From positions 111,762-175,761 of the forward strand of contig NZCT01000024.1 of NCBI GenBank assembly GCA_002688355.1: a stretch of DNA of 64,000 bases. Direction: 5' to 3'. The stretch is from an archaeon. GTDB taxonomy: Archaea > Nanobdellota > Nanobdellia > SCGC-AAA011-G17 > GW2011-AR20. This document shows, piece by piece, positions 1-64,000 of this stretch. Below the pieces are notes generated by a model. That model was not told where the DNA came from and ran no database searches. It was given only the letters and a program-made list of their open reading frames with translations. How positions within the stretch are numbered: position 1 is the stretch's first letter; every line of letters begins with the position of its first letter. Both the position numbers and the translations under genes were made by a program.

Positions 1-1656
1 TAAACCATGTAAACTTAATATTCTAACTTTCTCTGCTATCGCATCATCATTTGTTAATAATGCTCCACCTTCTCCAGTTGTTATATTTTTAATTGTATAA
101 AAACTAAAACAAGTTATATCTGCTATTGTTCCAACATTTCTTCCTTTATACTGTGCACCAATTGAATGAGCTGAATCAGAAATAACCTTTAGATTATGTT
201 TCTTGGCTATCTCCATAATCTCATCCATCTGACAAGGTTGTCCTGATAAATCAACAGGAATAATAGCTTTTGTTTTCTCTGTTATTTTTTCTTCTATTTT
301 AGTAACATCAATATTTAAAGTCTCTCTATTTATATCTACAAAAACTGGTTTAGCACCAACATGTATTATCATACTAGCTGTTGAAGGCCAAGTTATTGGC
401 GTAGTAATTACCTCATCTCCTTGTTTAATATCCAATGCTGCTAAAGCTAAATGTAAAGCACCTGTACAAGAATTTAAAGCTACAACATTTTTAATGCCTG
501 TATATCTTCTTATTTTTTCTTCAAATAATTTAGTTTTAGGGCCAGTAGTAATCCACCCAGATCTTAATGTATCTATAACTTCCTTTTCTTCATTCTCAGA
601 TATTGTAGGTAAAGCAAAAGGTAAGAAATCTGATCTTATTGTTTTTCCCGTTACATTTGCAGGAGTATCTAGTAAATTTTTAATTGTTTTAATACTATAA
701 TATTTTGTATCTTCTGTATCTTTAATTGTATTATCTAAAATTTTCTCCTTTATCTCGCGAGAGCCAGCCTCTATTGAATAATCTGCAGTATAGCCTAAAA
801 CATTAGTTATCTTATCAAAATTAACATTATAATCTCTAGAATCTTGATCTGCTGGAACCATTTCCACTACAGAATTTTCCACTACAGAATTAATTGCTTT
901 AGCAATATCTTTAACCTGTAAATTTAAATCATTGTTACCAACATTAAATATTTCTCCTTTGACTTTCTCTTGATTTGCTTCTAATACTGTTATGAAAGCT
1001 TTTGAAATATCTTTTGTATGAACATTAGGCCTCCATTGATCCCCACCTAGCACAAATATCTTACCCTCTTTTATTGCATTCTTAGTCATCACATTAACTA
1101 CCAAATCAAATCTCATCTTAGGAGAATAACCAAATGCAGTCCCATTTCTCAATATCGTAGGATGAAAATTTTCATCGTACATTTCTAATAGTATATCCTC
1201 ACCTTCTAGTTTTGTCTTAGCATAAAGAGAAACAGGTTGTTTAGGTGAATTCTCATCTAATTGTTTTGAAATGCCAGCTCCATAAACACTACAAGATGAA
1301 GAAAATATGAATTCTTTTACATCTTTCTCTTTACAAAACTTAGCAAGTTTTTCTGTACCATCAACATTTATCTTTGTTGTATAATACGGATCTAAATCAC
1401 AAGAAGGATCATTAGACAAACCAGCTAAATGCATAACAGAGTCTATTTCATCTAATAAATTTGGATATCTTTCTATATTTTGTAAATCTCCTTTTACTAA
1501 TTCAAAATTAGGATTGTCTTTTAATTCTTCTAAAGATTCATCTCCAAAATATAAAGAATCAAAAACTCTTACTTTATGTCCTTTATCTAAAAGATCTCTA
1601 ACTAAAACAGAACCAATATACCCTGCTCCACCTGTAACAAGTACTCTTTTTGACAT
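1..1656 (-). CDS. Partial (C-terminus beyond window edge) bifunctional protein: N-terminal extended-SDR sugar epimerase/dehydratase fused in frame to a DegT/DnrJ/EryC1/StrS PLP aminotransferase domain
   Basis: Manual translation of the minus strand from ATG at 1654-1656 gives MSKRVLVTGGAGYIGS (Rossmann motif) and YAKTK (YxxxK), then continues without a stop into LPFALPTISENEEKEVIDTLRSGWITTGPK...FSFYTIKNITTGEGGALLTNDD, which are DegT-family motifs, down to position 1. The ORF track lists no separate complete minus-strand ORF here, consistent with one open frame running off the window. Confidence 0.6.
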   Translation of the reverse strand, partial: MSKRVLVTGGAGYIGSVLVRDLLDKGHKVRVFDSLYFGDESLEELKDNPNFELVKGDLQNIERYPNLLDEIDSVMHLAGLSNDPSCDLDPYYTTKINVDGTEKLAKFCKEKDVKEFIFSSSCSVYGAGISKQLDENSPKQPVSLYAKTKLEGEDILLEMYDENFHPTILRNGTAFGYSPKMRFDLVVNVMTKNAIKEGKIFVLGGDQWRPNVHTKDISKAFITVLEANQEKVKGEIFNVGNNDLNLQVKDIAKAINSVVENSVVEMVPADQDSRDYNVNFDKITNVLGYTADYSIEAGSREIKEKILDNTIKDTEDTKYYSIKTIKNLLDTPANVTGKTIRSDFLPFALPTISENEEKEVIDTLRSGWITTGPKTKLFEEKIRRYTGIKNVVALNSCTGALHLALAALDIKQGDEVITTPITWPSTASMIIHVGAKPVFVDINRETLNIDVTKIEEKITEKTKAIIPVDLSGQPCQMDEIMEIAKKHNLKVISDSAHSIGAQYKGRNVGTIADITCFSFYTIKNITTGEGGALLTNDDAIAEKVRILSLHGL

Positions 1657-1708
1657 AATACACCCAATAGTTTTCTTTTGATTAAATTTATAAGCATTAT
1701 GATGGAAT

Positions 1709-2389
1709 TCATTCAAGAAGAGAAAAAATATCATTTAAATCTCTTATTTTATCACAATCTTTTTCTGCATAAATGTCATCTTTATCAAACAAAATTGGTT
1801 TAATTCCTAAGTTTCCAGAGCTAATTATATCTTGTTCATAATCATTACCAACATATACTGTTTTTTCAGCATCCATATCATTTTTAGAAAGAACTGTCCT
1901 AAAAAATTCAGGATCTGGTTTCTCTAGTCCAACATCTGCAGAAGCTACAATAAAATCAAAATAATGAGTAATATCCAAATTTTTACAAAGTTCATGTAAA
2001 ACACTTTCCCAATTAGATAAAATACCTAATCTAAATCCTTTTTCTTTTAATTTTTCTAAAACAGAAATAACTTCTGGAAATAATACCCAATGAGCTTTTT
2101 TAAATTCACTATTTATTTCGATAGCTAATTGTTCAATATTATTCTTAATGCCTAACATGATTAAAATCTTCTTATTTTTTCCTATTAAAAATTCCTTCTT
2201 CTCTTCTTCGTTTTTTAAAGTCAATACAGATGTTTTCATATCAATGTAAAACAAAAACGCTTTCTTCATTTCTTCTTTTTTTATTTTAATATTGTGTCTT
2301 TTAAGAACATTAAGAAATACATCCTCTTTAGAAGGGTCTAACTGAACTAAAGTATCTCCAAAATCAAATAATATATTTTCATATTTCAT
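1709..2389 (-). CDS. HAD-superfamily hydrolase
   Basis: N-terminal LFDFGDTLV (DxDxT HAD motif I) and overall HAD-like layout with a C-terminal GNDYEQD motif IV-like segment. Confidence 0.6.
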   Translation of the reverse strand: MKYENILFDFGDTLVQLDPSKEDVFLNVLKRHNIKIKKEEMKKAFLFYIDMKTSVLTLKNEEEKKEFLIGKNKKILIMLGIKNNIEQLAIEINSEFKKAHWVLFPEVISVLEKLKEKGFRLGILSNWESVLHELCKNLDITHYFDFIVASADVGLEKPDPEFFRTVLSKNDMDAEKTVYVGNDYEQDIISSGNLGIKPILFDKDDIYAEKDCDKIRDLNDIFSLLE

Positions 2390-2391
2390 TT

Positions 2392-3432
2392 CTAAAAATT
2401 ATTATCAACTTCCGATTCTGCATCTTCAATAAATTTATCTTTCTCTAATGATTCTTGATAATCTTTAAAAACATAAACTTCATTCCAGTATCTTAATATT
2501 GTGCCTTTTTTATATTTCATCTCTCCAACATCTTCATTAAAAATAATTTTTCTAATCATTGCCTCAGGAGCGTTAAAACCAAGTTTAGCCCTCATGGGAG
2601 TTGTTCCAGAAACTCTTGGATTTATCTCAAAAACAGTTGGGCCTTTCTTTGTTAATCTCAGTTGAAAATTACAAGGTCCATTAGATCCAATTGCAAGAGC
2701 AGCTTTTTTAACCACTTCATTAATCTCTTCATAATCATCAACTATTGCACTAACTGTAGTACCTTCTAACAACTCACGTTTCATAGTTATACTTCCTAAC
2801 ATTTTCCCATTCAAAACAAGAGCTTCCGAAGTATATTCCTCATCATCAGGTTCTAAATATTCTTGGACAATAGGACTATCCACTATTTTCAATAAAGAAT
2901 ATAACTCATCTTTATCTTTAACTTTATGTACTCCTACTGATCCTCTTCCAACTCTAGGTTTTATTATTAAAGGAAATCCAAGCTTGTCAATCAATTGCTT
3001 AATACCATCTTCATCAGAAGCTAAAACAGTTTCAGGATAATTTAGATTATTTTCTTTAAGAAATTTATAAGTCTCAAATTTATCATTACCTATTCTAATT
3101 ACTTCTTCAGTATTTATAACAACCTTAGCTTTAGTCTTATTTTCTATAATCTCTTTATTTTTAGAAAAAATTGGTAATTCAATTGGTGGAGAAACAAAAA
3201 TTATATCTATATTTTCAGAATTACATATCTCTATTATTTTATCTAGAAATCTATCATCATTTGCTTTTGGAACAATATAACCTTTGTCTATTGTAAAAAA
3301 ACCAGTTGAGTGAGATTTTATATCAGTACCTACAATCCTACACTTTAAATTAGACATCTTAAGGGATTTAATAACTCCTTGTCCAATATTTCCTCCAACA
3401 CCTGTAATTAAAACATTAACAATTTTATCCAT
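2392..3432 (-). CDS. ATP-grasp domain protein (carboxylate-amine ligase-like)
   Basis: Rossmann-like N-terminus (VLITGVGGNIGQG), central PLIIKPRVGRGSVGV, and QEYLEP...FEINPRVSGT, typical of ATP-grasp enzymes (PurT/CarB-like fold). Confidence 0.55.
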   Translation of the reverse strand: MDKIVNVLITGVGGNIGQGVIKSLKMSNLKCRIVGTDIKSHSTGFFTIDKGYIVPKANDDRFLDKIIEICNSENIDIIFVSPPIELPIFSKNKEIIENKTKAKVVINTEEVIRIGNDKFETYKFLKENNLNYPETVLASDEDGIKQLIDKLGFPLIIKPRVGRGSVGVHKVKDKDELYSLLKIVDSPIVQEYLEPDDEEYTSEALVLNGKMLGSITMKRELLEGTTVSAIVDDYEEINEVVKKAALAIGSNGPCNFQLRLTKKGPTVFEINPRVSGTTPMRAKLGFNAPEAMIRKIIFNEDVGEMKYKKGTILRYWNEVYVFKDYQESLEKDKFIEDAESEVDNNF

Positions 3433-4288
3433 TTTTATAATCCTCTAATCCTTTTTCTAAATTATAATTTACTTTATATCCTAATTCTTCTTTAGCTTTT
3501 TCGATGTTTAATAGCATACTCGGACTTAGATCTTTCTTATCCATATCCAAAGATACTTTTAAATTACTATCTGAAAATTTTTTAATTATTAAATTAGCTA
3601 ACTCTATCATTGACGTAGATTTTCCAGAACCGATATTATAAATTCCTGTTTTTCTAGAATTCAAAGCTAAAATATTTGTATTAACCACATCCTTAACATA
3701 GACAAAATCTTGAAATCTTTTGCCTTCTTGAAATAGTTTTAAACTCTCTCCGGCCCTAACAGTTTTTATAAAAAAAGGGAGAACAGTATTTTCATTCTGA
3801 CCTTTTCCATAAACTGAAGAATATCTTAAAGAAATACATCTTAAACCATATTTATTTTTAAATATTTCACAATATCTCTCTCCAATTAATTTAGAGACTC
3901 CATAATAACCATTAGGTTCAAGTAAATCATTTTCTTGAATAGGAAAATTAACAGAGCTACCATAAACAGAAGCAGAAGAACTATTTACTAATTTTACATC
4001 TCTCTTCCTACAAAACTCTAAAACATTTAATAATCCCTTACCATTTACATTCAAACATTTCTCAGCATTTTCTACAGTGTCATTTAAAGGAATAAAAGAT
4101 CCTAAATGAAATACTGTGCCTATATCTTTAGGTAACTTATCAAAATCATCTTTATTAGTTACATCTAATTTTATTAGCTCTTCATTGCCAATAGTTGAAG
4201 TTCCTAAAACATCTAGCCCTTTATTTTTTAAACTAGCTAAAAGATATTTTCCAATAAATCCACTAGCTCCAATTACTAGAACTACCAT
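3425..4288 (-). CDS. NAD-dependent sugar epimerase/dehydratase (extended SDR)
   Basis: MVVLVIGASGFIGKYL glycine-rich NAD motif and YGVSK (YxxxK) catalytic motif. Confidence 0.7.
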   Translation of the reverse strand: MVVLVIGASGFIGKYLLASLKNKGLDVLGTSTIGNEELIKLDVTNKDDFDKLPKDIGTVFHLGSFIPLNDTVENAEKCLNVNGKGLLNVLEFCRKRDVKLVNSSSASVYGSSVNFPIQENDLLEPNGYYGVSKLIGERYCEIFKNKYGLRCISLRYSSVYGKGQNENTVLPFFIKTVRAGESLKLFQEGKRFQDFVYVKDVVNTNILALNSRKTGIYNIGSGKSTSMIELANLIIKKFSDSNLKVSLDMDKKDLSPSMLLNIEKAKEELGYKVNYNLEKGLEDYKNG

Positions 4289-4339
4289 CCAGATATAATC
4301 AAGGGTAAACTTAAAAAGTTTTACTTTGAACTTCCATAT

Positions 4340-5512
4340 ATGAAACTCTTAGTATTGACAACCACATTTTCAAGATTCAAAGGTGATTGGGTCTTACCTA
4401 GCCTAGATGTTGGTGTTAAAGAATTAGCAAAAACAAATGAGGTGCTTGTTATATCTTCTGGAGGAACAAATACTAAAGATATTGAAATTCGTGATAATAT
4501 GAAGATAATAAGATTTAATTATTTTAAAAAATCCCTACAAACTCTAACTTACACAGGCGGAATGTTAGGTTTAACAAGAAAAAGTCTACTAGCAAAGCTA
4601 CAAATTCCTTTTTTCTTAATTTCATTTATGTTAAAAGCATTTAAACATGGTAGATCTTATGATGTTATTCACGCACATTGGTCTCCATCCGCAATTATAG
4701 CAATACCTCTAAAAATATTTTACAAAAAACCAGTTGTTTTATCTTTCCTAGGCGGAGATATAAGAGCAATACCAAAATGGTTTAATAAATTAGCAATTAA
4801 ATATAGTGATGTTGTTCTAGCTCCAGTACCAACAGTACAAGAATACACAAAAGAATTAGGTGGAGAAGATAAAATATCTACTATCAAATATTGTTACGAT
4901 TATGATAGATTTGATAAAAAAGATGATATTTCTGAATTCAAAAAAGAATTTAACCTAAAAAATGAAAAAATAGTTTCTTTTATTGGAAGAATGGATGAAT
5001 TTAAAGATCCAATTACTTTTGTTAAATCTATACCCTATGTTTTAAAGAAAAACAAAAATATTAAATTCTTTATTGTTGGTTATGGATTTTTATTAGATGA
5101 TGTTAAGAAATTAGTTAAAAAATTAAATCTAGAAAAAAACGTAATAATAACAGGACCAAGAAAAGATATAAACGTAATTTTAGAAGCTTCTGACATTTTT
5201 ATTAACCTATCTCCTGAAGAAAATTTCTTTAGTGTAGCAATACAAGAAGCAATTGCAAAACATGTTCCTTGCTTATTGACAAATGCTGGTAGAACTGAGG
5301 AAATATTCACCCATAAAAAAGATTGTTATCTAGTTAATCCAAAAAAACCAAAGGAAGCAGCAGATGCTGTCATTGAATTATTAAACGATGAAAATTTAAG
5401 AAAAAAACTAAGTGAAAATGGTTACAAATTATTAAAAAAACATGGCTTTACTAGAGATGCTGTTATTGGTGGTTTAAATTCCCTATACACTAAATTAAAA
5501 AATAAGAAGTAA
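4340..5512 (+). CDS. Glycosyltransferase family 4 (GT-B fold)
   Basis: C-terminal GT4/GT1 signature region: FIGRMDEFKDP...EASDIFINLSPEENFFSVAIQEAIAKHVPCLLTNAGRTEEI. Confidence 0.65.
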   Translation: MKLLVLTTTFSRFKGDWVLPSLDVGVKELAKTNEVLVISSGGTNTKDIEIRDNMKIIRFNYFKKSLQTLTYTGGMLGLTRKSLLAKLQIPFFLISFMLKAFKHGRSYDVIHAHWSPSAIIAIPLKIFYKKPVVLSFLGGDIRAIPKWFNKLAIKYSDVVLAPVPTVQEYTKELGGEDKISTIKYCYDYDRFDKKDDISEFKKEFNLKNEKIVSFIGRMDEFKDPITFVKSIPYVLKKNKNIKFFIVGYGFLLDDVKKLVKKLNLEKNVIITGPRKDINVILEASDIFINLSPEENFFSVAIQEAIAKHVPCLLTNAGRTEEIFTHKKDCYLVNPKKPKEAADAVIELLNDENLRKKLSENGYKLLKKHGFTRDAVIGGLNSLYTKLKNKK

Positions 5513-5514
5513 TT

Positions 5515-6087
5515 TTAATTCTTAACGATTCTTAACTCATAATAAATATCATCATAAATATTTATTAAAAATTTAGACAAGAAATCTTTTAATGGAAGAA
5601 ATCTTCTAAATCCACCATAAGTAATTAACTCTTCTTTTAGCAATTTAAATTCTGCCTTAGTTTCTTTTATATCAAAAAACTTACTTGTTTTATAATAATT
5701 AAAAGAACCTTTAACAAAAAAGGATTGATGCTGTATATGACCGAAAGAACCATTAGACCATGCAAAAGGAACAAGTATTTTAATTACACAACCAGGTTTA
5801 CCAATTCTATATAATTCATCAAATACCTCCATCCTATGATCTTCTGAAATATGATTTAGAATATGCCTACAATAAATCTCATCAAATTCATTTTCTTTAA
5901 ATGGAAAAGGAGGTTTCCTAATATCGAACACCTTATCAATTCCAGGACCTTTAAACATATCAGTATTAACATATCCTTTAAGTGTATTATTTCCACTACA
6001 AAGATTTAATTTTTTTAAATCACTAGTTTTAGTAGCACCAAATTGATCATACTCTGTTTTTACATTTCTAAATATTTTTCTTAACAT
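5515..6087 (-). CDS. Putative SAM-dependent methyltransferase (Methyltransf_11/23-like)
   Basis: LNLCSGNNTLKGYVNTD motif I-like segment; the match is weak. Confidence 0.35.
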   Translation of the reverse strand: MLRKIFRNVKTEYDQFGATKTSDLKKLNLCSGNNTLKGYVNTDMFKGPGIDKVFDIRKPPFPFKENEFDEIYCRHILNHISEDHRMEVFDELYRIGKPGCVIKILVPFAWSNGSFGHIQHQSFFVKGSFNYYKTSKFFDIKETKAEFKLLKEELITYGGFRRFLPLKDFLSKFLINIYDDIYYELRIVKN

Positions 6088-6128
6088 TTTTTATTTTAAG
6101 TACCAAAAATTTATAACTATTTCCATGA

Positions 6129-6818
6129 TTAATTTTTCTTCTTTAACACAACAATAAAACCAGGAGATAAATTATTCAATAAAGAACTAGGAATTAATTG
6201 TATAATTTCTTTAGGAATAACTTGAAACTTCTCCTCTAAATAATATTTCTTCGGGTTAATCATTATTTTTTTTGTAAAATTATTCATCCTAAAGTATTTT
6301 CTGATCTTATTCTTTAACTGATTAAAAGATAATAAATAAACATCATAATCTTTATTTTTAAAAACTTGTAAATAAAAATCTGCTATTTTCTTTGGTAACA
6401 TCCCAAGAAAGGGTAAAGAGTAATGTGGTTCAATTGGAAAATATTTATTTGGTGTAGCTAAATAACATATCCCATCTTTCTTTAATGTTCTAAAAATTTC
6501 TCGTAAATGTTTCTCTTGATCTTGAACATGTTCTATAACTTGATTTGAAACTATAACATCAAAGAAATCCTCTTTAAAAGGTATTATTTCATCTTTAACT
6601 TTTTTAAATTTGTAAGTCTTTTTCTTAACCCTATAGTCAAAAGTATCAACTCCATAAACATCTTTAGAATATTTGGATAATACATTAGAAATTACTCCAG
6701 TTCCAGAACCAATATCTAATATTTTAGAATTTTTTAACTCTTTAAACTGTTCAATTACTGAAATTATCTTCCTAGCTTTTCTAGATTTCTTAATTATCTT
6801 CTTTTGTAGTTTATTCAT
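6129..6818 (-). CDS. Class I SAM-dependent methyltransferase
   Basis: KILDIGSGTGVISNVLSKYSKDVYGVD (motif I, GxGxG) followed by an acidic motif II, DVIVSNQVIEH. Confidence 0.7.
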   Translation of the reverse strand: MNKLQKKIIKKSRKARKIISVIEQFKELKNSKILDIGSGTGVISNVLSKYSKDVYGVDTFDYRVKKKTYKFKKVKDEIIPFKEDFFDVIVSNQVIEHVQDQEKHLREIFRTLKKDGICYLATPNKYFPIEPHYSLPFLGMLPKKIADFYLQVFKNKDYDVYLLSFNQLKNKIRKYFRMNNFTKKIMINPKKYYLEEKFQVIPKEIIQLIPSSLLNNLSPGFIVVLKKKN

Positions 6819-6852
6819 AGAAATTTAGTATTAGAAAAGTTATTTAAATTAA

Positions 6853-8292
6853 TTATTCTGGTGCTCTTCCAGATCCACCTGATGCTAATGCTAAAGCACC
6901 TAAAACATATTTCTTAAAAATACCCCAATTATCGATATTCATCATCTTTCTTAAGATAATCTTTGGTCTAAAGTAAAAACTTTTTAACGCCTTTCTTTGC
7001 ATTTCTTTTAATTCCTCAGACTCTCTTCCTTTTGATACCCAAGGTAATTGATCATCAGAAAAACCACCCCATGTTTGATAATTATCCCAAGTAGCAGAAC
7101 TTGAAGTTAGCTCCCCATACTTACTAGCTTCTTGATATAATTGTGTTCCAGGATAAGGAACTGTAACTGTAAATTGAGCCCAATCAGGATCTAATTCTTT
7201 AGCAAATTTAATTGTTGCTTCATCATCTTCTCTCTTTCCTCCAGGCAAACCAATCATGAAATAACCACGAGTTTCTATGCCTGCTTTTCTAGCCCATTTA
7301 AACGCGTTTTTTATTTCATCCAAAGTTGCATCTTTTTGTATTGTATCTATTATTTTTTGTGAACCACCTTCAACACCAAAGTGAATTCCCCAACAACCTG
7401 CATTTTTCATTTTCTGTAATAATTCTAAATTTACCAAACCAGCTCTTGTAATACAATCCCATGTTACTTTCTTATGTAATCCTTCTTTTATTATTGCATC
7501 ACACAAATCTTTAGTTCTTTTTTTGTTTAAAGTAAAAGTATCATCTCTAATTAGAATTTCTTTAGCACCATATTTCTCAACTAATAATTTCATTTCTTCT
7601 ACTACGCGAGGAATAGAATGCATTCTATATCCAGTCTTAGCAGTAGCACAAAAAGTACATCTATATGGACATCCTCTTGTTGTTACCATTGTATACGCAG
7701 GTAATCTTTTATAATAAGAAACAGAAGGTCTATACAATTTCATATTAATTAGCTCTCTATTTGGAATTGGGAAGAAGTCTAAATCTTGTATTTTTTCAGC
7801 AGCTTCTGTCTGTATTAATTTCCCTTCTTCTTTGTAGACAATACCTTTTATGTCCTTTAATGAAGTTTTATTCTCAAAAGCATCTAATAATCCTTTGAAT
7901 GCCGCTTCTGCTTCTCCGATAGTTACAACATCAATTGATTTTTCTTTTGCTGTTTCTAACGGCCTCACAGATGCATGAGAGCCTCCAACAATAACTTTTA
8001 TATTTGGATTTATTTTCTTAGCTGTTTTACATACTTGTAATGATTGAGAAAACATAGATGTCAACATAGCAACACCCACCACATCATAATTTCCTTTTCT
8101 TATTCGTTTCTCTAATTGTTCATTAGAAACTCCTTGAGCTTCACAATCCAGTACTCTAACTTCATGATTATGTTTATTTAAGAAAGTAGCAATATAAAGT
8201 AAACTTAATGGTTCAGATTTGGGACCTACTTTTTTCCCTAATTTTTTCCAATACCCGTTATCTAAAGAGGGCATAACTAGTAAAGCTTTCAT
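6853..8292 (-). CDS. B12-binding domain / radical SAM protein (class B radical SAM)
   Basis: N-terminal cobalamin-binding-like domain (MKALLVMPSL...VVGVAMLTSMF...VIVGGSHAS) and radical SAM cluster motif TTRGCPYRCTFCAT (CxxxCxxC). Confidence 0.75.
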   Translation of the reverse strand: MKALLVMPSLDNGYWKKLGKKVGPKSEPLSLLYIATFLNKHNHEVRVLDCEAQGVSNEQLEKRIRKGNYDVVGVAMLTSMFSQSLQVCKTAKKINPNIKVIVGGSHASVRPLETAKEKSIDVVTIGEAEAAFKGLLDAFENKTSLKDIKGIVYKEEGKLIQTEAAEKIQDLDFFPIPNRELINMKLYRPSVSYYKRLPAYTMVTTRGCPYRCTFCATAKTGYRMHSIPRVVEEMKLLVEKYGAKEILIRDDTFTLNKKRTKDLCDAIIKEGLHKKVTWDCITRAGLVNLELLQKMKNAGCWGIHFGVEGGSQKIIDTIQKDATLDEIKNAFKWARKAGIETRGYFMIGLPGGKREDDEATIKFAKELDPDWAQFTVTVPYPGTQLYQEASKYGELTSSSATWDNYQTWGGFSDDQLPWVSKGRESEELKEMQRKALKSFYFRPKIILRKMMNIDNWGIFKKYVLGALALASGGSGRAPE

Positions 8293-8330
8293 TTTATTAT
8301 AGATTTTCTAAGAGCTTATAAATTTTATGG

Positions 8331-8660
8331 CTAGGTTTTTACAAGGTCTCTTGATTTTGCTAATCTCTCTAAAACTGACCAAGCTTCTTCAAAATCTTGT
8401 CGCAAATCTGCAACATATGGAACTTTTGTAATTTCTTCTTCGTATTTTCTAAGATTAGCAAGTATATCTTTAGGTTTTAAACTACTAGCATTTATCATAT
8501 CATAATTCATTTTTGCCATACTAATTGATCTTGGATTTTCTTCCATATCCTTAAAATGGTCTATAGCATTAAGCAAATGTTTTGCATCATATACTACTTG
8601 CCCAAATGTAAAAGATTCTCCGTATATTTCCCTATATCCATCATAAGCACTATCTTCCAT
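8331..8660 (-). CDS. Hypothetical protein
   Basis: ORF only; no recognisable motif. It lies in operon position behind the radical SAM gene. Confidence 0.3.
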   Translation of the reverse strand: MEDSAYDGYREIYGESFTFGQVVYDAKHLLNAIDHFKDMEENPRSISMAKMNYDMINASSLKPKDILANLRKYEEEITKVPYVADLRQDFEEAWSVLERLAKSRDLVKT

Positions 8661-8711
8661 TTTGATTCCTCCAATATTTAAATAATCTAATCTAACAATT
8701 TATAACTCTTT

Positions 8712-10436
8712 TTATGATTTAATTTTATATAAATAAATTCCATTATTTGTTTCATATAAAATAGAATAATCTAATTCATGTTTACTTACAATATAATCTA
8801 TATTTTCAACATTTTCTACATCATCAATAACAATATTATCATTCATCCAAAAACCTATTATCGTAGAAGTCTGAAGTTCTGCATTACCACTGTAAATTGA
8901 TTCCTGTTGATTTTTATTTATAGGTCCATTATCTCTAACATCAAATAACACATTAGAAGTTTGATCTTTATCATATTCATTAAACCATTGACCTAATTTA
9001 GTTTGTTCACTATTAGTCCAATATATGTTATTATAAGAATAATTATATGCATAATTTGAAACACTTACAACTACAAAAAAGAAAACTAAGAAAACTAAAA
9101 CTTTCTTTAAATCAATATTCTTAATTAAATATTTAGCAAAGTAAATCAATCCTAAAAACACTGCTGTTAAAATTATCAAAGAAGGCCATGAAAAAAATCT
9201 CTCTACAATTAATTTTCCGTAAAAAAAATAATTAATAGCTAAATTTGAAAAACCGACCCAAGATAATGTTAAATTATTAGTCGGCAATAAAGCAATGAAT
9301 ATTATTTGAGAAGAAAATAATATGACTAAACTTGTAATAATTAAAGGATATTTTAAATTCTTCAAATAAAATTTATACAAAAAAATAACAATAAACGCAT
9401 TCAAAAATATCAAAGGTAAAACCATATCCGCATATCTTCCTATAATTTTACCAGAGAACCAAAAAAATAATGTCGGGAATATATTTAATCTTCCTGAATT
9501 ATGGTTAGCCATTATTACTAACGAAGATAAAATAGCAGAGAATGAAATTATTAAAAAGTAATTTATATTTGATTTCTTAAAAATGTTTTTAATTAACTTT
9601 AAGTTTAAAATAAAAGGGAAAAATCCTGTGCTAATAATTAAATAAGCAATATAGAAAATAAATAACGTTGCAAAAGATTCTAAACTATAAACTTTTGTAA
9701 ATGCAGTTGCCTCATAAACTTGAGGAGAAGCTAATACTCCATCTAATTTAAATCCAAAGTTTAAACCATTCCTAAAGATCCAAGGTAAACCAGCTAATGT
9801 TAATGTTAAAAAAACAACTGATCTTTTTTTAATTTCTAATTTTTTATTTAAAATTGCATAAATTAAAGCAGATAGTAAAAATGTTGGAATTAAAATTACT
9901 CCAATTAACCTTGTTAATATTGTTAACCCAATAAACAAACCTGCTAGAACATCAAACTTGTAATCTTTACTAATATAAGATTTATACAAAAAGTATATTG
10001 AAAATAAGAATAAAGTATAAAATAAATTTTCAGACATTATATACTGAGCAAAAGATAAATTTGTAGGAATTACAGAAACTAAAATTGCAAACAATAAAGA
10101 TTTTTTATCATTTAGAAATTCCTTTGCTAATAAAAAAGCTGGGAATATAATTAATGAAGACAATATTGAATTTATTACTTTAATAAAAAAGAAAACAACA
10201 GTCATATCTTTAAACAAATATGCTAATGAAATGAAAATTGGATACAAGGGAGGATTTTGATGTGAAGGTATTCCATGAATATCAAAAGTTCCAGAAGTAA
10301 TAAAACTCCTAGCCATTTCATTATAAACATAATAATCTGAATATGGTCCTGGAACGTCAATAAATGAAGATAAAAGTATTTTAACTATTACAAAAATAAT
10401 ATACAGTAAAATCAAGTATTTAGTTACTTTCTTCAT
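8712..10436 (-). CDS. Polytopic membrane protein, putative GT-C-fold glycosyltransferase (PMT/ArnT-like)
   Basis: At least 10 predicted hydrophobic helices over the first ~450 aa, then a ~120-aa soluble C-terminal domain. The architecture resembles dolichyl/undecaprenyl-phosphate-sugar-dependent GT-C transferases. No diagnostic catalytic motif was verified. Confidence 0.4.
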   Translation of the reverse strand: MKKVTKYLILLYIIFVIVKILLSSFIDVPGPYSDYYVYNEMARSFITSGTFDIHGIPSHQNPPLYPIFISLAYLFKDMTVVFFFIKVINSILSSLIIFPAFLLAKEFLNDKKSLLFAILVSVIPTNLSFAQYIMSENLFYTLFLFSIYFLYKSYISKDYKFDVLAGLFIGLTILTRLIGVILIPTFLLSALIYAILNKKLEIKKRSVVFLTLTLAGLPWIFRNGLNFGFKLDGVLASPQVYEATAFTKVYSLESFATLFIFYIAYLIISTGFFPFILNLKLIKNIFKKSNINYFLIISFSAILSSLVIMANHNSGRLNIFPTLFFWFSGKIIGRYADMVLPLIFLNAFIVIFLYKFYLKNLKYPLIITSLVILFSSQIIFIALLPTNNLTLSWVGFSNLAINYFFYGKLIVERFFSWPSLIILTAVFLGLIYFAKYLIKNIDLKKVLVFLVFFFVVVSVSNYAYNYSYNNIYWTNSEQTKLGQWFNEYDKDQTSNVLFDVRDNGPINKNQQESIYSGNAELQTSTIIGFWMNDNIVIDDVENVENIDYIVSKHELDYSILYETNNGIYLYKIKS

Positions 10437-10523
10437 ATGATTTATATTTAAAAAAAGCTTATAAGATTATCCTGAAAAGATTTTATAAATTAGTTTTATA
10501 AATTTTTCTCTTTAGTTAAAATT

Positions 10524-11468
10524 ATGAAAAATCCAAAAGTCTTTGTAATGATTCCCTCATACAATGAGGAAAAATCTATTGGTAAAGTAATAAAAGAAAT
10601 AAAATTAGCTTCTAAAGATTATAAAATATTAGTAATAAATGATGGTAGTAGAGACAATACTGTTAAAGAAGCTAAAAAAGCAGGAGCACATTATATAATA
10701 GAAAATAAAAAAAATCTAGGTTTAGCTCCAAGTTTCAAAAAAGGCTTAGATGAATGTTTAAAATTAGGTGCAGATATTATTGTTAATACAGATGCTGATT
10801 TTCAATATAATCAAAAAGAAATTCCCAAAATAGTGAAACCAATAATAGATGAAAGAGCAGATGTTGTTCTAACTGATAGAAGAGTTTTACGGTTACGCCA
10901 TATGCCCTTCGGCAAAAAATATGGGAATACACTCTCTACGTTCGTAACAAGAATAGTTTCAGGCTATCCTGTAAGAGATGCACAAAGTGGTTTTAGGGGT
11001 TTTTCAAGGGAAGCTGCTCTAAGACTAAATGTTCTTTCGGATTATACCTATGTTCAAGAAACAATCATGCAAGCTGTTGATAAAAGATTAAAAATAATCC
11101 AAATACCTTGTGAATTTAGAAAAAGAGCTGGTAAAAGTAGACTGATAAGCAATGTATTTAATTACGCAAAAAGAGCTGGTTTAACTATTGTAAAAAATTA
11201 CGTGCATTACAAACCATTAAGAGCGTTATTAACTCTATCATCATTACCGTTAACTCTAGGGTTTCTATTAGGTCTAAGATTTTTATATTTCTTTTCTCAA
11301 GGAGATAATGGTCATGTGCAATCATTAATACTATCTGCTATATTATTAATCATAGGATTCCAAATTGTTGTTCTAGCATTTATTGCAAATTCAGTAGGAG
11401 CTAATAGAAAAATAATTGAAGAAATTCTATATTTAAAAAAGAAGAAAGAATTCTCAAAAAATGAATAA
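10524..11468 (+). CDS. Glycosyltransferase family 2, dolichol-phosphate-sugar synthase-like (DPM1/GtrB-like) with C-terminal membrane anchor
   Basis: VFVMIPSYNEEKSIGKVI...INDGSRDNT...VNTDADFQY (GT-A DXD region) and two C-terminal hydrophobic helices, as in GtrB/DPM1. Confidence 0.7.
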   Translation: MKNPKVFVMIPSYNEEKSIGKVIKEIKLASKDYKILVINDGSRDNTVKEAKKAGAHYIIENKKNLGLAPSFKKGLDECLKLGADIIVNTDADFQYNQKEIPKIVKPIIDERADVVLTDRRVLRLRHMPFGKKYGNTLSTFVTRIVSGYPVRDAQSGFRGFSREAALRLNVLSDYTYVQETIMQAVDKRLKIIQIPCEFRKRAGKSRLISNVFNYAKRAGLTIVKNYVHYKPLRALLTLSSLPLTLGFLLGLRFLYFFSQGDNGHVQSLILSAILLIIGFQIVVLAFIANSVGANRKIIEEILYLKKKKEFSKNE

Positions 11469-12129
11469 AGATTACAAAGAGATGAGGAAAAAAAGTGGAC
11501 ACGAACATCTAATCTCATTATTCTACAGACCATTAACAGAAAGAATAACAAAAGTGTTACTAAAGACTCCAGTTACACCAAATCAACTTACAACCTTAGA
11601 GATACTTATGGCACTTTTAACTGGCTTCTTTTTTGCTTTAGGCGAATGGAAGTTTCTAATCATAGGTGCAATATTAGCACAATTCTCTTTGATATTTGAT
11701 CTTCTTGATGGTCAAGTAGCTAGATACAAAAAACTAAGAACCATGTTTGGTAGTTTTTATGATAAAATAGCTAACAAGATAATGAAATACTTAATGTTCT
11801 TGGGAGCAACAATAGGAGTTTATAGAATGACAGGCAGTACTATATTTTTAGTTATTGGTGCAATTGCCATTTTTAACATTACAATGATTTCATTTATTAC
11901 TCATGTAAGGCATCTTCAAGGTTATTCAAGAAATATTTCTGAACTACCAAGATCAAAAAAATACTTTATTCCTTTTGGAATGTTAACTGTAGTCGCAATA
12001 TCAGTATTCGCATTATTTAATATTTTAGACGTTTACTTATTTTTATTTGCTACTCTAGGAACATTAGCTTGGATAAAACAACTTTTCACACAATATAAAA
12101 TAGGAAAAGATATACCTAAGACTGATTAA
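11461..12129 (+). CDS. CDP-alcohol phosphatidyltransferase-family membrane protein
   Basis: DLLDGQVARYKKLRTMFGSFYDKIAN approximates the D-G-x2-A-R...G-x3-D-x3-D signature (the last Asp is replaced by Asn). The protein has multiple TM helices. The ORF overlaps the upstream GT2 gene by 8 bp. Confidence 0.5.
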   Translation: MNKDYKEMRKKSGHEHLISLFYRPLTERITKVLLKTPVTPNQLTTLEILMALLTGFFFALGEWKFLIIGAILAQFSLIFDLLDGQVARYKKLRTMFGSFYDKIANKIMKYLMFLGATIGVYRMTGSTIFLVIGAIAIFNITMISFITHVRHLQGYSRNISELPRSKKYFIPFGMLTVVAISVFALFNILDVYLFLFATLGTLAWIKQLFTQYKIGKDIPKTD

Positions 12130-13093
12130 ACTTTGATTTAAGTTTTTCCCAGATTTTTAATTTCTTCAATATATTTAATTCAGAGTGATACTTTGAAAAT
12201 ATTAATAAATTTATAATATAAATCAAAACTAATCTCAAAATAAAAGAATTAAAGATTATTGCAGCATCTATACCTATTGTACCAAATATTACAATACCAA
12301 TTAATTCACGTGCACCTAAACCAGAGATACCTATTGGAAATACAACTAAAATTATTACAGATAGTAAAGAAAATACAAAGAAGATTTCTATTATATTTGT
12401 TTGTTGTCCAAAAGCTAAGAATAAAAAAAAGAATAATGTTGACTCAACAAAATTTTTTACTAATGTAATAAGTACATTATATCTTATATATTTCTTATAA
12501 TTTTTCGTGTAGAGTTTAAAACTATTGTAAACATCTTTTACTAATGAAGCATATTTCTTAAAAATAAACTTAATTAAAAATTCTTTAAATTTCTTTGAGT
12601 TAATGATTACTGAAGATAAGACTATTACGGAGAAAATTATCAAAGGCAAACCTATAAAGAGAAAATTAAATTGTTTTAGTATAAATATTGCACCAAATAT
12701 GCTAAATATTATTTTCATAATTAAACTAATTGTTTTATCTAAAACAACAATAGTTGTAGATTTAGATAACTCTATCTTCTCTTCTTTTAAAAAATAAATC
12801 ATCAGTAAATCAGCAATTTTTCCAGGGAGAAATACTGTAAAAAATAAAACAAAGAAGTTATATTTTATTACACGAGATAATTTAATTTTCTTAATTGGTC
12901 TTGATAAAGTCCAAATGTTTATAGAAGCTAAAATATACACCAACAAAAGAGTCAGCACTATTGGTATTAAATATAAAAAATTAAAGTTCTCTAAAGTTTC
13001 AAGTAATTTAACTGGATTAATCTTATAAATTAGGAAAATTAATATCCCGATTCCTAAAATTGTTGATAAAATCTTAGAGATTTTCATTTTCAT
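12116..13093 (-). CDS. Polytopic membrane protein (UPF0104 / lysyl-PG-synthase-TM-like, flippase-like)
   Basis: Eight or more hydrophobic segments. Topology and size resemble the flippase-like membrane domains often found in glycan clusters. No motif was confirmed. Confidence 0.3.
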   Translation of the reverse strand: MKMKISKILSTILGIGILIFLIYKINPVKLLETLENFNFLYLIPIVLTLLLVYILASINIWTLSRPIKKIKLSRVIKYNFFVLFFTVFLPGKIADLLMIYFLKEEKIELSKSTTIVVLDKTISLIMKIIFSIFGAIFILKQFNFLFIGLPLIIFSVIVLSSVIINSKKFKEFLIKFIFKKYASLVKDVYNSFKLYTKNYKKYIRYNVLITLVKNFVESTLFFFLFLAFGQQTNIIEIFFVFSLLSVIILVVFPIGISGLGARELIGIVIFGTIGIDAAIIFNSFILRLVLIYIINLLIFSKYHSELNILKKLKIWEKLKSKFNQS

Positions 13094-13138
13094 GACTAAG
13101 GGATTAGTTTTAAAAGTTTTTTCTATATTCTAATTTGT

Positions 13139-13663
13139 ATGAGAGGATTTACTATATGGATAACTGGACTATCTGGATCAGGAAAAACTACAATTGCAAA
13201 TAAATTATCAGAGTATTTTGCAAAAGAAAAAATCAAACACGAAGTTCTTGATGGTGATTACTTAAGAGATAATGTTGCTCAAGATCTAGGTCACAGTGAA
13301 AAAGAAAGAGAAATGCTTAGGAAAAGAATAGTTTTTGTAAGTAAATTACTGTTAAAACACGATATACCTTGCATACTCCCTGGAGTCTATTCAACAAAAG
13401 CTATTAGATCCTACGCAAGATCAGAATTAAAGAATTTTGTCGAAGTCTATTTAAAATGCCCATACGAAGTATGTGAACAAAGAGATCCTAAAGGACATTA
13501 TAAAAAAGTAAGAGAAGGAACTCTGAAGGATTTTGTAGGATTTGATATGCCATATGAAGAACCAGAAAATCCAGAAGTAGTTCTAGAAACAGATAAGCTA
13601 AATCCAGAAGAATGTGTTAATAAAATAATAGAAAAAGTAAAATCTTTAGAGCATCTAGATTAA
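13139..13663 (+). CDS. cysC: Adenylyl-sulfate (APS) kinase
   Basis: TIWITGLSGSGKTTIANKLSEYF...EVLDGDYLRDNV matches the APS kinase P-loop and LDGDxxR motifs. The size (174 aa) is typical. Confidence 0.7.
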   Translation: MRGFTIWITGLSGSGKTTIANKLSEYFAKEKIKHEVLDGDYLRDNVAQDLGHSEKEREMLRKRIVFVSKLLLKHDIPCILPGVYSTKAIRSYARSELKNFVEVYLKCPYEVCEQRDPKGHYKKVREGTLKDFVGFDMPYEEPENPEVVLETDKLNPEECVNKIIEKVKSLEHLD

Positions 13664-13714
13664 GTTAAAATTACCCATAAAAAAGATTATAAGTATTCTT
13701 AAAATCTCAAAACA

Positions 13715-15541
13715 ATGTCAAAGAAATTATTAATTATAAATATAGATGAAAACACAAATGAAGCAAGTTCTATAATAGATAGAACAAACCAAAAAGATCT
13801 AGAAATATTATATTTAAATAATAATATCATAAACAAATCTATAAAACATAAAATATTAGATGATTTATTCAAGCCAGAATATGCTACAAAGATAGATATT
13901 GAAGCAAGAAATATAGTAAAAAAATGGTATAAACCATTTGAAAGTAAACTAAAGTACTTTGGATTAATTCTACCCCAATTAATAGAGAATAACTTTCTAA
14001 TGATGTGGTGGATTCTCTTAAAAATAGAAATAATGAAAAAATTAATTGATAGTGAAAAACCAGCTGAAATAGAAATAATAACAGAATATAAAGAAGATAT
14101 ACACATAATAGAAGAGCTAATAAAAAACAAAGAAACAAAATTCAATCATCATTTATTAAGTAAAGGGACAAAAATCCTACCAAAAGAGATATTTAAAAAA
14201 TTTTCAATTAAAGCAATTTCACACCTACAAAATATCCTATTTAAACTTAAATCTAATAAAAATAATAAAAATAATATATTAGTTCTAAGCAATTTAAGAC
14301 AATCACTTCCTTTATTAAAAGAATTAAAAAAGAATAAGAATAATGTAATCATAAGGGCTGGAGAAAATATTGGAAGATCATTATTTAACAAATATTGCGA
14401 TTATTACATAACTTTTAATGAATATTCAACTCCAAGGATAGCCAGAAAATTAAAATCTATAGAAAAAATATTACATCAGAAATATGATAACATAAAAAAA
14501 GATAAAAAATACCAAAAAGATCTTTTTTACCACATACCCTTATTTAAAGTTCTAGAAAAATATTTAACAAAAATATTCTTAGAGGATTTTAAAAATCTAA
14601 TCAAATACATAGAAATTACAAAAAATATTAAATCAAAAATAGATATAGTTGTAACTCATAATGATATAATTGCTTTTGAAAAAACAGTTGTTCAAACTGC
14701 AAACAAATTAAATATACCAACTGTAACAATGGTTGAAGGTTTCTTATCTAAAAGTAAAATAAGTAAAAATAATACTTTCGTTCCTTTCTCTTCTCAAAAA
14801 ATGGCATTGCATTCTGAAGATTTAAAAAATTTCATAATTAAAAATTACAAAATACCTAAAGAAAGATTAGTAGTTACAGGACATCCTATGTTTGATCATT
14901 ACAAAAATGAAAAACCAGCTTCAAAAGAATCTGTACATGAATTATATAATATTCCTAAAGATAAAAAAATAATTCTATATTCTGCTGAAAAATATAATAA
15001 TGATAACAAATATCAAAGTTCAATTTGGTCTGCTTACACAAAAAAACAATATTTAAGCATATATGAAGAATTATTCAAAGCAATTAAAAATAATTCAGAT
15101 GCATTTCTAATAATTAAAAAGCACCCCTCAGAAATAATGGATGGTTCTATAATTGATAATATTGCTAAAAAAGAAAAAGTAGATAATTTTATTACAATAA
15201 AACAAGCAAACTTACATGATCTAATAAATGCATCAAGTATTGTAATTGTTAGATTATCCACAATTGGATTAGAATCAATGATACTCGACAAACCAGTAGT
15301 AATAATGGACACATATTTTGACACAAATGATAATGTTGGTTACACAGAGTTTAATGCATCATTACATGCAAAAAAACCAGGAGAATTAGGAAAAATCTTA
15401 AAAAACTTATTACATGATAAAGAATTACAAAATAAATTATCAAAAAATATAAAGAAATTCATCAATTGTAATTATCCAATAAATGATGGATCTGCATCTA
15501 AGAAAATGTCAAACTTAATTAAAAATATGATCAAAAAATAA
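13715..15541 (+). CDS. Large protein with C-terminal TagF/TagB-like CDP-alcohol (glycerophospho)transferase domain
   Basis: C-terminal VVTGHPMFDHY...KDKKIILYSAEKYNND...IIKKHPSE resembles the VTGYPRND / ILYAPTWR / HP motifs of CDP-glycerol glycerophosphotransferases. The N-terminal ~300 aa is lysine-rich and of unknown function. Confidence 0.45.
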   Translation: MSKKLLIINIDENTNEASSIIDRTNQKDLEILYLNNNIINKSIKHKILDDLFKPEYATKIDIEARNIVKKWYKPFESKLKYFGLILPQLIENNFLMMWWILLKIEIMKKLIDSEKPAEIEIITEYKEDIHIIEELIKNKETKFNHHLLSKGTKILPKEIFKKFSIKAISHLQNILFKLKSNKNNKNNILVLSNLRQSLPLLKELKKNKNNVIIRAGENIGRSLFNKYCDYYITFNEYSTPRIARKLKSIEKILHQKYDNIKKDKKYQKDLFYHIPLFKVLEKYLTKIFLEDFKNLIKYIEITKNIKSKIDIVVTHNDIIAFEKTVVQTANKLNIPTVTMVEGFLSKSKISKNNTFVPFSSQKMALHSEDLKNFIIKNYKIPKERLVVTGHPMFDHYKNEKPASKESVHELYNIPKDKKIILYSAEKYNNDNKYQSSIWSAYTKKQYLSIYEELFKAIKNNSDAFLIIKKHPSEIMDGSIIDNIAKKEKVDNFITIKQANLHDLINASSIVIVRLSTIGLESMILDKPVVIMDTYFDTNDNVGYTEFNASLHAKKPGELGKILKNLLHDKELQNKLSKNIKKFINCNYPINDGSASKKMSNLIKNMIKK

Positions 15542-15542
15542 A

Positions 15543-16730
15543 ATGTCATTTAAACTAAAAGAATTTGAAGGAAAAGAATTATTAAAAGAACATAACATTA
15601 AAATTCCAAATTCTACACTAGTAGAAGATTTAGAAGATTTAAAAAATACTTCAAAAGGTGTTGTAAAAATACAAACACTCTCAGGGAAAAGGGCAAAAAA
15701 TAAAGGAATTAAAATTTGCAATTCAAAAGAAGAAATAAAAAATTATTCTCAAAGTGTTTTAGGGAAGAAAATATTAAATGAAAAAATAAAGGAATTATTA
15801 ATTGAAGAAAAAATAGATTACGAAAAAGAATACTATTTTGCATTAATATTTAACACAATAGATAAATGTCCTCAATTATTAATAAGTAAAGAAGGGGGTT
15901 CAAATATAGAGGAAAATTCTCATACAACATTTAAAAAAAATATAAATCCTCTTCTCGGGATTCAAGATAATTTATTTAACGATTTAGAAAAATTAAACTT
16001 TGAAGATATTATAAAATTAAAAGAAACTATCTTAAACTTACACAAATGTTTTGAAAAAAATGACTTAAAATTATTAGAAATAAATCCTTTAGTTTATTCT
16101 AATGAAGAATATATTGCCTTAGATTGTGTAGCAATAATAGATTCTGAAGCATTGAAAAGACATAAATTCAATTTTCCAGAAAGAATAGGGTTCAGAAAAC
16201 CAACAGATTTAGAATTAAAAGCAAAGGAAATTGACAAAGATGATTATAGAGGTGTGGCTGGAAAAACGTTTCTAGAATTAGATGGAGATATTGCAATTCT
16301 AGCCTCAGGTGGTGGAGCTTCTGTTGTTTGTATGGACGCTTTACTAAAATATAATGGAAAACCAGCAAACTACACAGAATATTCTGGAAATCCATCTCAA
16401 GAAAAAGTAAAGAAACTAGCAACTTTAACACTTTCAAAAAAAGGATTAAACGGATTATGGATAGTTGGTGGAACAGCAAATTTTACAGATATTAAAGCAA
16501 CATTTCAAGGATTGATAGATGCATTCAAAGAAATAAATCCGCAATATCCAATTGTAATAAGAAGAGCAGGTCCAAATGACAAAGAAGCATTTCAATTAAT
16601 GGAAGAAGAATCTAAAAAAAATAATTGGAATGTACATTTGTTTAACGAAGAAACACCAATGACATTAACAGCAGAAACTATTGTTTCTCTTTCACAAGAA
16701 TACAAAAACAAAAATGGCAATACTAATTGA
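15543..16730 (+). CDS. Succinyl-CoA synthetase beta-subunit-like ATP-grasp protein (acyl-CoA or citryl-CoA synthetase large subunit-like)
   Basis: N-terminal KLKEFEGKELLKEHNIKIP (as SucC NLHEYQAK..GIPVP) and C-terminal ASGGGASVVCMDALLKYNGKPANYTEYSG (as SucC GGEPANFLDVGG). Confidence 0.65.
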   Translation: MSFKLKEFEGKELLKEHNIKIPNSTLVEDLEDLKNTSKGVVKIQTLSGKRAKNKGIKICNSKEEIKNYSQSVLGKKILNEKIKELLIEEKIDYEKEYYFALIFNTIDKCPQLLISKEGGSNIEENSHTTFKKNINPLLGIQDNLFNDLEKLNFEDIIKLKETILNLHKCFEKNDLKLLEINPLVYSNEEYIALDCVAIIDSEALKRHKFNFPERIGFRKPTDLELKAKEIDKDDYRGVAGKTFLELDGDIAILASGGGASVVCMDALLKYNGKPANYTEYSGNPSQEKVKKLATLTLSKKGLNGLWIVGGTANFTDIKATFQGLIDAFKEINPQYPIVIRRAGPNDKEAFQLMEEESKKNNWNVHLFNEETPMTLTAETIVSLSQEYKNKNGNTN

Positions 16731-17598
16731 TGAAAACACAAAAGTTCTAGTACAAGGAATAACTGGAAAAGAAGGTTCAAAATCAACCAAAGATATGTTA
16801 GACTATGGAACAAAAGTTTTATGTGGAGTCACTCCAGGGAAAGGTGGGCAAGAAGTTCATGGTATCCCAGTTTACAACACAATAAAAGAAGCACTAAAAG
16901 AACATGATGTAAATACTTCAATAATTTCCGTTCCCCCTTTAAGAGCTAAAGAAGCTGCATTTGAAGCTATTGAAAATAATATTCCATTAATAAATTTAAT
17001 ATCAGAACAAATACCAATTCATGACACTTCAAAGATTTTACAATATGCAAAAGAAAAAAATATTAGAATTGTAGGACCTTCATCTATTGGCATTATTTCT
17101 CCTGGAAAAGCTAAAATTGGTTATATTGGTGGATCTGAAAATAAATCATTCTTGCAAGGGAATGTAGGGATCATATCTAAATCTGGAGGGATGTGTTCTG
17201 AAACAGCACTAATATTAAAACAAAAAAACATTGGTCAAAGTACAGTTCTTGGAACTGGAGGAGATGAATTACTTGGAACTGATTTTGTAGATGCTTTAAA
17301 ATTGTTTAGAGATGATAAAGAAACTAAAGCAATCGTTTTATTTGGAGAAATTGGTGGCTCTTACGAAGAAGAAGCAGCAAAATATATAATAGAAACAAAA
17401 TATGAAAAACCAGTTATAGCGTTTATCTCAGGAAAATTTACTTCACAATTTCCTAACATAACATTTGGTCACGCTGGTGCAATAATAGAAGGTAACAAAG
17501 GAACAAGAGAAAACAAAATAAAAGAGCTTAAAAAAGCGGGGGTTCTAATAGCAGAAGTACATCATGAGATTGCTGATTTAGTTAAAGGAGTAATGTAA
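16714..17598 (+). CDS. Succinyl-CoA synthetase alpha-subunit-like CoA-binding protein
   Basis: MAILIDENTKVLVQGITGKEGS...KVLCGVTPGKGGQEVHGIPVYNT and phospho-His loop FGHAGAIIEGNKGT. The start is taken at ATG 16714 (MAILID) rather than the track start at 16681, giving a 17-nt overlap with the upstream gene. Confidence 0.7.
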   Translation: MAILIDENTKVLVQGITGKEGSKSTKDMLDYGTKVLCGVTPGKGGQEVHGIPVYNTIKEALKEHDVNTSIISVPPLRAKEAAFEAIENNIPLINLISEQIPIHDTSKILQYAKEKNIRIVGPSSIGIISPGKAKIGYIGGSENKSFLQGNVGIISKSGGMCSETALILKQKNIGQSTVLGTGGDELLGTDFVDALKLFRDDKETKAIVLFGEIGGSYEEEAAKYIIETKYEKPVIAFISGKFTSQFPNITFGHAGAIIEGNKGTRENKIKELKKAGVLIAEVHHEIADLVKGVM

Positions 17599-17599
17599 A

Positions 17600-18331
17600 A
17601 TGGAATGGAAAACAAAAATATCAAACTTTAATGGTAAAGATGAAACAGTGAAAGGTTTTGATTTAAATGATTTAATCGGAAAAGTTTCTTTTTCTGAAAT
17701 GATATTTATTTTACTAAAAGGAGAAAAACCTAAAGAAAATGAAATAAAATTAATGGATGCAATTTTAGTTGCTACAGCAGAACATGGAATAAATACTCCT
17801 TCAACATTAAGTGCAAGAGTATCAGCATCAGCAACACATAATCTAATCTCTTCCTTAACTGCAGGAATTTCTTCAATAGGCCAATATCATGGAGGTGCAA
17901 TAGAATCATTAGCACAAATACTACAAGAAAATAATTCAAAATCAGCAAAAGATATTGTACAAGAGTTCACAAGTAAAAATCAAAGACTTCCTGGCTTTGG
18001 TCATAAAATATACGAAACAGATCCAAGAGCAGTAAGATTATTTGCAGTAGCAAACGATCTAGGAATTAATAGCACTTACACAAAATTAACAAAAGAACTT
18101 GAACAAGAACTTGAACAAGTAAAAGGTAAAAAATTATGTATAAACATTGACGGTTGTTTAGCAGCATTAATATCTGAATTAAACTTCAATTGGAAAATTG
18201 CAAATATATTTTTTGTTTTACCAAGAATCTTAGGTCTAACAGCACATATTCAAGAAGAAATAGAAGAAGAGAAACCATATAGAAGACTAAACCAAGAGGA
18301 TATTAAGTATGAGAGTAATAGCAACAGTTGA
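17600..18331 (+). CDS. Short citrate-synthase-family protein (citryl-CoA lyase-like)
   Basis: ILVATAEHGINTPSTLSARVSASATHNLISSLTAGISSIGQYHGGAIE and GFGHKIYETDPRAVRL match the citrate synthase catalytic-domain motifs (GPLHGG and GFGHRVYK..DPR). The 243-aa size matches citryl-CoA lyase or the ACL C-terminal domain rather than a full citrate synthase. Confidence 0.6.
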   Translation: MEWKTKISNFNGKDETVKGFDLNDLIGKVSFSEMIFILLKGEKPKENEIKLMDAILVATAEHGINTPSTLSARVSASATHNLISSLTAGISSIGQYHGGAIESLAQILQENNSKSAKDIVQEFTSKNQRLPGFGHKIYETDPRAVRLFAVANDLGINSTYTKLTKELEQELEQVKGKKLCINIDGCLAALISELNFNWKIANIFFVLPRILGLTAHIQEEIEEEKPYRRLNQEDIKYESNSNS

Positions 18332-19043
18332 AGCAAGAATGGCAGCAACAAGACTTCCAGGAAAAGTCTTGGCAGATATAAAAGGTAAACCTGAATTACA
18401 AATATTTCTAGAAAGAGTAACTAAAGCAAAAAAAATTGATGATATAATCGTTGCAACAACAACAAATCCAAAAGATATAGAAATTGTTAATCTATGTAAA
18501 AAATTAAACGTTAAATATTTTAGAGGTTCTGAAGAAGATGTTCTCTCTCGAGTACTAGCAGCAGCTAAATCTTTAAATGCAGATATAATAGTTGAACTAT
18601 GTGCAGATGATCCTTTCATGGATCCAACAGTAATAGATGCAGCAATTGAACATTTCCTAAATAATGACTTTGACTATATGTCTAATTTTCATCCACTAAC
18701 TTTTCCACCAGGAATAGGTGTACAAATTTTTCCATTAAAAGTTTTAGATGAAATAGATAAGTTAACAAATAATCCGTATGATAGAGAAAATGTAACATGG
18801 TACATATATCACAATAAAGACAAATACAAATGCGGTAATTATCCAGCTCCAAAACATTTAGCAGATCCAAAAACAAAACTAGATTTAGATTATCCAGAAG
18901 ATCTTGAATTTATAAGAAAGGTATTTGATAATTTTGATGATATTCATTTCTCATTAAGAGATGTTTTAGATTTACTAGAAAAAAATCCAGAGTTAAAAGA
19001 GATTAATGCTAACAGATATGTTGGTGATGAAAGATACGAATAA
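18309..19043 (+). CDS. CMP-sugar synthetase / acylneuraminate cytidylyltransferase family (NeuA/PseF/LegF/SpsF-like)
   Basis: MRVIATVEARMAATRLPGKVLADIKGKP matches the N-terminal motif of CTP_transf_3 cytidylyltransferases. The start overlaps the upstream gene. Confidence 0.65.
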   Translation: MRVIATVEARMAATRLPGKVLADIKGKPELQIFLERVTKAKKIDDIIVATTTNPKDIEIVNLCKKLNVKYFRGSEEDVLSRVLAAAKSLNADIIVELCADDPFMDPTVIDAAIEHFLNNDFDYMSNFHPLTFPPGIGVQIFPLKVLDEIDKLTNNPYDRENVTWYIYHNKDKYKCGNYPAPKHLADPKTKLDLDYPEDLEFIRKVFDNFDDIHFSLRDVLDLLEKNPELKEINANRYVGDERYE

Positions 19044-19577
19044 TTATTTCTTTATTTTTCCATAATGAACTAAATCATAATATTTTCCATTCTTTAACAT
19101 TCCATCCTTAGATATTCCTTCCTTTTCCATACCACAATTTTCTGCTAATTTTTGCATACCAATATTTTCTATATTAGTTCCACAATATAATCGATGTAAG
19201 TTCATTTTACTAAACCCATAATCCATAATTAATTTCCAAGCTTCTTTTCCAACACCAGTTCCCCAATAATCTTTCTCCCCAATTATTATTGCAATCTCAG
19301 CATTGCTATCTTTTTTATTAATTTTCTGTAAAGAAATGTTTCCAATATGTCTATCATTATTCTTATCAATTATAGCAAATACCAAAGTATGTTCAGAATT
19401 TCTAACAGATTTAACATATTCTAATGTTTTCTCTTTTGTATTTACAACTTCACCATGTCCATTATATTTACAAACTTCCTTATCATTAAACCATTCTGGA
19501 TAATTTCCTTCAACATCAGATTCCTCAATCTGTCTAAGATAAATATTTTCTCCAATTAATTTAATATCTTCAGTCAT
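19044..19577 (-). CDS. GNAT-family N-acetyltransferase (RimL/Acetyltransf_3-like)
   Basis: HIGNISLQKIN...AEIAIIIGEKDYWGTGVGKEAWK, a GNAT acetyl-CoA-binding motif A-like region. Confidence 0.6.
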   Translation of the reverse strand: MTEDIKLIGENIYLRQIEESDVEGNYPEWFNDKEVCKYNGHGEVVNTKEKTLEYVKSVRNSEHTLVFAIIDKNNDRHIGNISLQKINKKDSNAEIAIIIGEKDYWGTGVGKEAWKLIMDYGFSKMNLHRLYCGTNIENIGMQKLAENCGMEKEGISKDGMLKNGKYYDLVHYGKIKK

Positions 19578-19628
19578 AAGATAATCACAATAGTGAAATT
19601 TATAACCTTTTCTAAGTAAATTTTAAAA

Positions 19629-20654
19629 ATGGAAAAAGAGTATAAAATTGGGATTATAGGACTTGGTAGAGTAGCTAATGAATTTGATAATGATCCAAAA
19701 AGAAAAGTAATCTGGAGTCATACAGGAGCTTATTCTAATAATCAAAAATGTAAACTAACTGCAATATGTGATTTAGATCAAGAAAAACTAAATAATTGCG
19801 CAGAAAAATATAATGTTCCTAAAACTTACACAGATTATAATGAAATGTTACAAAAAGAAGATTTAGATATTCTAAGCATTTGCACTTGGAACTCAACACA
19901 TTATCCAATTTTAAAAGCAGCAGTGGAAAATGGAGTAAAAGCAATATACTGTGAAAAACCAATAGCAAATAATCTAAAAGAAGCTGATGAAATGATAAAA
20001 CTATGCAAAGAAAATAATGTAAAACTAATGATTAACCATTGGAGACGTTTTGATGGTCTACATCCAAAAGTAAAAAAATACATTGATTCAGGTAATCTAG
20101 GAAATGTACAACAAGTTAACTTTTATTATACAGCAGGCATTGCTAACTCAGGATCGCATATGTTTGATCTACTAAGATATTTATTTGGAGATGTTTCCTG
20201 GATTGAAGCTCATTATAAAACTCAAGATGAAGATCCAAATATTGATGGACTCATAAAATTCAAGAATAATCTTCTCTGCACAATCCAATCCCTGGACGTA
20301 GATAGTTACACAAGATTTAACTTAATAATTTTTGGTACAAAAGGAAAAATAGAAATCACAAGAAATGGTTTTGACCTTGATATGTATGAAGCAAAACAAA
20401 GTGATAAATTTTCAGAATACAAAGAACTATACAAAATACCTTCAACAATAAATTTCAAAGAAGAAAGTCATATGGAACATGGAATTGCTCATTTAATAGA
20501 TTGTCTAGAAAATAATAAAACACCAATATCTAGTGGAAAAGATGGTCGTGAATCTTTATCATTAATCTGTGCTTTTCATGAATCTGCAAAAGAAGATGGT
20601 AAAAGAATACAAATACCTTTAAAAGAAAGCAACATAGAAATAAAATCGAAATAA
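19629..20654 (+). CDS. Gfo/Idh/MocA-family NAD(P)-dependent sugar oxidoreductase (WbpB-like)
   Basis: MEKEYKIGIIGLGRVANEF N-terminal Rossmann motif, ...CEKPIANNLKEADEM, and typical length. Confidence 0.7.
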   Translation: MEKEYKIGIIGLGRVANEFDNDPKRKVIWSHTGAYSNNQKCKLTAICDLDQEKLNNCAEKYNVPKTYTDYNEMLQKEDLDILSICTWNSTHYPILKAAVENGVKAIYCEKPIANNLKEADEMIKLCKENNVKLMINHWRRFDGLHPKVKKYIDSGNLGNVQQVNFYYTAGIANSGSHMFDLLRYLFGDVSWIEAHYKTQDEDPNIDGLIKFKNNLLCTIQSLDVDSYTRFNLIIFGTKGKIEITRNGFDLDMYEAKQSDKFSEYKELYKIPSTINFKEESHMEHGIAHLIDCLENNKTPISSGKDGRESLSLICAFHESAKEDGKRIQIPLKESNIEIKSK

Positions 20655-20655
20655 A

Positions 20656-21909
20656 ATGGCAAACCTAGCAATAAATGGAGGAGAAAAATTTAGAAAAGAA
20701 CCTTTTCCAAAACATCCAATAATTGGAGATGAAGAAAAAAAAGCAGCCCTAGACGTTCTAGAAAGAGGGGAATTATCAACATTTTTAGCTTCTCCAGGAC
20801 AATACTTTCTTGGTGGTAAAAAAATAAAAGAATTTGAAGATTATTGTAAAAATTATTTTAATGTAAAACACGCAATATTAATGAATTCTGCAACAGCTTG
20901 TTTACATGCTTCTCTTCCCGCTATCGGGGTAAAAGAAGGAGAAGAAGTCTTAGTTACTCCTTATTCTATGTCATGTAGTGCAACTTGTGCTTTAATGAAC
21001 AACACAGTTCCAATATTTGTTGACGTTAATGAAGAAAATTTCTCTATAGACCCAAAAAAAATAGAAGAGAAAATTACAGAAAAAACAAAAGCAATTATTG
21101 TTGTGCATTTATTTGGAGGTCCAGCAAACATGGATGAAATTATGGAAATTGCAAAAAAACACAACTTAAAAGTTATTGAAGACTGTGCTCAATCTCCTGG
21201 TGGAACATACAAAGATAAATTATTAGGAACAATTGGTGATTGCGGATTATTCTCATTTACAGAAACAAAAAACATTACAGCAGGTGAAGGTGGATTATTA
21301 ATAACAAATGATGATTCTATAGCAGATGTAGCTCAATTAATAAGAAATCATGGTGAAGCTGTTATAGTAGATCAGCCAAGAACTTATAGTTCCACAATTT
21401 TAGGCTACAATTATAGAATGACTGAGATAGATGCAGCAATTGGTTTAGAACAATTTAAAAAATTAGATTCTCTTAATAATCAAAGAATAAAATTAGCTGA
21501 GTATCTATCTGAAAAAATAAAACAAGAAGTTCCAGGAATTACTCCTTATTTAAATAATGAAAATGGTAAAAACGTTTATTTTATTTTACCTTTCAAATAT
21601 TCTGAATCTAAAGTAGGAATACCAAGAGATAAATTCATAGAAGCTTTAAACGCAGAAGGAATTCCATTTGGTTCAGGTTACGTAAAACCTCTTTACCTAA
21701 GTCCAATATTTCATGAAAACAAACATTTTGCATTAAAACATTTTGCTTCTCATATAAGTTACGACAAAGGTATTTGTCCAACTGTAGAAAAATTACATGA
21801 AAAAGAAATTATCTTAACATTAATAGCAAGACCTCCAGCAACTCTAAAAGATATGGATGATATTGTTGAAGCAATGAAAAAAATCATTGAAAATAAAGAA
21901 GAATTATAA
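20656..21909 (+). CDS. DegT/DnrJ/EryC1/StrS-family PLP-dependent sugar aminotransferase (WbpE-like)
   Basis: AINGGEKFRKEPFPKHPIIGDEEKKAALDVLERGELS...CAQSPGG...FSFTETKNITAGEGG (PLP-lysine region). Confidence 0.75.
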   Translation: MANLAINGGEKFRKEPFPKHPIIGDEEKKAALDVLERGELSTFLASPGQYFLGGKKIKEFEDYCKNYFNVKHAILMNSATACLHASLPAIGVKEGEEVLVTPYSMSCSATCALMNNTVPIFVDVNEENFSIDPKKIEEKITEKTKAIIVVHLFGGPANMDEIMEIAKKHNLKVIEDCAQSPGGTYKDKLLGTIGDCGLFSFTETKNITAGEGGLLITNDDSIADVAQLIRNHGEAVIVDQPRTYSSTILGYNYRMTEIDAAIGLEQFKKLDSLNNQRIKLAEYLSEKIKQEVPGITPYLNNENGKNVYFILPFKYSESKVGIPRDKFIEALNAEGIPFGSGYVKPLYLSPIFHENKHFALKHFASHISYDKGICPTVEKLHEKEIILTLIARPPATLKDMDDIVEAMKKIIENKEEL

Positions 21910-22230
21910 CTAACCGATACATATTGATTCCAATTCACCTGTAAAAACAGATTCTTTTTTCAATTTTTGAAACCTTTTATATTTTTCTGTAAAAGGAATC
22001 TTAGGTTTATTCAATGATAATAAAGCAAAATCCATTCCCCTAAGATGTAAAGTTTCAGTCCACATACGTTCTATCTCATGATGAGTTTTCTCTCCATCAA
22101 AATCTTTTCCAGTTTCTTTAAGGTAATTAACTAAATTTCTAAAAGAAGAAACTCCTTCAGGACTAAAAGGATAGCTAGAAGAGAATTCTGTTAATAATTT
22201 AGAATATCTATCTTGATTATATTTTTCCAT
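21910..22230 (-). CDS. Hypothetical protein
   Basis: ORF only; no motif recognised. Confidence 0.3.
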   Translation of the reverse strand: MEKYNQDRYSKLLTEFSSSYPFSPEGVSSFRNLVNYLKETGKDFDGEKTHHEIERMWTETLHLRGMDFALLSLNKPKIPFTEKYKRFQKLKKESVFTGELESICIG

Positions 22231-22279
22231 ACTAAAATAATGATGGGAAATCTTATAAGTTTAACGTAACTGATTAATT

Positions 22280-22684
22280 CTACTTAGAAAAAAGATAATC
22301 GGCATGTTTACAATCATTACAATTCTTATTTATACAATTACCAGAAGTTAATCCATATTTTATTCCCCATGATTTAGCTTTATTGAAAACATCTGTTAAA
22401 TCTTTACCTTTCTTAGTTAAAGCATAAACAACAGAAAGTGGATTTTTTTGAATAATTTTCCTTTCAACAAGAGAATGTTTTCCAAGTTCTTTCAATCTTC
22501 GAGAAAGAATCCTATTTGTTGGGTTCTTCAATCTAATTTTAAGATTGTTAAAACTAGTCATGTCATTATGATACAATTCTTGTAAAATAAGAATAGTCCA
22601 TTTCTTTCCAACCAATTTATGGATATCTAACACAGCACATTCCATAGGTATACAAAGAGATACTTCCCTTTTAAATATTATCAT
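22280..22684 (-). CDS. HxlR-type winged-helix transcriptional regulator with C-terminal Cys-rich tail
   Basis: KKWTILILQELYHNDMTSFNNLKIRLKNPTNRILSRRLKELGKHSLVERK matches the HxlR/DUF24 wHTH pattern. The C-terminus has CINKNCNDCKH. Confidence 0.5.
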   Translation of the reverse strand: MIIFKREVSLCIPMECAVLDIHKLVGKKWTILILQELYHNDMTSFNNLKIRLKNPTNRILSRRLKELGKHSLVERKIIQKNPLSVVYALTKKGKDLTDVFNKAKSWGIKYGLTSGNCINKNCNDCKHADYLFSK

Positions 22685-22699
22685 GAAGTAAATTTTCCC

Positions 22700-24217
22700 A
22701 TGGCTCTCGAAACTTTAACCACAACAAATGAACAAGATAGAATAGTTAAATCTAAAGTACCAATAACACCAACTCTAGAAAAATTACTTAACCCAAATCT
22801 TCACAAAAAAGAGCCTATTTTTACAAGTCCTTTAAAAAAACCAAAAGAAGGGGAAAAAGTTTACGATCTTTCACCAGAACAAATTAAAGCAATTCAAGAA
22901 CTAAGAGGAGCAGTAGTTGATCTACATCCAGGAATGGGTGGCGTTGTTCCCAGTAAACTAATACAAATGATTGAAGATGGAATTCCAGTTACTTCATTAG
23001 ATTTTATGATGACAAAAGGATGTAACTTTGAATGTACATGGTGTTATGCTGGTTCAAGTCCATTTGCTACAGAATTTCTTCCTTTTAATAAACTAGAATC
23101 TATAACTCAAGAAGCTGCAGATATTGGAGTCAGTTTATTTATTCTTACTGGTGGTGAGCCTCTTACATATAAAGATCCTGCTTTAGGAAAAGTAAACCAT
23201 AGAGGAGAACATTTTTTCAAAGTTGTTGAGATGATCAAAAATACATACGAACGACAAGGAAAAGAAGCTAAAATTTTAACATTTGATGATGTAGCTTTAA
23301 TCAATGAAAGGATTGCAGAACAATTTGCACATTACAAAATAGGATTATGTACAAAAGGCGACACGTTACATCCTGAATTACAAGATTATAAAGTAAACCA
23401 AGTCGGAGCCTTTAAAAAAATGGAAAAAGGTAATGAAAATTTAATAAAAGTGGGTTATGGGAAAAACCCTGATCTAAGAAATGTAGTTAATTCTGTTTTT
23501 GACCATACAACTTTTGATGGAATGCCAGATCTACATATGTTAGTCAAAGAAAGAGGATTTGATCATTCAATAGTTCCCATTCATTTTTGTGGAAATGCTG
23601 GGGATGAAGATCAAGAAGCAGGGATTCACTCACCCCACGTCAAAGTTCTATATGATCTTCTTTCTAAAGTTGATGAAAAATATTTTGATGAACACTGGGA
23701 ACCTTGGTCAGCATTTACATATAATAAAACCTGTAATAGAAATTTATCAGGCCTTCATATAAGAGCAAATGGTGATGTAACTTCATGTTCAGAATCTCCT
23801 GGAAGAGATGAAACAGACAGGTATACATTTGGCAATATATTTACAGATGAAAATTTCTCCTTAGAAGAATTAGCTTTTAGTAATCGTCTTGCAAACTATA
23901 GAACAGAATTCGCAGAAGGATCTGGAACATATGTATGTGCACCAGATATTTGTGATTTAAATGCTAACGATCTATGCCGAGGTGGATGTGCAGTAAGATC
24001 AGCATATTCAGGTATTAATTATGAAACAGGTTTAATTGAAGAAGGAACAGATGTTCACAATTACAGCACACATAGAGAAGATCCTTTATGCCCAGCATGG
24101 ACAAAACTTGCATTAACACAAGGCATTCTAAAAGAAGGTTTACTTTCAGCTATTCATGAAAGATTGCTTGAAAAAAGTGAAAAATTAGATATTAAAGATT
24201 TTCCTAATCCTTACTGA
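22700..24217 (+). CDS. Radical SAM protein with C-terminal SPASM/twitch-like Cys-rich domain
   Basis: MMTKGCNFECTWCYAG (CxxxCxxC), then GGEPL. The C-terminal region has seven Cys (TSCSESPG...VCAPDICDLNANDLCRGGCAVRS). Confidence 0.7.
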   Translation: MALETLTTTNEQDRIVKSKVPITPTLEKLLNPNLHKKEPIFTSPLKKPKEGEKVYDLSPEQIKAIQELRGAVVDLHPGMGGVVPSKLIQMIEDGIPVTSLDFMMTKGCNFECTWCYAGSSPFATEFLPFNKLESITQEAADIGVSLFILTGGEPLTYKDPALGKVNHRGEHFFKVVEMIKNTYERQGKEAKILTFDDVALINERIAEQFAHYKIGLCTKGDTLHPELQDYKVNQVGAFKKMEKGNENLIKVGYGKNPDLRNVVNSVFDHTTFDGMPDLHMLVKERGFDHSIVPIHFCGNAGDEDQEAGIHSPHVKVLYDLLSKVDEKYFDEHWEPWSAFTYNKTCNRNLSGLHIRANGDVTSCSESPGRDETDRYTFGNIFTDENFSLEELAFSNRLANYRTEFAEGSGTYVCAPDICDLNANDLCRGGCAVRSAYSGINYETGLIEEGTDVHNYSTHREDPLCPAWTKLALTQGILKEGLLSAIHERLLEKSEKLDIKDFPNPY

Positions 24218-26340
24218 GCAAAAGTAGATGTATGAAAAACATGATCTTCCATTTTAGTTTCATATTTCTCTTCAGAAGATTCAACTTGATAAAATAAATC
24301 GCTTATTCTCATATATTCACTCATTTTCCTTAAAGTAAAATTCAAATTAACATTCTTAAATTGATTAATATTACTGTTCAAAGCTTCAACTTGATCATTA
24401 GGTAAATAAAATTTATAATTAATCTTTCCAGCATATTCGTGTAAATTTTTATGATAAGAATCTCGTTTCCATTTTAGCACATCAAAATCAAATTCATTAT
24501 GCTTTTCTATTTCAATTTTAAATTCCTTTTCAATATCTAAACCACTAAAATTAACTCTTAACATGCTTTCAAATTTAATAATATTATCCACAGCAGTTTC
24601 ATAATCTAAAGAAGGACTTTTCTTAGAAATTAATTCTTTAGCTATCTTTCCTAAGTAAATATCAAATTCATTTGGACAATCAGTTATAGTCTTAAAAGTA
24701 TATTGGAAATTTAACTTGCCAAATCCGCCATTCTTTAACTTTTCAAATTCTTCCTCTTTACTATAATGTTCTATTAATTCTTCTTTTGTATCAAACCATT
24801 CTCCCCTAGAGTCGTTATCAAACTCTTTTAATAATTTTTGAACTTCCTTAGGAGCGTTTTCAATATTTTCCATTACAGCAATTAAAAAATCCATAGGATT
24901 AATATCATAAGATTGAATATATTTTAACAAACCCCTATAGTATTTATAATTCCAAGTAAATTGAACTAACCATTGTAATTTCCTAAAGAAAAACAATTCT
25001 TCTTCTGACATATGTTTAGTCGACTTAACCATTTCTTCATATTCAAAAGATTTATACCCACCGTAAGTACCAAAACAAGTATCTATTAATCTAAACTTAG
25101 TCTTAATACCATTTCTTTCCCTATACTCAGGAAGAGACATCTCAGCTCCATTTAACAACCTACAATGATAAACAATTATCTGTCCAGCATCCATATCCAT
25201 TAACTCTCTTAACGCGTTTAAATGACTCTCCTTAGTCTCAAAAGGCATTCCTAGCACCATTTCAGCATCTGAATCAATACCATTATCATGAAAAAAAGTT
25301 AGTAATTCCTTATATGCATCTTGACTAATATTATCTCTTCTAATTTCCTTTAAGGTTTCTAAATTCATAGATTGTAATGACGCATCAACACTTGCTAGCT
25401 CCCCCAACATAGTTGCAATTTTCTTTATCCCATCACTTTTATTCTTAGCCCAAAATGTTGTAACTTTCCTCGGGTAACTGTGTTTATCACTTAATTCCCT
25501 CATTATCTTAGAAAATTCATAATCCCTCTCACTAAAGATTCCAAAATTAGAATCAGAAATACACAATATGTTAGTATTCTTTGTTTCTTCTACTTTTTTA
25601 GCAATATAATAAAACTCTTCTTTTATTCTATCAAATGGAAACATAGCCATCTTCTGATAATCTAAATCTCCCCATACGCAAAAAGTACAAGGATATGGAC
25701 ATCCTCTATTTGTTTCTAAATTAGGAATTAAATTATCCTCAAAAAATTCATCCATTACTCCAGTTAAATACGGAGAAGGTATAACACTAAGATCTTTAAT
25801 TACAGGAGTTTCTTCTCCTCTAATAACTTCATCTTTTTCTTTATCATAATATGCAGTATCTTTTATTACACTTTTTTTCATAAGATTAATGTCTTTATTA
25901 CACTCAAAATATTTCTCTAAAAGATTAACAAATCCAGGTTCTCCTTTATGAATTACATAAAAATCTAAATTATTTTGTTTTTGTAAATAATCTTTTATTA
26001 AATCTGGTCTTATGTGTATATTCGGTCCACCCATTACAGTCATTATTTCAGGATGTTTACTTTTTACATATTTTAACAAATTAATATTTAAATTCTCATT
26101 CCAAGCATAATTACTCAATCCAAGAATATCAGGAGGATTTTTCTCAATCTCTTCTAATAATTTATCTGGGTATTTAAATAATTTAACTGTTAGTTTATCG
26201 CCATAAATTTTATTCAGATATGCTTTAATATATCCAATATTAATTGGAAACATAAAAGGACCTTTACCAACATAATTATGTACAAGATCAGCAAAATAAA
26301 TTACAGTATTTTCTTTTTTAGATTGATTATTCATATTCAA
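24211..26340 (-). CDS. B12-binding domain / radical SAM protein (class B), 709 aa with a long C-terminal extension
   Basis: N-terminal B12-binding-like region (ILGLSNYAWN...TVMGGPNIHI), radical SAM motif TNRGCPYPCTFCVWG, and ~250 aa of additional C-terminal sequence. Confidence 0.7.
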   Translation of the reverse strand: MNMNNQSKKENTVIYFADLVHNYVGKGPFMFPINIGYIKAYLNKIYGDKLTVKLFKYPDKLLEEIEKNPPDILGLSNYAWNENLNINLLKYVKSKHPEIMTVMGGPNIHIRPDLIKDYLQKQNNLDFYVIHKGEPGFVNLLEKYFECNKDINLMKKSVIKDTAYYDKEKDEVIRGEETPVIKDLSVIPSPYLTGVMDEFFEDNLIPNLETNRGCPYPCTFCVWGDLDYQKMAMFPFDRIKEEFYYIAKKVEETKNTNILCISDSNFGIFSERDYEFSKIMRELSDKHSYPRKVTTFWAKNKSDGIKKIATMLGELASVDASLQSMNLETLKEIRRDNISQDAYKELLTFFHDNGIDSDAEMVLGMPFETKESHLNALRELMDMDAGQIIVYHCRLLNGAEMSLPEYRERNGIKTKFRLIDTCFGTYGGYKSFEYEEMVKSTKHMSEEELFFFRKLQWLVQFTWNYKYYRGLLKYIQSYDINPMDFLIAVMENIENAPKEVQKLLKEFDNDSRGEWFDTKEELIEHYSKEEEFEKLKNGGFGKLNFQYTFKTITDCPNEFDIYLGKIAKELISKKSPSLDYETAVDNIIKFESMLRVNFSGLDIEKEFKIEIEKHNEFDFDVLKWKRDSYHKNLHEYAGKINYKFYLPNDQVEALNSNINQFKNVNLNFTLRKMSEYMRISDLFYQVESSEEKYETKMEDHVFHTSTFAQ

Positions 26341-26358
26341 AAGAAATTAAAACAGTAT

Positions 26359-27405
26359 TTAAACCTTATCCCAAGTTATTCCTTCATCTTCTTTTATATC
26401 TCTCTTAGCTTCTCTTCCTACTATAACATCTAAATATCTAGGATGTAATCCTTCTAAAGATCTTTTCCTCCCAACCATATAATCTTCTATTTTAGTTCCC
26501 ATGGGAATATCAATATTTGCTACAATTCTCCTTCTTCCAGATTGCATAGCATAAATCTCTTCTCCAGTTATTTTCCTAACCTCTGATCCAAGAGATAATC
26601 TAACTTCCTTAATACCATCTGTCATTTCCTTTAACTCAATAGGATCTACAGAAATAGGATGATCAGGTGCACCTTTAATATTCTTATCAATTGTAAAATG
26701 TTTTTCAATTAACTTAGCACCCAAAACAGAAGCTGCAATCGGAATATGAATTCCTAAAGTATGATCAGAAAGTCCAACAGGTTGTTCAGGAAAAACTTTT
26801 TGTAAAGTTTGCATAAATTTAACATTAGCCTGATCTGCTGGAGTAGGATATATAACCATACAATGCAATATAATAACATCGTTATTTCCTTCATTCTTAA
26901 TAGCATTAACAGCTTCTTCAACTTCTCCAATATTACCCATTCCAACAGAAAGTATAATTGGTTTATTTTTCTTAGCAATATATCTCAAAAAAGGAATATT
27001 TGTTAAATCAGTGGAAGCAATTTTATACGCAGGAACCTCTAACTCTTCTAAAAAATCTACACTTTCTTCATCAAAAGGAGTAGATAAAAAAACAATATTT
27101 TTTTCTTTACAATAACTTACTAATTCTTTCCACTCATCTTTGCTTAAATCGTCCTGAGTTTCATATAAACTACTTTGCGTAGTTCCTTCAGCATTCTTTT
27201 CCCAAAATCTAGGAACTGTTTTAGTAACTAATTTACTTGAAGTAAATGTTTGAAATTTAATTGCGTCAGCACCACCTTCAGCAGCTTTTTCTATTAATTG
27301 CTTACCTCTCTCAAGAATACAATCATGATTGCATCCTGCTTCGGCAATTACATAAGTAGGATTATCTCCTCCAATAGATTTTTCCCCTATTTTTATTTCC
27401 CTCAT
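26359..27405 (-). CDS. N-acetylneuraminate/pseudaminate/legionaminate synthase family (NeuB-like) with C-terminal SAF domain
   Basis: MREIKIGEKSIGGDNPTYVIAEAGCNHD (NeuB N-terminal signature), TIM-barrel core, and C-terminal antifreeze-like SAF segment ANIDIPMGTKIEDYM. Confidence 0.8.
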   Translation of the reverse strand: MREIKIGEKSIGGDNPTYVIAEAGCNHDCILERGKQLIEKAAEGGADAIKFQTFTSSKLVTKTVPRFWEKNAEGTTQSSLYETQDDLSKDEWKELVSYCKEKNIVFLSTPFDEESVDFLEELEVPAYKIASTDLTNIPFLRYIAKKNKPIILSVGMGNIGEVEEAVNAIKNEGNNDVIILHCMVIYPTPADQANVKFMQTLQKVFPEQPVGLSDHTLGIHIPIAASVLGAKLIEKHFTIDKNIKGAPDHPISVDPIELKEMTDGIKEVRLSLGSEVRKITGEEIYAMQSGRRRIVANIDIPMGTKIEDYMVGRKRSLEGLHPRYLDVIVGREAKRDIKEDEGITWDKV

Positions 27406-27437
27406 AGAAAAAATATCAAAGAAATAAATATTTAAAG

Positions 27438-28421
27438 CTATTCATTAAAATTACGCTTAACTATATCTACAACTCTATCTAGTCCTTTACCATCAACTAA
27501 TTCTTGTCCCTTTTTATTCATTTTTTCTCGTAAATTATAATCACTATTTAATTTATTTACTTCATTTCTCAACTCTTCTTCTAAGATTTTAGTTCCCAAT
27601 CCTAAATAAACACTTGTTCCAAATTCAACAAATAATTTGTTTCTATTATCCTCTAATTCATTCTGCGCTAAAACTAATATAGGTAATCCAGTTGCAGCAC
27701 ATTCAAAACTTGTATATCCCCCCGAAACAATACCCACGTCTGCGTTTAACATTAATTTAGATAAATCACTTAACCCTTCATGTAGATTAACATTCTCATA
27801 ATCAGAGTTTATCTTTTCTAGTTCATTTTTATATTTAAAATTAGGAACCATAACAATATCTAATTCTAAATTAGAATCCTTCAAAGCATTAACAGTCTTT
27901 AATGTTAAGCTATTCAAATCTGAACCTCCAAAACAAACAAAAATTCTTTTATTCTCTTTATTCAAAATTCTTTTAGGTAGATTTTTATAAGAATCACTCA
28001 ATAAAGCATATTTAGGCCCATAGTAATATTCTTTTCTAGAGCCAGGATATAAAGAATTAATAACAACATTAGCAATGTTTCTAGTGTCAGTTTCTTGAGA
28101 ATGCTCCATATTTATAATAAAAATATTATTCTCTTTTAACAATTCCATATACGCCTTATTAGCATATAATAAATCATTAAAAACAACATTAGGGTTATAT
28201 TCCTTAATCAATTCAATTTGGCTTTTAATATCATCAAAATCAACTTCTTTAACATTATATCCTCTATCTTTAACAACATTCATACCTAACTTTGATTCTG
28301 AAGACATAACAAATAAAACTTCAATTTCGTCTTTGATTTTGTCAGCAATTCTCAAAGGGGTAAAAGTATGGCCCATTCCAACTTTATTATTCCCTTCTAC
28401 TCTAAAAACTATTCTTTTCAT
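27438..28421 (-). CDS. PseG-like UDP-sugar hydrolase (GT-B-like, pseudaminic acid pathway)
   Basis: MKRIVFRVEGNNKVGMGHTFTPLRIADKI matches the PseG N-terminal GxGHxxR motif. The size is 327 aa. Confidence 0.55.
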   Translation of the reverse strand: MKRIVFRVEGNNKVGMGHTFTPLRIADKIKDEIEVLFVMSSESKLGMNVVKDRGYNVKEVDFDDIKSQIELIKEYNPNVVFNDLLYANKAYMELLKENNIFIINMEHSQETDTRNIANVVINSLYPGSRKEYYYGPKYALLSDSYKNLPKRILNKENKRIFVCFGGSDLNSLTLKTVNALKDSNLELDIVMVPNFKYKNELEKINSDYENVNLHEGLSDLSKLMLNADVGIVSGGYTSFECAATGLPILVLAQNELEDNRNKLFVEFGTSVYLGLGTKILEEELRNEVNKLNSDYNLREKMNKKGQELVDGKGLDRVVDIVKRNFNE

Positions 28422-28455
28422 AATAACACTAGAATAAATATTTTTATAAAACTAA

Positions 28456-29403
28456 TCAAACTGTTATTTCTTTAGTTTTTTTAACCCATTCAACAGTTTC
28501 TTTTAATCCAAAATTTAAGTCATATAATTGTGTATATCCTAATTCATCATTAGCTTTACTTATATCTAAATAATTATGTTTTAAATCTCCAGTAAAAGGC
28601 CCAGAATATTCTGGTTTAACATCTTTATCTAAGAAGTTATTTATAATAAAAACTAATTCATTTAAACTTGTAGGAATACCACTTCCAATATTAATTATTT
28701 CTCCGTCAAAAGCGTCATTATTCAAAGCTTGAACATTAGCATCAACCACATTTTTTACATAAACAAAATCTCTTGTCTTAATTCCCTCACCCCAAATAAC
28801 AGGATTTTCATTATTCAAAATTTTATCAATAAATTTAGGAACAGCTGCAGCATAATGCGTCTTTAAATCTTGTCTAGGTCCAAAAACATTACTTAATCTT
28901 AATATCACAGTTCTCAAACCGTAAGTTTCATGAAATAATTTACAATAATATTCTCCAAGTAATTTTGTAACAGCATAAGTGGATTTTGGCATAGGAACAA
29001 AATTCTCTTTTAAAGGTAAAACCGGATTTTCTCCATAAACAACAGAAGAACCTGCAAATAAAAATCCCTTAATATTATTTCTTCTAGCTGCTTCTAAAGC
29101 ATTATACGTTCCGTTAATATTAACATTATGATATTCAATAGGATTCTTTATAGATTCTAAAATGTACTTCAACGCCGCGTAGTGTAAAACATAATCAAAA
29201 TCCTTAAATTCCTTTTCTAAAAATTCTAAATCTGTAATATCACCTTCAACAAATTCAAATTTATCTTTAACATTCTCTAAATTATTTAAATCTCCATTAC
29301 TCAAATTATCTATAACTTTAACTTCATGACCATTAGTTATCAATTCTTCAACTACATGACTTCCAATAAATCCTGCTCCCCCTGTAACTATTACTTTTGC
29401 CAT
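28456..29403 (-). CDS. NAD-dependent sugar epimerase/dehydratase (UDP-glucose 4-epimerase-like)
   Basis: MAKVIVTGGAGFIGSHVVEEL and YAVTK (YxxxK). Confidence 0.75.
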   Translation of the reverse strand: MAKVIVTGGAGFIGSHVVEELITNGHEVKVIDNLSNGDLNNLENVKDKFEFVEGDITDLEFLEKEFKDFDYVLHYAALKYILESIKNPIEYHNVNINGTYNALEAARRNNIKGFLFAGSSVVYGENPVLPLKENFVPMPKSTYAVTKLLGEYYCKLFHETYGLRTVILRLSNVFGPRQDLKTHYAAAVPKFIDKILNNENPVIWGEGIKTRDFVYVKNVVDANVQALNNDAFDGEIINIGSGIPTSLNELVFIINNFLDKDVKPEYSGPFTGDLKHNYLDISKANDELGYTQLYDLNFGLKETVEWVKKTKEITV

Positions 29404-30663
29404 TTATTTGTAAGTTAACCCTCCAACTTTTACTTCATCTTTAAATTTTTTCAATAATTCTCTTAACTGATCTTCATTAAGGTTACTATGATCAATATTA
29501 ACATAATACTCCCCGCCTTTACCAACTTGAAAATATTTACTCCAATCAGAGTTTTCTGGTTTCATAATTTGTATACCATATTTTTCAGGATCTTCCCACA
29601 AAGGAGTACTTGGATAAGGTGTTAAAATATAAGCATCAGCATATTCCAAATTTAAACTTCTAGCAAAATTAATTGTATCTATAGCCGTCTCCCAAGTTTC
29701 TCCAGGCAAACCAATAATAAAAAATCCTTTAACTTTAATACCTGCTTTATGACACATTTCAACACCTTTTCTTTGTATATCCACTGTCATATACTTCTCC
29801 ATTTTTTTTAATACTTCATCATTTCCACTTTCCAATCCTAAACTTACAATATCGCAACCAGCATTTCTTATACTATAACATAGTTCTTGTGTCAATAAAT
29901 TAGCTCTCGTAGTACATCTCCAAGTGATATCTTTTTTAGGGAAATTTTCTGTAATCAGATTACATAGTTTTAAAACCCTATCAAATTTAAATGTGAAAAT
30001 ATCATCTCCAAAATAAAATCCCCTTATATCAAATTTATCATATAACAATCTCATCTCTTTAATAATATTCTCTGGGCTTCTTGCTCTCCATTTTTTAATT
30101 TTAGCAGATCCACAATAAACACAACTAAAGACACATCCTCTTGAGGTAACCATAACAACAGCCTTCTTACCATTTAAATCCATATCATATTTTCCCATGT
30201 TAAGATTATCATAATCTGGGAAGGGCAGTGCATCTAAATCTTCAATAGGTTTAGAAATAATAAGTTTAGTTTCATCACCTCCCAAAATTTTTTTAATAGC
30301 TTCTTCTCCATCGCCAACAACTAAATGATCAAAAGTTTCGTTACTAGTTTTTTCAGTAGGCATATCTGTAATATGATTACCTCCTGCAATTAATTTTATA
30401 TTTGGATACAATTCTCTTATTTTTTTAGCTAGTTTTATACAATCAAAATAATTTGGTGTTGAAACACTAAAACAAACATAATCATAATTATTCTTTAAAT
30501 TTTCAAATAAATATTCTTCATTATCATGATTTAAATCAATTAACTTAGAATTATAACCTAATTTTTTACAATAAGAATCCAATAAAGCTAATCCTAATGG
30601 CAATCTATCTCCTTTTTTATCTAAAAACTTATCTTCAGGATTAACAAATAAAATTGATTTCAT
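29404..30663 (-). CDS. B12-binding domain / radical SAM protein (class B), immediately downstream of pepM
   Basis: N-terminal B12-like domain ([11 protein letters not shown]) and [14 protein letters not shown] (CxxxCxxC). Its stop abuts the next ORF and its start overlaps the pepM fusion gene by 4 bp. Confidence 0.75.
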
Positions 30664-31979
30664 TTTTCTTTTATCATCCCATTCCCATCAGGGATTAAAT
30701 TAATTACTTGTTTTATTGGCATACACAAATCTTCAACTTCATGTGCCCTTTCATTTCTTAAAATAGATTCTGAAACTTTAACCATTGCTGGATACGCTGA
30801 CCTAAGTAAATGATTTGCATAGATTACCATATTAATTCCGTTATCAGCGAGTTCTTTTTCTGTTATATGTGAATATGTTGAAGGCACAACAACCAATGGA
30901 ACTTTATTTTCAAATTCTTTATACTTTTGACAAAATTCTTTAATTTCATCAAAGCTCTTTTCCTTACTATGTATCATTATAGCATCAGCTCCAGCTTCAA
31001 TATATGCCTTAGCTCTCCTTAACGCATCATCCATACCTTTCTTTAGAATCAGACTTTCAATTCTTGCTATAATCATAAAATCTTCTGTTACTTGTGCTTG
31101 TTTACCAAATTTTATTTTATTTGAAAAATCTTCTATTGTATCTTGAGTCTGCTCTACATCAGTTCCATATAAAGAATTTTTCTTTGAGCCAATTTTATCT
31201 TCTATTATAACAGCAGAAATTCCTAATCTCTCCAAAGATTTAACTGTAAAAATAAAATGTTCTGCTAATCCTCCACTATCACCATCTACAACTATTGGTT
31301 TTGTAGTAACTTCCAAAATCTGTTCAATAGTATTTATCCTTGATGTAACGTCAACAGTTGCAGTGTCTGGTTTTCCTTTTGATGTTGAATCAGTTAAACT
31401 GCTTTCCCATATTCCATCAAATTCTCTTAGCTCTCCATTATCTAAAGTAATATTAGTTTTTTCAGCTATTAAACCAGTTAAACCATTATGAGCTTCTAAA
31501 ATTCTTACAATTGGTTTTGCAGCCAATAATCTTCTTAATTTGTTTTTTCTAAGTTCAGGAGTAGTTCCCATTTCCATCATATTTTGTATTAAATCTGTTG
31601 TAGAAACATCTCTTGTGTATTCAGGTTCGATTAATTTTCCACCCCATTCTTTCATTGCTTCAACAATATCATCTCTTTTACCTTTTTGAATTCCAGTCCT
31701 CCAATCCGTACCGTGAACCATGAAATCTGCTTTTAATTTTCTAACATTAGGAACATAATCCCATGTTTCTTGAGGAATAACTTCCTTAACACCTTTTAAA
31801 TTTTCTACAACAACTTTTCTTTGTTCAAAAGTTAAAAAAGGAAGCCTCTTATAATTCGCAATAGCTTTATCTGTAAGTAAACCGACAGTTACATCTCCTA
31901 ATTTTCTCGCTTCTTTAATTATATTAAGATGACCATGATGAACTGAATCACCACTCATTGGAACATATACAATTGTCAT
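30660..31979 (-). CDS. Cytidylyltransferase-phosphoenolpyruvate phosphomutase fusion (Fom1-like CyTase-PepM)
   Basis: N-terminal [21 protein letters not shown] (HxGH nucleotidyltransferase motif, GCT/TagD-like). From ~residue 135: [27 protein letters not shown] and [16 protein letters not shown], which are PEP mutase/isocitrate-lyase superfamily signatures including the EDK motif. Confidence 0.75.
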
Positions 31980-31993
31980 TTTATTCCTCCTTG

Positions 31994-33352
31994 TTAATCA
32001 AACCACTTTTTTGTTTCATTTGCAACTCTCTCTCCACTAGGAAGATATGATAATTCTTTTTGTGTAGAAAGATTTATTGCTCCAGATATACCTAAAGTTG
32101 CAATTCTTCCATTTTCTTCTCCATTATTTGAAAAAGCATGTCTAATAAATGGTTGAATATACATTGAATCTCCTTTACGTAAAATATCATTAAAAGTTTC
32201 TCCATTATGAATCCAACTAAAATCTAAATCAGAATCTCCATAATTATAAACATAAGTATGTAATGAATTATAAAATCCATTTTCAAGATTTTTTTCTTTA
32301 GAAAGAACTTCTATCTCAAAACCTTTCATAAAAGGCATTTTAGAACTTCTAGCTAAAGGATGTAATCTATAATTTTTATTCTCTGCATTAGGATAAAAAT
32401 ATCCTTCTTCTTCATCTTTACGTTTTACTACAACAACTTCTTCATTTGGTTTATAGTCAGGAATCATTAAATCACTAATTTCAATATTTAACACATTAGC
32501 AATTTTCTGTAAATCCTCAAAAGACTTATCTTGATTTTCATCTAAAATTCTATCATCTATTGTTCCATCTAAATCTCTTAAACTTTCTAAAGAAATTCTT
32601 TCATTATCCATATGTTGTTTGATTAATTGACTAACTGCTTTGTTATGATTTCTATAATCTAATGTAAATCCTTCAATAGCTCTTTCACCTAACGCATAAA
32701 ATTCTTTTTGTGCTCTACTTATATCCCCTCCAAATGTAACAGCAATAATAAGAGCTTCGTCTTCTTTACTTCTATTAGTAAAACTATGTGGCCAAAAAGG
32801 TGTTATATAATTAGAATCACCAGTATTCATCTCTTCACAATATCTTTTCCCATTCACTTCATAATAAAAATTAACAGGGCCAATAAAAAAAGTCATTTGA
32901 TGCATAAAATGTCCATTATTATAAGCTACATCAAGATTATTTGGATCACTATTCTCAACATATCTTAATTCTTTAATCCATTCTGGTTTAAAACCACTTA
33001 GCTTTGACATTGCTGTATCTCTATAATCATAATAATCTGTTCTTTCTCCAGTTTTATCTTTTCTATCAAATATTCTACTTGTTTCTTTAGATTCTTCTTC
33101 TCTCATTATTCTTACACCATTTTTACAATCATCTTCTATAAGGTGCAAATCAGAAACATCAATAGGATAACTTAAGCCAATCTTATTTATCAATTCATAT
33201 GTTTCCTCCTTTTTACAATCCCCAGATAATATTGAATTTAGTTTTCCAGCATCCATTCCAACCTCTGTAGCACAAGCTTCTGGAGTTCTCTTTAAATCAT
33301 TTAATTCACTTAATATTCTTGAACCAACTAATTTTAAAAAATCGTCTGTCAT
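31994..33352 (-). CDS. HEPD/MPnS/HppE-family non-heme-iron bicupin oxygenase; candidate methylphosphonate synthase-like enzyme
   Basis: 452 aa with an N-terminal HTH-like segment and cupin core [22 protein letters not shown]...ITPFWPHSF. By direct count the motif residues are H148, Q152, F162, I183 and H189, a 2-His-1-Gln pattern. The gene lies inside the pepM-ppd-adh operon. Confidence 0.6.
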
Positions 33353-34128
33353 TTTCCCCTCCCGTTTGCCTTATCAAAATCTTGAACAGTATCAAACTCT
33401 TTCCAATTTCCCTGAATTATTGTACAGTGTATTTCTTCATTCTCATCTATTAATTCTTGGAAAATATCAGTTATGTAAGCTTTTTGCCATTCCTTTGTAT
33501 TTTGGAATGAATCTAGTTTCTGTAACTTTAAATTTAGTCTATCAAAATGTTTTAAAAAGATTTCTATGCCTTTATAGGTAAATTTCCAAAGTCCAATAAA
33601 CTCTCCTTGTCTATTTTTAGGTGTTTCATGAGTAAAAATATGTTTTCCAATCTTCATAATTTTTTGATTATCATCAAAAATAACATTTTCAGCTTCATCA
33701 ACTGGATGATCTGTTCTTCCTTCATAATAATCTTGCCAATCAATATCAACAACAGCGCTAATATGTTCTTTAGATATTTTTAATTTATTAACAACACTTG
33801 AACCATACCAAATATCAGAATAGCTTATTATAACATCTTCTTTTTCATTTTTAGCTTCTTCTAATTTTTCCCTTGCACAAATTAAAGAATGTAAAATGTT
33901 AGTGTTCCCAAAATCTATATTTTCAAAATATGTTAATTCTGGAAAAATAATCTTTTCTTTTTTATATCCTCTTATTACAGATATATCATTTACCCCATTT
34001 TCTCGTAAAACATCTAAAATATTCTGAAGAATTGGTTTACCTCTAATTTTTAACATGCATTTAGGCGTATCCTCCGTTAAAGGTCTTAACCTTGTAGAAG
34101 GTCCTGCTGCAATAATTATTGCCTTCAT
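33349..34128 (-). CDS. LicC-like nucleotidyltransferase (CTP:phospho-alcohol/phosphonate cytidylyltransferase family)
   Basis: MKAIIIAAGPSTRLRPLTEDTPKCMLKIRGKPIL closely follows the LicC/sugar-NTase N-terminal motif (GxGTRL). Confidence 0.65.
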   Translation of the reverse strand: MKAIIIAAGPSTRLRPLTEDTPKCMLKIRGKPILQNILDVLRENGVNDISVIRGYKKEKIIFPELTYFENIDFGNTNILHSLICAREKLEEAKNEKEDVIISYSDIWYGSSVVNKLKISKEHISAVVDIDWQDYYEGRTDHPVDEAENVIFDDNQKIMKIGKHIFTHETPKNRQGEFIGLWKFTYKGIEIFLKHFDRLNLKLQKLDSFQNTKEWQKAYITDIFQELIDENEEIHCTIIQGNWKEFDTVQDFDKANGRGK

Positions 34129-34171
34129 TCAAAAACAAAAATAAGCAAAATTTATAAGTCTGACTAAAGAA

Positions 34172-35317
34172 TTACATTTCTATCGTACTTAGAATTACAT
34201 TAACATCTTCTTCTGTTGGAACTTCAATACTATTAAACATTCTTTCTGGCGTGAAACCTTCTTTTGTTATTATAGATTTATCGTCAATTTTTGCATCTTT
34301 TAAAGTTAAAGGAGCACCTATTTGGGATTTTAAAGATTGGATACTATCATATAAAATTTCGAAATGATTTTTATTAATCGAAGGGAATATATATTCAACA
34401 AGACCATTTAATTTTTTTCTCACTAAATCAGATCTATCATAGTTAAATTTCAAAATTTCTGGTAAAGTCAAAGCGCAAGCAAACCCATGTTCTAAATCAA
34501 AATGAGCTGTCATTGGATAAGAAAGTGAATGTGCAGGACCTGTAGTTGTCCTACTTATAGCTATACCAGACCATAAACTCGCATACATCATTCTTTCTCT
34601 AAATTTAACTTCGTTAGGGTATTTATAGGTTTTTTCTAAATAACCAAATACTTCAGCTATATTAGTTGGAATAAAATTATCAGTTAAAGAGTTAGAATTT
34701 TTATTAAAATAAGCTTCAAATAATTGAGTCAACGCATCTAATCCAGTTGCTGCAGTGATTTTCCCAGGTAAAGATAAAGTTAATTCAGAATCTAAAATAG
34801 CATAATCAGGACTAACTATATATTTTTCAGGGCCTCCAAAAGATTGTTTCCTTTTATCTTTATAAAAAACAGAAAAAGGTGTAACTTCTGAGCCAGTACC
34901 AGCAGTAGTAGGGATAGCTACAAAAGGGACTTGTTTCTCTTTTATTTTACCTTGAGTAAAGTCTCCATTAAAACCCAAAATTGAAGTATCATTTCTATAA
35001 ACACAAGAAATAATTTTTCCAATATCCATCACAGCACCACCACCTGCACCTATGACCATATCAGAATCATATTCTATCAATTTTTCTAAAGCGTCTTGAA
35101 CTCCTTCAAGTGTTGGAGAACCTTCAACATTATTATAAACAAAAACATCTCTACCATCTAACAAATTTTTCGTTACATCTAAAAATCCTGATTTTTCAAA
35201 AGAATTCTTTCCAGTAACAAGAAATATTCTTTTTGCATCATGTTCTTGAATTATTTCTTTTAATTGATAAAGTCCATTTTCATTGCATATTTTTGTTGGA
35301 ATATTAAAATATTTCAC
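34172..35317 (-). CDS. Iron-containing (group III) alcohol dehydrogenase; candidate phosphonoacetaldehyde reductase
   Basis: GAGGGAVMDIGK glycine-rich Fe-ADH motif, with His-containing metal-site region HSLSYPMTAHFDLEHG. Its position between ppd and pepM matches the FomC/PhpC arrangement. Confidence 0.7.
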   Translation of the reverse strand: MKYFNIPTKICNENGLYQLKEIIQEHDAKRIFLVTGKNSFEKSGFLDVTKNLLDGRDVFVYNNVEGSPTLEGVQDALEKLIEYDSDMVIGAGGGAVMDIGKIISCVYRNDTSILGFNGDFTQGKIKEKQVPFVAIPTTAGTGSEVTPFSVFYKDKRKQSFGGPEKYIVSPDYAILDSELTLSLPGKITAATGLDALTQLFEAYFNKNSNSLTDNFIPTNIAEVFGYLEKTYKYPNEVKFRERMMYASLWSGIAISRTTTGPAHSLSYPMTAHFDLEHGFACALTLPEILKFNYDRSDLVRKKLNGLVEYIFPSINKNHFEILYDSIQSLKSQIGAPLTLKDAKIDDKSIITKEGFTPERMFNSIEVPTEEDVNVILSTIEM

Positions 35318-36378
35318 TTTATTGCTTCCATAAATCTCTTAGTTATTTCTTCAGGTAATAATTCAATTCTCTCAATATCTTCTAGATTGCCTTTCTTAAC
35401 ATTAACTAATAAAAAATTAGGGCCATCCAATTCCAATAATTCTTTAATAACCTTTTCTAAATTCTCCTTATCATTAACTTTTCTAGAGTTTGTATATCCA
35501 CAAGCTAAAGCAATATCTTTAATCTCAGTTGTATTTGATGTAGTTCTTTGTCCTCCTGTAGAAGACCAAGATTCATTATCTAAACAAATATGTAAAAAAT
35601 TCTTAGGTTTAATATTTCCAATTGTAGATAAAACTCCAAGATGCATTAAAGCAGCACCATCACCATCTAAAACAATTATTTTCTCTTTAACTTCTTTAGC
35701 AATACCCAATCCAATAGATGAAGCATGACCCATTGAACCAATAACATAAAAATTTTTAGGAGCATCATCCGCTTTATTTAACTCTCTTGAGATCATTCCA
35801 GTAGTAGAAATTCTAATCATATCTTTTGTATTATTTGCTATTAATTCTACAGCGTCATATCTAGACATTTCGTAATTTGTTTTATGTTGAGATTCATATT
35901 TTTCTATAAATTCAGGATTAACAATTAAAGCTACTGTACTTGTATTTTCCAATTCATCATTAGCCCATTTAATATCATCAAAAGATTCTAAAACTTTAGA
36001 TTTAATATTAGCTAATTCTAAAAACTCTTTAGTATTCTCCCCCATATACCAATGTTCAGGAGCATCTTTTTTATTAGCAGGATTACCTCTCCATCCAACT
36101 AATAATAAACTTTTAGTGTTGTACAAATTATTCAAAGAAGTTTGAGGGTTAATTAAATTCCCAATACCAGCATTTTGCATCATTACAACAGGTTTTTTCC
36201 CAGTTAAATAAGAACCAGCACCTCTTGAAAAAGCTAAACCTTCATTAACATCAGGAATATATTCATTTTTCAAAGTATCTAAATAATTAAAAAATCCACC
36301 AAATGAAGAATCAGCAACACCCATAAAAGGACCAAAATTATATTTTTTCAATTCTTGATACAATTCTTCAGGTTTCAT
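35314..36378 (-). CDS. Phosphonopyruvate decarboxylase-like thiamine-diphosphate enzyme
   Basis: TPP-binding motif GSMGHASSIGLGIAKEVKEKIIVLDGDGAALMHLG (GDG...N). The 354-aa size and gene context with pepM support the call. Confidence 0.7.
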   Translation of the reverse strand: MKPEELYQELKKYNFGPFMGVADSSFGGFFNYLDTLKNEYIPDVNEGLAFSRGAGSYLTGKKPVVMMQNAGIGNLINPQTSLNNLYNTKSLLLVGWRGNPANKKDAPEHWYMGENTKEFLELANIKSKVLESFDDIKWANDELENTSTVALIVNPEFIEKYESQHKTNYEMSRYDAVELIANNTKDMIRISTTGMISRELNKADDAPKNFYVIGSMGHASSIGLGIAKEVKEKIIVLDGDGAALMHLGVLSTIGNIKPKNFLHICLDNESWSSTGGQRTTSNTTEIKDIALACGYTNSRKVNDKENLEKVIKELLELDGPNFLLVNVKKGNLEDIERIELLPEEITKRFMEAIK

Positions 36379-36390
36379 ATAGTTTTTTAG

Positions 36391-37149
36391 ATGGAAATGT
36401 TTAAAAGTTTATTCCATAAATGTCTACAAATGGTAGAGTCAATTAAAAAACTAAGAGAAATTTGCCAAAAACCTGTAACTTTTAATTCATTTTATCAAAG
36501 AATAATGGCAAGAAGATTTTCCATTTACTTAGTATGGTTATTAATTCCTTTCAAAGTTTCTGGCAATCTAGCATCTTTCTTAATGTTATTAACTGGAATA
36601 ACTGCATCAATATTTTTTACAGTCGGAAGTTACTGGTTTTACGTTATCGGAACTTTACTTTTACAGTTATGGTTTGTCCTAGATCACGCAGATGGTGAAT
36701 TAGCACGTTACTGGAAAAAAGCATCTACAAAAGGTATTTTCATCGATAAACTAACTCACCATATTGTCCATCCATTAATTTTCTTAGGATTAAGTATTGG
36801 ATTATACAAACAATTTAACAATCCTATAATGTTAATCTTAGGTGCCTTTACAGCATATTTTCTATTACTTCAAGATCTAATAAACATAGATAAAGTTGAA
36901 GCCATTAGAATAGCTTCTAAAATTAAAACTAAAAATAACAAAGAAGAAAAATTAACTCTAAAAAATTCTTTATTTACAAAAGTTACTTCTGTAGTTTACA
37001 AAATACCAGGTTTAATGAACATAGTAACAATTTCAGCTATTTTAAACATATTACACTTTACATTTTTCTTTTATGCAGTAACATTTCCAATAATGATATT
37101 ACTAAAATTAATTTACAATTTAAAAATTCCAGAGGAACAATTTAAATGA
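36391..37149 (+). CDS. CDP-alcohol phosphatidyltransferase-family membrane protein
   Basis: FVLDHADGELARYWKKASTKGIFIDKLTHH approximates D-G-x2-A-R...G-x3-D. It has several TM helices and is divergently oriented from ppd with a 12-bp gap. Confidence 0.5.
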   Translation: MEMFKSLFHKCLQMVESIKKLREICQKPVTFNSFYQRIMARRFSIYLVWLLIPFKVSGNLASFLMLLTGITASIFFTVGSYWFYVIGTLLLQLWFVLDHADGELARYWKKASTKGIFIDKLTHHIVHPLIFLGLSIGLYKQFNNPIMLILGAFTAYFLLLQDLINIDKVEAIRIASKIKTKNNKEEKLTLKNSLFTKVTSVVYKIPGLMNIVTISAILNILHFTFFFYAVTFPIMILLKLIYNLKIPEEQFK

Positions 37150-37658
37150 AAACCTTAGATTTAGGTTGTGGACATCATAAAGTAAAAGGAGCATTTGGTG
37201 TAGATTTTATTAAATTACCAGGAGTTGATTTTGTCTGGGATTTGAACAAAACATTACCAAAAGAATTTCATAATGAATACGATGTAGTTTACTCAAATGG
37301 TGTAATTGATCATCTTGGAAATCCTCTAAATTTTTTAGAAGGATGTAAAAAATACCTAAAGAAAGATGGGAAACTAATAACTATTGTCGATAACGGAGAT
37401 TATTGGAGATATCACTTACATCTAGGAAATTATCACGCGGACTTGTGGGAAAAAGATTTTCCAGATCATCCTGAAACACATCATAAAATGTTATTTCAAA
37501 TGAAACACATAGAAAAAATATTAAAATTATTAGATTTTAAAGTAACAAATAAAAAATACATAAGACTAACAGGAACTTGGAAAGATTATCATATAGATTA
37601 TTTATTGCCAAAATTTATTGGCTGTAATTTCATGAAAATAGAAGCTATAAAAAATTAA
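37146..37658 (+). CDS. Putative SAM-dependent methyltransferase
   Basis: MKTLDLGCGHHKVKGAFGVD (motif I, LDLGCG). Confidence 0.45.
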   Translation: MKTLDLGCGHHKVKGAFGVDFIKLPGVDFVWDLNKTLPKEFHNEYDVVYSNGVIDHLGNPLNFLEGCKKYLKKDGKLITIVDNGDYWRYHLHLGNYHADLWEKDFPDHPETHHKMLFQMKHIEKILKLLDFKVTNKKYIRLTGTWKDYHIDYLLPKFIGCNFMKIEAIKN

Positions 37659-38626
37659 AATTTTTGCTTGCCTGAAAAAAATCCTTTCCAAAAACCAAAT
37701 ATTGTTATTATATCCTTAAAAAATTTAAAAAAAGGAACTAAAATTATTCTAACATCCTTAACATGTTTGTAAACACTAAAAGTATATTTTCCAATTAAAA
37801 TTAAAATAAGAATTATAGCTATAATATCAAAAACAGGAACAAACAGTGCTAAATATAAAAAAGTTGAAGTTATAGGATTCCAATATTTACTAGAAAAACT
37901 TTTCTCCCCATATCTTGCAAAATTAACACCAGAAGCCTCCGCTAATGGTAATGCTTTATCAAATAACTGTTTCTTCAAGGATAAATTATAAAACCCGTGT
38001 AAATGTAATAAACTAACTTTTGCAGTTTTTATTTTGTATTTTCTTTCCTTAATCTTCCACATTAAATCAGTATCCTCTCCAGCAATTCTAAAAGTTTTAT
38101 AATCATATAATCCTACTTTAAGCAATAATTTTTTATTAAATAAAGTTGGTCTTCCTTCTTTCTGTTCATCTTTTAGACTAACTTCATAATCTTTTACCAA
38201 AACAACTTTACTCCAAAAATCAAACTTATTCCAGTAATTTTTAGGTATAACTAATTTTGAAGCTACAACCCCAATTTTCTTCGAAGAATTATATGTTTTA
38301 ACTATTTCATTAAGCCAATTATTATCAGCAAGAACACAATCACACCATATTATACATAATAACTTATATTTAGAAATTTTAATAGCTTTATTCAAAGATC
38401 TAGCTAAACCAATATTTTTCTTATTTTTAATTAATTTAATATTTTTATATTTAGAGATTGTTCTAACACTATTATCCTTAGATTTATCATCTACAACAAT
38501 TATCTCAACTTCTCCATTATATTTTTGATTTTGAATAGATTCTATGGCTTTGCCTATAGTATTCTTTGCATTATAATTTGGAATTATAAAAGATACATTT
38601 TCCATAGAATTCCACTTAAAGAACAA
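37655..38626 (-). CDS. Glycosyltransferase family 2 with C-terminal TM helices
   Basis: VSFIIPNYNAKNTIGKAIESIQNQKY...EIIVVDDKSKDNS (GT-A), with a hydrophobic C-terminal region. Confidence 0.7.
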   Translation of the reverse strand: MFFKWNSMENVSFIIPNYNAKNTIGKAIESIQNQKYNGEVEIIVVDDKSKDNSVRTISKYKNIKLIKNKKNIGLARSLNKAIKISKYKLLCIIWCDCVLADNNWLNEIVKTYNSSKKIGVVASKLVIPKNYWNKFDFWSKVVLVKDYEVSLKDEQKEGRPTLFNKKLLLKVGLYDYKTFRIAGEDTDLMWKIKERKYKIKTAKVSLLHLHGFYNLSLKKQLFDKALPLAEASGVNFARYGEKSFSSKYWNPITSTFLYLALFVPVFDIIAIILILILIGKYTFSVYKHVKDVRIILVPFFKFFKDIITIFGFWKGFFSGKQKF

Positions 38627-38655
38627 TTCTTAAGTTTTTCTAAATAGAATTTTAT

Positions 38656-40218
38656 ATGGTAAAAATAGGGTTAATAAAGAACGAATATGGATGGAAAAGA
38701 ATATTAGAACAGGAAAAAACACCTTGGGAAATCGCTAATTTAGCTAAAATTAATGAATACCCATTCTTAATATTAAATTCCACAAAAACATCAAATACAG
38801 AAAAAAAACAAATTAAAAACTATATAAAAGATGGAGGAATTATTTTAACAGATTTATCCTCTTTAAATACAATATACAAAAGTAAAAAAATATCAAAAGT
38901 TTACATAAAATCAATTAAAGAAAACAATAATTTATTTAAGAATATTCAAAAAATAAACATAGAAAATTATGGCTATAAATTAAAGAATAAAGAAGTAAAA
39001 ATACATAAATTCAAAATTGGCAAAGGGTTAATCATAGCTCTTCCATTCAATTTAAATTCCTTAATGAAAGATAGTAGATCAAAAAGACAATATCTTCCAT
39101 CTCCACATTCTGCATTAAAAGAAAACATTTCAATAGTTTCAAAAGGAGATTTAAGAAGATTAATCATAAATTGTTTCCACTACATATATTCAATTAAAAA
39201 AACTCCATATGTTCATTTATGGTATTATCCAAATAATTATAATTCAGTATTTACGTACAGAATAGATTTAGATATATTTAACAAAAATGAAATTAATAAT
39301 ATAATAAATGTAATAAAAAACAACAATAAAATAAAGTTAAATTGGTTTATTTCTGTTATAAATTCTAAAAATCATGAAAAAGGAATATTAAAACTACATA
39401 ATTTAAATCAAGATATACAATCTCATTCTTATAAACATTTAGTCTTTAATTCTCTAAAAGAAAATTACAAAAATATCCTAGAATCAAACAGATTCATTTC
39501 AAAATTTAAAGAAAAACCAATTGGATTTGCAGCACCCTTTGGACATTGGAATGAACCTCTAAATGAAGCATTAAAAAAATTAAATTACAAATATAGTTCA
39601 GAATTTTCTTTAAGTTATGATGACTTACCTTTTTATCCCTCTTCAAAAAATAACAAATCAAAAATATTACAACTCCCAATATATCCAACTTGCGTTGGTT
39701 TACTAGAAATGCAACTATACACAAAAAATAAGATGAAATCCTATTTTGATTATTTAATAGATATGCAGTATAGAAAACAAATGCCTTTATTTTTATATGA
39801 TCATCCAAACAATGGAATAGGTAAACATCCTAAAATTTTAGAACATATCTTAAAAAAAATAAAATCTTTAAATAACGTATTAATTACTGATTATCTCCAA
39901 TTTTACAATTGGTGGGAAAAAAGAGAAAAGATAAAGTATAGCATTTCATTATCAAAAAACAATTTAAAAATAATTACGAATAATAAAGATAAAGATATTT
40001 ACATAAGAATAATTCTCCCTAATAACAAAGAAGCTAGAATAATTCTAGAAAATAAAACTATAAAACTAAAAGAAATTAAAATAAAAGAAATTCCAATATT
40101 CAAAGATAATAAAATAACGAATATTAATATTCTAAAATCAAAATTATTATTTTCAGTCTATTACTTAAAAATACTAATAAAAGCACTAAAGAGAAAATTT
40201 TTATCTAAAATTTTATAA
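38656..40218 (+). CDS. Hypothetical lysine-rich protein, possible polysaccharide-deacetylase-like (CE4) domain
   Basis: Weak NodB-like features (TYRIDLD..., SHSYKHL HSxxH-like motif, FAAPFGHWN). Assignment is uncertain. Confidence 0.25.
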   Translation: MVKIGLIKNEYGWKRILEQEKTPWEIANLAKINEYPFLILNSTKTSNTEKKQIKNYIKDGGIILTDLSSLNTIYKSKKISKVYIKSIKENNNLFKNIQKINIENYGYKLKNKEVKIHKFKIGKGLIIALPFNLNSLMKDSRSKRQYLPSPHSALKENISIVSKGDLRRLIINCFHYIYSIKKTPYVHLWYYPNNYNSVFTYRIDLDIFNKNEINNIINVIKNNNKIKLNWFISVINSKNHEKGILKLHNLNQDIQSHSYKHLVFNSLKENYKNILESNRFISKFKEKPIGFAAPFGHWNEPLNEALKKLNYKYSSEFSLSYDDLPFYPSSKNNKSKILQLPIYPTCVGLLEMQLYTKNKMKSYFDYLIDMQYRKQMPLFLYDHPNNGIGKHPKILEHILKKIKSLNNVLITDYLQFYNWWEKREKIKYSISLSKNNLKIITNNKDKDIYIRIILPNNKEARIILENKTIKLKEIKIKEIPIFKDNKITNINILKSKLLFSVYYLKILIKALKRKFLSKIL

Positions 40219-40240
40219 ACCCTTCCAATTTGTAAATCAT

Positions 40241-41254
40241 ATGATCCTAGAGCAAAATTTTAAAGATTTTTACAAAGGTAAAGATGTAATAGTAACAGGT
40301 GGTTGTGGTTCAATAGGTAGAGAACTAGTAAAGCATCTTCTTAAATGTGACATTAAAAAAGTAAGAATTTTTGATCAAAACGAATTTAGCATACACAAAC
40401 TAAAAACTGAACTAGGGGAAAGCGAAAAAATAGATTATATAATAGGCAATATCAGAGATTATGACAGTATAAGATCATCTATGAAAGGTGCAAATATAGC
40501 ATTTCACACAGCAGCATTAAAACATGTTCCATTTTGTGAAACAGACCCTATAGAAGCTGTGAAAACAAACATAATTGGAACACATAATTTGATTGAAGTT
40601 GCAAAAGAAGAAAATCTAGAAAAAGTAATATTCATAAGTACAGACAAAACAGTATACCCCATCTCAGTAATGCCTGCAACTAAACTTTTATGTGAAAAAT
40701 TAGTGTTAAACACAAGAACATTTGATCTACCAACAAAATTTACTTGCGTCAGATTTGGGAATGTCCTAAAATCAGATGGTTCTGTTATTCCTTTATTTGT
40801 TGATCAAATAAAAAAAGGTTATATAAATATAACAGATGATAGGATGAGTAGATTTTTTATGTCATTAGATGATTCTGCAGATCTTGTTTTAAAATCAGCT
40901 GTAGAAGCACAAGGTGGAGAAATATTTGTATTAAAAATGAAATCACTAATGATAAAAGATTTAGCAGAATCACTAATAGAAGAATTTACACCCAAAATAA
41001 ATAAAAGTCCTGAAGATATAAAAATAAATTATATTGGTGCTCGATCTTCTGAAAAATTATATGAACAACTTATGAGCGATGAGGAAGTTCCTTATGCTGA
41101 AGATTTAGGAGATAGATTTGTAATTAGGAAAAATGGCCAATATAATAAAGATAGTAAAATAGACAAAAGTCTTTTCATATCTGAATATAGTGAAAAACTT
41201 TCTAAAGATGAAATAAAAAAGATGTTTTCAGAAATTAATTTATTAGAAAATTAA
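40241..41254 (+). CDS. Polysaccharide biosynthesis CapD/PglF/PseB-like UDP-sugar 4,6-dehydratase (Polysacc_synt_2)
   Basis: KDVIVTGGCGSIGRELVKHLL and MPATKLLCEKL. The Met-for-Tyr replacement in the SDR YxxxK position matches what is described for PglF-type dehydratases. Confidence 0.6.
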   Translation: MILEQNFKDFYKGKDVIVTGGCGSIGRELVKHLLKCDIKKVRIFDQNEFSIHKLKTELGESEKIDYIIGNIRDYDSIRSSMKGANIAFHTAALKHVPFCETDPIEAVKTNIIGTHNLIEVAKEENLEKVIFISTDKTVYPISVMPATKLLCEKLVLNTRTFDLPTKFTCVRFGNVLKSDGSVIPLFVDQIKKGYINITDDRMSRFFMSLDDSADLVLKSAVEAQGGEIFVLKMKSLMIKDLAESLIEEFTPKINKSPEDIKINYIGARSSEKLYEQLMSDEEVPYAEDLGDRFVIRKNGQYNKDSKIDKSLFISEYSEKLSKDEIKKMFSEINLLEN

Positions 41255-42303
41255 TTTAAAAGATCTTTATAACATTTAATCATTCTATCTGTAGCAACTT
41301 CCCATGTAAAATTATTCAAGATGTGTTCTCTCAATTTATTATCTTTATCTTTCTCATATGCTAGTACAAGTTTCTTTTCAATATCTTTATCATCAAAAGG
41401 ATCAACATAATGAGCATAATTTTCAAAGTATTCTTTTGGGCTACCTCTTGAAGTAATTAATATATTAGCTCCAGCCAAACCACCTTCTAAAACAGATAAT
41501 CCTGGATTCTCTAACCAAGAAGGTAAAGCAACCATTTTAGCTGCCGCGTACGCAGAACCAAGCATAGTGCTATCATGATCAAACCTATCCAAGAAAATTA
41601 TATCTTTATTATCTCCTGCTTCTTTAACACATAATTTATAATATTCATCTCCCTCTTGATAATTTTTACCTCCAACAATAACTAATGGGTACTTTAACTT
41701 ATTAACAATTTTAATTAATTTATGAACATTTTTTCTTGGTTCTATCCTTCCAGTATACAAAATAAAATCTTTTAATCCATATTTCTCTACAAATTCTTTT
41801 GAATCAGAATCATAAAATCTTCTATCTATAGCATAAGGAATTACCCTATATTTATCTTTATTTAATTTATAAGAATTATCTATAACATCTCTTTCAGCCT
41901 TTGAATCTGTAATTATTCTATCAGCCATATTTAACATTTTAGAAGCATATGTAAATCTATTAAAAAAAGGAGTATTATGCGTTAAAGCGTAACCACCCAA
42001 TTTTACTTTGTCTTTAAAGTTAGTTCCACTCTTAAAAGCAAATTTCAAAGATGGCCAAGAATATATTGGTGTAATTGCTATAGGAACTTTTTTATTATGT
42101 GCAACATTTATCACATCATAACAATTATTTGATAATCCAAAATTATGTAATATATCAAAATCTTCTAATTTATCATTCCACTGATCAAATAATTTTACAT
42201 CAATTCCTTTCTTTAACAAAAATTCCTTAGTTTTACTTAACAAAATCTCCCCCCCACCAGGAGCTTGAAATCCACTATTATTAGAATTAAGTAAAATTTT
42301 CAT
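41251..42303 (-). CDS. Glycosyltransferase family 4
   Basis: C-terminal GT-B motifs TGRIEPRKNVHKLIKIVNKL and ALPSWLENPGLSVLEG. Confidence 0.65.
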   Translation of the reverse strand: MKILLNSNNSGFQAPGGGEILLSKTKEFLLKKGIDVKLFDQWNDKLEDFDILHNFGLSNNCYDVINVAHNKKVPIAITPIYSWPSLKFAFKSGTNFKDKVKLGGYALTHNTPFFNRFTYASKMLNMADRIITDSKAERDVIDNSYKLNKDKYRVIPYAIDRRFYDSDSKEFVEKYGLKDFILYTGRIEPRKNVHKLIKIVNKLKYPLVIVGGKNYQEGDEYYKLCVKEAGDNKDIIFLDRFDHDSTMLGSAYAAAKMVALPSWLENPGLSVLEGGLAGANILITSRGSPKEYFENYAHYVDPFDDKDIEKKLVLAYEKDKDNKLREHILNNFTWEVATDRMIKCYKDLLN

Positions 42304-42304
42304 C

Positions 42305-43384
42305 TTAATATATATTTTTCAATGTGTCTAAAATCTTTACAGCCGATTTACCATCTCCAAAAGGATTTTCCCAATTAGTATCTCTACCCATCATAGTTTC
42401 AACAGATTCTAAAATTTTATCAGGATTTAAACCAGCTACAATATTGCTTCCCACATTTACTGTTTCAGGTCTTTCAGTAGTTAATCTCATAGTAACACAA
42501 GGAATTTTTAATATACAAGCCTCTTCTTGTATTCCACCAGAATCTGTAATCATAAGTCTAGCATTAGTTTCTAATTGTAAGAATTCTAAAAATCCGACAG
42601 GCTCTATAATTTTAATACATTCAGGGATTTTCAAATTAAAAGTATTAATCATTTTCTTAGTTCTAGGATGTAACGGCCATACAATCGGAAGCTTATATTT
42701 TTGATAAACCATATCCATTGCTTTCAAAATATTACTTAAAGTTTCTTTATCATCTACATTTTCTCCCCTATGTGCTGTTACTAAAAAATATTTTTTCGCT
42801 TCTAAATTTAATTTTTCTAAAAGACTTTTATCTTTATTAGCAATTTCCATGTTTTGATAAACAGAATCAACAATTGTATTTCCAACAACATGAATTCTTT
42901 CTTCATTAGTTCCTTCATCAAGTAAGTTTTGCTTAGCCCCCACAGTAGGAGCAAAATGATAATCGGCTAGCTGTCCTATCGCAATTCTATTTGTTTCTTC
43001 TAACATTCTTAAATCATCACTTCTTAAACCTGCTTCAATATGACTTATATCTATACTAGCTTTTGCAGCAGCCAATGCACCAGCAAATGCACTAGTTGGG
43101 TCTGCAAAAACTATCATGTTATCTGGTTTTTCTTTTTGTAAAACATCAAAAGCTCTTTTACTCATAAAACTAATCTGTTTCTTAAAAGAATCATACCCAC
43201 ATTCAAGATTATACTTAGGAGGATTCAAATTTAGCTCCTCAAAAAACAATTTATCCATATCATATGAATAATGCTGATTAGTATGTATAACAAAATGATC
43301 AATATTTCTATTTACCAACTCTCTAAATACAGGCGCAAGCTTAATAATTTCAGGCCTTACTCCAAGAATGACACCAATCTTCAT
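42305..43384 (-). CDS. wecB: UDP-N-acetylglucosamine 2-epimerase (non-hydrolysing, WecB/WbpI-like)
   Basis: MKIGVILGVRPEIIKLAPVFREL, HIEAGLRS, HVVGNTIVDSV and ITDSGGIQEEA are classic WecB-family motifs. Confidence 0.8.
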   Translation of the reverse strand: MKIGVILGVRPEIIKLAPVFRELVNRNIDHFVIHTNQHYSYDMDKLFFEELNLNPPKYNLECGYDSFKKQISFMSKRAFDVLQKEKPDNMIVFADPTSAFAGALAAAKASIDISHIEAGLRSDDLRMLEETNRIAIGQLADYHFAPTVGAKQNLLDEGTNEERIHVVGNTIVDSVYQNMEIANKDKSLLEKLNLEAKKYFLVTAHRGENVDDKETLSNILKAMDMVYQKYKLPIVWPLHPRTKKMINTFNLKIPECIKIIEPVGFLEFLQLETNARLMITDSGGIQEEACILKIPCVTMRLTTERPETVNVGSNIVAGLNPDKILESVETMMGRDTNWENPFGDGKSAVKILDTLKNIY

Positions 43385-43414
43385 AAGATTTAGGTTTCAA
43401 AAAATTATATAAAT

Positions 43415-44389
43415 CTATTGCTGGCTTTTATAGTATTCAACAGTTCTTCTTAACCCTTCTTCTAAAGAAATTTTTGGTTCCCATCCTAACAAATTTTTAG
43501 ATTTAGAAATATCTAATCTTTGTTTAACAATACTATCTCCTGGCCTTAATTCTGAAAAAATCAAATTAGATTGACTATTTGTAAGATTTTTAATAGTCTC
43601 CGCTAATTCCTTGATACTTGAGCTAGTACCGGAACCAAAATTAAAGCTTTCTCCAAAAACATTTTCAGATTTACCAAGTGCCAACAATCCTCCAATAATA
43701 TCATCAATATAAATAAAATCTTTCCCTTGTAATCCTCCACCATCTAATTTTAAATCTTCATTTTTTAAAGCACGTTCAGTAAAAATATGAACAACATTGT
43801 TCCCTTGTCTTGGCCCATATACATTAAAGAGTCTAACTACCACCACAGGTACTTCATAATTAAGAGAATATGATCTACAAAAGATTTCAGAGGATACTTT
43901 ACTATCAGCGTAAGGATTTCTTGGGTCAGGAAAGTCACTTTCTTTCGCTACTTCTTTTTTACCATAAACTTCCGAGGTAGAAGGAAATACTAATATCTCA
44001 AAATCAGAGTCTTCCTTATCTTTAATCAGTCTAATAGACTCTAAAACATTGATAGTTCCCATAAAATTAATATTAAGAACTTCTAAAGGGTTTTTAATAG
44101 AATATCCAACATTATTATTAGCAGCTAAATGATATATTATTTGGGGTTTATTTTTAACAATCAAATCTATTGTCTCTTTATCAGAAACATCACCAACAAT
44201 AACTTCTTTTAATTTATTTTCAATATGGCCAATATTTTCTAATTTTTCTTTATGAACATAAACAGAAACAGAAGCCCCTAAATCTACTAATTTTTCAGTT
44301 AGATGACTTCCTATAAAACCGTCTGCCCCAGTTATTAATACTCTCTTTCCGCTGTAAAATCCATCATCCATATATGCATAGTAAATCAA
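43415..44389 (-). CDS. NAD-dependent sugar epimerase/dehydratase (extended SDR)
   Basis: KRVLITGADGFIGSHLTEKL and YADSK. Confidence 0.75.
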   Translation of the reverse strand: MIYYAYMDDGFYSGKRVLITGADGFIGSHLTEKLVDLGASVSVYVHKEKLENIGHIENKLKEVIVGDVSDKETIDLIVKNKPQIIYHLAANNNVGYSIKNPLEVLNINFMGTINVLESIRLIKDKEDSDFEILVFPSTSEVYGKKEVAKESDFPDPRNPYADSKVSSEIFCRSYSLNYEVPVVVVRLFNVYGPRQGNNVVHIFTERALKNEDLKLDGGGLQGKDFIYIDDIIGGLLALGKSENVFGESFNFGSGTSSSIKELAETIKNLTNSQSNLIFSELRPGDSIVKQRLDISKSKNLLGWEPKISLEEGLRRTVEYYKSQQ

Positions 44390-44422
44390 ATATTTTAAAA
44401 ATGCTATGATTAGCTATTAATT

Positions 44423-45295
44423 ATGAACTTTGCCTATTCCATCTTAAAAATACCTTACCAAGGTTTTAAGAGGATTTACAGAAAATTAAGACTACTAAAG
44501 AATAAAAATTTGTCCAAAGTAAATAAAAATCTTTTAGTAAAAAAATTTAAAGAAATAGGTTTAAAATCAAATATGAATTTATATGTTCATTCTTCATTAA
44601 GTTCTTTTGGTTATATAGAAAATGGTCCAAATACAGTTATTGAAGCTTTAAAAGAAGTTGTAAATAATGGAACAATCATGATGCCAACATTTACACATCC
44701 AAAAGAAATCTTTACGTTAGCTGATTTTTGTTGGACTGGATCCATACCAGAAACATTTAGAAAACAAGAAAATACATCAAGAAGTATTCATCCATTACAT
44801 TCAATTTCCGTACAAGGAAATAATACAAAGTATTTAACGAAAGATCATGAGAACAGCAAAGCATCTTTCGATGAAAATTCTCCTTTCAAAAAATTCATAG
44901 AGTTAGAAAATTCATATATTCTAATGTTGGGAACAGAAAATAATAGCATGATCCATTATATTCAAAATAAGCTCAATTTTCCAAATTTATTCTTATCAGA
45001 AACAAAAAAAACTAATTTTAATAATAGAACAATAGAATCAAAACAACATCATCCAGAATTATCTATAACATACATTTACAAAAACAAAAAATGTTCTGAT
45101 GTAGATTTTCTAGTTAATATGTACAGAGATTTAAAATTTGAAGAAAGAGAAATAATGAAAACAGTAAAAATAGGGAATGCTACTTGTCGTTTAATTGACA
45201 CAAAAGATTTTATAAAATTTGGTACACCCTATTTAGAAAAAAATATGGAAGAATACAAACAAAAATATTCAGAATTAAAAAATGGAACCAACTAA
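44423..45295 (+). CDS. AAC(3)-family (Antibiotic_NAT fold) N-acetyltransferase-like protein
   Basis: LYVHSSLSSFGYIENGPNTVIEALKEVVNNGTIMMPTF resembles the N-terminal signature of aminoglycoside 3-N-acetyltransferase-fold enzymes. In this context it is probably an amino-sugar N-acyltransferase. Confidence 0.45.
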   Translation: MNFAYSILKIPYQGFKRIYRKLRLLKNKNLSKVNKNLLVKKFKEIGLKSNMNLYVHSSLSSFGYIENGPNTVIEALKEVVNNGTIMMPTFTHPKEIFTLADFCWTGSIPETFRKQENTSRSIHPLHSISVQGNNTKYLTKDHENSKASFDENSPFKKFIELENSYILMLGTENNSMIHYIQNKLNFPNLFLSETKKTNFNNRTIESKQHHPELSITYIYKNKKCSDVDFLVNMYRDLKFEEREIMKTVKIGNATCRLIDTKDFIKFGTPYLEKNMEEYKQKYSELKNGTN

Positions 45296-46172
45296 ATCCT
45301 ACCACATTATAGCAGATGGTTACAAAACAATAAGAATTAAATCTTATAATCCAAATACACCGAAGATTTCATCTACAGAAAAAGAATTTCTAAAAAAATT
45401 TATCAAAGAGCAAAGTGAAAAATCAAAGTCTGTAGGAGGTTCTTTCTATGATGGTTCTTTGGTAGGTGCTCTAATTGATTCAATTAAATTGAAGGATAAA
45501 GAAATTAGTTTTGATACACAACAAATAAAATACTCTCAGCATACAGGGTTATACAGAAATTCTCATAGCTCAAAAATTCAAGCAGTATATGTAAACAGTC
45601 TAGTTATAACAGATGATAATATGCTTGTTTTTGGTAAAACTCAAGCTACAGAACATGATTGGATGAATCGTTTAGGAATTCCTGCTGGAGGATTACAAGA
45701 AAGCCCAGATGGTTCACCATCCTTAGGCTCAACAATATACGCAGAACTAGCTGAAGAAATAGGGATTGCACCAGAGCATCACATAAAAAAAGGAGGAATC
45801 ATTCCAGGGTGGATCAGTGGAGCAAGTAAAAGAGAAAAAAATTATCATTTAACAGTATCCTTTATAACATCTTTAAAATTAAGCCAAAAAGAGATGACAT
45901 CTTGGTTTAAACAATGGAAAAACTCAGTAGAAAATAACATAAAATCAATTAAGGTAGAATTTAAAGATTTGGAGTTTATCCCTAATGATTATAATCATTT
46001 AAAAAAATTTATTGTTGAACAAAATAAAATGGGAAACAAATCAGTTATACTCCCAAAAACTTTAGATGTTTTAGAAGAATGGGTAACAACATATAAATGT
46101 GATATAAAAAATTTAGGGAAAAATAAGGGATTATATTTACCACAACCAAAGTTAAAAAATGGAACCAGTTAA
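45282..46172 (+). CDS. Hypothetical protein with Nudix-like box
   Basis: GGLQESPDGSPSLGSTIYAELAEEIGI approximates the Nudix box Gx5Ex7REUxEExGU. Assignment is weak. Confidence 0.3.
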   Translation: MEPTKSYHIIADGYKTIRIKSYNPNTPKISSTEKEFLKKFIKEQSEKSKSVGGSFYDGSLVGALIDSIKLKDKEISFDTQQIKYSQHTGLYRNSHSSKIQAVYVNSLVITDDNMLVFGKTQATEHDWMNRLGIPAGGLQESPDGSPSLGSTIYAELAEEIGIAPEHHIKKGGIIPGWISGASKREKNYHLTVSFITSLKLSQKEMTSWFKQWKNSVENNIKSIKVEFKDLEFIPNDYNHLKKFIVEQNKMGNKSVILPKTLDVLEEWVTTYKCDIKNLGKNKGLYLPQPKLKNGTS

Positions 46173-46575
46173 ATTCTCAGAATTAAAAGAAGGAATGAAA
46201 GGAACTTATTCTAAAAAAATAACTCAAGAAGATGTAGACGCTTTCATAAAAATATGTGATGATGTAAATCCAATACACGTAAGTGAAGAATTCGCAGCTA
46301 AAACACCATTAAAAACAAAAATAGTTCATGGTATTCTAACTTCAAGTTTAATATCAAATGTTGTAGGAACAAAAATTCCAGGCCCGGGTTCAATATGGTT
46401 AGATCAAAATTTAAAATTCTTAAAACCAGTATACATTAACGACGAGATAACAGCAACATCAGAAATACTAGCAAAACTAGATAGACAACAAGTCATGGTA
46501 AGAACAACATGTACAAATCAAGATGGAGAAATAGTCATAGAAGGAACTGGTTTACATAAAATGTTAAATCCTTAA
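46159..46575 (+). CDS. MaoC-like hot-dog fold dehydratase
   Basis: DDVNPIHVSEEFAAKTPLKTKIVHGILTSSLISNVVGTKIPGPGSIWLDQNLKFLKPV shows the MaoC/(R)-hydratase signature. Confidence 0.65.
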   Translation: MEPVKFSELKEGMKGTYSKKITQEDVDAFIKICDDVNPIHVSEEFAAKTPLKTKIVHGILTSSLISNVVGTKIPGPGSIWLDQNLKFLKPVYINDEITATSEILAKLDRQQVMVRTTCTNQDGEIVIEGTGLHKMLNP

Positions 46576-47294
46576 ATAGACAATCCACCATTAACATTTA
46601 TTACTTGTCCTGTAACATAATCATTTGTCAATAAAAATATTACAGAATGTGCAATTTCTTCAGCTTTTCCCACTCTCTTCAAAGGTATATTCTCTAAAAA
46701 TTTACTTAAAACATCTTCAGGAATAGCACTTCCTAATCCTGTATCTATAACACCAGGAGCTACCGCATTAACAGTAATTCCTTTACCAGAAACTTCTCTA
46801 GCTAATGCCTTCGTAAAGCCAATAACACCTGCTTTAGCTGCAGAATAATTTGTTTGTCCAAAGAAACCTATTTGTCCAGAAACACTCGATATATTAATAA
46901 TTTTACCATAATTATTCTTAAGCATTTCCTCTACAACAGGTTTAGTAACATTAAACATACTATTCAAATTAGTATCAATAACTTTATCCCATTCTTCCTT
47001 TCCCATGTTCTTAAAAGTCTTATCTTGTGAAATTCCAGCATTATTAATTAAAAAATCAATTTTCCCATATTTAGAAATTATACTACCAATCATTTCTTTA
47101 CATTCTTCAACATTACAAACATCTGCCTTAAAAGTCATTCCATTAGTTAATTTAGAAACTTCTTCTGCATTGTCCTTATCCTTAGAATAATTTACTATAA
47201 CTTTACAACCTTTTTTAGCTAATTCCATAGCTATTACTTTTCCAATACCTCTAGAAGATCCTGTTATTAATGCAATTTTATCTTTTAATTTCAT
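46572..47294 (-). CDS. Short-chain dehydrogenase/reductase (FabG-like 3-oxoacyl reductase)
   Basis: KIALITGSSRGIGKVIAMELAKKG, NNAG, and S...YSAAK catalytic triad region. Confidence 0.75.
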   Translation of the reverse strand: MKLKDKIALITGSSRGIGKVIAMELAKKGCKVIVNYSKDKDNAEEVSKLTNGMTFKADVCNVEECKEMIGSIISKYGKIDFLINNAGISQDKTFKNMGKEEWDKVIDTNLNSMFNVTKPVVEEMLKNNYGKIINISSVSGQIGFFGQTNYSAAKAGVIGFTKALAREVSGKGITVNAVAPGVIDTGLGSAIPEDVLSKFLENIPLKRVGKAEEIAHSVIFLLTNDYVTGQVINVNGGLSI

Positions 47295-47307
47295 TTTATT
47301 TCCATTG

Positions 47308-47565
47308 TTAGTCAGATCTACAACTTAATTTTCTTAAAGATTCTATTGATGGTTTAGTTTCACAACTAAGTTTATTTATAGAATCAATTAATAGATTAAG
47401 CTGATCATTTAAAATTTCATACATTACATCTTGTTTAGATTCTGGTAGTAAAGAAATTTCATCCATAGGCAATAATAACAAGTCATGTATTTCGCATATT
47501 TCTCTTTCATTATACTTTCCATCATATTTATTTGTTAAATAAGATAATATATTTTGATCTGCCAT
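47308..47565 (-). CDS. Small acidic hypothetical protein, possible acyl-carrier-protein-like
   Basis: 85 aa; LLPMDEISLLPESKQDVMYEILNDQ loosely resembles the ACP DSL...VELVM region. It lies between the FabG-like and FkbH-like genes. Very tentative. Confidence 0.25.
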   Translation of the reverse strand: MADQNILSYLTNKYDGKYNEREICEIHDLLLLPMDEISLLPESKQDVMYEILNDQLNLLIDSINKLSCETKPSIESLRKLSCRSD

Positions 47566-47603
47566 AACTATAATTTATATGAGAAATATTTATAAGTTTA
47601 TTC

Positions 47604-48638
47604 TTATTTTCTTTCAATATCCAACCAATTATGATATTCAGGTAATTCATCTTGAAGTGAATAACCATAAGTTATCTCATTTTCCTTCTTATTAATAACT
47701 TTAAATCCTCTTTTTAAATACAAAGGTTTCATCCTCCAATTACTCTCAATCTCTTTTAAGATACCTTTAATATTTTTAGCACCTTTTTCTTTAGCATAAT
47801 TCATTATAGCAATTAGCAAAGCACTTCCAATACCTCTTCCCATTGTTCTGCATGAAACAGTTAAATCTTTTATCTCCCATTCACTTGTTCTCGTATCAAC
47901 CATAACTTCAGCAATCAAACCATAATCGCCAAATTTATCATTTAATTCAGCAACGAAAATTTCTATTTCTTTATCATCATAAGATTTCTTCAATTTATCA
48001 AATTCATATCTATTTCCCGTAACGTTTAATTCATTAGTTCTATTAAATAATTGAACAACTCTTTCCCAATCTTTCTCCTCAACAGTTCTTATAGTCATTT
48101 TTATTCCACAATTCTTCAAAAAATCCTTATAATTACCATCTCTATTCTCTTCAGCTTGCTCTCTATCTCTCTGTTCTTTCAATAAACTAACTCTATTCTT
48201 GTCAGCATCAGTCTCACTATCCAATTTCATAAAATCTAAATCTAAGATATCTAAAGGATCTTTTACTTCAATAATATTTAACCCAGGAATTTGAGATGAA
48301 ACTTCAGCTCTTTGAAATGCATCATCATCCACAAAACAAATCTCCTTAGCGGTTAAATTATATTTCTGCATTAATTTTTTAATATTATCAGATTTCAATC
48401 CCCAATTTATTTCAGCACTATCAAAATATTTCTTAATTCCAAATCTCTCAAGCATCTTATCAGCATCTTCATAATAGTTCTTACTACAAATACTATTTTT
48501 TATATCTCTTTTAGTAATTTCTTTTAAAGTTGCCTCAGTCCCAGGTTTTAATTTAACATTATCTCTATCTTTATAGAAAACAGTTCCATCCCATAATGTA
48601 TTGTCCAAATCCCATACAACTAGTTTTACTTTTAACAT
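47604..48638 (-). CDS. FkbH-like HAD-IIIC phosphatase domain fused to GNAT-like domain
   Basis: MLKVKLVVWDLDNTLWDG (HAD motif I, typical of FkbH/IIIC). The C-terminal GNAT-like segment reads TMGRGIGSALLIAIMNYAKEKGAKNIKG. Confidence 0.55.
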   Translation of the reverse strand: MLKVKLVVWDLDNTLWDGTVFYKDRDNVKLKPGTEATLKEITKRDIKNSICSKNYYEDADKMLERFGIKKYFDSAEINWGLKSDNIKKLMQKYNLTAKEICFVDDDAFQRAEVSSQIPGLNIIEVKDPLDILDLDFMKLDSETDADKNRVSLLKEQRDREQAEENRDGNYKDFLKNCGIKMTIRTVEEKDWERVVQLFNRTNELNVTGNRYEFDKLKKSYDDKEIEIFVAELNDKFGDYGLIAEVMVDTRTSEWEIKDLTVSCRTMGRGIGSALLIAIMNYAKEKGAKNIKGILKEIESNWRMKPLYLKRGFKVINKKENEITYGYSLQDELPEYHNWLDIERK

Positions 48639-49756
48639 TTTAATGCTTCTATTGGTGCTAATTTATTACCAGATAAAAATTCAATAGCTGCTCCACCTCC
48701 TGTGGATACATAAGTAAATTTACTCTTCAATTTATTTAAAACTGTTTCGGTGTCTCCTCCACAGATTATTATAGTCTTATCACTATTAGCTAAATATTTT
48801 CCTAACTCTAAAGTTCCTTTAGCAAATTCCTCTTCTTGATAATAACCTAAAGGACCACTAAAAATAACTGTATTTGCCTTATCTAAATATTCCTTAAACA
48901 ATTCAATACTTTTAACTCCAAGGTCCAAACCTTCACAATTAATATCAATATTCTCAATATCTAAATTAATATTTTTATCTTCATTCTTACAATTAATATC
49001 AATTGGTAATATTATTTTCTTACTTTTCATTAACTCTCTTGCATCATCTAAGAAATTATCATCACTAAAACTTTTCCCAATTTCATATCCTTTTGCTTTC
49101 AAAAAAACATAAGCTAACGCACCACCAACCAATAAATAATCAACTTTCCTTAACAACTTAAAAATTAAAGGAAATTTGGTTGATATTTTAGATCCTCCAA
49201 TAATTCCTACAATAGGTTTCTCCTTATTTTCTAAAGATAAATTAGAAATTTCTTTTTCAACTAACAATCCCATACAGTTAGGAATATATTTTTGTACAGA
49301 AACAGTTGAAGCATGTTCCCTATAACTACCAAATGCATCATAAACATAAATCTCTCCATGTCTTGAAAGTTTCTTAGCAAATTCTTGATCATTCAATTCT
49401 TCCTCTTTATGAAATCTTAAATTTTCAAGTAAAACAATTTTCTTATCACTAGGAATCTCAATATCAATACAATCATCCATTTTTACAAGATCTATTTCAA
49501 GAATCTCTTTTAGTCTTTCAGAAATCTTATTCATTTTCAATTTCTCATCAAAACCATTAGGTCTTCCCAAATGACTCATTAAAACAATTTGTTTACAATT
49601 ATTATCAAGAATATATTTGATTGTAGAGATAGATTCTCTAATCTTATTATCAGAAATTATTTCTGCTCCTTCATCTAATGGAACATTAAAATCAACTCTA
49701 ATCAAAACTCTTTTTCCTTCAAAATTAAAATCTTTAACAGTCTTTATATCATTCAT
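48632..49756 (-). CDS. pgk: Phosphoglycerate kinase
   Basis: KRVLIRVDFNVPLDEGAEIISDNKIRESISTIKYILDNNCKQIVLMSHLGRP matches the PGK N-terminal signature. C-terminal GGGAAIEFL matches the PGK GGGA motif. Its stop overlaps the FkbH-like start by 7 bp. Confidence 0.75.
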   Translation of the reverse strand: MNDIKTVKDFNFEGKRVLIRVDFNVPLDEGAEIISDNKIRESISTIKYILDNNCKQIVLMSHLGRPNGFDEKLKMNKISERLKEILEIDLVKMDDCIDIEIPSDKKIVLLENLRFHKEEELNDQEFAKKLSRHGEIYVYDAFGSYREHASTVSVQKYIPNCMGLLVEKEISNLSLENKEKPIVGIIGGSKISTKFPLIFKLLRKVDYLLVGGALAYVFLKAKGYEIGKSFSDDNFLDDARELMKSKKIILPIDINCKNEDKNINLDIENIDINCEGLDLGVKSIELFKEYLDKANTVIFSGPLGYYQEEEFAKGTLELGKYLANSDKTIIICGGDTETVLNKLKSKFTYVSTGGGAAIEFLSGNKLAPIEALKC

Positions 49757-49807
49757 TAAAATACAGTCAATACCAAGACTTAAAAATATTTTTAATTCAT
49801 TTATCCT

Positions 49808-50935
49808 ATGAAAATAGGTTTTTTAATAGAAAATTTCTACCCAACAACAGGTGGAGCTGAAAATAATTGTTTTTACTTAGCTAAAGAACTGTCAAAAAAT
49901 CATGAAATTCATATTTATACATCTAAACCAGAAAACACAAAAAGTTACGAAATTATTAACAATCTACATATTCACAGATATAAAACATTATTCAAATACA
50001 AATATTATCTAAGCTTTACACCAGGATTAATAAAAGTAATAAATACTGATTTAGATATACTACACATCCATAGTCTAGGTTTTCCTTATCATGATTTAAT
50101 AATTCTACTACTTAAATTATTCAATAAAAATGTGAAATTAGTAAACACACCACATGGCCCGTTCATGGCTCTTACCATTTATCCTTTACATTTAAAATTA
50201 ATAAAAAATATAACAGAACGCCTAGAAAAACCAATAAATAATCTTTACGATAAAGTAATTCAAGTTAATCCTTACCAATATCAATGGATGACAACTCTCG
50301 GAATTAAAAAAAATAAAATAGAATTTATTCCAAATGGCATTGAAGAAGATTCCTTTAATAAAATAAATGAAAAATTAGATTTAGAAAAACAATTAAAAAA
50401 TAAAACTGTAATATCTTACATAGGCAGAATTGACAAATACAAAGGCTTAGATCAAATAATAAAACTACTACCAAAATTTAAAGATTTAATATTTATTGCA
50501 ATAGGCCAAGACGTTGGAGATAAAAAAAGACTAGAAAATCTATCAACAAATCTAAAAGTCCAAAACCAAATTATCTTTACAGGAAAAGTTTCAGAAGAGG
50601 AAAAACTAAGAATACTACAAATATCAAATTTATTTATCTTACCAAGTGATTGGGAAGCATTTGGAATTGTAATGTTAGAAGCAATGGCTCAAGAGAATAT
50701 AATAATCTCAACAACCACAGAAGGTGGAAAATTCTTAATAAAAGAAAATGAAAACGGTTTTTTATATGATTTTAACAATTTAACCCAATTAGAATCCATC
50801 TTAAACAAAATACTAAAAAACAAAAAACAACAAGAAATCATAATTAAAAACAATCTAAAAAAATCAAAAGAATTCTTATGGAAAAATATATCCAAAGATC
50901 TAGAAAAATTATATCAATCATTAGCCCATAAATAG
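49808..50935 (+). CDS. Glycosyltransferase family 4
   Basis: MKIGFLIENFYPTTGGAENNCFYLAKELSK, with C-terminal GT-B motifs (EAFGIVMLEAMA). Confidence 0.65.
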   Translation: MKIGFLIENFYPTTGGAENNCFYLAKELSKNHEIHIYTSKPENTKSYEIINNLHIHRYKTLFKYKYYLSFTPGLIKVINTDLDILHIHSLGFPYHDLIILLLKLFNKNVKLVNTPHGPFMALTIYPLHLKLIKNITERLEKPINNLYDKVIQVNPYQYQWMTTLGIKKNKIEFIPNGIEEDSFNKINEKLDLEKQLKNKTVISYIGRIDKYKGLDQIIKLLPKFKDLIFIAIGQDVGDKKRLENLSTNLKVQNQIIFTGKVSEEEKLRILQISNLFILPSDWEAFGIVMLEAMAQENIIISTTTEGGKFLIKENENGFLYDFNNLTQLESILNKILKNKKQQEIIIKNNLKKSKEFLWKNISKDLEKLYQSLAHK

Positions 50936-50965
50936 CTATATAAAATTATTTCTTGACCAAATACT

Positions 50966-52093
50966 ATGAAAATTGCCCATATATGTCCATTCTACAAACC
51001 ATCTATAGGTGGAGTAGAACAAGTTGTAGAAGAATTAGGTAAAAGACAAATCTCAAAAGGAAACGAAGTTCATGTCTTTACTTCAGATTGGGATAAAAAC
51101 ACTAGGATTAAAAAAAAATACGAGCTTATAGATGGAATACACGTACATAGATCTTATCATTTTTTTAAAGTTGCTAATTTCGCAAGTTTTTGGCCATCTG
51201 TTTTTCTAAAACTATACAAACAAAAATTTGACATCATTCATACACATGTATTTGGTCATCTTCATGTTTTCCTTGCGTCGTTAGTTGGAAAATTAACAAA
51301 TACAAAATTAGTACACACAACACATTGTCCATGGACTAATATAAATAGATCTTTCTTAGGAGAATTATTAATTAAATTAACATACAGCACTTTCAGTAGT
51401 TTAGCTTTAAACTGGAATAATAAAATTATAGCAATAACGCCTTGGGAATTAAAATTCATTAAAAAATATACTAAAACACCAATAGAAGTAATCCCAAATG
51501 GTGTGGATCAATTATTATACAAACAAATTAAAGATAATAATTTCAAAAAAGAACATAACGTAAAAGATAAACTAGTTTTATTCTTTGGAAGATTTAACAT
51601 TACAAAAGGTCCTGATAAACTAGTTATAGTAGCAAAAGAAATTCTAAAAGAAAGAAAAGATATTGATTTTATTTTTGTAGGTCCAGATGAAGGGATTAAA
51701 GATAAAGTTATCTCTCTAGCCAAAGGTGTAAAAAAAATACAAATCTTAGCTCCAATAAGAGATAGAAAAAAAGTAGCAGAAATGTATCAAGCAGCAGATG
51801 TTTTCGCTATGCCATCATTTAGAGAAGGTCTTCCACTAACTTTATTTGAAGCCATGGCATCTCAAGTACCAGTAATAGCTTCTCCAGTAAATGGAATACC
51901 TTATGAAATGAAAGATGATTACAATGGTTTCTTAGTAAAATATAATGATCTAAAAACTTTAAAAGAAAAAATCATAGCAGTTCTAGATAATAAAACTCTA
52001 TCAAATAAATTTAGAAAAAATAATAAAATCACAGCAGAAAAATATAATTGGGATATTATCGAGGATAAAACAAATAAAATTTATCAAAACTAA
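50966..52093 (+). CDS. Glycosyltransferase family 4
   Basis: MKIAHICPFYKPSIGGVEQVV... and C-terminal PSFREGLPLTLFEAMASQVPVIAS. Confidence 0.7.
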   Translation: MKIAHICPFYKPSIGGVEQVVEELGKRQISKGNEVHVFTSDWDKNTRIKKKYELIDGIHVHRSYHFFKVANFASFWPSVFLKLYKQKFDIIHTHVFGHLHVFLASLVGKLTNTKLVHTTHCPWTNINRSFLGELLIKLTYSTFSSLALNWNNKIIAITPWELKFIKKYTKTPIEVIPNGVDQLLYKQIKDNNFKKEHNVKDKLVLFFGRFNITKGPDKLVIVAKEILKERKDIDFIFVGPDEGIKDKVISLAKGVKKIQILAPIRDRKKVAEMYQAADVFAMPSFREGLPLTLFEAMASQVPVIASPVNGIPYEMKDDYNGFLVKYNDLKTLKEKIIAVLDNKTLSNKFRKNNKITAEKYNWDIIEDKTNKIYQN

Positions 52094-52815
52094 ACTAATC
52101 CTTTCTTTTTAATTTCCCAATAATCAAAAGGTCTTTTCAAATATAAATGTTTACATTTAACATTAGTATCTAAATAAAATTTAACCCCTTCTTTAGCTAA
52201 ATCAAAACCTAACCATCTATCATCCCATGAATCTATCTTCTCATCATATCTAAATTTTATTTTCTCCATTACTTTCTTACTTAAAAAAACACAACCCATA
52301 CCAGAAAATGCTATCTCAATTAATTTATCATTCCAAGTTTCCTCATCATTCAAATACCTAACATCTCCCCAATGTCCTTGATTTTTATTCATAAAGGCCC
52401 ATGCAAAAGGCATTACTTTATTTTCTCCATTAGGCAATTGATGATGTCCAAAGTACAAACCAGAAATTGCATCTTTCCCTCTAAAAAGTAATTTTTCTAA
52501 AACATCTTTAGGAACTATAATATCTTGATCTAAAACTAACAAATAATCAAAATTATTACTTAGCATATATTCTCTTAATTTATTATGAGCTTCAATAACT
52601 CTTGCTCTCATCTTCTCTAAATATGGTATTCTTCTAACATTTACATCTAAAGACTTTATTTTATTAAAGAAATTTTCTTCTTTTGAATTATCTACAAGTA
52701 AAATTTCATAGTTCTTGTAACTTAAATTTCTTATCCTCTCTAAGAACTCGTCAAAACAATATTCATATAAATTACATACTGGAACTCCAATTAAAACTTT
52801 AGGTGTACTTTCCAT
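52090..52815 (-). CDS. Glycosyltransferase family 2-like (GT-A) protein
   Basis: LIGVPVCNLYEYCFDEFLERIRNLSYKNYEILLVDNS...LVLDQD. A GT-A N-terminal pattern with DxD. Confidence 0.45.
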   Translation of the reverse strand: MESTPKVLIGVPVCNLYEYCFDEFLERIRNLSYKNYEILLVDNSKEENFFNKIKSLDVNVRRIPYLEKMRARVIEAHNKLREYMLSNNFDYLLVLDQDIIVPKDVLEKLLFRGKDAISGLYFGHHQLPNGENKVMPFAWAFMNKNQGHWGDVRYLNDEETWNDKLIEIAFSGMGCVFLSKKVMEKIKFRYDEKIDSWDDRWLGFDLAKEGVKFYLDTNVKCKHLYLKRPFDYWEIKKKGLV

Positions 52816-52857
52816 AAAATAAATTAAACAATAAAATTAATAAAACTTTATAATAAA

Positions 52858-52941
52858 CGCCGACGCTCGGATTTGAACCAAGATATCCTTTCGGAAACCA
52901 GCTCTCAAGGCTGGCGCAATACCGGATTATGCGACGTCGGC
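52858..52941 (-). tRNA. tRNA-Ser: tRNA-Ser (anticodon UGA) with long variable arm, no intron, CCA not encoded
   Basis: The reverse complement reads GCCGACG-UCGCAUAAUCCGGUAUUGCG-CCAGC-CUUGAGA-GCUGG-UUUCCGAAAGGAUAUC-UUGG-UUCAAAU-CCGAG-CGUCGGC-G. The 7-bp acceptor stem pairs, the anticodon loop has UGA centred, there is a 16-17 nt variable arm, and the T-loop is UUCAAAU. Confidence 0.8.
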
Positions 52942-52984
52942 ATAGTATAAAATAGAAAATAGAACCTTATAAATTTTTAGGTAA

Positions 52985-53641
52985 CTAGTTACTTGGTAAA
53001 ACATTTAAAAGAGTGTAAGCAAGTTTATCAGCTGCTTTAATTAATTCATCAGAGTCCTTACCCTCAACTATAATACATTCATCTTCAGATGTAACTGAAG
53101 TTGTTTCTCCAATTCTAAACAATATAACACCTATCCTTGAACTAGTACTCTTACAAGTCTTAACAGGTCTAGAAGTACCAGTCTCAACAGTCGTAGCAAC
53201 TTCTGTAGGAATTTTAAATATACCCCACTCAGCATTACCCACTACTCTTCCAACTTCAACTGTAGCTAAAACAGCCTTAGCGTCTAGTTCTGGATTTATA
53301 GTTATAAACAACTTTTCCTTACTAATTATTTTTTTTCTTACATCATCCTCTATAAATAAATCCTCTAATTCTTTAGGTCCATTCCTAAAAGAAGTATCAT
53401 AAATATGCCCAATTCCTTGAAAAACAGTATATGTAGTCAATTTATGCATAGTTAGCTCATCATTAATTTCTCTTGTTGTAAAAGGGAATTTCTCTCCTGT
53501 TTCTTTATTTTTATAAGAATACTCATTATCAAAGAAAACACCACCAATAAGATAAATGCTCCCTAATAAAACTATAAAAAACACTATAACATACATGAAA
53601 TTATTTATTCTTCTATTCTTCAAACTAGTTTCTTCATTCAT
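52985..53641 (-). CDS. Hypothetical membrane-anchored protein (single N-terminal TM helix)
   Basis: N-terminal hydrophobic segment FMYVIVFFIVLLGSIYLIGGVFF followed by a ~180-aa soluble domain. The gene is downstream of and co-oriented with the S-layer-like gene. Confidence 0.3.
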   Translation of the reverse strand: MNEETSLKNRRINNFMYVIVFFIVLLGSIYLIGGVFFDNEYSYKNKETGEKFPFTTREINDELTMHKLTTYTVFQGIGHIYDTSFRNGPKELEDLFIEDDVRKKIISKEKLFITINPELDAKAVLATVEVGRVVGNAEWGIFKIPTEVATTVETGTSRPVKTCKSTSSRIGVILFRIGETTSVTSEDECIIVEGKDSDELIKAADKLAYTLLNVLPSN

Positions 53642-54189
53642 TCTATCCCTAGGAATCTATAGTTTAATTTATCAATGTATCTATCAAGTTCAATATCATC
53701 ACCTTGTAAAACTAGGCACTTATTATCAATATAACTCTCACTTTGATTATCTTTTTTTAAGTATATAGCATCACTATTACAATCTCTAACAGGAATATCT
53801 AAATCACAATTCTCTTCCCCACTACACGCAAATACAGGCCGTATGCTTAAAGATGTTAGCCCAACTGCAGTTTTCTGCATCAAGAAATTAAAGCTCTCAT
53901 CATTATCTTCTGGGTCAAATATAATATACATTTTATCTGTAAAAAAACTAAATTCAGGAACTATAATATCCACTAATGTATCAGGAAGATAACTAAAAAC
54001 AACTTGCACTCCATTTCTATCAACAAACCAAAGACCATTATTAGCTTGTTGTATCTCTACTCCATTTACATTAACAGAATTACCATTATTACCACTAGAA
54101 TCATTTCCATAAGGTAAAATAAAACCTAACACACTACTTACCATTAAAAATATAATAATTGAACCAAAAATAATTTTTTTCTTGTCCAT
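53638..54189 (-). CDS. Hypothetical secreted/anchored protein (N-terminal signal/TM)
   Basis: MDKKKIIFGSIIIFLMVSSVLGFIL signal/anchor segment, then an Asn/Gly-rich linker, with Cys pairs in the C-terminal half. Confidence 0.3.
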   Translation of the reverse strand: MDKKKIIFGSIIIFLMVSSVLGFILPYGNDSSGNNGNSVNVNGVEIQQANNGLWFVDRNGVQVVFSYLPDTLVDIIVPEFSFFTDKMYIIFDPEDNDESFNFLMQKTAVGLTSLSIRPVFACSGEENCDLDIPVRDCNSDAIYLKKDNQSESYIDNKCLVLQGDDIELDRYIDKLNYRFLGIE

Positions 54190-54240
54190 AGTAAATTAGA
54201 AAATCTAAACATTAAAAAAACTTTCTCTTAAAATTTAAAA

Positions 54241-54268
54241 AATATAATAAAAAAAGAAAAAAGGGTGG
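54241..54268 (-). terminator. Oligo-T tract terminator candidate downstream of the S-layer-like gene
   Basis: Immediately after the TAA stop (54272-54274) the minus strand reads AGCCACCCTTTTTTCTTTTTTTATTATATT. Consecutive T tracts are typical of archaeal intrinsic termination. Confidence 0.4.
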
Positions 54269-54271
54269 CTA

Positions 54272-56521
54272 TTAAGCCGATGTTACAATTGTTGGACTTG
54301 ATGCTGTTCCAGCAACTTTAACTGAAGTTCCACTCAATTGTGAACTAAATGCGTTGTAGCTTTGTAAGACTTTTGCTGCTCTTCTTGTATCGTCTCCAGT
54401 CCATCCAGAAACAACCAATGCAACATTATCTCCATTGTCCTTTATTTCAAGGACAGCTTCACCTTCTTGTAGTCCAGAGTCTGCTCCGTATGCCGGATAA
54501 GTCTTTCCTAAGAACTGTGCACTTAGTCTATTTACAGCAGGTCCACCAATCAAAATTAAGTTATGGTTTGCTGGCGTAGTAACTTCTGTGTCTAACATTG
54601 CGTCAGGCGCTGTAGCATATGTAGAAATCGCTGCTCCACCACTACTTCCACCACTAACAACAGTTGCTCCAGTTCCTGGTTTAACAACTACATTTACTTG
54701 TACTTGATCTCCAGGTATGCTTAATTCAACTCTATCACTTGCACCATTACTCTTTGGGTCTTTGATGATAGTACCATATCTCGTTCTATGGTTCTCATCT
54801 TTAGTACCAACATTAGTACCTTCCCAATTAACTTCTCCAGCTTCTTCACTAGATTTAGTTGCTCCTAATTGAGTTACTCCACCTGACGAATTAGTCCAAG
54901 ACGTATAGAGTGTATCTCTTTGTGCAGTTAAGTCATCAGTTGAATCTCCAACAGCATCCAGTTGCAATACCCAACCTGTAATATTTGCAGTTCCAGGTGG
55001 TTGACCAGTAGGCGTATTTGTTCTATTCAACACTAAGTTTGTAGATTTTGTATCGTCAAACTGAATCTGAGCAAATCCAACACCACTAGTTGCATTACCT
55101 GCAAATGTCTTCTTCTTCAAGTCTTTATCGTGATAATATACACCATTATCAGTCAACCATAATTCTTTTGTTTCTTTATCAGCTGAGATATTACCCAAAC
55201 CAGATCCAGATTGAATTAATTTTATCTGATCATCTTTTTGTGCCTTAACATGTAACACATTTGCATTTGAAAGACCAGGTACTTTAGTATCTGAAGTCAA
55301 GTCTATACCTTCCACTAATTCCAGTGTAAGATCAAAGTAGTTATCATCTGCAACAGTTAAACTGTCAAGACAAATACTTACATAGCTGTTTGGTAAGTCA
55401 ATACAAGAACCTTGTTCAATAGCATCAGAATCTGAGCCATCTCTATAGTTCCAATCATTTTCTATACCAATAAATGATCCCGAATTAGATGCATTTATTT
55501 GAGCTGTGTATGAATTACTAACAGTTGTTGTTCCTTTAGTATTCAAATTTCCAAGGTCCCAAATCCATTTTGGATCATCCTCATCTTCACCGATGTATTC
55601 ATCTCCATCAGAATAACTTTCAGTAGCGTCTTTACCAACTACTAAAAATGCTGATCTCTCAGCTTTATCATCTGTGTAGAATGTATCATCGTTTTTAATC
55701 TCTAGTCCATTAACGGTTTTAGTTGTATCTGCAGAAACTGATTCTTGTGTTCCGTCAACATCAACAAGAACATTACCACCAGAACCTACTTCTTTCAAAG
55801 TGATAGTTTTACCCTCAACGTCAATAGTATCATCTATTTTTACAAAGTATTCAGATCCTACATTTGCTGTAAATTTAGTTGCTGAATCAATAGATGTTAT
55901 CTTTAGAGATTTTCCTAAAAATTTAATATCTAAAGCATCACTTGATGATGTTGTATTAATTTGGATTGTTTCATCAAACGCATAATAATATTTTATAGCA
56001 TCTGATACAACTTCCATAACTACATTGTCTTCATAGTCATCATCTGTAGCTGTTAAACTTGTTTCAGCACTCACATTATTTAAATTGTTTACACCTAATT
56101 CAAGTCTTTCACTTACATCATAGTCACTTCCTTGGAAACTAATTGTAGTATCCAAAAGTGTAGAAATATCACTATCTGTCAAACTTCTTTCAACTTGATT
56201 TCTTGCAGCAACATTACTTCCAAGAGGAATATCTTCTGTTACTCCACCTGCAACTGTTACTGTTCCACCACCACTTGTTCCTGGAACAGGTACTGCACTT
56301 AAACTTGTTGCAATGTCTGTTAAAGCTAAATTATCAATACTTTTAGCATCGTCACCAACAACACCTAGATAATCAAATTTTTTGTCTGCTGTATTAACAA
56401 ACGGTGCGGGATAGTTACCCAAATCAGCTTGAGCTAAAGCCCCTGTAAGAGACATTCCTAGCATTGCTGCACCAGTAGAAATAGCACTAATTTTTTTAAT
56501 CATACTCTTTATATTTTGCAT
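54272..56521 (-). CDS. Secreted surface (S-layer-like) protein, about 750 aa
   Basis: Probable start is MQNIKSMIKKISAISTGAAMLGMSLTGALAQA, a signal peptide with AQA cleavage-site-like motif (the track ORF extends to 56548). The protein is Thr/Ser/Asp/Gly-rich with almost no Cys. The C-terminal segment NHNLILIGGPAVNRLSAQFLGK...VALVVSGWTGDDTRRAAKVLQ resembles surface-layer C-terminal domains. It has a strong upstream repeat element and a downstream T-tract terminator. Confidence 0.5.
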   Translation of the reverse strand: MQNIKSMIKKISAISTGAAMLGMSLTGALAQADLGNYPAPFVNTADKKFDYLGVVGDDAKSIDNLALTDIATSLSAVPVPGTSGGGTVTVAGGVTEDIPLGSNVAARNQVERSLTDSDISTLLDTTISFQGSDYDVSERLELGVNNLNNVSAETSLTATDDDYEDNVVMEVVSDAIKYYYAFDETIQINTTSSSDALDIKFLGKSLKITSIDSATKFTANVGSEYFVKIDDTIDVEGKTITLKEVGSGGNVLVDVDGTQESVSADTTKTVNGLEIKNDDTFYTDDKAERSAFLVVGKDATESYSDGDEYIGEDEDDPKWIWDLGNLNTKGTTTVSNSYTAQINASNSGSFIGIENDWNYRDGSDSDAIEQGSCIDLPNSYVSICLDSLTVADDNYFDLTLELVEGIDLTSDTKVPGLSNANVLHVKAQKDDQIKLIQSGSGLGNISADKETKELWLTDNGVYYHDKDLKKKTFAGNATSGVGFAQIQFDDTKSTNLVLNRTNTPTGQPPGTANITGWVLQLDAVGDSTDDLTAQRDTLYTSWTNSSGGVTQLGATKSSEEAGEVNWEGTNVGTKDENHRTRYGTIIKDPKSNGASDRVELSIPGDQVQVNVVVKPGTGATVVSGGSSGGAAISTYATAPDAMLDTEVTTPANHNLILIGGPAVNRLSAQFLGKTYPAYGADSGLQEGEAVLEIKDNGDNVALVVSGWTGDDTRRAAKVLQSYNAFSSQLSGTSVKVAGTASSPTIVTSA

Positions 56522-56668
56522 TGAACACACCTCCATGTGTTTTCCCACGTAGGGATTCGATTTTTATTATTTATTAACATTAGCCAGATAGTATTAACCT
56601 AACTCCTATGTTATCAAGTTAAAATAAAATCTGATTTATAAACATTTCTCTACTAAAACATATATGAA

Positions 56669-56720
56669 TGCCTTAATTCCCTTAAATTTTAACGAATTAA
56701 GCCTTAATACCCTTAAATTT
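56669..56720. repeat. Two copies of a 21-bp direct repeat (GCCTTAATTCCCTTAAATTTT / GCCTTAATACCCTTAAATTTA), 31 bp apart, in the promoter region of the S-layer-like gene
   Basis: Read directly at 56669-56689 and 56700-56720. The region is AT-rich with TTTAAAT-like cores, suggesting TATA/BRE-like elements or a regulator binding site. Confidence 0.45.
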
Positions 56721-56774
56721 ACATCAGGAAAGAGCATAATCACCACTTGAAAATATTGAATATTTTTTATCATT

Positions 56775-57209
56775 TTATCGTCTTTGATAACACAAATTTA
56801 AGTCTACTTCTATGTTAGTAGATAAAGGTTGTGTTGAGGCAGCAATTCTCTCTCTACACGTTCCTCTTTTCAAACTATATGGTTCGAATTCATAGTTTAT
56901 ATTATCTTCAAGGCTATTATCAAGTATTTTAGTTATTTTTTCCTTTAATTCCTCACAAGAACCACAATTTCCATTACCAATCTCATCACAATTAAGAATT
57001 TCATCTTTTATACTAACTCTATTACACAACGTTGTTTTTAAAACAGAATTTCTCAAATTATTTGCCTTTACTTCTAAAATTCTATCAGCGTCGCTGTTAT
57101 CACTAGAATTTATTTTCAAATATAAAAATAATACAAATATTAACACTAATAAAACAACTATAATAACTAACCCAAAAGATTCTATCTGTCCTTTTTTTAG
57201 TTGAACCAT
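56775..57209 (-). CDS. Archaeal type IV pilin-like protein (class III signal peptide)
   Basis: MVQLKKGQIESFGLVIIVVLLVLIFVLFLYL: a KG|Q prepilin-peptidase-type site followed by a hydrophobic helix. The C-terminal region has Cys pairs. Confidence 0.6.
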   Translation of the reverse strand: MVQLKKGQIESFGLVIIVVLLVLIFVLFLYLKINSSDNSDADRILEVKANNLRNSVLKTTLCNRVSIKDEILNCDEIGNGNCGSCEELKEKITKILDNSLEDNINYEFEPYSLKRGTCRERIAASTQPLSTNIEVDLNLCYQRR

Positions 57210-57673
57210 TTAATCTCCAATACACCAGATTTATATTCTTTTAACCCTGGGTAATACAATGAAATAGGTGTTGTTAAAATATTAACATTTTCTTTATTAC
57301 CATTATCATCATACAAAACAAATTCATTACAATCGGGATAGTTACTTGCATCACACACACCCTCGCTGTTAAGTGGATAAATTTCCCTAATTCTTATCTC
57401 CATAAAACCTAATTTTTCTAATTTTAGATTAACTAATTTACTAGTATCAATACTATTTTCTTCTTGTCCTAAGTTACTATAAACTACATTAGGATCATTT
57501 GGTAAAGTGCTTAACAAATTTAAAACTCTATTTCTCTCGAATTCATTTCCCAAATCCTCGACGCTAGCTATGTTATATCTATAAAAAATAGTTATACTTA
57601 ATATCAAAATAATACTAAATACAATTAAGACAATAATAGTTTCATTAATCTGCATTATTCCTTTTTTATTCAT
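57197..57673 (-). CDS. Archaeal type IV pilin-like protein (class III signal peptide)
   Basis: MNKKGIMQINETIIVLIVFSIILILSITIFY. Confidence 0.5.
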   Translation of the reverse strand: MNKKGIMQINETIIVLIVFSIILILSITIFYRYNIASVEDLGNEFERNRVLNLLSTLPNDPNVVYSNLGQEENSIDTSKLVNLKLEKLGFMEIRIREIYPLNSEGVCDASNYPDCNEFVLYDDNGNKENVNILTTPISLYYPGLKEYKSGVLEIKWFN

Positions 57674-57679
57674 TTTTTC

Positions 57680-58543
57680 TTAAAAAACGCCAACACAACC
57701 TTGTCCAATTAATCTTGTATTTTCCTCGTCTAAATCTTTAGCTATTTCATAATCTAAATTACTTTGTAAATTATTAATATAATCAATTACCAAATTATAA
57801 TTGCAACTAACTCTATTAATAACATTAATTTTACTTTTATAGACGTTACCAACATTATTTGTTTCTTCTTTTATTTTATCTAACAAACAAGAATAATCAT
57901 CTCCAAAGATAGCACCATATAATAATTCTCTACCAACATAAATTTTCTCTTCACCATTAACGATTACAGTTCCTTGATTAATATCTCCATTAACCTTCAC
58001 ACCTTTATTATCAAAACCACTTGCATCTAAAAATATTAATTTTCCATCATTTTTTAAATTACTAGATCTTATAACTGAAAACTTCTTCCTTATATCTTCG
58101 GGCATATTTTCTAATAGTTCTGAACTTAATGTACCAAAATCTTCAACAAAATAATACTTAGCATCATCTGGGATTATATAATAAAAACTTGAAATCTTAA
58201 AAGGTAATTTATATGGTTCATACCAAATTAATATTTTTTTATCTAGTTGCCTAGGTGAAAATATAATATTCTTCGTCTTAACTTCCCTTTCTTCTGCATT
58301 TAATTTTCCACATCTACTTGTAATTTTTACAGGCAAATTTAACGTATCAAAAGTCTTAAACGAACTTGCTTGTAAAGCTGTTAATGTATTATCTAAATTA
58401 TTAATTATTTCAGTATTAGTTTTACTCTCTTGAAAATCTTTATATTTAATTGCAAAACTAACAAAGAAAAATAAAAATAATGCTCCAACCACGACGATAA
58501 AAATCCAATTAAACTGAAATTGCCCTTTTTTCATTTTATTCAA
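57680..58543 (-). CDS. Archaeal type IV pilin-like protein (class III signal peptide)
   Basis: MNKMKKGQFQFNWIFIVVVGALFLFFFVSFAI. Confidence 0.6.
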   Translation of the reverse strand: MNKMKKGQFQFNWIFIVVVGALFLFFFVSFAIKYKDFQESKTNTEIINNLDNTLTALQASSFKTFDTLNLPVKITSRCGKLNAEEREVKTKNIIFSPRQLDKKILIWYEPYKLPFKISSFYYIIPDDAKYYFVEDFGTLSSELLENMPEDIRKKFSVIRSSNLKNDGKLIFLDASGFDNKGVKVNGDINQGTVIVNGEEKIYVGRELLYGAIFGDDYSCLLDKIKEETNNVGNVYKSKINVINRVSCNYNLVIDYINNLQSNLDYEIAKDLDEENTRLIGQGCVGVF

Positions 58544-59048
58544 CTTTACTTATCTCAACAAAATTCTCTCCATCAAGAAACTTACTTTCTAAAACAAAAC
58601 TAAATGCACCATTTATTATCCTAAAACATAATGGATTTTCACTAACTTTTAAACCATTAACATCAAAAGAATATTTATCTTTAAACGGAAGCAAGACAAC
58701 ATTATCATTTATATTTTCCAATACAATTTTTTCATCATCATTTAAATTAGTTAAATCTAAACTTTCATCTTTATTTATCACACAAATTTTACTAACGTCT
58801 TCTGGTAAAGCCAAGGGTTTCCTACTTGATCCTTTAGAATATTCTATCAAACTTCCAGGACTTTTATAAAAAATATCATTGACTTCTTTATCTAATTTAT
58901 TCTTAAAGTCAATTAACTTAGCTTCTTCACCCACATCTAAAAATTTTGAAATCATGTTAAATCCAAATATAAAAACAAACCCAACTACAACAATAATAAG
59001 AATATAAACAAAAACTTGTTGGATCATTCCTCTTTTACTTTTAAACAT
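58536..59048 (-). CDS. Archaeal type IV pilin-like protein (class III signal peptide)
   Basis: MFKSKRGMIQQVFVYILIIVVVGFVFIFGF. Confidence 0.5.
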   Translation of the reverse strand: MFKSKRGMIQQVFVYILIIVVVGFVFIFGFNMISKFLDVGEEAKLIDFKNKLDKEVNDIFYKSPGSLIEYSKGSSRKPLALPEDVSKICVINKDESLDLTNLNDDEKIVLENINDNVVLLPFKDKYSFDVNGLKVSENPLCFRIINGAFSFVLESKFLDGENFVEISKVE

Positions 59049-59123
59049 AATTTAAGAATATTAATTTTATTTATATAATTATTGAATTTCCTACATTATA
59101 CTATAACACACAATTACATTACA

Positions 59124-59735
59124 CTATAACGTATCAGAAGATACATCAAAAACATTGTATTTTATTTTTAATTTCTTTAAATCTTTAATTAAATCATTAC
59201 TTCTCTCAATTGGGATTATAAAAACACCTCTAGATATCTTTTTACCATTACTCTTTTCTATAATACCTTTACTTATGTAAGTTTTATTTTTCCTTTTTTG
59301 TTTACTACCATATAATTTCCTCCAAAGTCTAACTTTATCTTTAAATTCTCCTTTAAATTCAACTGTAAATAAAGAATAATTATTTCCTCTAATTTTTTCT
59401 TTAAATGAAGAATATAAAACTAAACCATTGCCAACTATAGATCTTTTTAAATCAGGAAAATCATCTAATTTCCCACTAATAACTCTTATTTGGTTCTTTA
59501 CATTTAAAGGTTTCCAATATTTTAAATATTTAGCTGACTGATAAAATTCATCAGTTATTTTATTAATTTTATCTTCAATATTTACCCCACTTTCGATAAA
59601 AATATCAACATCACTTTCTTTTGTTGCTTCTCCCCTAACAACACTACCAAATAAAAATATTCTATCAATTTCCTTATTATCTAAATTATACAACAAATAA
59701 GATACAAAATCATAAGCAAAACTAACTAATTTCAA
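59124..59735 (-). CDS. Minimal nucleotidyltransferase (Pol-beta superfamily, MNT-like)
   Basis: RIFLFGSVVRGEATKESDVDIFIE matches the GS-x9-11-DxD NTase signature. Confidence 0.6.
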   Translation of the reverse strand: MKLVSFAYDFVSYLLYNLDNKEIDRIFLFGSVVRGEATKESDVDIFIESGVNIEDKINKITDEFYQSAKYLKYWKPLNVKNQIRVISGKLDDFPDLKRSIVGNGLVLYSSFKEKIRGNNYSLFTVEFKGEFKDKVRLWRKLYGSKQKRKNKTYISKGIIEKSNGKKISRGVFIIPIERSNDLIKDLKKLKIKYNVFDVSSDTL

Positions 59736-60126
59736 TTTTAACTCCTAAACTTTCAATCAAATCTTTAAATTCATAAAGATAGTTTAATGTATTATCAATT
59801 AACTCCAATGGTTGTTTCTTTCCATAGCATAATATATTTCTTTTTTCTTCTATTCTAAACAACAAATCAAGAATTTTCTCTTTTCCTTCAAAATCAAAAT
59901 CTAATTTTTCTTTAACTTTGTTCTTAGATTTAAACCATTCATGTTTTAATAAATAGTCCACCTTTAAAATTCCTTTTTCATGTAAATACAACTCAAGAAT
60001 ATTTACTGCAACTAATGAAACATTAAATCCTACTGTTGTCTGCTTTTCTTCAATACCTTTATCAATAGCCCATTGAATAGCAGAAAAGCCTTCCTTAATT
60101 ATTCTTATGTGATTTTCACTTAACAT
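59722..60126 (-). CDS. Small helical protein, putative HEPN-like partner of the adjacent NTase
   Basis: 134 aa, immediately upstream of the MNT-like gene with a 14-bp overlap, which is the canonical HEPN/MNT gene order. A Rx4-6H motif was not confidently identified. Confidence 0.35.
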   Translation of the reverse strand: MLSENHIRIIKEGFSAIQWAIDKGIEEKQTTVGFNVSLVAVNILELYLHEKGILKVDYLLKHEWFKSKNKVKEKLDFDFEGKEKILDLLFRIEEKRNILCYGKKQPLELIDNTLNYLYEFKDLIESLGVKIEIS

Positions 60127-60202
60127 TTTACGTTATAATATAACATATATTTACATTATAGTATAATGTAACAATTTATAAAGATTTGGTTTTTAAAAAA
60201 AT

Positions 60203-63200
60203 TTAAAGCTTAGGATAAACACTTAAAACATTAGAAGTTTGTCCAGTAAATTCATGTTTACATAACACATGGAACACTTCATTATCATCTATTACTTGAC
60301 CATGTGTTATCATATCATTAGAAGTTAACTCTACACCATCATCAAAACTAAATTCTTTATTATCGTTACTAAATCTACAAGTTGCTTTCTCATCTGTTCT
60401 AATATTTAATATACCTCCAGATGAAGTATAAATAGCATTTACTGTAGGTATTAAACCAGTATTAACTTCTACTTCTAATAATTTTTCATCAAAATTACCA
60501 GCTAAATCTCTACACCACGTATATATATCATAACTTCCAGATTGCAACGGTAAAGATTGTGTATGTTTAACATCATCTGTAACTTCAAATTTAAACCTAT
60601 TTGGGTCTAAAAATTTAGTAAAACTATATTCACAGCTTGCCTTTCCATTCTCAGCACCTTCACTAGTCTCTAACTCTAAAATAACATCTTCAGCATAAAC
60701 TAATCCATTAGGTTTCGCAGAGTCTATCTTTAGTCCCTTAGTTCCTCTTAAATTTAAACTAGTACTCTCACTATTAATATTTCCCGCTAAATCCTTACAT
60801 CTAAAGAAGAATGTATTATCTTTATTATCTTCTAAATCTTCCAACTTTGCAGAACATGCAAATTGATTATTTCCTGTTCTTCCCTGTAAGCACGTTGTAT
60901 TAAAACCCATTAAATCATAATTCTTATCACTTGCAGAGAATCTACAACCACCTTGAGCTAATACTGGTTCATTTGTAAATACCAAAATATCTGTTTTATT
61001 CAATCCTTTAGGGATAAATGAATTATCATTAATACTAAAACCTTCTATTACTGGAGGTTGTGGATCAGGACCAGTGTCAACTTCGAATTTAATAAAAAAT
61101 GGCGCTTCTTTTTTATTTCCATTGTCATCTTTACATTTAACATAATAAATATTTTCTCTTCCGGCATATGCCAATATTTGATTATCATCAATTTGAATTT
61201 CTGTCCCTTCACTTCCTGGTGGAGATGCAGGTATATTTGCAGCATTAATAGTCATGATATGTTCTTTCTTAAGTCTAGTATCCTCAAATACTTTCATCTG
61301 ATCATATTCTAAACTTGGTGAATTATCGATTACGCATGTTGCAAATTCATTTGTTTCAACCCCAATTTTAATATTTGCAAATGGATCTAACTTTTCTTTA
61401 AACTCATAACCTTCAAAAGCACCTAATCTTGAAGGGAAAATAAAATCATTCTCCGTTTTTGGATCTACTGGTAAAAGCTTGATTGTCGGAAAAATTATAT
61501 CATTTTCATCTACCCATATACATGTTTCATTACCAACAAAAAATTCATTCTTTAATTCACATGCACGTCCTAAACTCTCACATTTATATTTTGTACATTC
61601 ATTAAAATCATTGCATCTTTCACAATTTTTTCCACCATCAGGCGGAACCCAAGCATTACATGTATATTCATAAGTTATTGTAGCATCATCAGTTCCAAAG
61701 TAATTCAAAATTAATATTAATGCCGCAACACCTATAACAGCAACTGTCGCTATAGCTGCTATTGAAGCAGGAGTACTTAATGTTGCTACTGAAGTACCTT
61801 TAACTGCCGCTGCAGTACCACCAGTAGCAAATATATCAACAGTTCCAAAACTCAAAACAGCGCCTAGAGTTCCAAATGACAAGGATCCTCCAAGGAAAAT
61901 AGCTGAAAAAGCTATTGCTCCTCCTGCAGTACCAAGTAAAATATTTGCCGCTGTTCTACCACTATCTGGTTTATCAGAATCTACAAAACTAGCAAAAGCT
62001 AAATCTAAATTATATAATTGAAAATACAAACTACCATTTAAAGGTTCTTCAACTTTATTATTAAATGGATATATTGGTAAATTAACTCCTCTAATAGATA
62101 TAATATTTCCATTTGTTTCTATAACACTAGGTTCACCATCCAATCGATCATCAGGTCCAAAAGCAGTAAATCCATTTCCCTTATCACCTAAAACATTGTA
62201 GTTAAATCCACAATCACCTAAACTTCTACAAAAATTTTGCAATCCTTCAATATACTCAGGATTTGTACAATCAGAATTTGATTGTTTTTCATAGCTAATA
62301 CTAAAAGGACCATTATACCAATATTCCTTACATGTCCAAACTCCATTCTCTCCAAAGTTCCTCTCACAACTATTTCCACTTAAATCTCCTTCAGGAACAG
62401 CTGGGCTACAAACTTTTATTGCATCATTCCAAAAACATTTTCCGAAAGCAGCTTCACCACAAGCATTTTTTCTACATAACTGTTTTTTACCACATTCAAA
62501 TCTTTCATCGTCTTTCAAATCTGAACATTCTCCAATTGCAGTTCTTGCTTCTTCTAATTCCTCGCCACTCAAACTGCAAGTTCCATCATCTTGAACATTA
62601 AGGCTCAAACACTCATCTGCATTATTAGGTTGACACTTAGCAGAACTATAATCAAAACTCAATCCACTTACACTTTTAGGGATAACTCCCTGTGCACATA
62701 TTTCATTTCTATTTTCTTGACAAGTTTCAACCTTAACTTTACCATTGAAACAACTTCTTTTATAATGCTCAGAACCAACTAAATCATTTCCTTTTCCAGT
62801 TACACCTTCATATTCACACCATTCTTCCCCATTAGCTCTAAAATCTCTTCCACTTAAATCATCTTCCCAAAATAAATTAGTATCACTAGTTTCAAGATCT
62901 TTACAACTTAAATCTCCACACCAAAATTTTAATTTATCATCTGAAACAGGAACACCATCTGGAATTCCTGTACAAATACTTCCTTTGCTAAAGTCACAAT
63001 TTCCACAAGTCAAACTTTCAACATTATTTGAATTAGCATTACAACTATCACTTGGAGAAACTCTCTTACCATCTGTCCTATAATTTGTACCATAAATATT
63101 TTCAGGATTGTTATCTGAATCGAACCAATAAACTTTTTCTTTAAAACAACCAGTATGGTGTTTTTCAGTTACTTGACACCCATATTCAGAAAAACTACAT

Positions 63201-63871
63201 AAACCATTAGGTTTAAACTCACCATTTTTACTAGAGCATTCTGCTGCTGTAGCAAAAGAACATTCATTTGGTAAAACACAACATCCTGTATTTAAACTTC
63301 TTGATTCAGATAAACAAGCATTTTCAGTAGGTACAGAAGCATCAAAAACAGTACTTAGCCTTAAGCTTCCATAATCTTTTATAGCACTTGCACATTTTGC
63401 TTGTGTTATAAAAGCGCTTCCTGTTGGTAAAGCACAACACCCTTTTTGGCAAACTTGAATAGTTTCTTTTGTACCTACATTAAACTGTCCACCTTGATCT
63501 AAACATACGCCTTTTAATGTATTTGAATTACATACTCCATCAACAATACAAACACCAGGTTTACAATCTTCAGTTTGTTCACAAGTTGTTCCACTTGGTT
63601 GTCCAGCTGTTAAATCACAATTATTAGAACTAGTATAAACACAACTTTCTCCTTTATATTCACTTTCTTGTTTAGTTCTTTGACAACAAACATTTAAACC
63701 AGTATTTTCACTAGTCCCTTGATATCCTACAAAATCTTCACTATATTCATATTCTTGAAGTTCATTAGAAGCACTTACAGGGCTTAACAAATGAATACTA
63801 AACACACTAGAAATAACTACACTAATTAAAAAAATTGCAATTACCTTTAAAATATTTTCACTTCTTTTCAT
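60203..63871 (-). CDS. Giant (1222 aa) cysteine-rich secreted/membrane protein with mid-protein TM cluster and C-terminal tandem repeat domains
   Basis: N-terminal signal/anchor MKRSENILKVIAIFLISVVISSVFSIHLLSPVSA. It is followed by ~600 aa containing ~70 Cys. A Gly/Ala-rich hydrophobic block of ~85 aa follows (ILLGTAGGAIAFSAIFLGGSLSFGTLGAV...VAVIGVAALILILNYF). The ~500-aa C-terminal region carries repeated motifs: CKDDNGN, CRFS...FRCKDLAGN, WCRDLAGN and CRFS...CKHEF. Confidence 0.5.
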   Translation of the reverse strand: MKRSENILKVIAIFLISVVISSVFSIHLLSPVSASNELQEYEYSEDFVGYQGTSENTGLNVCCQRTKQESEYKGESCVYTSSNNCDLTAGQPSGTTCEQTEDCKPGVCIVDGVCNSNTLKGVCLDQGGQFNVGTKETIQVCQKGCCALPTGSAFITQAKCASAIKDYGSLRLSTVFDASVPTENACLSESRSLNTGCCVLPNECSFATAAECSSKNGEFKPNGLCSFSEYGCQVTEKHHTGCFKEKVYWFDSDNNPENIYGTNYRTDGKRVSPSDSCNANSNNVESLTCGNCDFSKGSICTGIPDGVPVSDDKLKFWCGDLSCKDLETSDTNLFWEDDLSGRDFRANGEEWCEYEGVTGKGNDLVGSEHYKRSCFNGKVKVETCQENRNEICAQGVIPKSVSGLSFDYSSAKCQPNNADECLSLNVQDDGTCSLSGEELEEARTAIGECSDLKDDERFECGKKQLCRKNACGEAAFGKCFWNDAIKVCSPAVPEGDLSGNSCERNFGENGVWTCKEYWYNGPFSISYEKQSNSDCTNPEYIEGLQNFCRSLGDCGFNYNVLGDKGNGFTAFGPDDRLDGEPSVIETNGNIISIRGVNLPIYPFNNKVEEPLNGSLYFQLYNLDLAFASFVDSDKPDSGRTAANILLGTAGGAIAFSAIFLGGSLSFGTLGAVLSFGTVDIFATGGTAAAVKGTSVATLSTPASIAAIATVAVIGVAALILILNYFGTDDATITYEYTCNAWVPPDGGKNCERCNDFNECTKYKCESLGRACELKNEFFVGNETCIWVDENDIIFPTIKLLPVDPKTENDFIFPSRLGAFEGYEFKEKLDPFANIKIGVETNEFATCVIDNSPSLEYDQMKVFEDTRLKKEHIMTINAANIPASPPGSEGTEIQIDDNQILAYAGRENIYYVKCKDDNGNKKEAPFFIKFEVDTGPDPQPPVIEGFSINDNSFIPKGLNKTDILVFTNEPVLAQGGCRFSASDKNYDLMGFNTTCLQGRTGNNQFACSAKLEDLEDNKDNTFFFRCKDLAGNINSESTSLNLRGTKGLKIDSAKPNGLVYAEDVILELETSEGAENGKASCEYSFTKFLDPNRFKFEVTDDVKHTQSLPLQSGSYDIYTWCRDLAGNFDEKLLEVEVNTGLIPTVNAIYTSSGGILNIRTDEKATCRFSNDNKEFSFDDGVELTSNDMITHGQVIDDNEVFHVLCKHEFTGQTSNVLSVYPKL

Positions 63872-64000
63872 TCTTCAACAAAACTCCTTGTAGCATATTG
63901 GAATGAATAAGGATTATCTCTTAAATTTAAGATATACACTTTACTACCCCTCACAGCTTGTCTTTCTATCTCTACCTCACCTCTATTTCTTAACATGTAA

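Follow-up and report, generated by a model that had tools for sequence, protein, structure and literature searches.

In the fosfomycin pathway of Streptomyces (Fom1-Fom2-FomC-Fom3), a cytidylyltransferase–PEP mutase fusion, a phosphonopyruvate decarboxylase and an Fe-dependent alcohol dehydrogenase lead to 2-hydroxyethylphosphonate (HEP), which is cytidylylated before a radical SAM enzyme acts (PMC6697681, PMC8158854). This last enzyme, Fom3, belongs to the class B methylases and depends on cobalamin. MpnS and HEPD also take HEP as precursor, and are O2-dependent enzymes with a non-haem-iron cupin fold. Other described systems are relevant here as well: the SPASM/twitch radical SAM dehydrogenases anSME and BtrN and the nucleoside-sugar radical SAM enzyme BlsE; TokK and ThnK (carbapenem), CysS (cystobactamid) and the KedN5 subfamily, which join a Rossmann B12 domain, a radical SAM domain and a C-terminal domain; the HxlR/DUF24 regulators (HxlR, YodB, HypR, RrpA/B), which share a PF01638 domain and a conserved N-terminal cysteine; and the cytidine diphosphoramidate kinase Cj1415 of Campylobacter jejuni, a CysC homologue from a surface-glycan P-modification pathway, the product of which is a 3'-phospho-CDP donor (PMC11800397).

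The locus that we compare with these systems lies in a window of 64,000 nucleotides (the whole stretch of DNA that was analysed) on a contig of a marine DPANN-like archaeal MAG. The window encodes the same HEP-forming set as the fosfomycin pathway, the context here being MpnS and the decoration of glycans or lipids on the cell surface rather than antibiotic production. Unlike Fom3, the radical SAM enzyme of interest has a SPASM domain but lacks a B12 domain.

Two abutting modules

An earlier note on this DNA had described region 22280-26340 as a cluster of an HxlR-type regulator, a SPASM radical SAM enzyme and a 709-aa class B radical SAM enzyme, next to a 106-aa ORF. The observation is real, in that the four ORFs are present where the note placed them and all ORF and domain calls hold:

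21910..22230, minus strand: 106-aa orphan ORF beside the HxlR gene (ORF call)
22280..22684, minus strand: HxlR-family wHTH regulator, 134 aa (PF01638, 70.4 bits against a cut-off of 20.8, E = 1.2e-19)
22685..22699: 15 bp separating the start codons of the divergent HxlR and SPASM genes (read from the sequence)
22700..24217, plus strand: 505-aa radical SAM enzyme with a variant 7-Cys SPASM domain (HMMs, family alignment, structure model)
24211..26340, minus strand: TokK/CysS/KedN5-like cobalamin-dependent radical SAM enzyme (PF02310, PF04055)

The three neighbours are nonetheless two abutting, unrelated modules from two pathways rather than one cluster. We consider it likely that the HxlR and SPASM genes (module A) go with a phosphonate pathway and the 709-aa enzyme (module B) with a NeuB operon.

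The regulator's family, divergent orientation and Cys-rich tail were all borne out. Its four cysteines comprise an N-terminal C16 and a C117-X4-C122-X2-C125 tail, and it departs from the described HxlR/DUF24 regulators by this additional conserved CX4CX2C tail and by its conserved divergent pairing with a radical SAM gene in DPANN-type archaea. Divergent homologues (44-53% identity) lie 55-330 bp upstream of the SPASM gene in five archaeal loci (L007, L012, L014, L015, L028), and both C16 and the tail are kept in the three SPASM-linked homologues that were aligned (L012, L015, L028). Below cut-off, NCBIfam matches it best to two redox regulators, RrpB and RrpA. With only 15 bp between the two start codons, any promoters would have to extend into coding sequence unless the transcripts lack leaders. 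As for the 106-aa ORF, it has no Pfam or NCBIfam match and no homologue in the other SPASM loci surveyed; among 1.84 billion representatives, only one protein (P0243, 139 aa, 31% identity, E = 1.6e-7) is credible as a relative over its full length, other matches being dismissed as repeat-protein noise.

The earlier note had also remarked on the density of radical SAM genes. The ORF scan agrees, with three class B genes (6853-8292, 24211-26340 and 29404-30663) and one SPASM gene, and no further radical SAM gene among the window ORFs scanned. This density arises because two modules meet that each habitually carry such enzymes; nonulosonic acid (NulO) operons like the window's contain two B12 radical SAMs apiece.

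The 709-aa enzyme and the nonulosonic acid operon

The NulO module comprises, besides the 709-aa gene, the following genes, of which those at 18309..21909 form the other half (assigned by domain matches):

18309-19043, plus strand: CMP-NulO-synthetase-like protein
19044-19577, minus strand: GNAT protein
19629-20654, plus strand: GFO/IDH oxidoreductase
20656-21909, plus strand: DegT aminotransferase
26359..27405, minus strand: NeuB-family nonulosonic acid synthase (PF03102, E = 2.6e-86)
27438..28421, minus strand: PseG-like nucleotide-sugar hydrolase or GT-B protein (TIGR03590, E = 2.7e-35, below cut-off)
28456..29403, minus strand: NAD-dependent epimerase/dehydratase (PF01370, E = 1e-64)
29404..30663, minus strand: 419-aa class B radical SAM enzyme that goes with the NulO operon (PF02310, PF04055)

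The 709-aa gene, which ends the minus-strand operon and shares 7 bp with the end of the SPASM gene, is counted from a TTG start, the database version having 707 aa from an ATG at 26334. Its product has a CX3CX2C motif at residue 214 and matches TokK (E = 4e-40), CysS (E = 7e-39) and the KedN5 model (E = 2e-57, at 195 bits far below the 700-bit cut-off), with an identity of ~20% to the TokK/ThnK/CysS methylases. The last ~250 residues had been taken for an extension without obvious assignment; the model overlays TokK and CysS along its whole length (TM 0.70-0.79; 0.74/0.78 over 726 alignment columns), and these residues are thus the usual third domain of the family. The enzyme is most likely a C-methylase, an activity predicted solely from family resemblance.

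Whereas TokK, ThnK and CysS belong to antibiotic clusters, the 709-aa enzyme belongs to the NeuB operon and to the adjacent sialic-acid-like sugar pathway, and it presumably works on a derivative of nonulosonic acid, where the TokK/CysS type uses a pantetheinylated scaffold. Its relatives with identities of 76, 57, 55, 44 and 43% are all encoded in NeuB and CTP_transf_3 operons with a second B12 radical SAM gene, and one protein (P0189) is a NeuB–CMP-transferase–B12 radical SAM fusion; among more distant relatives (25-36% identity), NeuB is nearby in only ~9 of 82 loci. In the locus L085, a collinear NeuB operon contains a 76%-identical 711-aa B12 enzyme, is headed by an 83%-identical copy of the 419-aa enzyme, and has the genes of the 18309..21909 half directly after the 711-aa gene; the SPASM/HxlR/106-aa block is absent. 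This absence argues against a single functional cluster, as does the fact that the 709-aa family never occurs together with the SPASM family (0/38 loci).

The SPASM family and its phosphonate cassettes

The 505-aa protein, identical to NCBI protein CL617_03585, belongs to a small family spread over more than 15 phyla at 43-72% identity, all members of which come from uncultured genomes. SPASM HMM scores are marginally sub-threshold. The protein shares only 14-18% identity with anSME, BtrN and BlsE, from which it further differs by the second half of its Cys motif (CX4CX7CX3C against CX2CX5CX3C), by a conserved N-terminal extension of ~95 aa, by two further invariant barrel cysteines (C217, C297) and by its genomic context. 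All 12 cysteines are invariant in the family alignment, as are many other residues, largely polar or charged. A conserved housekeeping role had been raised as the alternative to a tailoring enzyme; we found none, nor any characterised orthologue. The genes of the window's phosphonate pathway, and a nearby kinase, are these:

13139..13663, plus strand: APS-kinase-family P-loop kinase (TIGR00455, 185 bits against a cut-off of 138.7)
30660..31979, minus strand: Fom1-type fusion of an HxGH cytidylyltransferase and a PEP mutase (TIGR02320, 408 bits against a cut-off of 319.6; PF01467, PF13714)
31994..33352, minus strand: methylphosphonate synthase MpnS (match to N. maritimus MpnS, signature residues)
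33349..34128, minus strand: LicC/PntC-type NTP-transferase (PF12804, PF00483)
34172..35317, minus strand: Fe-dependent alcohol dehydrogenase of the phosphonoacetaldehyde reductase type, which makes 2-HEP (PF00465, PF25137; Phn_Fe-ADH model E = 9e-57, below cut-off)
35314..36378, minus strand: phosphonopyruvate decarboxylase (TIGR03297, 331.5 bits against a cut-off of 312.5)
36391..37149, plus strand: CDP-alcohol phosphatidyltransferase-family membrane protein, candidate CMP-phosphonate transferase (PF01066), with homologues in 5-6 SPASM loci

The Fom1-type fusion has HHGH at residue 14 and a ten-residue motif at residue 260; PF01467-Ppm fusions are Fom1-type HEP cytidylyltransferases, and the LicC/PntC-like class of the NTP-transferase is supported by the same source (PMC6697681). 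The best PDB relative of this transferase is LicC (E = 1.5e-15). The window's MpnS is closer to N. maritimus MpnS (6B9S, E = 6e-93) than to HEPD (6B9R, E = 3e-65), and its signature is complete, the H/Q/F/I/H positions agreeing with MpnS.

Across 35 non-redundant SPASM loci, the SPASM enzyme proves to be a member of a phosphonate-cassette-linked family. Counting PepM, Ppd or Fe-ADH within 10 kb, genes of the HEP cassette are in or beside 24 of these loci, and 14 of the 19 that have 5 kb or more of flanking sequence on each side; NeuB is within 10 kb in only two. The SPASM enzyme had been tied to sugar or phosphonate tailoring, and it is the phosphonate option that these data favour, at the expense of the NulO sugar. 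Fe-ADH is the commonest neighbour (23/35), unbiased ORF clustering returns the same top neighbours, and the cassette often includes MpnS and a LicC/PntC-type cytidylyltransferase, in recurrent orders such as SPASM-Ppm-Ppd-FeADH, Ppd-FeADH-SPASM and SPASM-NTP-MpnS-Ppm-Ppd-FeADH. A nucleotidyltransferase is encoded in 22 of the 24 cassette loci, and a fused protein (P0254) joins an NTP-transferase domain to a SPASM domain, with 64% and 46% identity to their respective counterparts in the window, which makes the NTP-transferase a putative functional partner of the SPASM enzyme. Against the phosphonate reading, cassette genes are out of reach in 11 of the 35 loci, some on short contigs but four with long flanks (L001, L017, L026, L027), and the window's own SPASM gene lies 6.4 kb from its cassette, on the opposite strand.

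What the enzyme does can be read in several ways. One would make it an oxygen-independent counterpart of MpnS/HEPD, abstracting a hydrogen from (CMP-)HEP and cleaving C1-C2 to give (CMP-)methylphosphonate and a C1 fragment, with a redox-sensing HxlR turning it on under reducing conditions. The Cys4 partner fits, as do SPASM genes embedded in HEP cassettes, often without any MpnS/HEPD, and the many hosts that come from Woesearchaeota, Omnitrophota, Scalindua, Deltaproteobacteria and CPR, lineages that we take to be anaerobic; O2-dependent and radical SAM isozymes are also kept together in the pairs HemF/HemN and AcsF/BchE. MpnS, whose fold is unrelated, nevertheless stands alongside the SPASM gene in 11 loci instead of being replaced, and adjoins it in one operon in three (L003, L013, L031), which would be unusual for isozymes, and the link to APS kinases is left unexplained; we thus hold this reading to be unlikely. 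Slightly less likely, in our estimation, is a role in sulfur or PAPS-type chemistry, for instance C-S bond formation or the processing of a 3'-phospho-nucleotide donor, for which the phosphonate cassette would be one context of several. APS-kinase homologues lie within 5 kb of the SPASM gene in 7 of the 35 loci, and two operons without phosphonate cassette suggest that the substrate might not be a phosphonate as such: one, in a non-glycan context, reads APS-kinase, PAPS-reductase, SPASM (L171), and the other ATP-sulfurylase, APS-kinase, PHP, a 548-aa unknown, then SPASM (L029), where the ATP-sulfurylase implies that genuine PAPS synthesis may apply. The window's kinase is found without an ATP-sulfurylase homologue (tblastn with the L029 enzyme), and Cj1415 offers a precedent for a family member making a 3'-phospho-CDP donor. 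The kinase is, on the other side, three times rarer than phosphonate genes; ATP-sulfurylase, PHP and PAPS-reductase occur in a single SPASM locus each; and there is no sulfotransferase among the conserved SPASM neighbours, nor a sulfotransferase-family Pfam match among the window ORFs scanned.

The nearest structural neighbours of the SPASM model (SuiB, anSME, SkfB, PqqE and CteB among them) and its weak NCBIfam matches, mostly to RiPP maturases, would suit a peptide or protein maturase, be it a sactisynthase, an enzyme like PqqE, or one that, like anSME, generates formylglycine, in this case on a phosphonate transferase of sulfatase fold. We find this very improbable: those matches are all far below cut-off (22.6 bits against 349 for anSME), the first 95 residues of the model show nothing like an RRE wHTH, the neighbours in the 35 loci include neither a conserved small ORF nor a sulfatase, and the polar or charged character of the invariant residues also speaks against it. 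Already disfavoured, and the least credible of all, is the reading closest to the earlier note, that the three genes are one unit in which the SPASM enzyme tailors a nonulosonic acid or other glycan sugar. The physical adjacency to the NulO operon and the close structural resemblance to BlsE speak for it; the near absence of NeuB from SPASM loci, the separate occurrence of the two enzyme families and the lack of the SPASM block in L085, the closest NulO operon relative, speak against it. From the earlier interpretation as a whole, an uncharacterised tailoring-type enzyme and the phosphonate option are retained, and the single cluster, the NulO link and the orphan C-terminus are given up.

Proposed roles of the two modules

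Returning to the preferred two-module reading, we infer substrates, chemistry and regulatory signal as follows. Module A, possibly with the 106-aa ORF, would be a detached piece of the window's phosphonate pathway, in which PEP mutase, phosphonopyruvate decarboxylase and Fe-ADH would make HEP and MpnS would convert it to methylphosphonate. Our best guess for the substrate of the SPASM enzyme is nucleotide-activated HEP, or else whatever the PntC-like transferase directly consumes or releases; the enzyme would thereby occupy the pathway position of Fom3, a position that its gene takes in operons such as L035, L037 and L040. MpnS itself uses free HEP, and its presence in 11 SPASM loci counts against this reading, since the steps could come in more than one order. 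In at least six loci with full flanks (L010, L012, L033, L034, L036, L040), the SPASM gene is present and MpnS/HEPD is not, which makes the SPASM enzyme a leading candidate for modifying HEP in these loci; in L034, L036 and L040 it shares this candidacy with B12 radical SAMs encoded there as well.

SAM would be cleaved reductively at the C108/C112/C115 cluster to yield a 5'-deoxyadenosyl radical, which would take a hydrogen from the two-carbon phosphonate chain; the substrate radical could then be resolved without cobalamin via two auxiliary [4Fe-4S] clusters, possibly with C217 and C297 taking part. In its simplest form, the chemistry would be a two-electron oxidation of the BtrN/anSME type, or else a radical rearrangement or fragmentation.

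In module B, the 709-aa enzyme would modify the nonulosonic acid itself, a precursor of it or the N-acyl group that it bears. In module A, the Fom1-type and LicC/PntC-type cytidylyltransferases would supply the CMP-phosphonates to be transferred onto a glycan or lipid of the surface, and the Cys4 HxlR regulator probably gates expression by redox or metal status.

The SPASM radical SAM protein and its gene neighbours

The four ORFs that an earlier note had described in this region are all present in the window:

Genes of the region (window positions)
21910-22230, minus strand: 106-aa ORF, an orphan
22280-22684, minus strand: HxlR-family regulator, 134 aa (PF01638, E 1.2e-19)
22700-24217, plus strand: SPASM radical SAM protein, 505 aa
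24211-26340, minus strand: B12-binding radical SAM protein, 709 aa, TTG start

The public version of the last gene starts two residues later, at an ATG at 26334, and encodes 707 aa. The SPASM protein is identical to CL617_03585 and the 709-aa enzyme to CL617_03590 of a Tara Oceans archaeal MAG, both have their best matches in Woesearchaeota, and the GC content of the window is about 28%; together with an archaeal S-layer domain, these features point to a marine archaeon of DPANN type. The count of three class B radical SAM genes (6853-8292, 24211-26340, and 29404-30663) plus one of the SPASM type also holds; no further radical SAM gene was found among the window ORFs scanned.

The 505-aa protein belongs to the radical SAM superfamily (PF04055, 39.6 bits for a threshold of 29.5), its C108/C112/C115 triad (CX3CX2C) and G151-G152-E153 being invariant in 23 aligned sequences, and its fold, a radical SAM barrel followed by a C-terminal auxiliary-cluster domain, is that of a SPASM-type member. 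It falls marginally under the thresholds of PF13186 (21.3 against 21.5) and TIGR04085 (21.7 against 27), the former being a precomputed match in many members of its family. With regard to the seven-cysteine reference motif (CX9-15GX4C ... CX2CX5CX3C ... C), the first half is canonical (C345-X12-G358-X4-C363) and the second has the right number of cysteines with another spacing (C413-X4-C418-X7-C426-X3-C430, then C464). Two further cysteines, C217 and C297, each close a predicted barrel strand on its C-terminal side, and all 12 cysteines are invariant in the relatives, a divergent clade of 43-47% identity included. The N-terminal ~95 residues form a conserved extension modelled as three short helices, in which no RRE, wHTH, or beta-sheet was found. 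No NCBIfam model comes near its cut-off for this protein, and solved structures include no close relative.

The family comprises about 180 clusters at 90% identity, with 43-72% identity and from uncultured genomes only. Its archaeal hosts are Woese-, Pace-, Nano-, and Aenigmarchaeota and one Thaumarchaeota MAG, and its bacterial hosts are Omnitrophota, Planctomycetota (including Scalindua), Nitrospinota, Deltaproteobacteria, CPR, Gamma- and Alphaproteobacteria, Acidobacteriota, Armatimonadota, and Actinomycetota; the genome scan returned no locus of the family in Campylobacter. Here, 38 loci of the family (35 non-redundant) were searched with every window protein, and partners were counted within 10 kb.

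Partners of the SPASM gene within 10 kb (loci)
Fe-ADH: 23/35
PEP mutase: 21/35
Phosphonopyruvate decarboxylase: 20/35
259-aa NTP-transferase of the window: 14/35
MpnS-like cupin: 7/35 by tblastn, 11/35 by clustering
APS-kinase homologue: 7/35
HxlR regulator: 5/35
NeuB: 2/35
709-aa family: 0/38 (all loci)

At least one gene of the cassette for 2-hydroxyethylphosphonate (HEP), namely PEP mutase (Ppm), phosphonopyruvate decarboxylase (Ppd), or Fe-ADH, is found in 24/35 loci, and in 14 of the 19 with a flank of at least 5 kb on both sides. The order is operon-like in several of them: SPASM-Ppm-Ppd-FeADH (L035, L036, L037, L040), Ppd-FeADH-SPASM (L022, L025), MpnS-SPASM-Ppm-Ppd-FeADH (L031), and SPASM-NTP-MpnS-Ppm-Ppd-FeADH (L003, L013). 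When the ORFs of the SPASM loci were all clustered in an unbiased way, the partners ranked as before. Moreover, a nucleotidyltransferase is encoded in 22 of the 24 cassette loci, and a 722-aa fusion protein (P0254, 15 member sequences) joins an NTP-transferase and a SPASM enzyme in one polypeptide, its residues 1-251 being 64% identical to the NTP-transferase of the window and its residues 252-697 46% identical to the SPASM protein. These data show that the SPASM enzyme takes part in HEP-type phosphonate pathways, in functional coupling with a PntC-like nucleotidyltransferase. The earlier view of an unexplained tailoring enzyme stands, with phosphonate as the favoured option. The other conserved neighbours are surface-glycan and lipid genes (GT2, GT4, CDP-alcohol phosphatidyltransferase, flippase, CMP kinase); neither a conserved small ORF nor a sulfatase was found near the SPASM gene in the 35 loci, the recurring short ORFs being antisense artefacts within larger genes.

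Several better-known roles were considered for this enzyme. A RiPP maturase of the sactisynthase, PqqE, or MftC type was rejected, as there is neither an RRE nor a precursor peptide and the NCBIfam RiPP-maturase scores lie far under their cut-offs. The same holds for an anSME (TIGR03942, 22.6 bits against 349.45, with no sulfatase among the conserved neighbours) and for the archaeal housekeeping tetraether synthase Tes/GDGT-MAS, since 7TOL/7TOM resemble the protein no more closely, in sequence or fold, than other radical SAM enzymes do. As for a tailoring enzyme of nonulosonic acids (NulO), the tie to NulO genes that had been proposed for it dissolves with NeuB in so few of the neighbourhoods, and the close relative L085, a comparison locus with a NulO operon, has no SPASM gene.

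Upstream of the SPASM gene, the HxlR protein is a wHTH regulator (PF01638, 70.4 bits for a threshold of 20.8, residues 24-110) whose start codon lies 15 bp from that of the SPASM gene. Its homologues (44-53% identity) are divergent and upstream of SPASM in five archaeal loci, and C16 and the C-terminal CX4CX2C tail are kept in the three that were aligned (L012, L015, L028). With its four cysteines, the regulator may sense metal, an Fe-S cluster, or thiol redox state. The 106-aa ORF is a lineage-restricted orphan: a search of 1.84 billion representatives gave just one full-length relative, a distant one, no family was found for it, and it was not found in the other SPASM loci.

The methylphosphonate cassette of the window

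The window itself carries a phosphonate cassette at 30660-36378, on the minus strand and 6.4 kb from the SPASM gene:

Genes of the window cassette
35314-36378, minus strand: Ppd, above the TIGR03297 cut-off
34172-35317, minus strand: Fe-ADH
33349-34128, minus strand: NTP-transferase, 259 aa, best solved relative LicC
31994-33352, minus strand: cupin, MpnS by its signature
30660-31979, minus strand: Fom1-type CyTase-PEP mutase fusion (TIGR02320, 408 bits against 319.55)

The PEP mutase motif EDKXXXXXNS of the fusion is present as [10 protein letters not shown] at residue 260, and the protein also carries an HHGH motif. LicC, the best solved relative of the NTP-transferase, is of the same family as PntC, a phosphonate cytidylyltransferase (PMC6697681). 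The cupin is closer to the MpnS of N. maritimus (6B9S; 316 bits, E 6e-93) than to HEPD (6B9R; 224 bits, E 3e-65), and in the alignments it has F and I as in MpnS at two positions that are Y and G in HEPD. The signature consists of the Fe ligands H/Q/H and the second-shell F and I, which we take to be N. maritimus positions 148, 152, 190, 162, and 184, respectively (Born et al. 2017). This pattern is found in 9 of the 11 cupins from SPASM loci, and by its sequence the window cupin is a methylphosphonate synthase. Two cupins of SPASM loci (L014, 8276-9496; L016, 6585-7823) form a shorter subgroup of about 406-412 aa with V or A for F162, H for I184, and HFEQQ instead of HFMHQ, and may catalyze a different HEP reaction.

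A complete methylphosphonate cassette (Ppd, Fe-ADH, PntC-like NTP-transferase, signature-complete MpnS, and Fom1-type CyTase-PepM) is present in a DPANN-like archaeal MAG, and loci of Woese- and Pacearchaeota (L005, L006, L028, L031) have MpnS-like genes as well. A marine survey found MpnS in Thaumarchaeota/Crenarchaeota and several bacterial orders, DPANN not being among them (PMC9381506). The window also encodes two membrane proteins of the CDP-alcohol phosphatidyltransferase family, at 11461-12129 (plus strand) and at 36391-37149 (plus strand), the latter divergent from Ppd and with homologues recurring in SPASM loci; both are candidate transferases that would pass a CMP-activated phosphonate on to an acceptor lipid or glycan.

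The 709-aa enzyme and nonulosonic acid operons

The 709-aa enzyme has another history of neighbours. Indeed, the three genes had been regarded as one cluster, and this grouping does not survive the comparison: the 709-aa family was found within 10 kb of the SPASM gene in none of the 38 loci, and the NulO operon of L085, which runs B12(419)-epimerase-PseG-NeuB-B12(711)-CMP-transferase-GFO-DegT, contains none of the SPASM, HxlR, and 106-aa genes. Given this order, the SPASM block of the window would lie at the junction of an inverted NulO operon. The SPASM and 709-aa genes are convergent, with stop codons overlapping by 7 bp at 24211-24217, and no gap separates DegT from the 106-aa ORF (21909/21910); by comparison with L085, this tight packing looks like an inversion or insertion junction.

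By sequence, the enzyme matches TokK (E 4e-40, 681 aa) and CysS (E 7e-39, 645 aa), scores above threshold with PF02310 (35.2 vs 32.1) and PF04055 (32.6 vs 29.5), and has the CX3CX2C motif (C214/C218/C221). Its AlphaFold model (pLDDT 89.6) aligns in Foldseek with TokK (TM 0.74/0.78 over 726 alignment columns) and CysS (0.70/0.79), and it has the three domains of the TokK/ThnK/CysS type (B12 Rossmann, radical SAM, and C-terminal domain). Because the model superposes on TokK and CysS, the C-terminal 250 residues, previously thought to be without assignment, are the third domain of that family rather than an orphan extension. With 194.8 bits for a cut-off of 700 against KedN5 (NF033712), covering profile positions 17-398 of 624, the enzyme is related to that subfamily without being a member of it.

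A metagenome scan with a profile of the enzyme mostly returned distant paralogues (25-36% identity; NeuB near about 9 of 82) and was uninformative for orthologues; we therefore turned to targeted look-ups of closer relatives. These are all encoded in operons with NeuB, a CMP-transferase, and a second, smaller B12 radical SAM gene, at identities of 76% (L085), 57% (L167), 55% (L168), 44% (L169, Omnitrophota), and 43% (L170, Fundidesulfovibrio), and one relative (P0189) is a single 1214-aa NeuB-CMP-transferase-B12 radical SAM polypeptide. TokK and CysS methylate iteratively. By analogy, the enzyme most likely C-methylates a NulO intermediate or its acyl substituent, possibly in an iterative manner. 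The consistent presence of TokK-like B12 radical SAM enzymes in NeuB operons, usually paired with a smaller one, predicts the existence of C-alkylated nonulosonic acids, of which we know no description so far. The literature searched describes no radical SAM enzyme in nonulosonic acid biosynthesis, and in Rice et al. radical enzymes go entirely unmentioned.

The two other class B radical SAM genes, at 6853-8292 and 29404-30663 (both minus strand), are HpnJ/BchE/PhpK-like by NCBIfam, all under cut-off. The second encodes a 419-aa protein and abuts the Fom1-like gene; since its counterpart (83% identity) heads the NulO operon in L085, it is probably part of the NulO module and not a Fom3 analogue. 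L170 (Fundidesulfovibrio butyratiphilus, 1-15992), a NulO cluster of a bacterium whose genome record is named and not a MAG, encodes a TokK-like enzyme of 663 aa, a B12 radical SAM protein of 469 aa, an unrelated 334-aa SPASM radical SAM protein, and an Fe-ADH. If culturable, as the named-species record suggests, this strain could be a tractable system for the radical modification of nonulosonic acids.

Elsewhere in the glycan island, three genes at 15543-18331 (plus strand) resemble subunits of ATP-citrate lyase or citryl-CoA synthetase/lyase (ATP-grasp and citrate-binding; CoA-ligase alpha-like; citrate-synthase C-terminal domain). They lie directly upstream of a CMP-NulO-synthetase-like gene, an odd site for central-carbon-type enzymes, and may supply an unusual acyl donor. 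A 758-aa protein with an archaeal S-layer outer-domain match (54272-56548, minus strand) and a 1222-aa ORF without Pfam match (60203-63871, minus strand), with several matchless small ORFs at 52985-59048 between, are probably cell-envelope proteins that receive the glycans.

Possible chemistry of the SPASM enzyme

The SPASM enzyme most likely acts on nucleotide-activated HEP, or on the immediate substrate or product of the PntC-like transferase. In fosfomycin biosynthesis, Fom3 acts after Fom1, Fom2, and FomC (PMC6697681, PMC8158854), and the SPASM enzyme would resemble Fom3 in its pathway position, following the equivalents of these three. It has no cobalamin domain and two putative auxiliary clusters, and its simplest chemistry would start by abstracting a hydrogen from the C2 chain and go on either to an oxidation like that of BtrN/anSME or to a rearrangement or fragmentation of the radical. 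MpnS and HEPD are absent from at least six loci with full flanks (L010, L012, L033, L034, L036, L040); the SPASM enzyme is there a leading candidate for the HEP-modifying step, with a B12 radical SAM gene also present in L034, L036, and L040. As it co-occurs with MpnS in 11 loci, it is not a simple replacement of MpnS. The literature searched describes no SPASM radical SAM enzyme for phosphonate biosynthesis.

The association with APS kinase bears on the nature of the substrate. A gene of the APS-kinase family, scoring above the curated apsK cut-offs, is a neighbour of SPASM in seven loci and is also found in the window:

13139-13663, plus strand: APS-kinase-family gene, passing the curated apsK cut-off

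One reading of this link is genuine sulfur chemistry. The operon of L171 (Omnitrophota), whose surroundings are of a housekeeping kind and lack PepM within 10 kb, combines APS kinase, PAPS reductase, and SPASM, and L029 (Woesearchaeota) has the order ATP sulfurylase, APS kinase, PHP, a 548-aa protein without assignment, and SPASM; ATP sulfurylase, PHP, and PAPS reductase were discarded as recurrent partners, each occurring in one locus only. Searches by tblastn with the ATP sulfurylase of L029 and the PAPS reductase of L171 found no homologue in the window, and the ORFs scanned gave no sulfotransferase-family Pfam match. The lack of the two homologues beside the window kinase, together with the Campylobacter CysC homologue Cj1415, which helps make CDP-phosphoramidate 3'-phosphate (PMC11800397), hints that the kinase homologue may instead 3'-phosphorylate a CMP-phosphonate into a PAPS-like donor rather than serve PAPS synthesis. 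The literature searched gave one lead only: in a passing remark, Li and Horsman left unclassified the radical SAM and adenylsulfate kinase genes that flank Campylobacter ppm-ppd (PMC8942020). The two competing readings of the APS-kinase link are what mainly holds down our confidence in the proposed action of the SPASM enzyme in the phosphonate pathway. A more novel reading, which we advance as a long shot, is that the family is an unrecognised core enzyme of environmental phosphonate biosynthesis performing O2-independent radical chemistry on (cytidylyl-)HEP. Within it, one possibility would be an anaerobic route to methylphosphonate, and another a new phosphonate head group, possibly on a PAPS-like 3'-phospho-nucleotide donor made by the APS-kinase homologue.

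Both the SPASM and the 709-aa enzymes belong to known superfamilies and neither has a characterised orthologue. The SPASM family, strongly conserved, cross-domain, and without a curated model, is the more interesting of the two for its tight HEP/MpnS association, its Rosetta-stone fusion, its wide horizontal spread, and its possible O2-independent role in lineages of anoxic habitats. Being found inside HEP/MpnS cassettes and once fused to a PntC-type cytidylyltransferase, it constitutes a concrete, expressible target. Aerobic methane production and phosphorus cycling draw on the methylphosphonate and HEP esters of marine macromolecules, and to our knowledge the processing and attachment of these groups are largely unexplained; the SPASM family looks like a missing step in them. 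If it were a genuine O2-independent HEP-transforming enzyme, the production of phosphonate, possibly of methylphosphonate, would reach lineages of anoxic groundwater and sediment, namely DPANN archaea, CPR bacteria, Omnitrophota, and anammox bacteria.

Follow-up and report, generated by a model that had tools for sequence, protein, structure and literature searches.

Which nonulosonic acid (NulO) do three adjacent genes of a marine DPANN-type archaeon help to make, and which of the surrounding genes work with them? In the 64,000-nucleotide stretch of DNA analysed here (the window), the three encode a NeuB-family NulO synthase with a C-terminal SAF domain (26359–27405, 348 aa), a PseG/SpsG-family GT-B protein, candidate UDP-sugar hydrolase releasing the hexosamine substrate (27438–28421, 327 aa), and an extended SDR of the epimerase type (28456–29403, 315 aa). 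All lie on the minus strand, and the open reading frames coincide exactly with those of the original prediction. A NulO function of this triad is well supported. The pseudaminic or legionaminic assignment originally made is not supported by the profile scores as a canonical Pse or Leg pathway, the PseI, NeuB/LegI, PseG, PseB, PseC, PseH, PseF, LegB and LegC models all falling below their curated cut-offs; since no NulO component passes an equivalog model, every specific activity assigned here is an extrapolation from the protein's family. We lean, with confidence a little better than even, towards the triad being the core of a non-canonical NulO pathway, tailored by radical SAM (rSAM) enzymes and serving a phosphonate-bearing surface glycan.

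Judged by its sequence, the 348-aa protein is unambiguously a NeuB-family synthase with an SAF domain and intact catalytic and metal residues. It matches the Pfam NeuB model at 289.5 bits (E 2.6e-86) and SAF at 30.9 bits, and DAHP-synthase models gave only ~20 bits. Aligned to NmNeuB, it keeps E25, K53, Q55, K129, S132, S213, H215, E234, H236 and D247, its R315 aligns with the SAF-domain Arg of CjPseI, and the catalytic, metal and SAF residues are invariant across 26 relatives. The best NCBIfam match was TIGR03569 (NeuB_NnaB, the NeuB/LegI model) with 357.9 bits (cut-off 399.65), followed by TIGR03586 PseI with 284.8 bits (cut-off 340.25), and the top PDB match was B. subtilis SpsE (1VLI, 244 bits), ahead of CjPseI (171) and NmNeuB (162). 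A neighbour-joining tree without support values, its reference sequences reconstructed from alignment printouts, grouped the synthase with DPANN homologues in a clade on the side of SpsE and LegI, with CjPseI and NmNeuB outside.

The two neighbours of the synthase are of the families originally predicted, with one correction. The 327-aa protein matched TIGR03590 PseG at 122.3 bits (E 2.7e-35), below the cut-off of 153.55, and its H18 falls opposite the catalytic His of CjPseG (H17) in the alignment; the claimed GxGHxxR motif is absent in its literal form, the region reading GMGHTFTPLR, in which GxGH with the catalytic His is kept and Thr occupies the canonical Arg position. Its AF2 model (pLDDT 78) has a predicted GT-B fold, for which CjPseG (3HBN) gave the lowest rmsd (4.6 Å; TMt 0.73, 20% identity) and other GT-B transferases scored equally, leaving a PseG-type hydrolase and a GT-B glycosyltransferase inseparable at the level of the model. 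The gene adjoins NeuB in half of the relative loci (40/80). The SDR scored 218.7 bits against Pfam Epimerase, with TviC (200.6) and GalE (187.3) as top NCBIfam matches, both below cut-off; its SSVVYG and YAVTK (YxxxK) motifs are of the epimerase type, the STDE dehydratase motif is absent, and it is syntenic in loci L003 and L008 (77–78% identity).

Two B12-binding rSAM genes, unmentioned in the original prediction, flank the triad on both sides and are integral to a five-gene minus-strand cassette (B12-rSAM, SDR, PseG-like protein, NeuB, TokK-like rSAM), which is kept in L003 and L004/5/8 at 60–84% identity. The first gene (29404–30663, 419 aa) encodes a class-B rSAM enzyme (Pfam Radical_SAM 102 bits, B12-binding 62 bits, motif CVFSCVYC), whose NCBIfam matches all fell below cut-off (HpnJ 177, PhpK 134, AprD4 88) and whose PDB match was AprD4 (6FD2, 80 bits); not all class-B rSAM enzymes are methyltransferases. 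Homologues 82–84% identical head the cassette in L003 and L008; beyond the closest relatives neither this gene nor the SDR gene is conserved. The last gene (24211–26340, 707–709 aa) encodes a TokK/CysS-like cobalamin rSAM enzyme with an N-terminal B12-binding domain and a CPYPCTFC motif, a candidate NulO C-methyltransferase. Its best PDB matches were TokK (141 bits) and CysS (137), both reportedly iterative C-methyltransferases, and it reached 194.8 bits against the KedN5-family methylcobalamin rSAM C-methyltransferase model (cut-off 700); we know of no characterised member of its family. A third rSAM gene (22700–24217, plus strand, 505 aa; Pfam Radical_SAM 39.6 bits, weak SPASM-type maturase matches, motif CNFECTWC) is convergent with the TokK-like gene, overlaps its end and may encode a radical dehydrogenase or tailoring enzyme; in L004/5, L095 and L098 the TokK-like gene likewise has non-B12 rSAM/SPASM companions.

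Across phyla, genes of the TokK-like rSAM family recur together with NeuB. The two genes are co-located in L003, L008, L009, L010, L012, L041, L090–92, L095, L097, L098 and L100, and among these L090–92, L095, L097, L098 and L100 contain NeuB even though they were retrieved through the rSAM alone. In the cultured bacterium Fundidesulfovibrio butyratiphilus JCM 15519 the TokK-like gene lies within a Leg-type cluster. Further to that, NeuB, CTP_transf_3 and the TokK-like rSAM are fused in one 1214-aa protein (P0195), and Radical_SAM and SDR/epimerase domains occur within one 956-aa protein (P0202). No NeuB was found within 10 kb of two distant homologues (37% identity) in Nitrosopumilus sediminis (L096) and a member of the Patescibacteria (L099). 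In the literature searched, no paper connected NulOs with radical SAM enzymes.

As a further observation absent from the original prediction, the NulO module is continuous with a methylphosphonate-synthase gene set. From 36378 down to 24211 the minus-strand genes overlap or are separated by gaps of 0–43 nt, with the phosphonate genes upstream of the NulO cassette: Ppd (35314–36378, Pfam TPP_enzyme_C), Fe-ADH (34172–35317, Pfam Fe-ADH), an NTP-transferase (33349–34128, Pfam NTP_transferase), a methylphosphonate-synthase-like bicupin (31994–33352) and a cytidylyltransferase–PEP mutase fusion (30660–31979), with the stop of which the start of the 419-aa rSAM gene overlaps. The PEP mutase domain passed its model (TIGR02320, 408 bits; cut-off 319.55). 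The bicupin matched MPnS (6B9S) at 315.8 bits versus 224.5 for HEPD, with H148, Q152, H190, F162 and I184 conserved, of which Q152, F162 and I184 are MPnS-specific. The spacing suggests that phosphonate and NulO genes may be co-transcribed.

This arrangement also admits another explanation, which we consider unlikely, namely that plain legionaminic acid is made by a UDP route of the B. subtilis Sps type (SpsM-like dehydratase, aminotransferase, GNAT, SpsG-like protein, SpsE-like synthase, SpsF-like cytidylyltransferase), with the B12-rSAMs modifying something else, such as another sugar or the phosphonate, the latter being methylated, once cytidylylated, in the manner of Fom3 or PhpK. The overlap of the 419-aa rSAM gene with the fusion gene and its PhpK-family similarity would fit, as would SpsE being the best solved homologue of the synthase, the common pairing of PseG-like proteins with LegI-side NeuB and a dehydratase carrying the T-x9-M-x3-K triad of CapE, Pen and SpsM. 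However, L003 and L008 keep both rSAM genes beside the SDR, PseG-like and NeuB genes, with no PEP mutase directly upstream; the TokK-like rSAM remains linked to NeuB in bacteria with no phosphonate genes nearby (L095, L098, L100) and, in P0195, forms one polypeptide with NeuB and CTP_transf_3; and Fom3 is absent among the PDB matches of either B12-rSAM. The B12-rSAM cassette and its continuity with the methylphosphonate genes point to what is probably a new modified NulO, not ordinary Pse or Leg.

The dispersed genes named in the original prediction lie where it placed them, and part of them can be tied to the same system. The group at 18309–21909 begins with a CTP_transf_3 cytidylyltransferase, candidate CMP-NulO synthetase (18309–19043, plus strand, 244 aa; Pfam 106 bits, PseF 20.5, KdsB models ≤76 over the N-terminal half, PDB cytidylyltransferase 6OEW 138), whose homologues come after the NeuB cassette in L003 (68%), L010, L012 and L097 and which shares 32% identity with the central domain of P0195. 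A Gfo/Idh/MocA oxidoreductase (19629–20654, plus, 341 aa; Pfam GFO_IDH_MocA 92.5, NCBIfam inositol 2-dehydrogenase 119 and archaeal UDP-GlcNAc 3-dehydrogenase 115, both below cut-off) adjoins a DegT-family PLP aminotransferase (20656–21909, plus, 417 aa) in the window and in the same four loci, and is a candidate hydroxyl-to-keto oxidase paired with it. The aminotransferase (Pfam 314.5 bits) resembles perosamine synthetase (PDB, 198 bits), the Kdo8N transaminase KdnA (191) and 2-deoxy-scyllo-inosose aminotransferases (BtrR, 184), with lower scores for PglE (128) and PseC (125), and its identity in those loci (69–83%) exceeds the conservation of NeuB. Bacterial relatives carry the TokK-like rSAM, an Fe-ADH or Gfo enzyme and a second aminotransferase inside otherwise canonical Leg-type clusters. 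The GNAT N-acyltransferase (19044–19577, minus, 177 aa; Pfam Acetyltransf_3 95 bits, PseH TIGR03585 47, cut-off 93.1), a candidate for acylating a sugar amino group, lies in the same group, but is found beside the cassette in only 2/80 relative loci and so is not conserved there. A TagF/KpsC-like protein (13715–15541, plus, 608 aa; Pfam Glyphos_transf 57.7, Epimerase_2 30.3, Capsule_synth 28.1 bits), candidate transferase of the activated sugar to the glycan, has homologues (48–57% identity) directly after DegT in L010, L012 and L097. The wider DPANN core of these three loci comprises the PseG-like protein, TokK-like rSAM, NeuB, CTP_transf_3, Gfo, DegT and TagF-like genes, and neither a 4,6-dehydratase nor a hydrolysing 2-epimerase was found in it.

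A possible first step, and no more than that, is a CapE/Pen/FnlA/SpsM-type UDP-GlcNAc 4,6-dehydratase (40241–41254, plus, 337 aa; Pfam Polysacc_synt_2 314 bits; NCBIfam PseB 253, cut-off ~407–408, and FnlA 239, cut-off 730; PDB 6BWC 243, FnlA 228, CapE 213, PseB 181, PglF 169). It carries the T-x9-M-x3-K triad described for CapE, Pen and SpsM (PMC7439481). It lies 13 kb off in a separate sub-cluster with WecB, a second SDR and a glycosyltransferase, and no synteny ties it to the module in the closest relatives; its link to the NulO module is weak, and its original inclusion in the pathway is not supported. No hydrolysing NeuC/LegG-type epimerase was found in the window, the Epimerase_2 gene at 42305–43384 being a WecB equivalog.

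We regard as very unlikely a canonical pseudaminic pathway with dispersed genes (PseB at 40241, PseC at 20656 or 1–1656, PseH at 19044, PseG at 27438, PseI at 26359, PseF at 18309) and with the rSAM genes serving other parts of the glycan. A homologue does exist for each of the six steps, a PseG-family protein adjoins the synthase, and PseB is the top NCBIfam match of the dehydratase; yet all six models stay under their cut-offs (PseI 285/340, PseG 122/154, PseB 253/408, PseC 229/424, PseH 47/93, PseF 20/206), the synthase favours the NeuB/LegI model and SpsE over CjPseI, which also falls outside its clade in the support-free tree, the aminotransferase is nearer KdnA and perosamine synthetase than PseC, and the dehydratase is remote and absent in syntenic relatives.

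The missing dehydratase could also mean that none is needed: the SDR would epimerise a UDP-HexNAc, the PseG-like protein would hydrolyse it (possibly with 2-epimerisation), and NeuB would yield a 9-hydroxy, Neu5Ac-like acid, with amino and methyl decoration added later on the nine-carbon acid. Polysacc_synt_2 dehydratases are indeed absent from the flanks of the conserved core (L009, L010, L012, L097), the SDR is epimerase-type, NeuB_NnaB is the synthase's best NCBIfam match, and the aminotransferase resembles KdnA and BtrR, which reportedly act on substrates that are not nucleotide-linked. Against this, PseG-type enzymes are to our knowledge known only with 6-deoxy di-N-acetyl substrates, several relatives' contigs are short and their dehydratase could lie elsewhere, and both the window and L003 carry SDR–DegT fusions (1–1656 in the window, minus strand, cut by its edge, the aminotransferase originally predicted there) and a CapE-type dehydratase. 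Such a sialic-acid-type route seems to us quite improbable.

For the rSAM-tailored pathway that we favour, the following course can be proposed. The SDR would adjust a UDP-HexNAc-type precursor, on which the distant CapE/SpsM-type dehydratase, an aminotransferase and the GNAT may already have acted; the PseG/SpsG-family protein would free it from UDP, and NeuB would condense the freed sugar with PEP to a nine-carbon 2-keto-3-deoxy acid, to be activated by the CTP_transf_3 enzyme to a CMP-sugar. The oxidoreductase and the KdnA/BtrR-like aminotransferase could convert a hydroxyl to an amine, and the TokK/CysS-like rSAM could C-methylate the sugar or its N-acyl group at an unactivated carbon, with further radical chemistry by the second B12-rSAM and the 505-aa rSAM. 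The TagF/KpsC-like protein may then move the sugar to a surface glycan, to which the same gene string would supply methylphosphonate. What the sequences show directly are the protein families, the preserved catalytic residues, the gene neighbourhoods shared among relatives and the P0195 fusion; substrates, order of steps and product structure are all extrapolated here, and the product is probably a C-methylated, extra-aminated, CMP-activated NulO.

Among the closest known systems is the UDP-based legionaminic pathway of B. subtilis, whose SpsE has as partners the PseG-like SpsG, the T-M-K dehydratase SpsM, SpsC, SpsD and SpsF (PMC7439481). Like it, the window has a synthase nearest to SpsE, a PseG-like rather than NeuC-like partner, a T-x9-M-x3-K dehydratase, a GNAT, a DegT, a CTP_transf_3 and a TagF-like protein. 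SpsB of B. subtilis is also said to be TagF-like. Features not shared with Sps are the two cobalamin rSAMs and the third rSAM inside the module, the epimerase-type SDR and the Gfo/Idh/MocA oxidoreductase, an aminotransferase that resembles KdnA and perosamine synthetase, a dehydratase without synteny to the module, a DPANN archaeon as host, and the continuity of the module with methylphosphonate genes in a single gene string. With the Campylobacter/Helicobacter Pse pathway (PseB, C, H, G, I, F) it shares a UDP-sugar hydrolase followed by a PEP-condensing synthase, the PseG catalytic His and the synthase metal and PEP ligands; it differs in the six failed equivalog models, in Thr for the GxGHxxR Arg and in a synthase clade that excludes CjPseI.

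In Shewanella, Kdo8N is reportedly formed by the KdnB oxidase and the KdnA aminotransferase acting on the ulosonic acid. The window similarly has an oxidoreductase–DegT pair beside a ulosonic-acid synthase and a cytidylyltransferase, KdnA (5K8B) is the second-best PDB group for its DegT, and in its bacterial relatives the oxidoreductase is an Fe-ADH, as KdnB is, whereas its own is of the Gfo/Idh/MocA type and its sugar would be a nine-carbon rather than an eight-carbon one. The TokK-like rSAM shares the N-terminal B12-binding domain and CxxxCxxC core of TokK/ThnK, CysS, GenK and Fom3, but lies among NulO genes instead of in an antibiotic cluster. Fom3 is said to act on a cytidylylated substrate, a precedent for an rSAM working on a CMP-sugar, as the NeuB–CTP_transf_3–rSAM fusion suggests. 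Finally, like the MPnS clusters of Nitrosopumilus maritimus and Pelagibacter, the window has Ppm, Ppd, Fe-ADH and a bicupin with Q152, F162 and I184, while differing from them in its DPANN-type host, in a Ppm fused to a cytidylyltransferase and in the direct continuity of the set with a NulO cassette. Its phosphonate genes sit among glycan genes, which agrees with a proposal (bioRxiv 10.1101/2020.11.04.368217) that marine microbes bear phosphonylated glycoproteins on their surface.

The three genes predicted to form the core of the module were found as minus-strand ORFs at exactly the positions originally proposed, in an AT-rich window (G+C ~28%): a NeuB-family synthase of 348 aa (26359–27405), a PseG-like protein of 327 aa (27438–28421), and an extended SDR of 315 aa (28456–29403). 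The synthase is a member of the NeuB family (PF03102), with both its NeuB domain (289.5 bits, cut-off 22.1) and its C-terminal SAF domain (30.9 bits, cut-off 21) above the Pfam gathering scores, as anticipated. Ligand residues are kept: E22, K50, Q52, K128, S131, S213, H215, E234, H236, and D248 align with E25, K53, Q55, K129, S132, S213, H215, E234, H236, and D247 of N. meningitidis NeuB (NmNeuB), of which we take H215 and H236 to be metal ligands and the remainder to be catalytic or PEP-binding. The SAF-domain arginine (R315) was aligned to C. jejuni PseI (CjPseI), since the NmNeuB alignment stops at query residue 307. Most of the metal, PEP and sugar-ligand residues are invariant among 26 relatives. 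The nearest relatives of the NeuB protein come from a Candidatus Woesearchaeota genome (80% identity) and from Nanoarchaeota MAGs (~54%), and an identical protein occurs on a TARA Oceans scaffold; with a Methanococcales-type S-layer domain encoded further downstream, this marks the host as a marine DPANN-type archaeon. A KDO8P/DAHP-type synthase, the outcome that would have spoken against the original prediction, is ruled out, as is a phosphonate-pathway aldolase, because DAHP models score only ~20 bits.

The likely product class is less sharply defined by the available models. Ranked by equivalogs (NCBIfam models with curated cut-offs), the synthase falls on the NeuB/LegI side of PseI: the best model is NeuB_NnaB (TIGR03569, 357.9 bits, cut-off 399.65), while PseI (TIGR03586) gives 284.8 bits (cut-off 340.25). 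The choice between PseI and LegI is nevertheless left unsettled, as no Pse, Leg or Neu (pseudaminic, legionaminic or neuraminic) cut-off is reached, and the predicted Pse/Leg-type assignment is not supported in that form. Of the solved structures, B. subtilis SpsE is nearest (244 bits), followed by C. jejuni PseI 8H2C (171) and NmNeuB (162), and a rough NJ tree puts the window protein in a clade of DPANN sequences that lies towards SpsE/LegI and excludes CjPseI and NmNeuB. The dispersed genes lie where they had been predicted and likewise score below threshold: the CTP_transf_3 protein (18309–19043) against PseF (20.5 bits, cut-off 205.7), the GNAT (19044–19577) against PseH (47, cut-off 93.1), the DegT aminotransferase (20656–21909) against PseC (229.5, cut-off 423.5) and LegC (201.5, cut-off 420), and the Polysacc_synt_2 dehydratase (40241–41254) against PseB (253.2, cut-off 407.75). 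The SDRs at 28456 and 43415 also stay below the LegB cut-off (176–183 vs 475). A canonical Pse pathway could draw on the PseG-like neighbor and on these partial matches to PseB, PseC, PseF, and PseH; with PseI outranked for the synthase itself, we regard it as highly improbable.

The PseG-like protein gives no Pfam match above threshold, and matches the PseG equivalog TIGR03590 over profile positions 2–268 of 280 at 122.3 bits (E 2.7e-35), below the cut-off of 153.55. H18 aligns to the catalytic H17 of C. jejuni PseG within an N-terminal GxGH; the GxGHxxR motif ascribed to the hydrolase is therefore present in its first part, with a catalytic-type histidine, but in the window clade the position after GxGH that is canonically Arg is Thr (GMGHTFTPLR). 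An AF2 model (pLDDT 78), built on a shallow alignment for which a word-indexed homologue search gave just 6 proteins, has a predicted GT-B fold resembling CjPseG (3HBN, TMt 0.73). In a Foldseek search of the PDB, GT1/GT28 transferases score as high as PseG, which ranks 34 by E-value. We consider the protein a candidate UDP-sugar hydrolase whose modelled fold fits a hydrolase or a transferase equally. The adjacent SDR (Pfam Epimerase, 218.7 bits) carries the epimerase-type motifs SSVVYG and YxxxK, agreeing with its predicted role; a 4,6-dehydratase is ruled out by motif (SSVVYG, not STDE).

The triad is flanked by two genes for cobalamin-binding radical SAM (rSAM) enzymes of 419 aa (29404–30663) and 709 aa (24211–26340). 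This five-gene order, B12-rSAM/SDR/PseG-like/NeuB/large B12-rSAM, recurs at 60–84% identity in the related locus L003 and on Woesearchaeota contigs (L004/L005/L008/L088), in none of which a PEP mutase lies directly upstream of the cassette. More distant DPANN loci (L010, L012, and L097) share a wider core of PseG-like protein, large rSAM, NeuB, one or two CTP_transf_3 genes, a Gfo/Idh/MocA oxidoreductase, DegT, and a TagF/KpsC-like protein. The DegT proteins of these loci are 69–83% identical to that of the window, better conserved than NeuB, and the TagF/KpsC-like proteins (~600 aa) are 48–57% identical to the product of 13715–15541. On the strength of these homologues, the CMP-synthetase and the aminotransferase belong to the system, as originally proposed, and so do the Gfo enzyme and the candidate transferase. 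A 375-aa gene between NeuB and CTP_transf_3 in L012 and L097 had no homologue in the window. At the edge of the window, the aminotransferase proposed at 1–1656 does contain DegT, as the minus-strand remnant of a truncated SDR-DegT fusion (SDR motif SSSCSVYG); L003 has a 723-aa counterpart (1714–3885; 69% identity) 4 kb upstream of its NeuB cassette. Such a fusion could constitute a one-protein keto-sugar amination step.

Membership of the dehydratase at 40241 in the pathway finds no such support from synteny, with no homologue in the flanks of L009, L010, L012 or L097. It carries the T-x9-M-x3-K triad, and its best PDB matches are the CapD/Pen, FnlA, and CapE group. The gene sits in a separate sub-cluster (40241–44389), where this CapE/FnlA-type enzyme is accompanied by a GT4 glycosyltransferase, a WecB equivalog, and an SDR with STSEVYG (UXS/ArnA/LegB-like); a branch leading to 6-deoxy-HexNAc or ManNAc seems a better description of this sub-cluster than a portion of a nonulosonic acid (NulO) pathway. 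A sialic-type 9-hydroxy sugar, made without a dehydratase step and decorated afterwards, would suit this arrangement and the rank of the NeuB_NnaB model; we judge such a sugar distinctly unlikely. No hydrolysing NeuC/LegG-type 2-epimerase was found in the window. The sole Epimerase_2 gene (42305–43384) is ruled out for that role, fitting non-hydrolysing WecB (374.8 bits, cut-off 210.15) and falling short of NeuC (101.4 bits, cut-off 235.9).

The 709-aa rSAM combines an N-terminal B12-binding domain (35 bits) with a Radical_SAM domain (33 bits) and a CPYPCTFC cluster motif. In the PDB it is most similar to TokK (141 bits) and CysS (137 bits), both of which use cobalamin to C-methylate unactivated carbons iteratively; among NCBIfam models, the KedN5-family methylcobalamin rSAM C-methyltransferase ranks first (194.8 bits vs a cut-off of 700). 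None of its 663 relatives at E<1e-20 has an assigned name. In loci found through the rSAM alone, NeuB was again nearby (L090, L091, L092, L095, L097, L098, and L100). Three of these, from the cultured Fundidesulfovibrio butyratiphilus (L095), from Nitrospirota (L098), and L100, hold the rSAM inside otherwise canonical Leg-type gene sets of SDR (not seen in L098), DegT, PglD-like acetyltransferase, NeuB, Epimerase_2, NTP-transferase-CBS, and CTP_transf_3. Alongside the rSAM are Fe-ADH, a further aminotransferase and, for L095 and L098, an rSAM-SPASM gene. More telling still, one 1214-aa protein (P0195) is a fusion of NeuB (residues 1–330), CTP_transf_3 (339–564; 32% identical to the window's 18309 product), and a TokK-like rSAM that matches 95% of the 709-aa protein at 38% identity. 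A protein of 956 aa (P0202) unites Radical_SAM with SDR/epimerase domains. A metagenome scan with the 709-aa rSAM gave 6 loci only, though informative ones, and the rSAM-NeuB link rests on ~20 sampled loci.

Conserved neighbourhoods across phyla, together with the natural fusion, provide strong grounds for taking the NulO or its CMP derivative as the substrate of the TokK-like enzyme. Two homologues of 37% identity, in Nitrosopumilus sediminis (L096) and Patescibacteria (L099), lack NeuB within 10 kb. A plain Sps-type Leg pathway, with the rSAM enzymes serving something else, would leave the recurrent linkage and the fusion without a reason, and we hold it to be unlikely. The 419-aa rSAM (HpnJ 177, PhpK 134, AprD4 80–88 bits) is conserved in its closest relatives only and is less informative. 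As the main reading, a Fom3-like phosphonate function is argued against by its linkage to the cassette where PEP mutase is not adjacent and by the lack of a Fom3 match. In the Nanoarchaeota locus L012, a B12-rSAM gene upstream of the PseG-like gene (2662–5367, plus strand) reaches 901 aa owing to an intein (Intein_splicing, Hint, PT-HINT), which splits the B12-binding from the radical SAM domain. Altogether, the window holds three cobalamin-binding rSAM genes (6853–8292, 24211–26340, and 29404–30663, all minus); for a DPANN genome that is presumably small, so many within 64 kb implies that surface-glycan building depends on externally supplied B12.

In PDB comparisons the DegT protein scores highest against perosamine synthetase (198 bits), the Kdo8N transaminase KdnA (191), and 2-deoxy-scyllo-inosose aminotransferases (184), with PglE (128), PseC (125), and WbpE (121) lower. 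An oxidoreductase is always paired with it, Gfo/Idh/MocA in DPANN loci and Fe-ADH, the family of KdnB, in bacterial loci and beside the P0195 fusion. By analogy with Kdo8N, we infer that the pair may replace a hydroxyl by an amine, through oxidation followed by transamination, with the ulosonic acid or some late intermediate as substrate. An ATP-citrate-lyase-like trio (15543–18331, plus strand) lies between the TagF-like transferase and CTP_transf_3, overlapping the start of the latter, and consists of an ATP-grasp protein that includes a citrate-binding domain, a subunit resembling succinyl-CoA-ligase alpha, and a citryl-CoA lyase that passes its cut-off (245.7 bits). No related locus was seen to contain the trio, leaving it with no tie to the module; it may supply an unusual acyl-CoA to the adjacent GNAT.

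Between 36378 and 24211 the genes are tightly packed, with overlaps or gaps of 0–43 nt. Upstream of the cassette, this run comprises Ppd, Fe-ADH, an NTP-transferase, a bicupin, and a fusion of cytidylyltransferase to PEP mutase (408 bits against the PEP_mutase equivalog, cut-off passed). The bicupin (31994–33352, minus) scores 315.8 bits against N. maritimus MPnS (6B9S) vs 224.5 against HEPD. In the 6B9S alignment it keeps the 2-His-1-Gln iron site (H148, Q152, and H190) as well as F162 and I184, five residues that reportedly separate methylphosphonate synthase from HEPD. Judged by homology, 30660–31979, 31994–33352, and 33349–36378 encode every step needed by this marine DPANN-type archaeon to make methylphosphonate, a result relevant to where methylphosphonate and methane in the ocean come from. 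Elsewhere, a PEP mutase is found no more than 10 kb from the NeuB cassette of L003 (plus a bicupin 44% identical to the window's) and of L012, and adjoins more distant NeuB homologues in Heimdallarchaeota (L051) and Gemmatimonadales (L070). In L097, where no PEP mutase was seen, a 971-aa fusion of cytidylyltransferase-like, PPDK_N and PEP-utilizer domains (887–3802, plus strand) lies near the NeuB cassette and adjoins an NTP-transferase 35% identical to the product of 33349–34128. Surface glycoproteins have been proposed as carriers of marine phosphonates (bioRxiv 10.1101/2020.11.04.368217). The simplest reading is that NulO and methylphosphonate are on one surface glycan.

Other parts of the window add to this picture of a glycan island. 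A MaoC dehydratase, a FabG-like SDR, an FkbH-like HAD+GNAT protein, and a PGK (384.8 bits) lie side by side at 46159–49756, and having PGK beside the FkbH-like enzyme would fit with 1,3-bisphosphoglycerate being made locally for glyceryl transfer. Accompanying the island (11461–13663 and 36391–37149) are genes for an APS kinase, a membrane protein of the LPG_synthase_TM family, and two members of the CDP-alcohol phosphatidyltransferase family. Their homologues adjoin the NeuB cassette in L006, L012, and L097, a hint of sulfation and of CMP/CDP-activated head groups, phosphonates for example, being transferred. The 758-aa product of 54272–56548 (minus) has as its sole domain a C-terminal Methanococcales-type S-layer domain (29.5 bits); a 1222-aa ORF (60203–63871, minus) and seven others between 52090 and 59048 gave no NCBIfam match. 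These are likely to be surface proteins and may be the glycan's targets.

We suggest a pathway in which the PseG/SpsG-like protein would free a UDP-HexNAc-derived precursor, NeuB would join it to PEP, and the CTP_transf_3 enzyme would make the CMP-sugar of the product. The Gfo/DegT pair would install an amine, the TokK-like enzyme would C-methylate the sugar, with other rSAM enzymes contributing further chemistry, and the TagF/KpsC-like protein would move the sugar onto the glycan. That a NulO is made we consider likely; for the full statement, in which it is rSAM-tailored and non-canonical, we lean in favour with modest confidence. More tentatively, the evidence taken jointly may reflect an undescribed NulO class, with the skeleton or N-acyl group extended by cobalamin rSAM C-methylation and an extra amine from the oxidoreductase/KdnA-like pair, widespread in uncultured DPANN, present on canonical Leg clusters in Nitrospirota, Desulfovibrionia, and others, and borne on a glycan that also has methylphosphonate. 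Within this joint reading, methylation probably takes place on the free or CMP-activated sugar, as suggested by the NeuB-cytidylyltransferase-rSAM fusion.

NulOs are key surface determinants in immune evasion, phage/host recognition, and the glycosylation of flagellins and S-layers. How they are made is well established, for some archaea too, and their known diversity is one of stereochemistry and of N-/O-substituents. In the library searched, no paper joined nonulosonic acids to radical SAM enzymes, whether or not cobalamin was included, and none dealt with nonulosonic acids in DPANN archaea; for nonulosonic acid, archaea, and phosphonate together, only two unrelated reviews were found. The feature that stands out against known NulO pathways is that NulO synthase, cytidylyltransferase, and cobalamin rSAM show a conserved coupling, once as a fusion. 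If the link between NulO synthase and cobalamin rSAM is widespread, it would point to C-methylation of skeleton or acyl group as a new mode of NulO variation, and an rSAM family that is so far uncharacterised, with at least 663 members, would gain a testable substrate; the cultured Fundidesulfovibrio strain makes the coupling experimentally tractable. The spending of >50 kb on a B12-dependent, phosphonate-bearing glycan by a small-genome, host-dependent DPANN archaeon bears on host attachment. Marine methylphosphonate is a precursor of aerobic methane, and DPANN archaea would, if the joint reading is true, be an unrecognised source of it.

Among known systems, the closest comparison is with the UDP-based legionaminic acid pathway of B. 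subtilis, in which SpsE is partnered by the PseG-like SpsG, the T-x9-M-x3-K dehydratase SpsM, SpsC, SpsD, and SpsF (PMC7439481). The window differs from it in that the dehydratase is non-syntenic with the module and the aminotransferase is of another type, and product stereochemistry is not readable from sequence. At the same time, all six component types are in the window: an SpsE-like synthase, a PseG-like protein, a T-x9-M-x3-K dehydratase, an aminotransferase, a GNAT, and a CTP_transf_3 enzyme. Given the equivalog ranking, SpsE as the closest structure, the shared dehydratase triad, and the NJ placement, the predicted module is NulO-type and nearer Sps/Leg than Pse, falling by available criteria within no characterised pathway.

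Follow-up and report, generated by a model that had tools for sequence, protein, structure and literature searches.

Methane in oxygenated seawater has been blamed on methylphosphonate (MPn). Archaeal clusters that combine the MPn-forming oxygenase MPnS with nucleotidyltransferase and glycan genes have been known since N. maritimus (PMC9381506; PMC8942020), an ammonia-oxidising thaumarchaeon whose ppm-ppd-pdh-mpnS cluster encodes a four-enzyme route from PEP to MPn and whose mpnS neighbourhood points to (methyl)phosphonate esters (PMC9381506). Published MPnS neighbourhoods contain LicD-type, sulfatase and kinase genes, and bacterial marine MPnS loci (viz. those of Pelagibacterales, SAR86, Rhodospirillales, and Flavobacteriales) have an adjacent Fe-alcohol dehydrogenase (Fe-ADH) gene and either a LicC-like nucleotidyltransferase (NTase) gene directly upstream of MPnS or a PEP mutase (PepM) that is a cytidylyltransferase (CyTase) fusion. 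The same type of fusion is represented by Fom1 of Streptomyces wedmorensis, a bifunctional protein in which the N-terminal cytidylyltransferase has the HxGH motif and the PEP mutase is C-terminal. In Pnt phosphonyl tailoring, which employs PntC/LicC-type cytidylyltransferases, the phosphonate is made, conjugated to CMP and moved to the cell surface (Rice et al., 2019, PMC6697681); phosphonate tailoring as a rule proceeds through activation with CMP (PMC6697681).

We have analysed a stretch of 64,000 nucleotides (the window, in its entirety), which comes from a Tara Oceans archaeal MAG. The nearest relatives of this source are Woesearchaeota, Nanoarchaeota, and Pacearchaeota, and the host is a tiny, uncultured DPANN (Woesearchaeota-like) archaeon. 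Like the N. maritimus cluster, the window encodes in an archaeon the four enzymes leading from PEP to MPn, its oxygenase carries the H/Q/F/I/H signature, and nucleotidyltransferase and glycan genes that suggest MPn esters are found alongside. It differs in its DPANN host and in offering, instead of the gene types of published MPnS neighbourhoods, a conserved CDP-alcohol-phosphotransferase variant as the transferase candidate. We consider it likely that this operon serves the biosynthesis and activation of MPn in the DPANN archaeon and that it is wired into a surface-glycan island.

Layout and Extent of the Gene Array

Open reading frame calls place five minus-strand genes at positions 30660–36378, exactly the extent over which the preliminary description had proposed a five-gene phosphonate operon, and their family matches lie far beyond chance. 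Sequence tests establish the identities of the five predicted enzymes (viz. the phosphonopyruvate decarboxylase Ppd, Fe-ADH, LicC-like NTase, MPnS-type oxygenase, and CyTase-PepM fusion). From ppd to pepM, the genes overlap by 4 bp at the first and third junctions and are spaced by 43 bp at the second and 14 bp at the fourth. The five genes stand as described, but both the array and the conserved unit reach further. Past 30660, five additional co-directional genes with gaps of ≤34 bp extend the array to 24211, and the conserved unit, as judged from gene order in related loci, also includes a divergent CDP-alcohol-phosphotransferase/methyltransferase pair at 36430–37658. The ppd-adh-mpnS-pepM gene set was found again in 18 related loci, and in 16 of the 18 MPnS loci an NTase lies next to MPnS or PepM or is fused to one of them, the remaining 2 being truncated contigs.

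Predicted Steps from PEP to 2-Hydroxyethylphosphonate

The last of the five genes (30660–31979, minus strand) encodes a Fom1-type bifunctional protein of 439 aa, with an N-terminal cytidylyltransferase domain (aa 1–136) and a C-terminal PEP mutase domain (aa 146–431), the fusion that had been proposed from its motifs. The protein scores 408.3 bits (E 1e-122) with the PEP mutase model TIGR02320, for which the curated NCBI equivalog cut-off is 319.55 bits, and its N-terminal domain matches PF01467 (E 4e-16). The phosphonate-specific motif EDKX5NS is located at aa 260 and the HxGH motif, as HHGH, at aa 14. Comparison with solved structures gave 170.9 bits across 134 residues to the Fom1 CyTase domain (5x3d) and 150–156 bits for the C-terminal domain to the PEP mutases 5unc and 1m1b, and fusions encoded in three bacterial marine loci (L007, L008, and L012) are 56–62% identical. 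The retained EDKX5NS motif, the equivalog score and a score of only 106 bits with the methylisocitrate lyase model argue against a paralogue of the isocitrate/methylisocitrate-lyase type. The PEP mutase domain would convert PEP to phosphonopyruvate.

The first gene of the array, ppd (35314–36378, minus strand), encodes a 354 aa TPP-dependent enzyme with an LDGDGA TPP motif, and is 65–67% identical to the syntenic genes of the loci L001, L006, L021, and L024. It passes the curated NCBI equivalog cut-off of the phosphonopyruvate decarboxylase model TIGR03297 (331.5 vs. 312.5 bits; E 6e-99), whereas with the sulfopyruvate decarboxylase model it stays below the cut-off (174.8 < 221.5 bits), and the top PDB matches are to 9iz3 (putative Ppd, alpha and beta subunits). 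This predicted enzyme would yield phosphonoacetaldehyde by an irreversible decarboxylation.

Between ppd and the NTase gene lies an Fe-ADH of 381 aa (34172–35317, minus strand, GTG start), whose matches to PF00465 (E 1e-38) and PF25137 agree with the group III assignment made previously, and which is predicted to reduce phosphonoacetaldehyde to 2-hydroxyethylphosphonate (2-HEP). The Asp and two of the His metal ligands are retained and the fourth, a His, is replaced by Gln. Its score with the phosphonate-specific model TIGR03405 lies below the cut-off (192.5 vs. 423.7 bits), a point against assigning the operon to MPn; the gene adjoins ppd or MPnS in all untruncated MPnS loci that were examined.

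An MPnS-Type Oxygenase

The fourth gene (31994–33352, minus strand) encodes a 452 aa bicupin non-haem Fe oxygenase, deposited as a "hypothetical protein" (GenBank MAG47671.1), which the preliminary description had placed in the HEPD/MPnS family. Our analyses resolve it to the MPnS type. All five of the MPnS-discriminating residues listed in PMC9381506 (Suppl. Table S2) are present (H148, Q152, F162, I184, and H190), and among its best 120 homologues the H, Q, F and H are kept in all, with I or V at position 184 in 118. Its closest solved relative is the N. maritimus enzyme (NmMPnS, 6b9s; 315.8 bits, E 6e-93), with a score 91 bits above that for SaHEPD (6b9r; 224.5 bits); the respective identities are 41 and 31%, and HppE scores 20 bits. 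In a weakly supported neighbour-joining (NJ) tree the protein falls within the group rooted by NmMPnS, apart from SaHEPD, and clusters with bacterial and DPANN sequences and not with NmMPnS. From these markers we predict that the oxygenase, with Fe(II) and O2, would cleave the C1–C2 bond of 2-HEP to give MPn and CO2. It is very unlikely that the enzyme acts instead as an HEPD, with hydroxymethylphosphonate and formate as products, or has some other outcome in which MPn is not made. Such a reading draws on the homology between the two bicupins HEPD and MPnS, which act on one substrate, on the His-Gln-His triad that SaHEPD also has, and on the fact that NmMPnS, at 41% identity, is the sole structurally characterised MPnS. 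However, the protein has the MPnS residues Phe and Ile at positions 162 and 184, where Tyr/Ile and Gly/Glu are listed for HEPD (Tyr and Gly in SaHEPD), and both the bit scores and the NJ tree place the protein with MPnS.

The requirement of MPnS for O2 is a further point against MPn synthesis, as the array also holds O2-sensitive radical SAM enzymes. An anaerobic life is often ascribed to DPANN archaea, which counts in the same direction.

Predicted Activation of the Phosphonate

The LicC-like NTase (33349–34128, minus strand; 259 aa) matches PF00483 and PF12804 (E 2e-11 for the NTP_transferase match), and its closest solved relative is LicC of S. pneumoniae (1jyk, 60.5 bits), as expected from its earlier annotation; we predict that it is a phosphonate cytidylyltransferase. 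Its homologues immediately precede MPnS in L004, L009–L011, and L013, adjoin a truncated MPnS fragment in L014, and are fused to MPnS in P0022, P0025, and L023 and to PepM in L024, and they are missing at the corresponding position in the DPANN loci L001, L006, and L021. Unlike the bacterial marine loci, which share the MPnS markers, the window holds both kinds of nucleotidyltransferase together with a DPANN-specific phosphotransferase/methyltransferase pair. The presence of two cytidylyltransferases in one array was counted against the MPn assignment.

One or both of these cytidylyltransferases, viz. the LicC-like product of the gene next to MPnS and the Fom1-type domain of the PepM fusion, would form the CMP-phosphonate from CTP. 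The characterised PntCs use 2-aminoethylphosphonate (AEP), whereas in the window an AEP transaminase is missing and the cytidylyltransferases are predicted to use MPn and/or 2-HEP. It is possible, though rather unlikely, that 2-HEP and not MPn is the main attached group, with the Fom1-type domain supplying CMP-HEP that is then transferred or polymerised in the manner of TagF, and with only part of the pool passing to MPnS. For the fused CyTase, the characterised homologue acts on 2-HEP (PMC6697681), an exopolysaccharide bearing HEP is known (PMC8942020), and CMP-HEP has a free hydroxyl like that of CDP-glycerol, which a TagF-like enzyme could extend. However, MPnS is kept and tightly linked in all of the DPANN loci, L024 showing not a loss but even a replacement by a different MPnS-type gene, and the linkage and fusion of the LicC-like NTase are specifically with MPnS. 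The predicted product is MPn, made via 2-HEP, CMP-activated and probably esterified to a surface glycan.

A Separate Nonulosonic-Acid Module

The five further co-directional genes (24211–30663, minus strand) constitute, on their profile family matches, a nonulosonic-acid module separate from the phosphonate operon. They encode a B12-binding-domain radical SAM protein (29404–30663, overlapping pepM by 4 bp), an SDR epimerase/dehydratase (28456–29403), a PseG-like protein (27438–28421), NeuB (26359–27405) and a KedN5-like B12 radical SAM protein (24211–26340). The position of the first radical SAM gene directly downstream of pepM, its partial match to the PhpK P-methyltransferase family (133.7 bits) and the likeness of the fused domain to the Fom1 CyTase would suit a fosfomycin-like pathway, in which CMP-HEP is methylated by a Fom3-like enzyme to give a secreted antibiotic. 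We find this extremely improbable. The five-gene NeuB block recurs without adjacent phosphonate genes in the Woesearchaeota contigs L016–L019 (first gene 82–84% identical), hence the radical SAM protein beside pepM is not a Fom3; its family also occurs fused to SDR (P0223 and P0232), its closest solved relative is the diol dehydratase AprD4, and it was not found in the other MPnS loci except for a 28% match in L021. Of the fosfomycin pathway, Fom3, Fom4/HppE and FomD are missing in the window, where the sole cupin is of the MPnS type, and CyTase-PepM fusions, which account for 23.6% of all Ppm proteins, are not fosfomycin-specific (PMC6697681). The phosphonate operon is co-directional with the NeuB module both in the window and in L021.

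Candidate Transferases and the Surface-Glycan Island

Divergently from ppd, a CDP-alcohol-phosphotransferase-family membrane protein is encoded at 36430–37149 (plus strand; 239 aa from Met14, where the aligned homologues begin with MVESIKKL; the ORF opens at 36391). The gene overlaps by 4 bp that of a small class-I SAM methyltransferase (37146–37658, plus strand; 170 aa; PF13489, E 1.5e-10), which is constant in position and 78–81% identical in L001 and L021 and 58% in L024; PDB and NCBIfam searches with the methyltransferase gave no informative match. The 51-bp spacer between the start codons (36378 and 36430) contains a TATA-box-like TTTAAAAG (36400–36407, read from the sequence), centred ~26 nt from each, which may represent an archaeal promoter element serving leaderless transcripts of both genes.

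Orthologues of the phosphotransferase adjoin ppd in five DPANN loci (the window, L001, L006, L021, and L024), making it a candidate transferase for the CMP-activated phosphonate. It matches PF01066 (31.4 bits, cut-off 22), with the signature DHADGELARx8Gx3Dx3H, in which the fourth Asp is replaced by His in 5/5 aligned homologues; this loss also speaks against the MPn assignment. Relatives at 53 and 30% identity lie in glycan clusters whose fetched flanks contain no phosphonate genes, so that its donor may be something other than a phosphonate. Another candidate for the phosphonyl transfer is a TagF-like CDP-glycerol glycerophosphotransferase-family protein (13715–15541, plus strand; 608 aa; PF04464, 57.7 bits, cut-off 22.1), encoded ~15 kb from the operon in the window; a 55% identical homologue lies inside the phosphonate cluster of a related MAG (L024), between NTase-PepM and ADH-Ppd. 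Either or both of these proteins would transfer the phosphonyl group to a glycan hydroxyl with release of CMP.

The same phosphotransferase homologue might instead take the CMP-bound phosphonyl group and place it on a lipid alcohol of the archaeol type, making the end product a phosphonolipid. This conserved, ppd-adjacent integral membrane protein belongs to a lipid head-group family, with best matches to archaetidylinositol-phosphate synthase and AF2299 (its top PDB match). Its score with the former model lies far under the cut-off (37.9 vs. 180 bits), however, its signature is altered, the neighbours are all glycan-related (glycosyltransferases, deacetylase, NeuB, the flippase in L021, and the TagF-like gene within the L024 cluster), and the MPn of N. 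maritimus has been described as an adduct or ester consistent with polysaccharide (PMC8942020; PMC9381506). We regard a phosphonolipid as improbable and favour attachment to a glycan, which we infer from these neighbours. The acceptor glycan would probably contain nonulosonic acid and would probably be carried on S-layer protein or lipid.

The TagF-like, CDP-alcohol-phosphotransferase-like and glycosyltransferase neighbours reported earlier were all recovered, viz. the PF04464 gene, two CDP-OH_P_transf genes (36391–37149 and 11461–12129) and many glycosyltransferases, along with a deacetylase. An archaeal S-layer protein is encoded at 54272–56548 (minus strand; 758 aa), with matches to PF05124 S_layer_C (47.1 bits, cut-off 23.9) and TIGR01564 (29.5 bits, cut-off 25); these profile matches are evidence for the archaeal origin of the window, and the protein is a possible glycan carrier. 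Both the archaeal origin and the surface-glycan setting hold.

The suggestion that an archaeal locus of this composition is in itself notable was overstated, because comparable clusters have been known since that of N. maritimus. The pathway is well known; what is new is its DPANN host, a group without an earlier link to the MPn pathway, and its setting there within an island of surface-sugar genes.

Organization and core enzymes of the phosphonate operon

The operon consists of five genes, exactly the minus-strand open reading frames that the preliminary description had claimed for this region. From first to last, all on the minus strand, these are ppd (35314–36378, 354 aa), a group III Fe-alcohol dehydrogenase (Fe-ADH) gene with a GTG start (34172–35317, 381 aa), a LicC-like nucleotidyltransferase (NTase) gene of the NTP_transferase type (33349–34128, 259 aa), the gene for an MPnS-type cupin (31994–33352, 452 aa) and a CyTase-PepM fusion gene (30660–31979, 439 aa). 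The first two genes overlap by 4 bp, as do the third and fourth; 43 bp separate the second from the third, and 14 bp the fourth from the fifth. The G+C content of the operon (0.28–0.30) is the same as that of the whole window, and hence it does not form a compositional island.

In profile searches, Ppd scores 331.5 bits with the curated NCBI equivalog model TIGR03297 (cut-off 312.5), its score with the sulfopyruvate decarboxylase beta model stays below that model's cut-off (174.8 vs. 221.5 bits), the TPP-binding GDG motif is present as LDGDGA, and the nearest solved structures are both subunits of the putative Ppd 9iz3. At 408.3 bits, PepM likewise lies above the cut-off of the equivalog model for PEP mutase (TIGR02320, 319.55 bits); the competing models for phosphonopyruvate hydrolase and methylisocitrate lyase give it 158 and 106 bits, each under its own cut-off, and the Ppm-specific motif EDKX5NS is found at aa 260. 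The N-terminal domain of the fusion is a PF01467 cytidylyltransferase (60 bits) with its HxGH motif, HHGH, at aa 14; residues 3–136 match the CyTase crystal domain of the fosfomycin enzyme Fom1 (5x3d, 170.9 bits) and residues 144–431 match the PEP mutases 5unc and 1m1b (150–156 bits). The initial proposals of a genuine Ppd, of a PepM with phosphonate-specific residues and of a fusion as in Fom1 are thus borne out. CyTase-PepM fusions make up 23.6% of Ppm proteins (PMC6697681).

The Fe-ADH falls short of the cut-off of the phosphonate-specific model TIGR03405 (192.5 vs. 423.7 bits), and its role as a reductase of phosphonoacetaldehyde (PnAA) therefore rests on synteny and conserved position; by sequence it can be classed only as a group III Fe-ADH. 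In comparison with 3zdr, the metal-binding Asp in GLDAL and the His residues in PAHS and LEHG are kept and the fourth canonical His is a Gln; the marker residues listed for PhpC are D199, H268, and H282 (PMC9381506, Suppl. Table S2). The 259-aa NTase is matched by PF00483 (44.5 bits) and PF12804 (39.6 bits), and its top PDB match is LicC of S. pneumoniae (1jyk, 60.5 bits).

Assignment of the cupin as an MPnS-type oxygenase

The bicupin family to which the fourth gene belongs includes both methylphosphonate (MPn) synthase (MPnS) and its relative HEPD, and HEPD chemistry is the rival reading for this gene. The window cupin does match the S. albus HEPD (SaHEPD, 6b9r) at 224.5 bits and 31% identity; its match to the N. 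maritimus MPnS (NmMPnS, 6b9s) reaches 315.8 bits (E 6e-93) and 41% identity, and extends from end to end (residues 3–452 on residues 10–451). The residues described as markers of MPnS are H148, Q152, F162, I/V184, and H190, and HEPD carries A/Q152, I/Y162, and E/G184 at the same positions (Lockwood et al., 2022, PMC9381506, Suppl. Table S2). In the alignment, the iron triad of the window cupin is intact (H148, Q152, H190), and the Gln-adjacent residues which separate MPnS from HEPD are F162 and I184, where SaHEPD has Y162 and G184. The 120 best database homologues of the cupin all keep H, Q, F, and H; at position 184, Ile occurs in 117 of them, Val in one and Gly in two. All the sequence features by which MPnS is currently recognized are hence present in the protein, and direct tests disfavor HEPD chemistry. 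The protein is best described as an MPnS-type oxygenase of predicted activity. In a neighbor-joining tree of MPnS proteins, the DPANN sequences group together among bacterial ones and NmMPnS is basal; because bootstrap support is only 10–52%, no conclusion on horizontal transfer is drawn.

PepM would accordingly convert PEP to phosphonopyruvate, Ppd would decarboxylate it to PnAA and the MPnS-type oxygenase would convert 2-hydroxyethylphosphonate (2-HEP) to MPn in an O2-requiring reaction, all steps backed by the sequence tests; the intervening reduction of PnAA to 2-HEP would fall, from synteny, to the Fe-ADH.

The downstream nonulosonic-acid module

The co-directional array runs unbroken past pepM into genes for a B12-domain radical SAM protein, an SDR, a PseG-like protein, NeuB and a KedN5-like radical SAM protein. 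The first of these overlaps pepM by 4 bp, and together with the Fom1-type fusion this position could recall a fosfomycin-like pathway, in which it would serve as Fom3, or else a P-methyltransferase. Both assignments are rejected: the five-gene block from radical SAM to radical SAM recurs (82–84% identity for its first gene) in the Woesearchaeota contigs L016–L019, where no phosphonate genes adjoin it; the family of the first radical SAM protein occurs as SDR fusions (P0223, P0232); its best PDB match is the diol dehydratase AprD4; and the other MPnS loci lack the gene, apart from a 28% match in L021. The recurrence of the block, the SDR fusions and AprD4 therefore place these genes in a nonulosonic-acid sugar module. 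Of the components of a fosfomycin-type cluster, no phosphonate-dedicated B12 radical SAM protein was found, and HppE (Fom4) gave only a 20-bit match, inside the MPnS cupin. A fosfomycin-like pathway is thus disfavored by direct tests in the same way as HEPD. In the DPANN locus L021 the phosphonate cassette also lies upstream of a radical-SAM/NeuB module, so that the physical link between cassette and module recurs.

Several further observations concern this module. The first radical SAM gene and the SDR gene (28456–30663, −) abut without a gap, and the fused proteins, with AprD4 as the best solved relative, suggest a putative radical dehydratase/reductase pair making a deoxy sugar. NeuB or CMP-nonulosonate synthetase genes occur near MPnS in several unrelated loci, namely the Flavobacteriales locus L011, L021 and the NTase-MPnS fusion locus L023; such genes are also present in L025 and in the window (26359–27405). 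Besides the first radical SAM gene of the module, the window has two more that encode a B12-binding domain (an HpnJ/BchE-like one, 6853–8292, −, 479 aa, and the KedN5-like one of the module, 24211–26340, −, 709 aa), and the single glycan island of this small-genome archaeon, presumably unable to make cobalamin, holds four radical SAM genes in all. The 10-gene array ends against a convergent gene for a radical SAM/SPASM protein (22700–24217, +, 505 aa). In the Pacearchaeota genome L002, a homologue of this protein with 47% identity (11386–12747) lies between MPnS and PepM, and the gene may have a link to phosphonate chemistry.

Activation enzymes across MPnS loci

In 16 of 18 other MPnS loci compared, an NTase is either encoded next to MPnS or PepM or forms a fusion protein with one of them; the exceptions (L003 and L006) are truncated contigs. 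The arrangements include Fom1-type CyTase-PepM fusions (L001, L007, L008, L012, L021, and L022), a LicC-like gene next or close to MPnS (L004, L005, L009–L011, L013, and L014), an NTase-MPnS fusion (L023; also the homologous proteins P0022 and P0025), an NTase-PepM fusion (L024) and two free-standing CyTase-like genes (L002). Two activation enzymes per locus, as in the window, are found in L002, L004, L014, and L022. A LicC-like gene between adh and mpnS is absent from the closest DPANN loci, and it is therefore an addition in the window genome. The two cytidylyltransferases, judging from their families and from published work (PMC6697681), would use CTP to form CMP-MPn and/or CMP-HEP; for the LicC-like enzyme, a phosphonate substrate is also in keeping with the NTase-MPnS and NTase-PepM fusions. 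Attachment of HEP in place of MPn is a less likely rival reading. No report of CMP-MPn or of an MPn cytidylyltransferase was found in the literature searched.

L024 and L017 come from one related MAG. The L024 locus encodes a ppd, adh, phosphotransferase, and methyltransferase 45–67% identical to those of the window. Its MPnS-type cupin (locus 2225–5160; 405 aa, H/Q/F/I/H intact) is only 35% identical to that of the window and its PepM carries a fusion to a LicC-type NTase; judging from these sequences, the second half of the cassette seems to have been exchanged. Homologues of the TagF-like (55%) and GNAT (62%) genes of the window lie inside the L024 cluster.

The divergent phosphotransferase and methyltransferase

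Divergently from ppd, the window encodes a membrane protein of the CDP-alcohol phosphotransferase family (PF01066, 31.4 bits vs. a gathering cut-off of 22; best PDB match AF2299) and a 170-aa methyltransferase, which gave no informative match in PDB or NCBIfam. Homologues place the true start of the phosphotransferase at Met14 (36430), and the 51-bp spacer between it and ppd holds the element TTTAAAAG, centered ~26 nt from both start codons. A promoter and terminator scan, in which a bacterial model was applied to an AT-rich archaeal host, gave counts at or below shuffled expectation.

The complete signature of the CDP-alcohol phosphotransferases is DxxDGxxARx8Gx3Dx3D. The window protein, with DHADGELARYWKKASTKGIFIDKLTH, departs from it, and in all five aligned sequences (window, L001, L002, L006, and L021) the fourth Asp is a His (DxxDGxxARx8Gx3Dx3H). 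The phosphotransferase and methyltransferase pair adjoins ppd in the window, L001, L006, L021, and L024. Members of the phosphotransferase family are very few (26 matches in a word-seeded search of a 5.8-billion-protein collection), and a strict link to phosphonate genes holds only for orthologues at ≥58% identity; more distant relatives (53% and 30% identical) are found in glycan clusters whose fetched flanks contain no phosphonate genes. As a separate observation, a Y1/IS200-type transposase gene (5806–6240) lies between a GT2 gene and the methyltransferase gene in L021, which is otherwise collinear with the window.

The glycan island

The TagF-like protein (13715–15541) scores 57.7 bits against PF04464 (gathering cut-off 22.1), and the early suggestion that it is tied to the phosphonate gains support from its 55% homologue inside the L024 cluster. 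On the basis of enzyme families and PMC6697681, the phosphotransferase variant and/or the TagF-like enzyme would transfer the phosphonyl group, with release of CMP, to a hydroxyl group of a glycan, plausibly an S-layer glycan that contains nonulosonic acid. A phosphonolipid is a rival product, consistent with a membrane protein of the CDP-alcohol phosphotransferase family; the adjoining NeuB module and the TagF-like gene in the L024 cluster are more in keeping with a glycan.

Other parts of the island deserve mention. Three consecutive genes resembling an ATP-citrate-lyase/citryl-CoA system (15543–18331, +), encoding ATP-grasp_2 with Citrate_bind (395 aa), CoA_binding with Ligase_CoA (305 aa) and the citrate-synthase C-terminal domain only (243 aa), occupy an odd location inside the island, directly upstream of a KdsB/NeuA-like CMP-sugar cytidylyltransferase gene (18309–19043); this trio might acylate a sugar. 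At 11461–13663, genes for another CDP-alcohol phosphotransferase (222 aa), for an LPG_synthase_TM protein and for an APS kinase are grouped; L025 has the same set together with an ATP sulfurylase gene, which hints at glycans decorated with sulfate or phospho-alcohol groups. Downstream of the S-layer gene lie a 1222-aa open reading frame (ORF) and five or six smaller ones (60203–63871, −, and 56775–60126, −), for which no Pfam or NCBIfam match was obtained except one weak MntA-like nucleotidyltransferase.

Source of the locus

The window cupin is GenBank MAG47671.1, deposited as "hypothetical protein CL617_03620 [archaeon]", and is found on the 224-kb Tara Oceans scaffold TARA_SAMEA2620106_METAG-scaffold_9. 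The genome-resolved loci that resemble this one most belong to a Nanoarchaeota MAG (L001), a Woesearchaeota MAG (L006) and the Pacearchaeota genome L002; a Tara Pacearchaeota protein (P0053) is a further relative. The flanking genes are syntenic in L001 and L006 (57–78% identical), the radical SAM protein beside the operon is 82% identical to one named Candidatus Woesearchaeota, and an archaeal S-layer protein is encoded at 54272–56548. These relationships therefore indicate a DPANN source of the Woesearchaeota/Pacearchaeota type. Rfam and tRNA scans of the window found one tRNA-Ser and nothing else.

Discussion

The pathway and its glycan/NTase context are already established for N. maritimus and marine bacteria (PMC9381506; PMC8942020), and the archaeal MPnS carriers in published surveys are Thaumarchaeota and a "Crenarchaeota archaeon" (PMC9381506). 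In the literature searched, no relevant paper linked DPANN, Woesearchaeota or Pacearchaeota with MPnS, pepM or phosphonate. The locus is hence a solid and useful annotation of moderate biogeochemical interest and not a new kind of system, because pathway and context are known; specific to the lineage are the His-variant phosphotransferase/methyltransferase pair, the co-occurrence of the two NTase types and the linkage to the NeuB module. It is possible, although we consider it rather improbable, that DPANN archaea (Woesearchaeales/Pacearchaeales-like, of ocean and groundwater) form an unrecognized guild of MPn producers which decorate nonulosonic-acid S-layer glycans by means of the lineage-specific His-variant phosphotransferase, the small methyltransferase and the TagF-like enzyme, accepting CMP-phosphonates from two distinct cytidylyltransferases. 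If true, this would name long-missing enzymes acting after MPnS. The comparison of loci itself yields concrete candidates for the steps that follow MPnS, namely the NTase-MPnS fusions, the narrow phosphotransferase variant beside ppd and the TagF-like gene in the L024 cluster.

MPn has been put forward as the precursor of the methane in oxygenated surface waters, and the producers known so far are Nitrosopumilus-type archaea, SAR11 and a small number of further bacteria. The window adds a different archaeal lineage to the predicted producers, and relatives of the locus occur in a Pacearchaeota MAG from Tara Oceans and in a Pacearchaeota genome from groundwater (RIFCSP). Since the MPnS protein is deposited only as "hypothetical", gene surveys keyed to annotation would miss it. 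A reduced-genome, probably host-associated archaeon spends ~7 kb on a predicted phosphonate modification of its surface, an investment that bears on the proposed roles of phosphonates in cell-surface protection.
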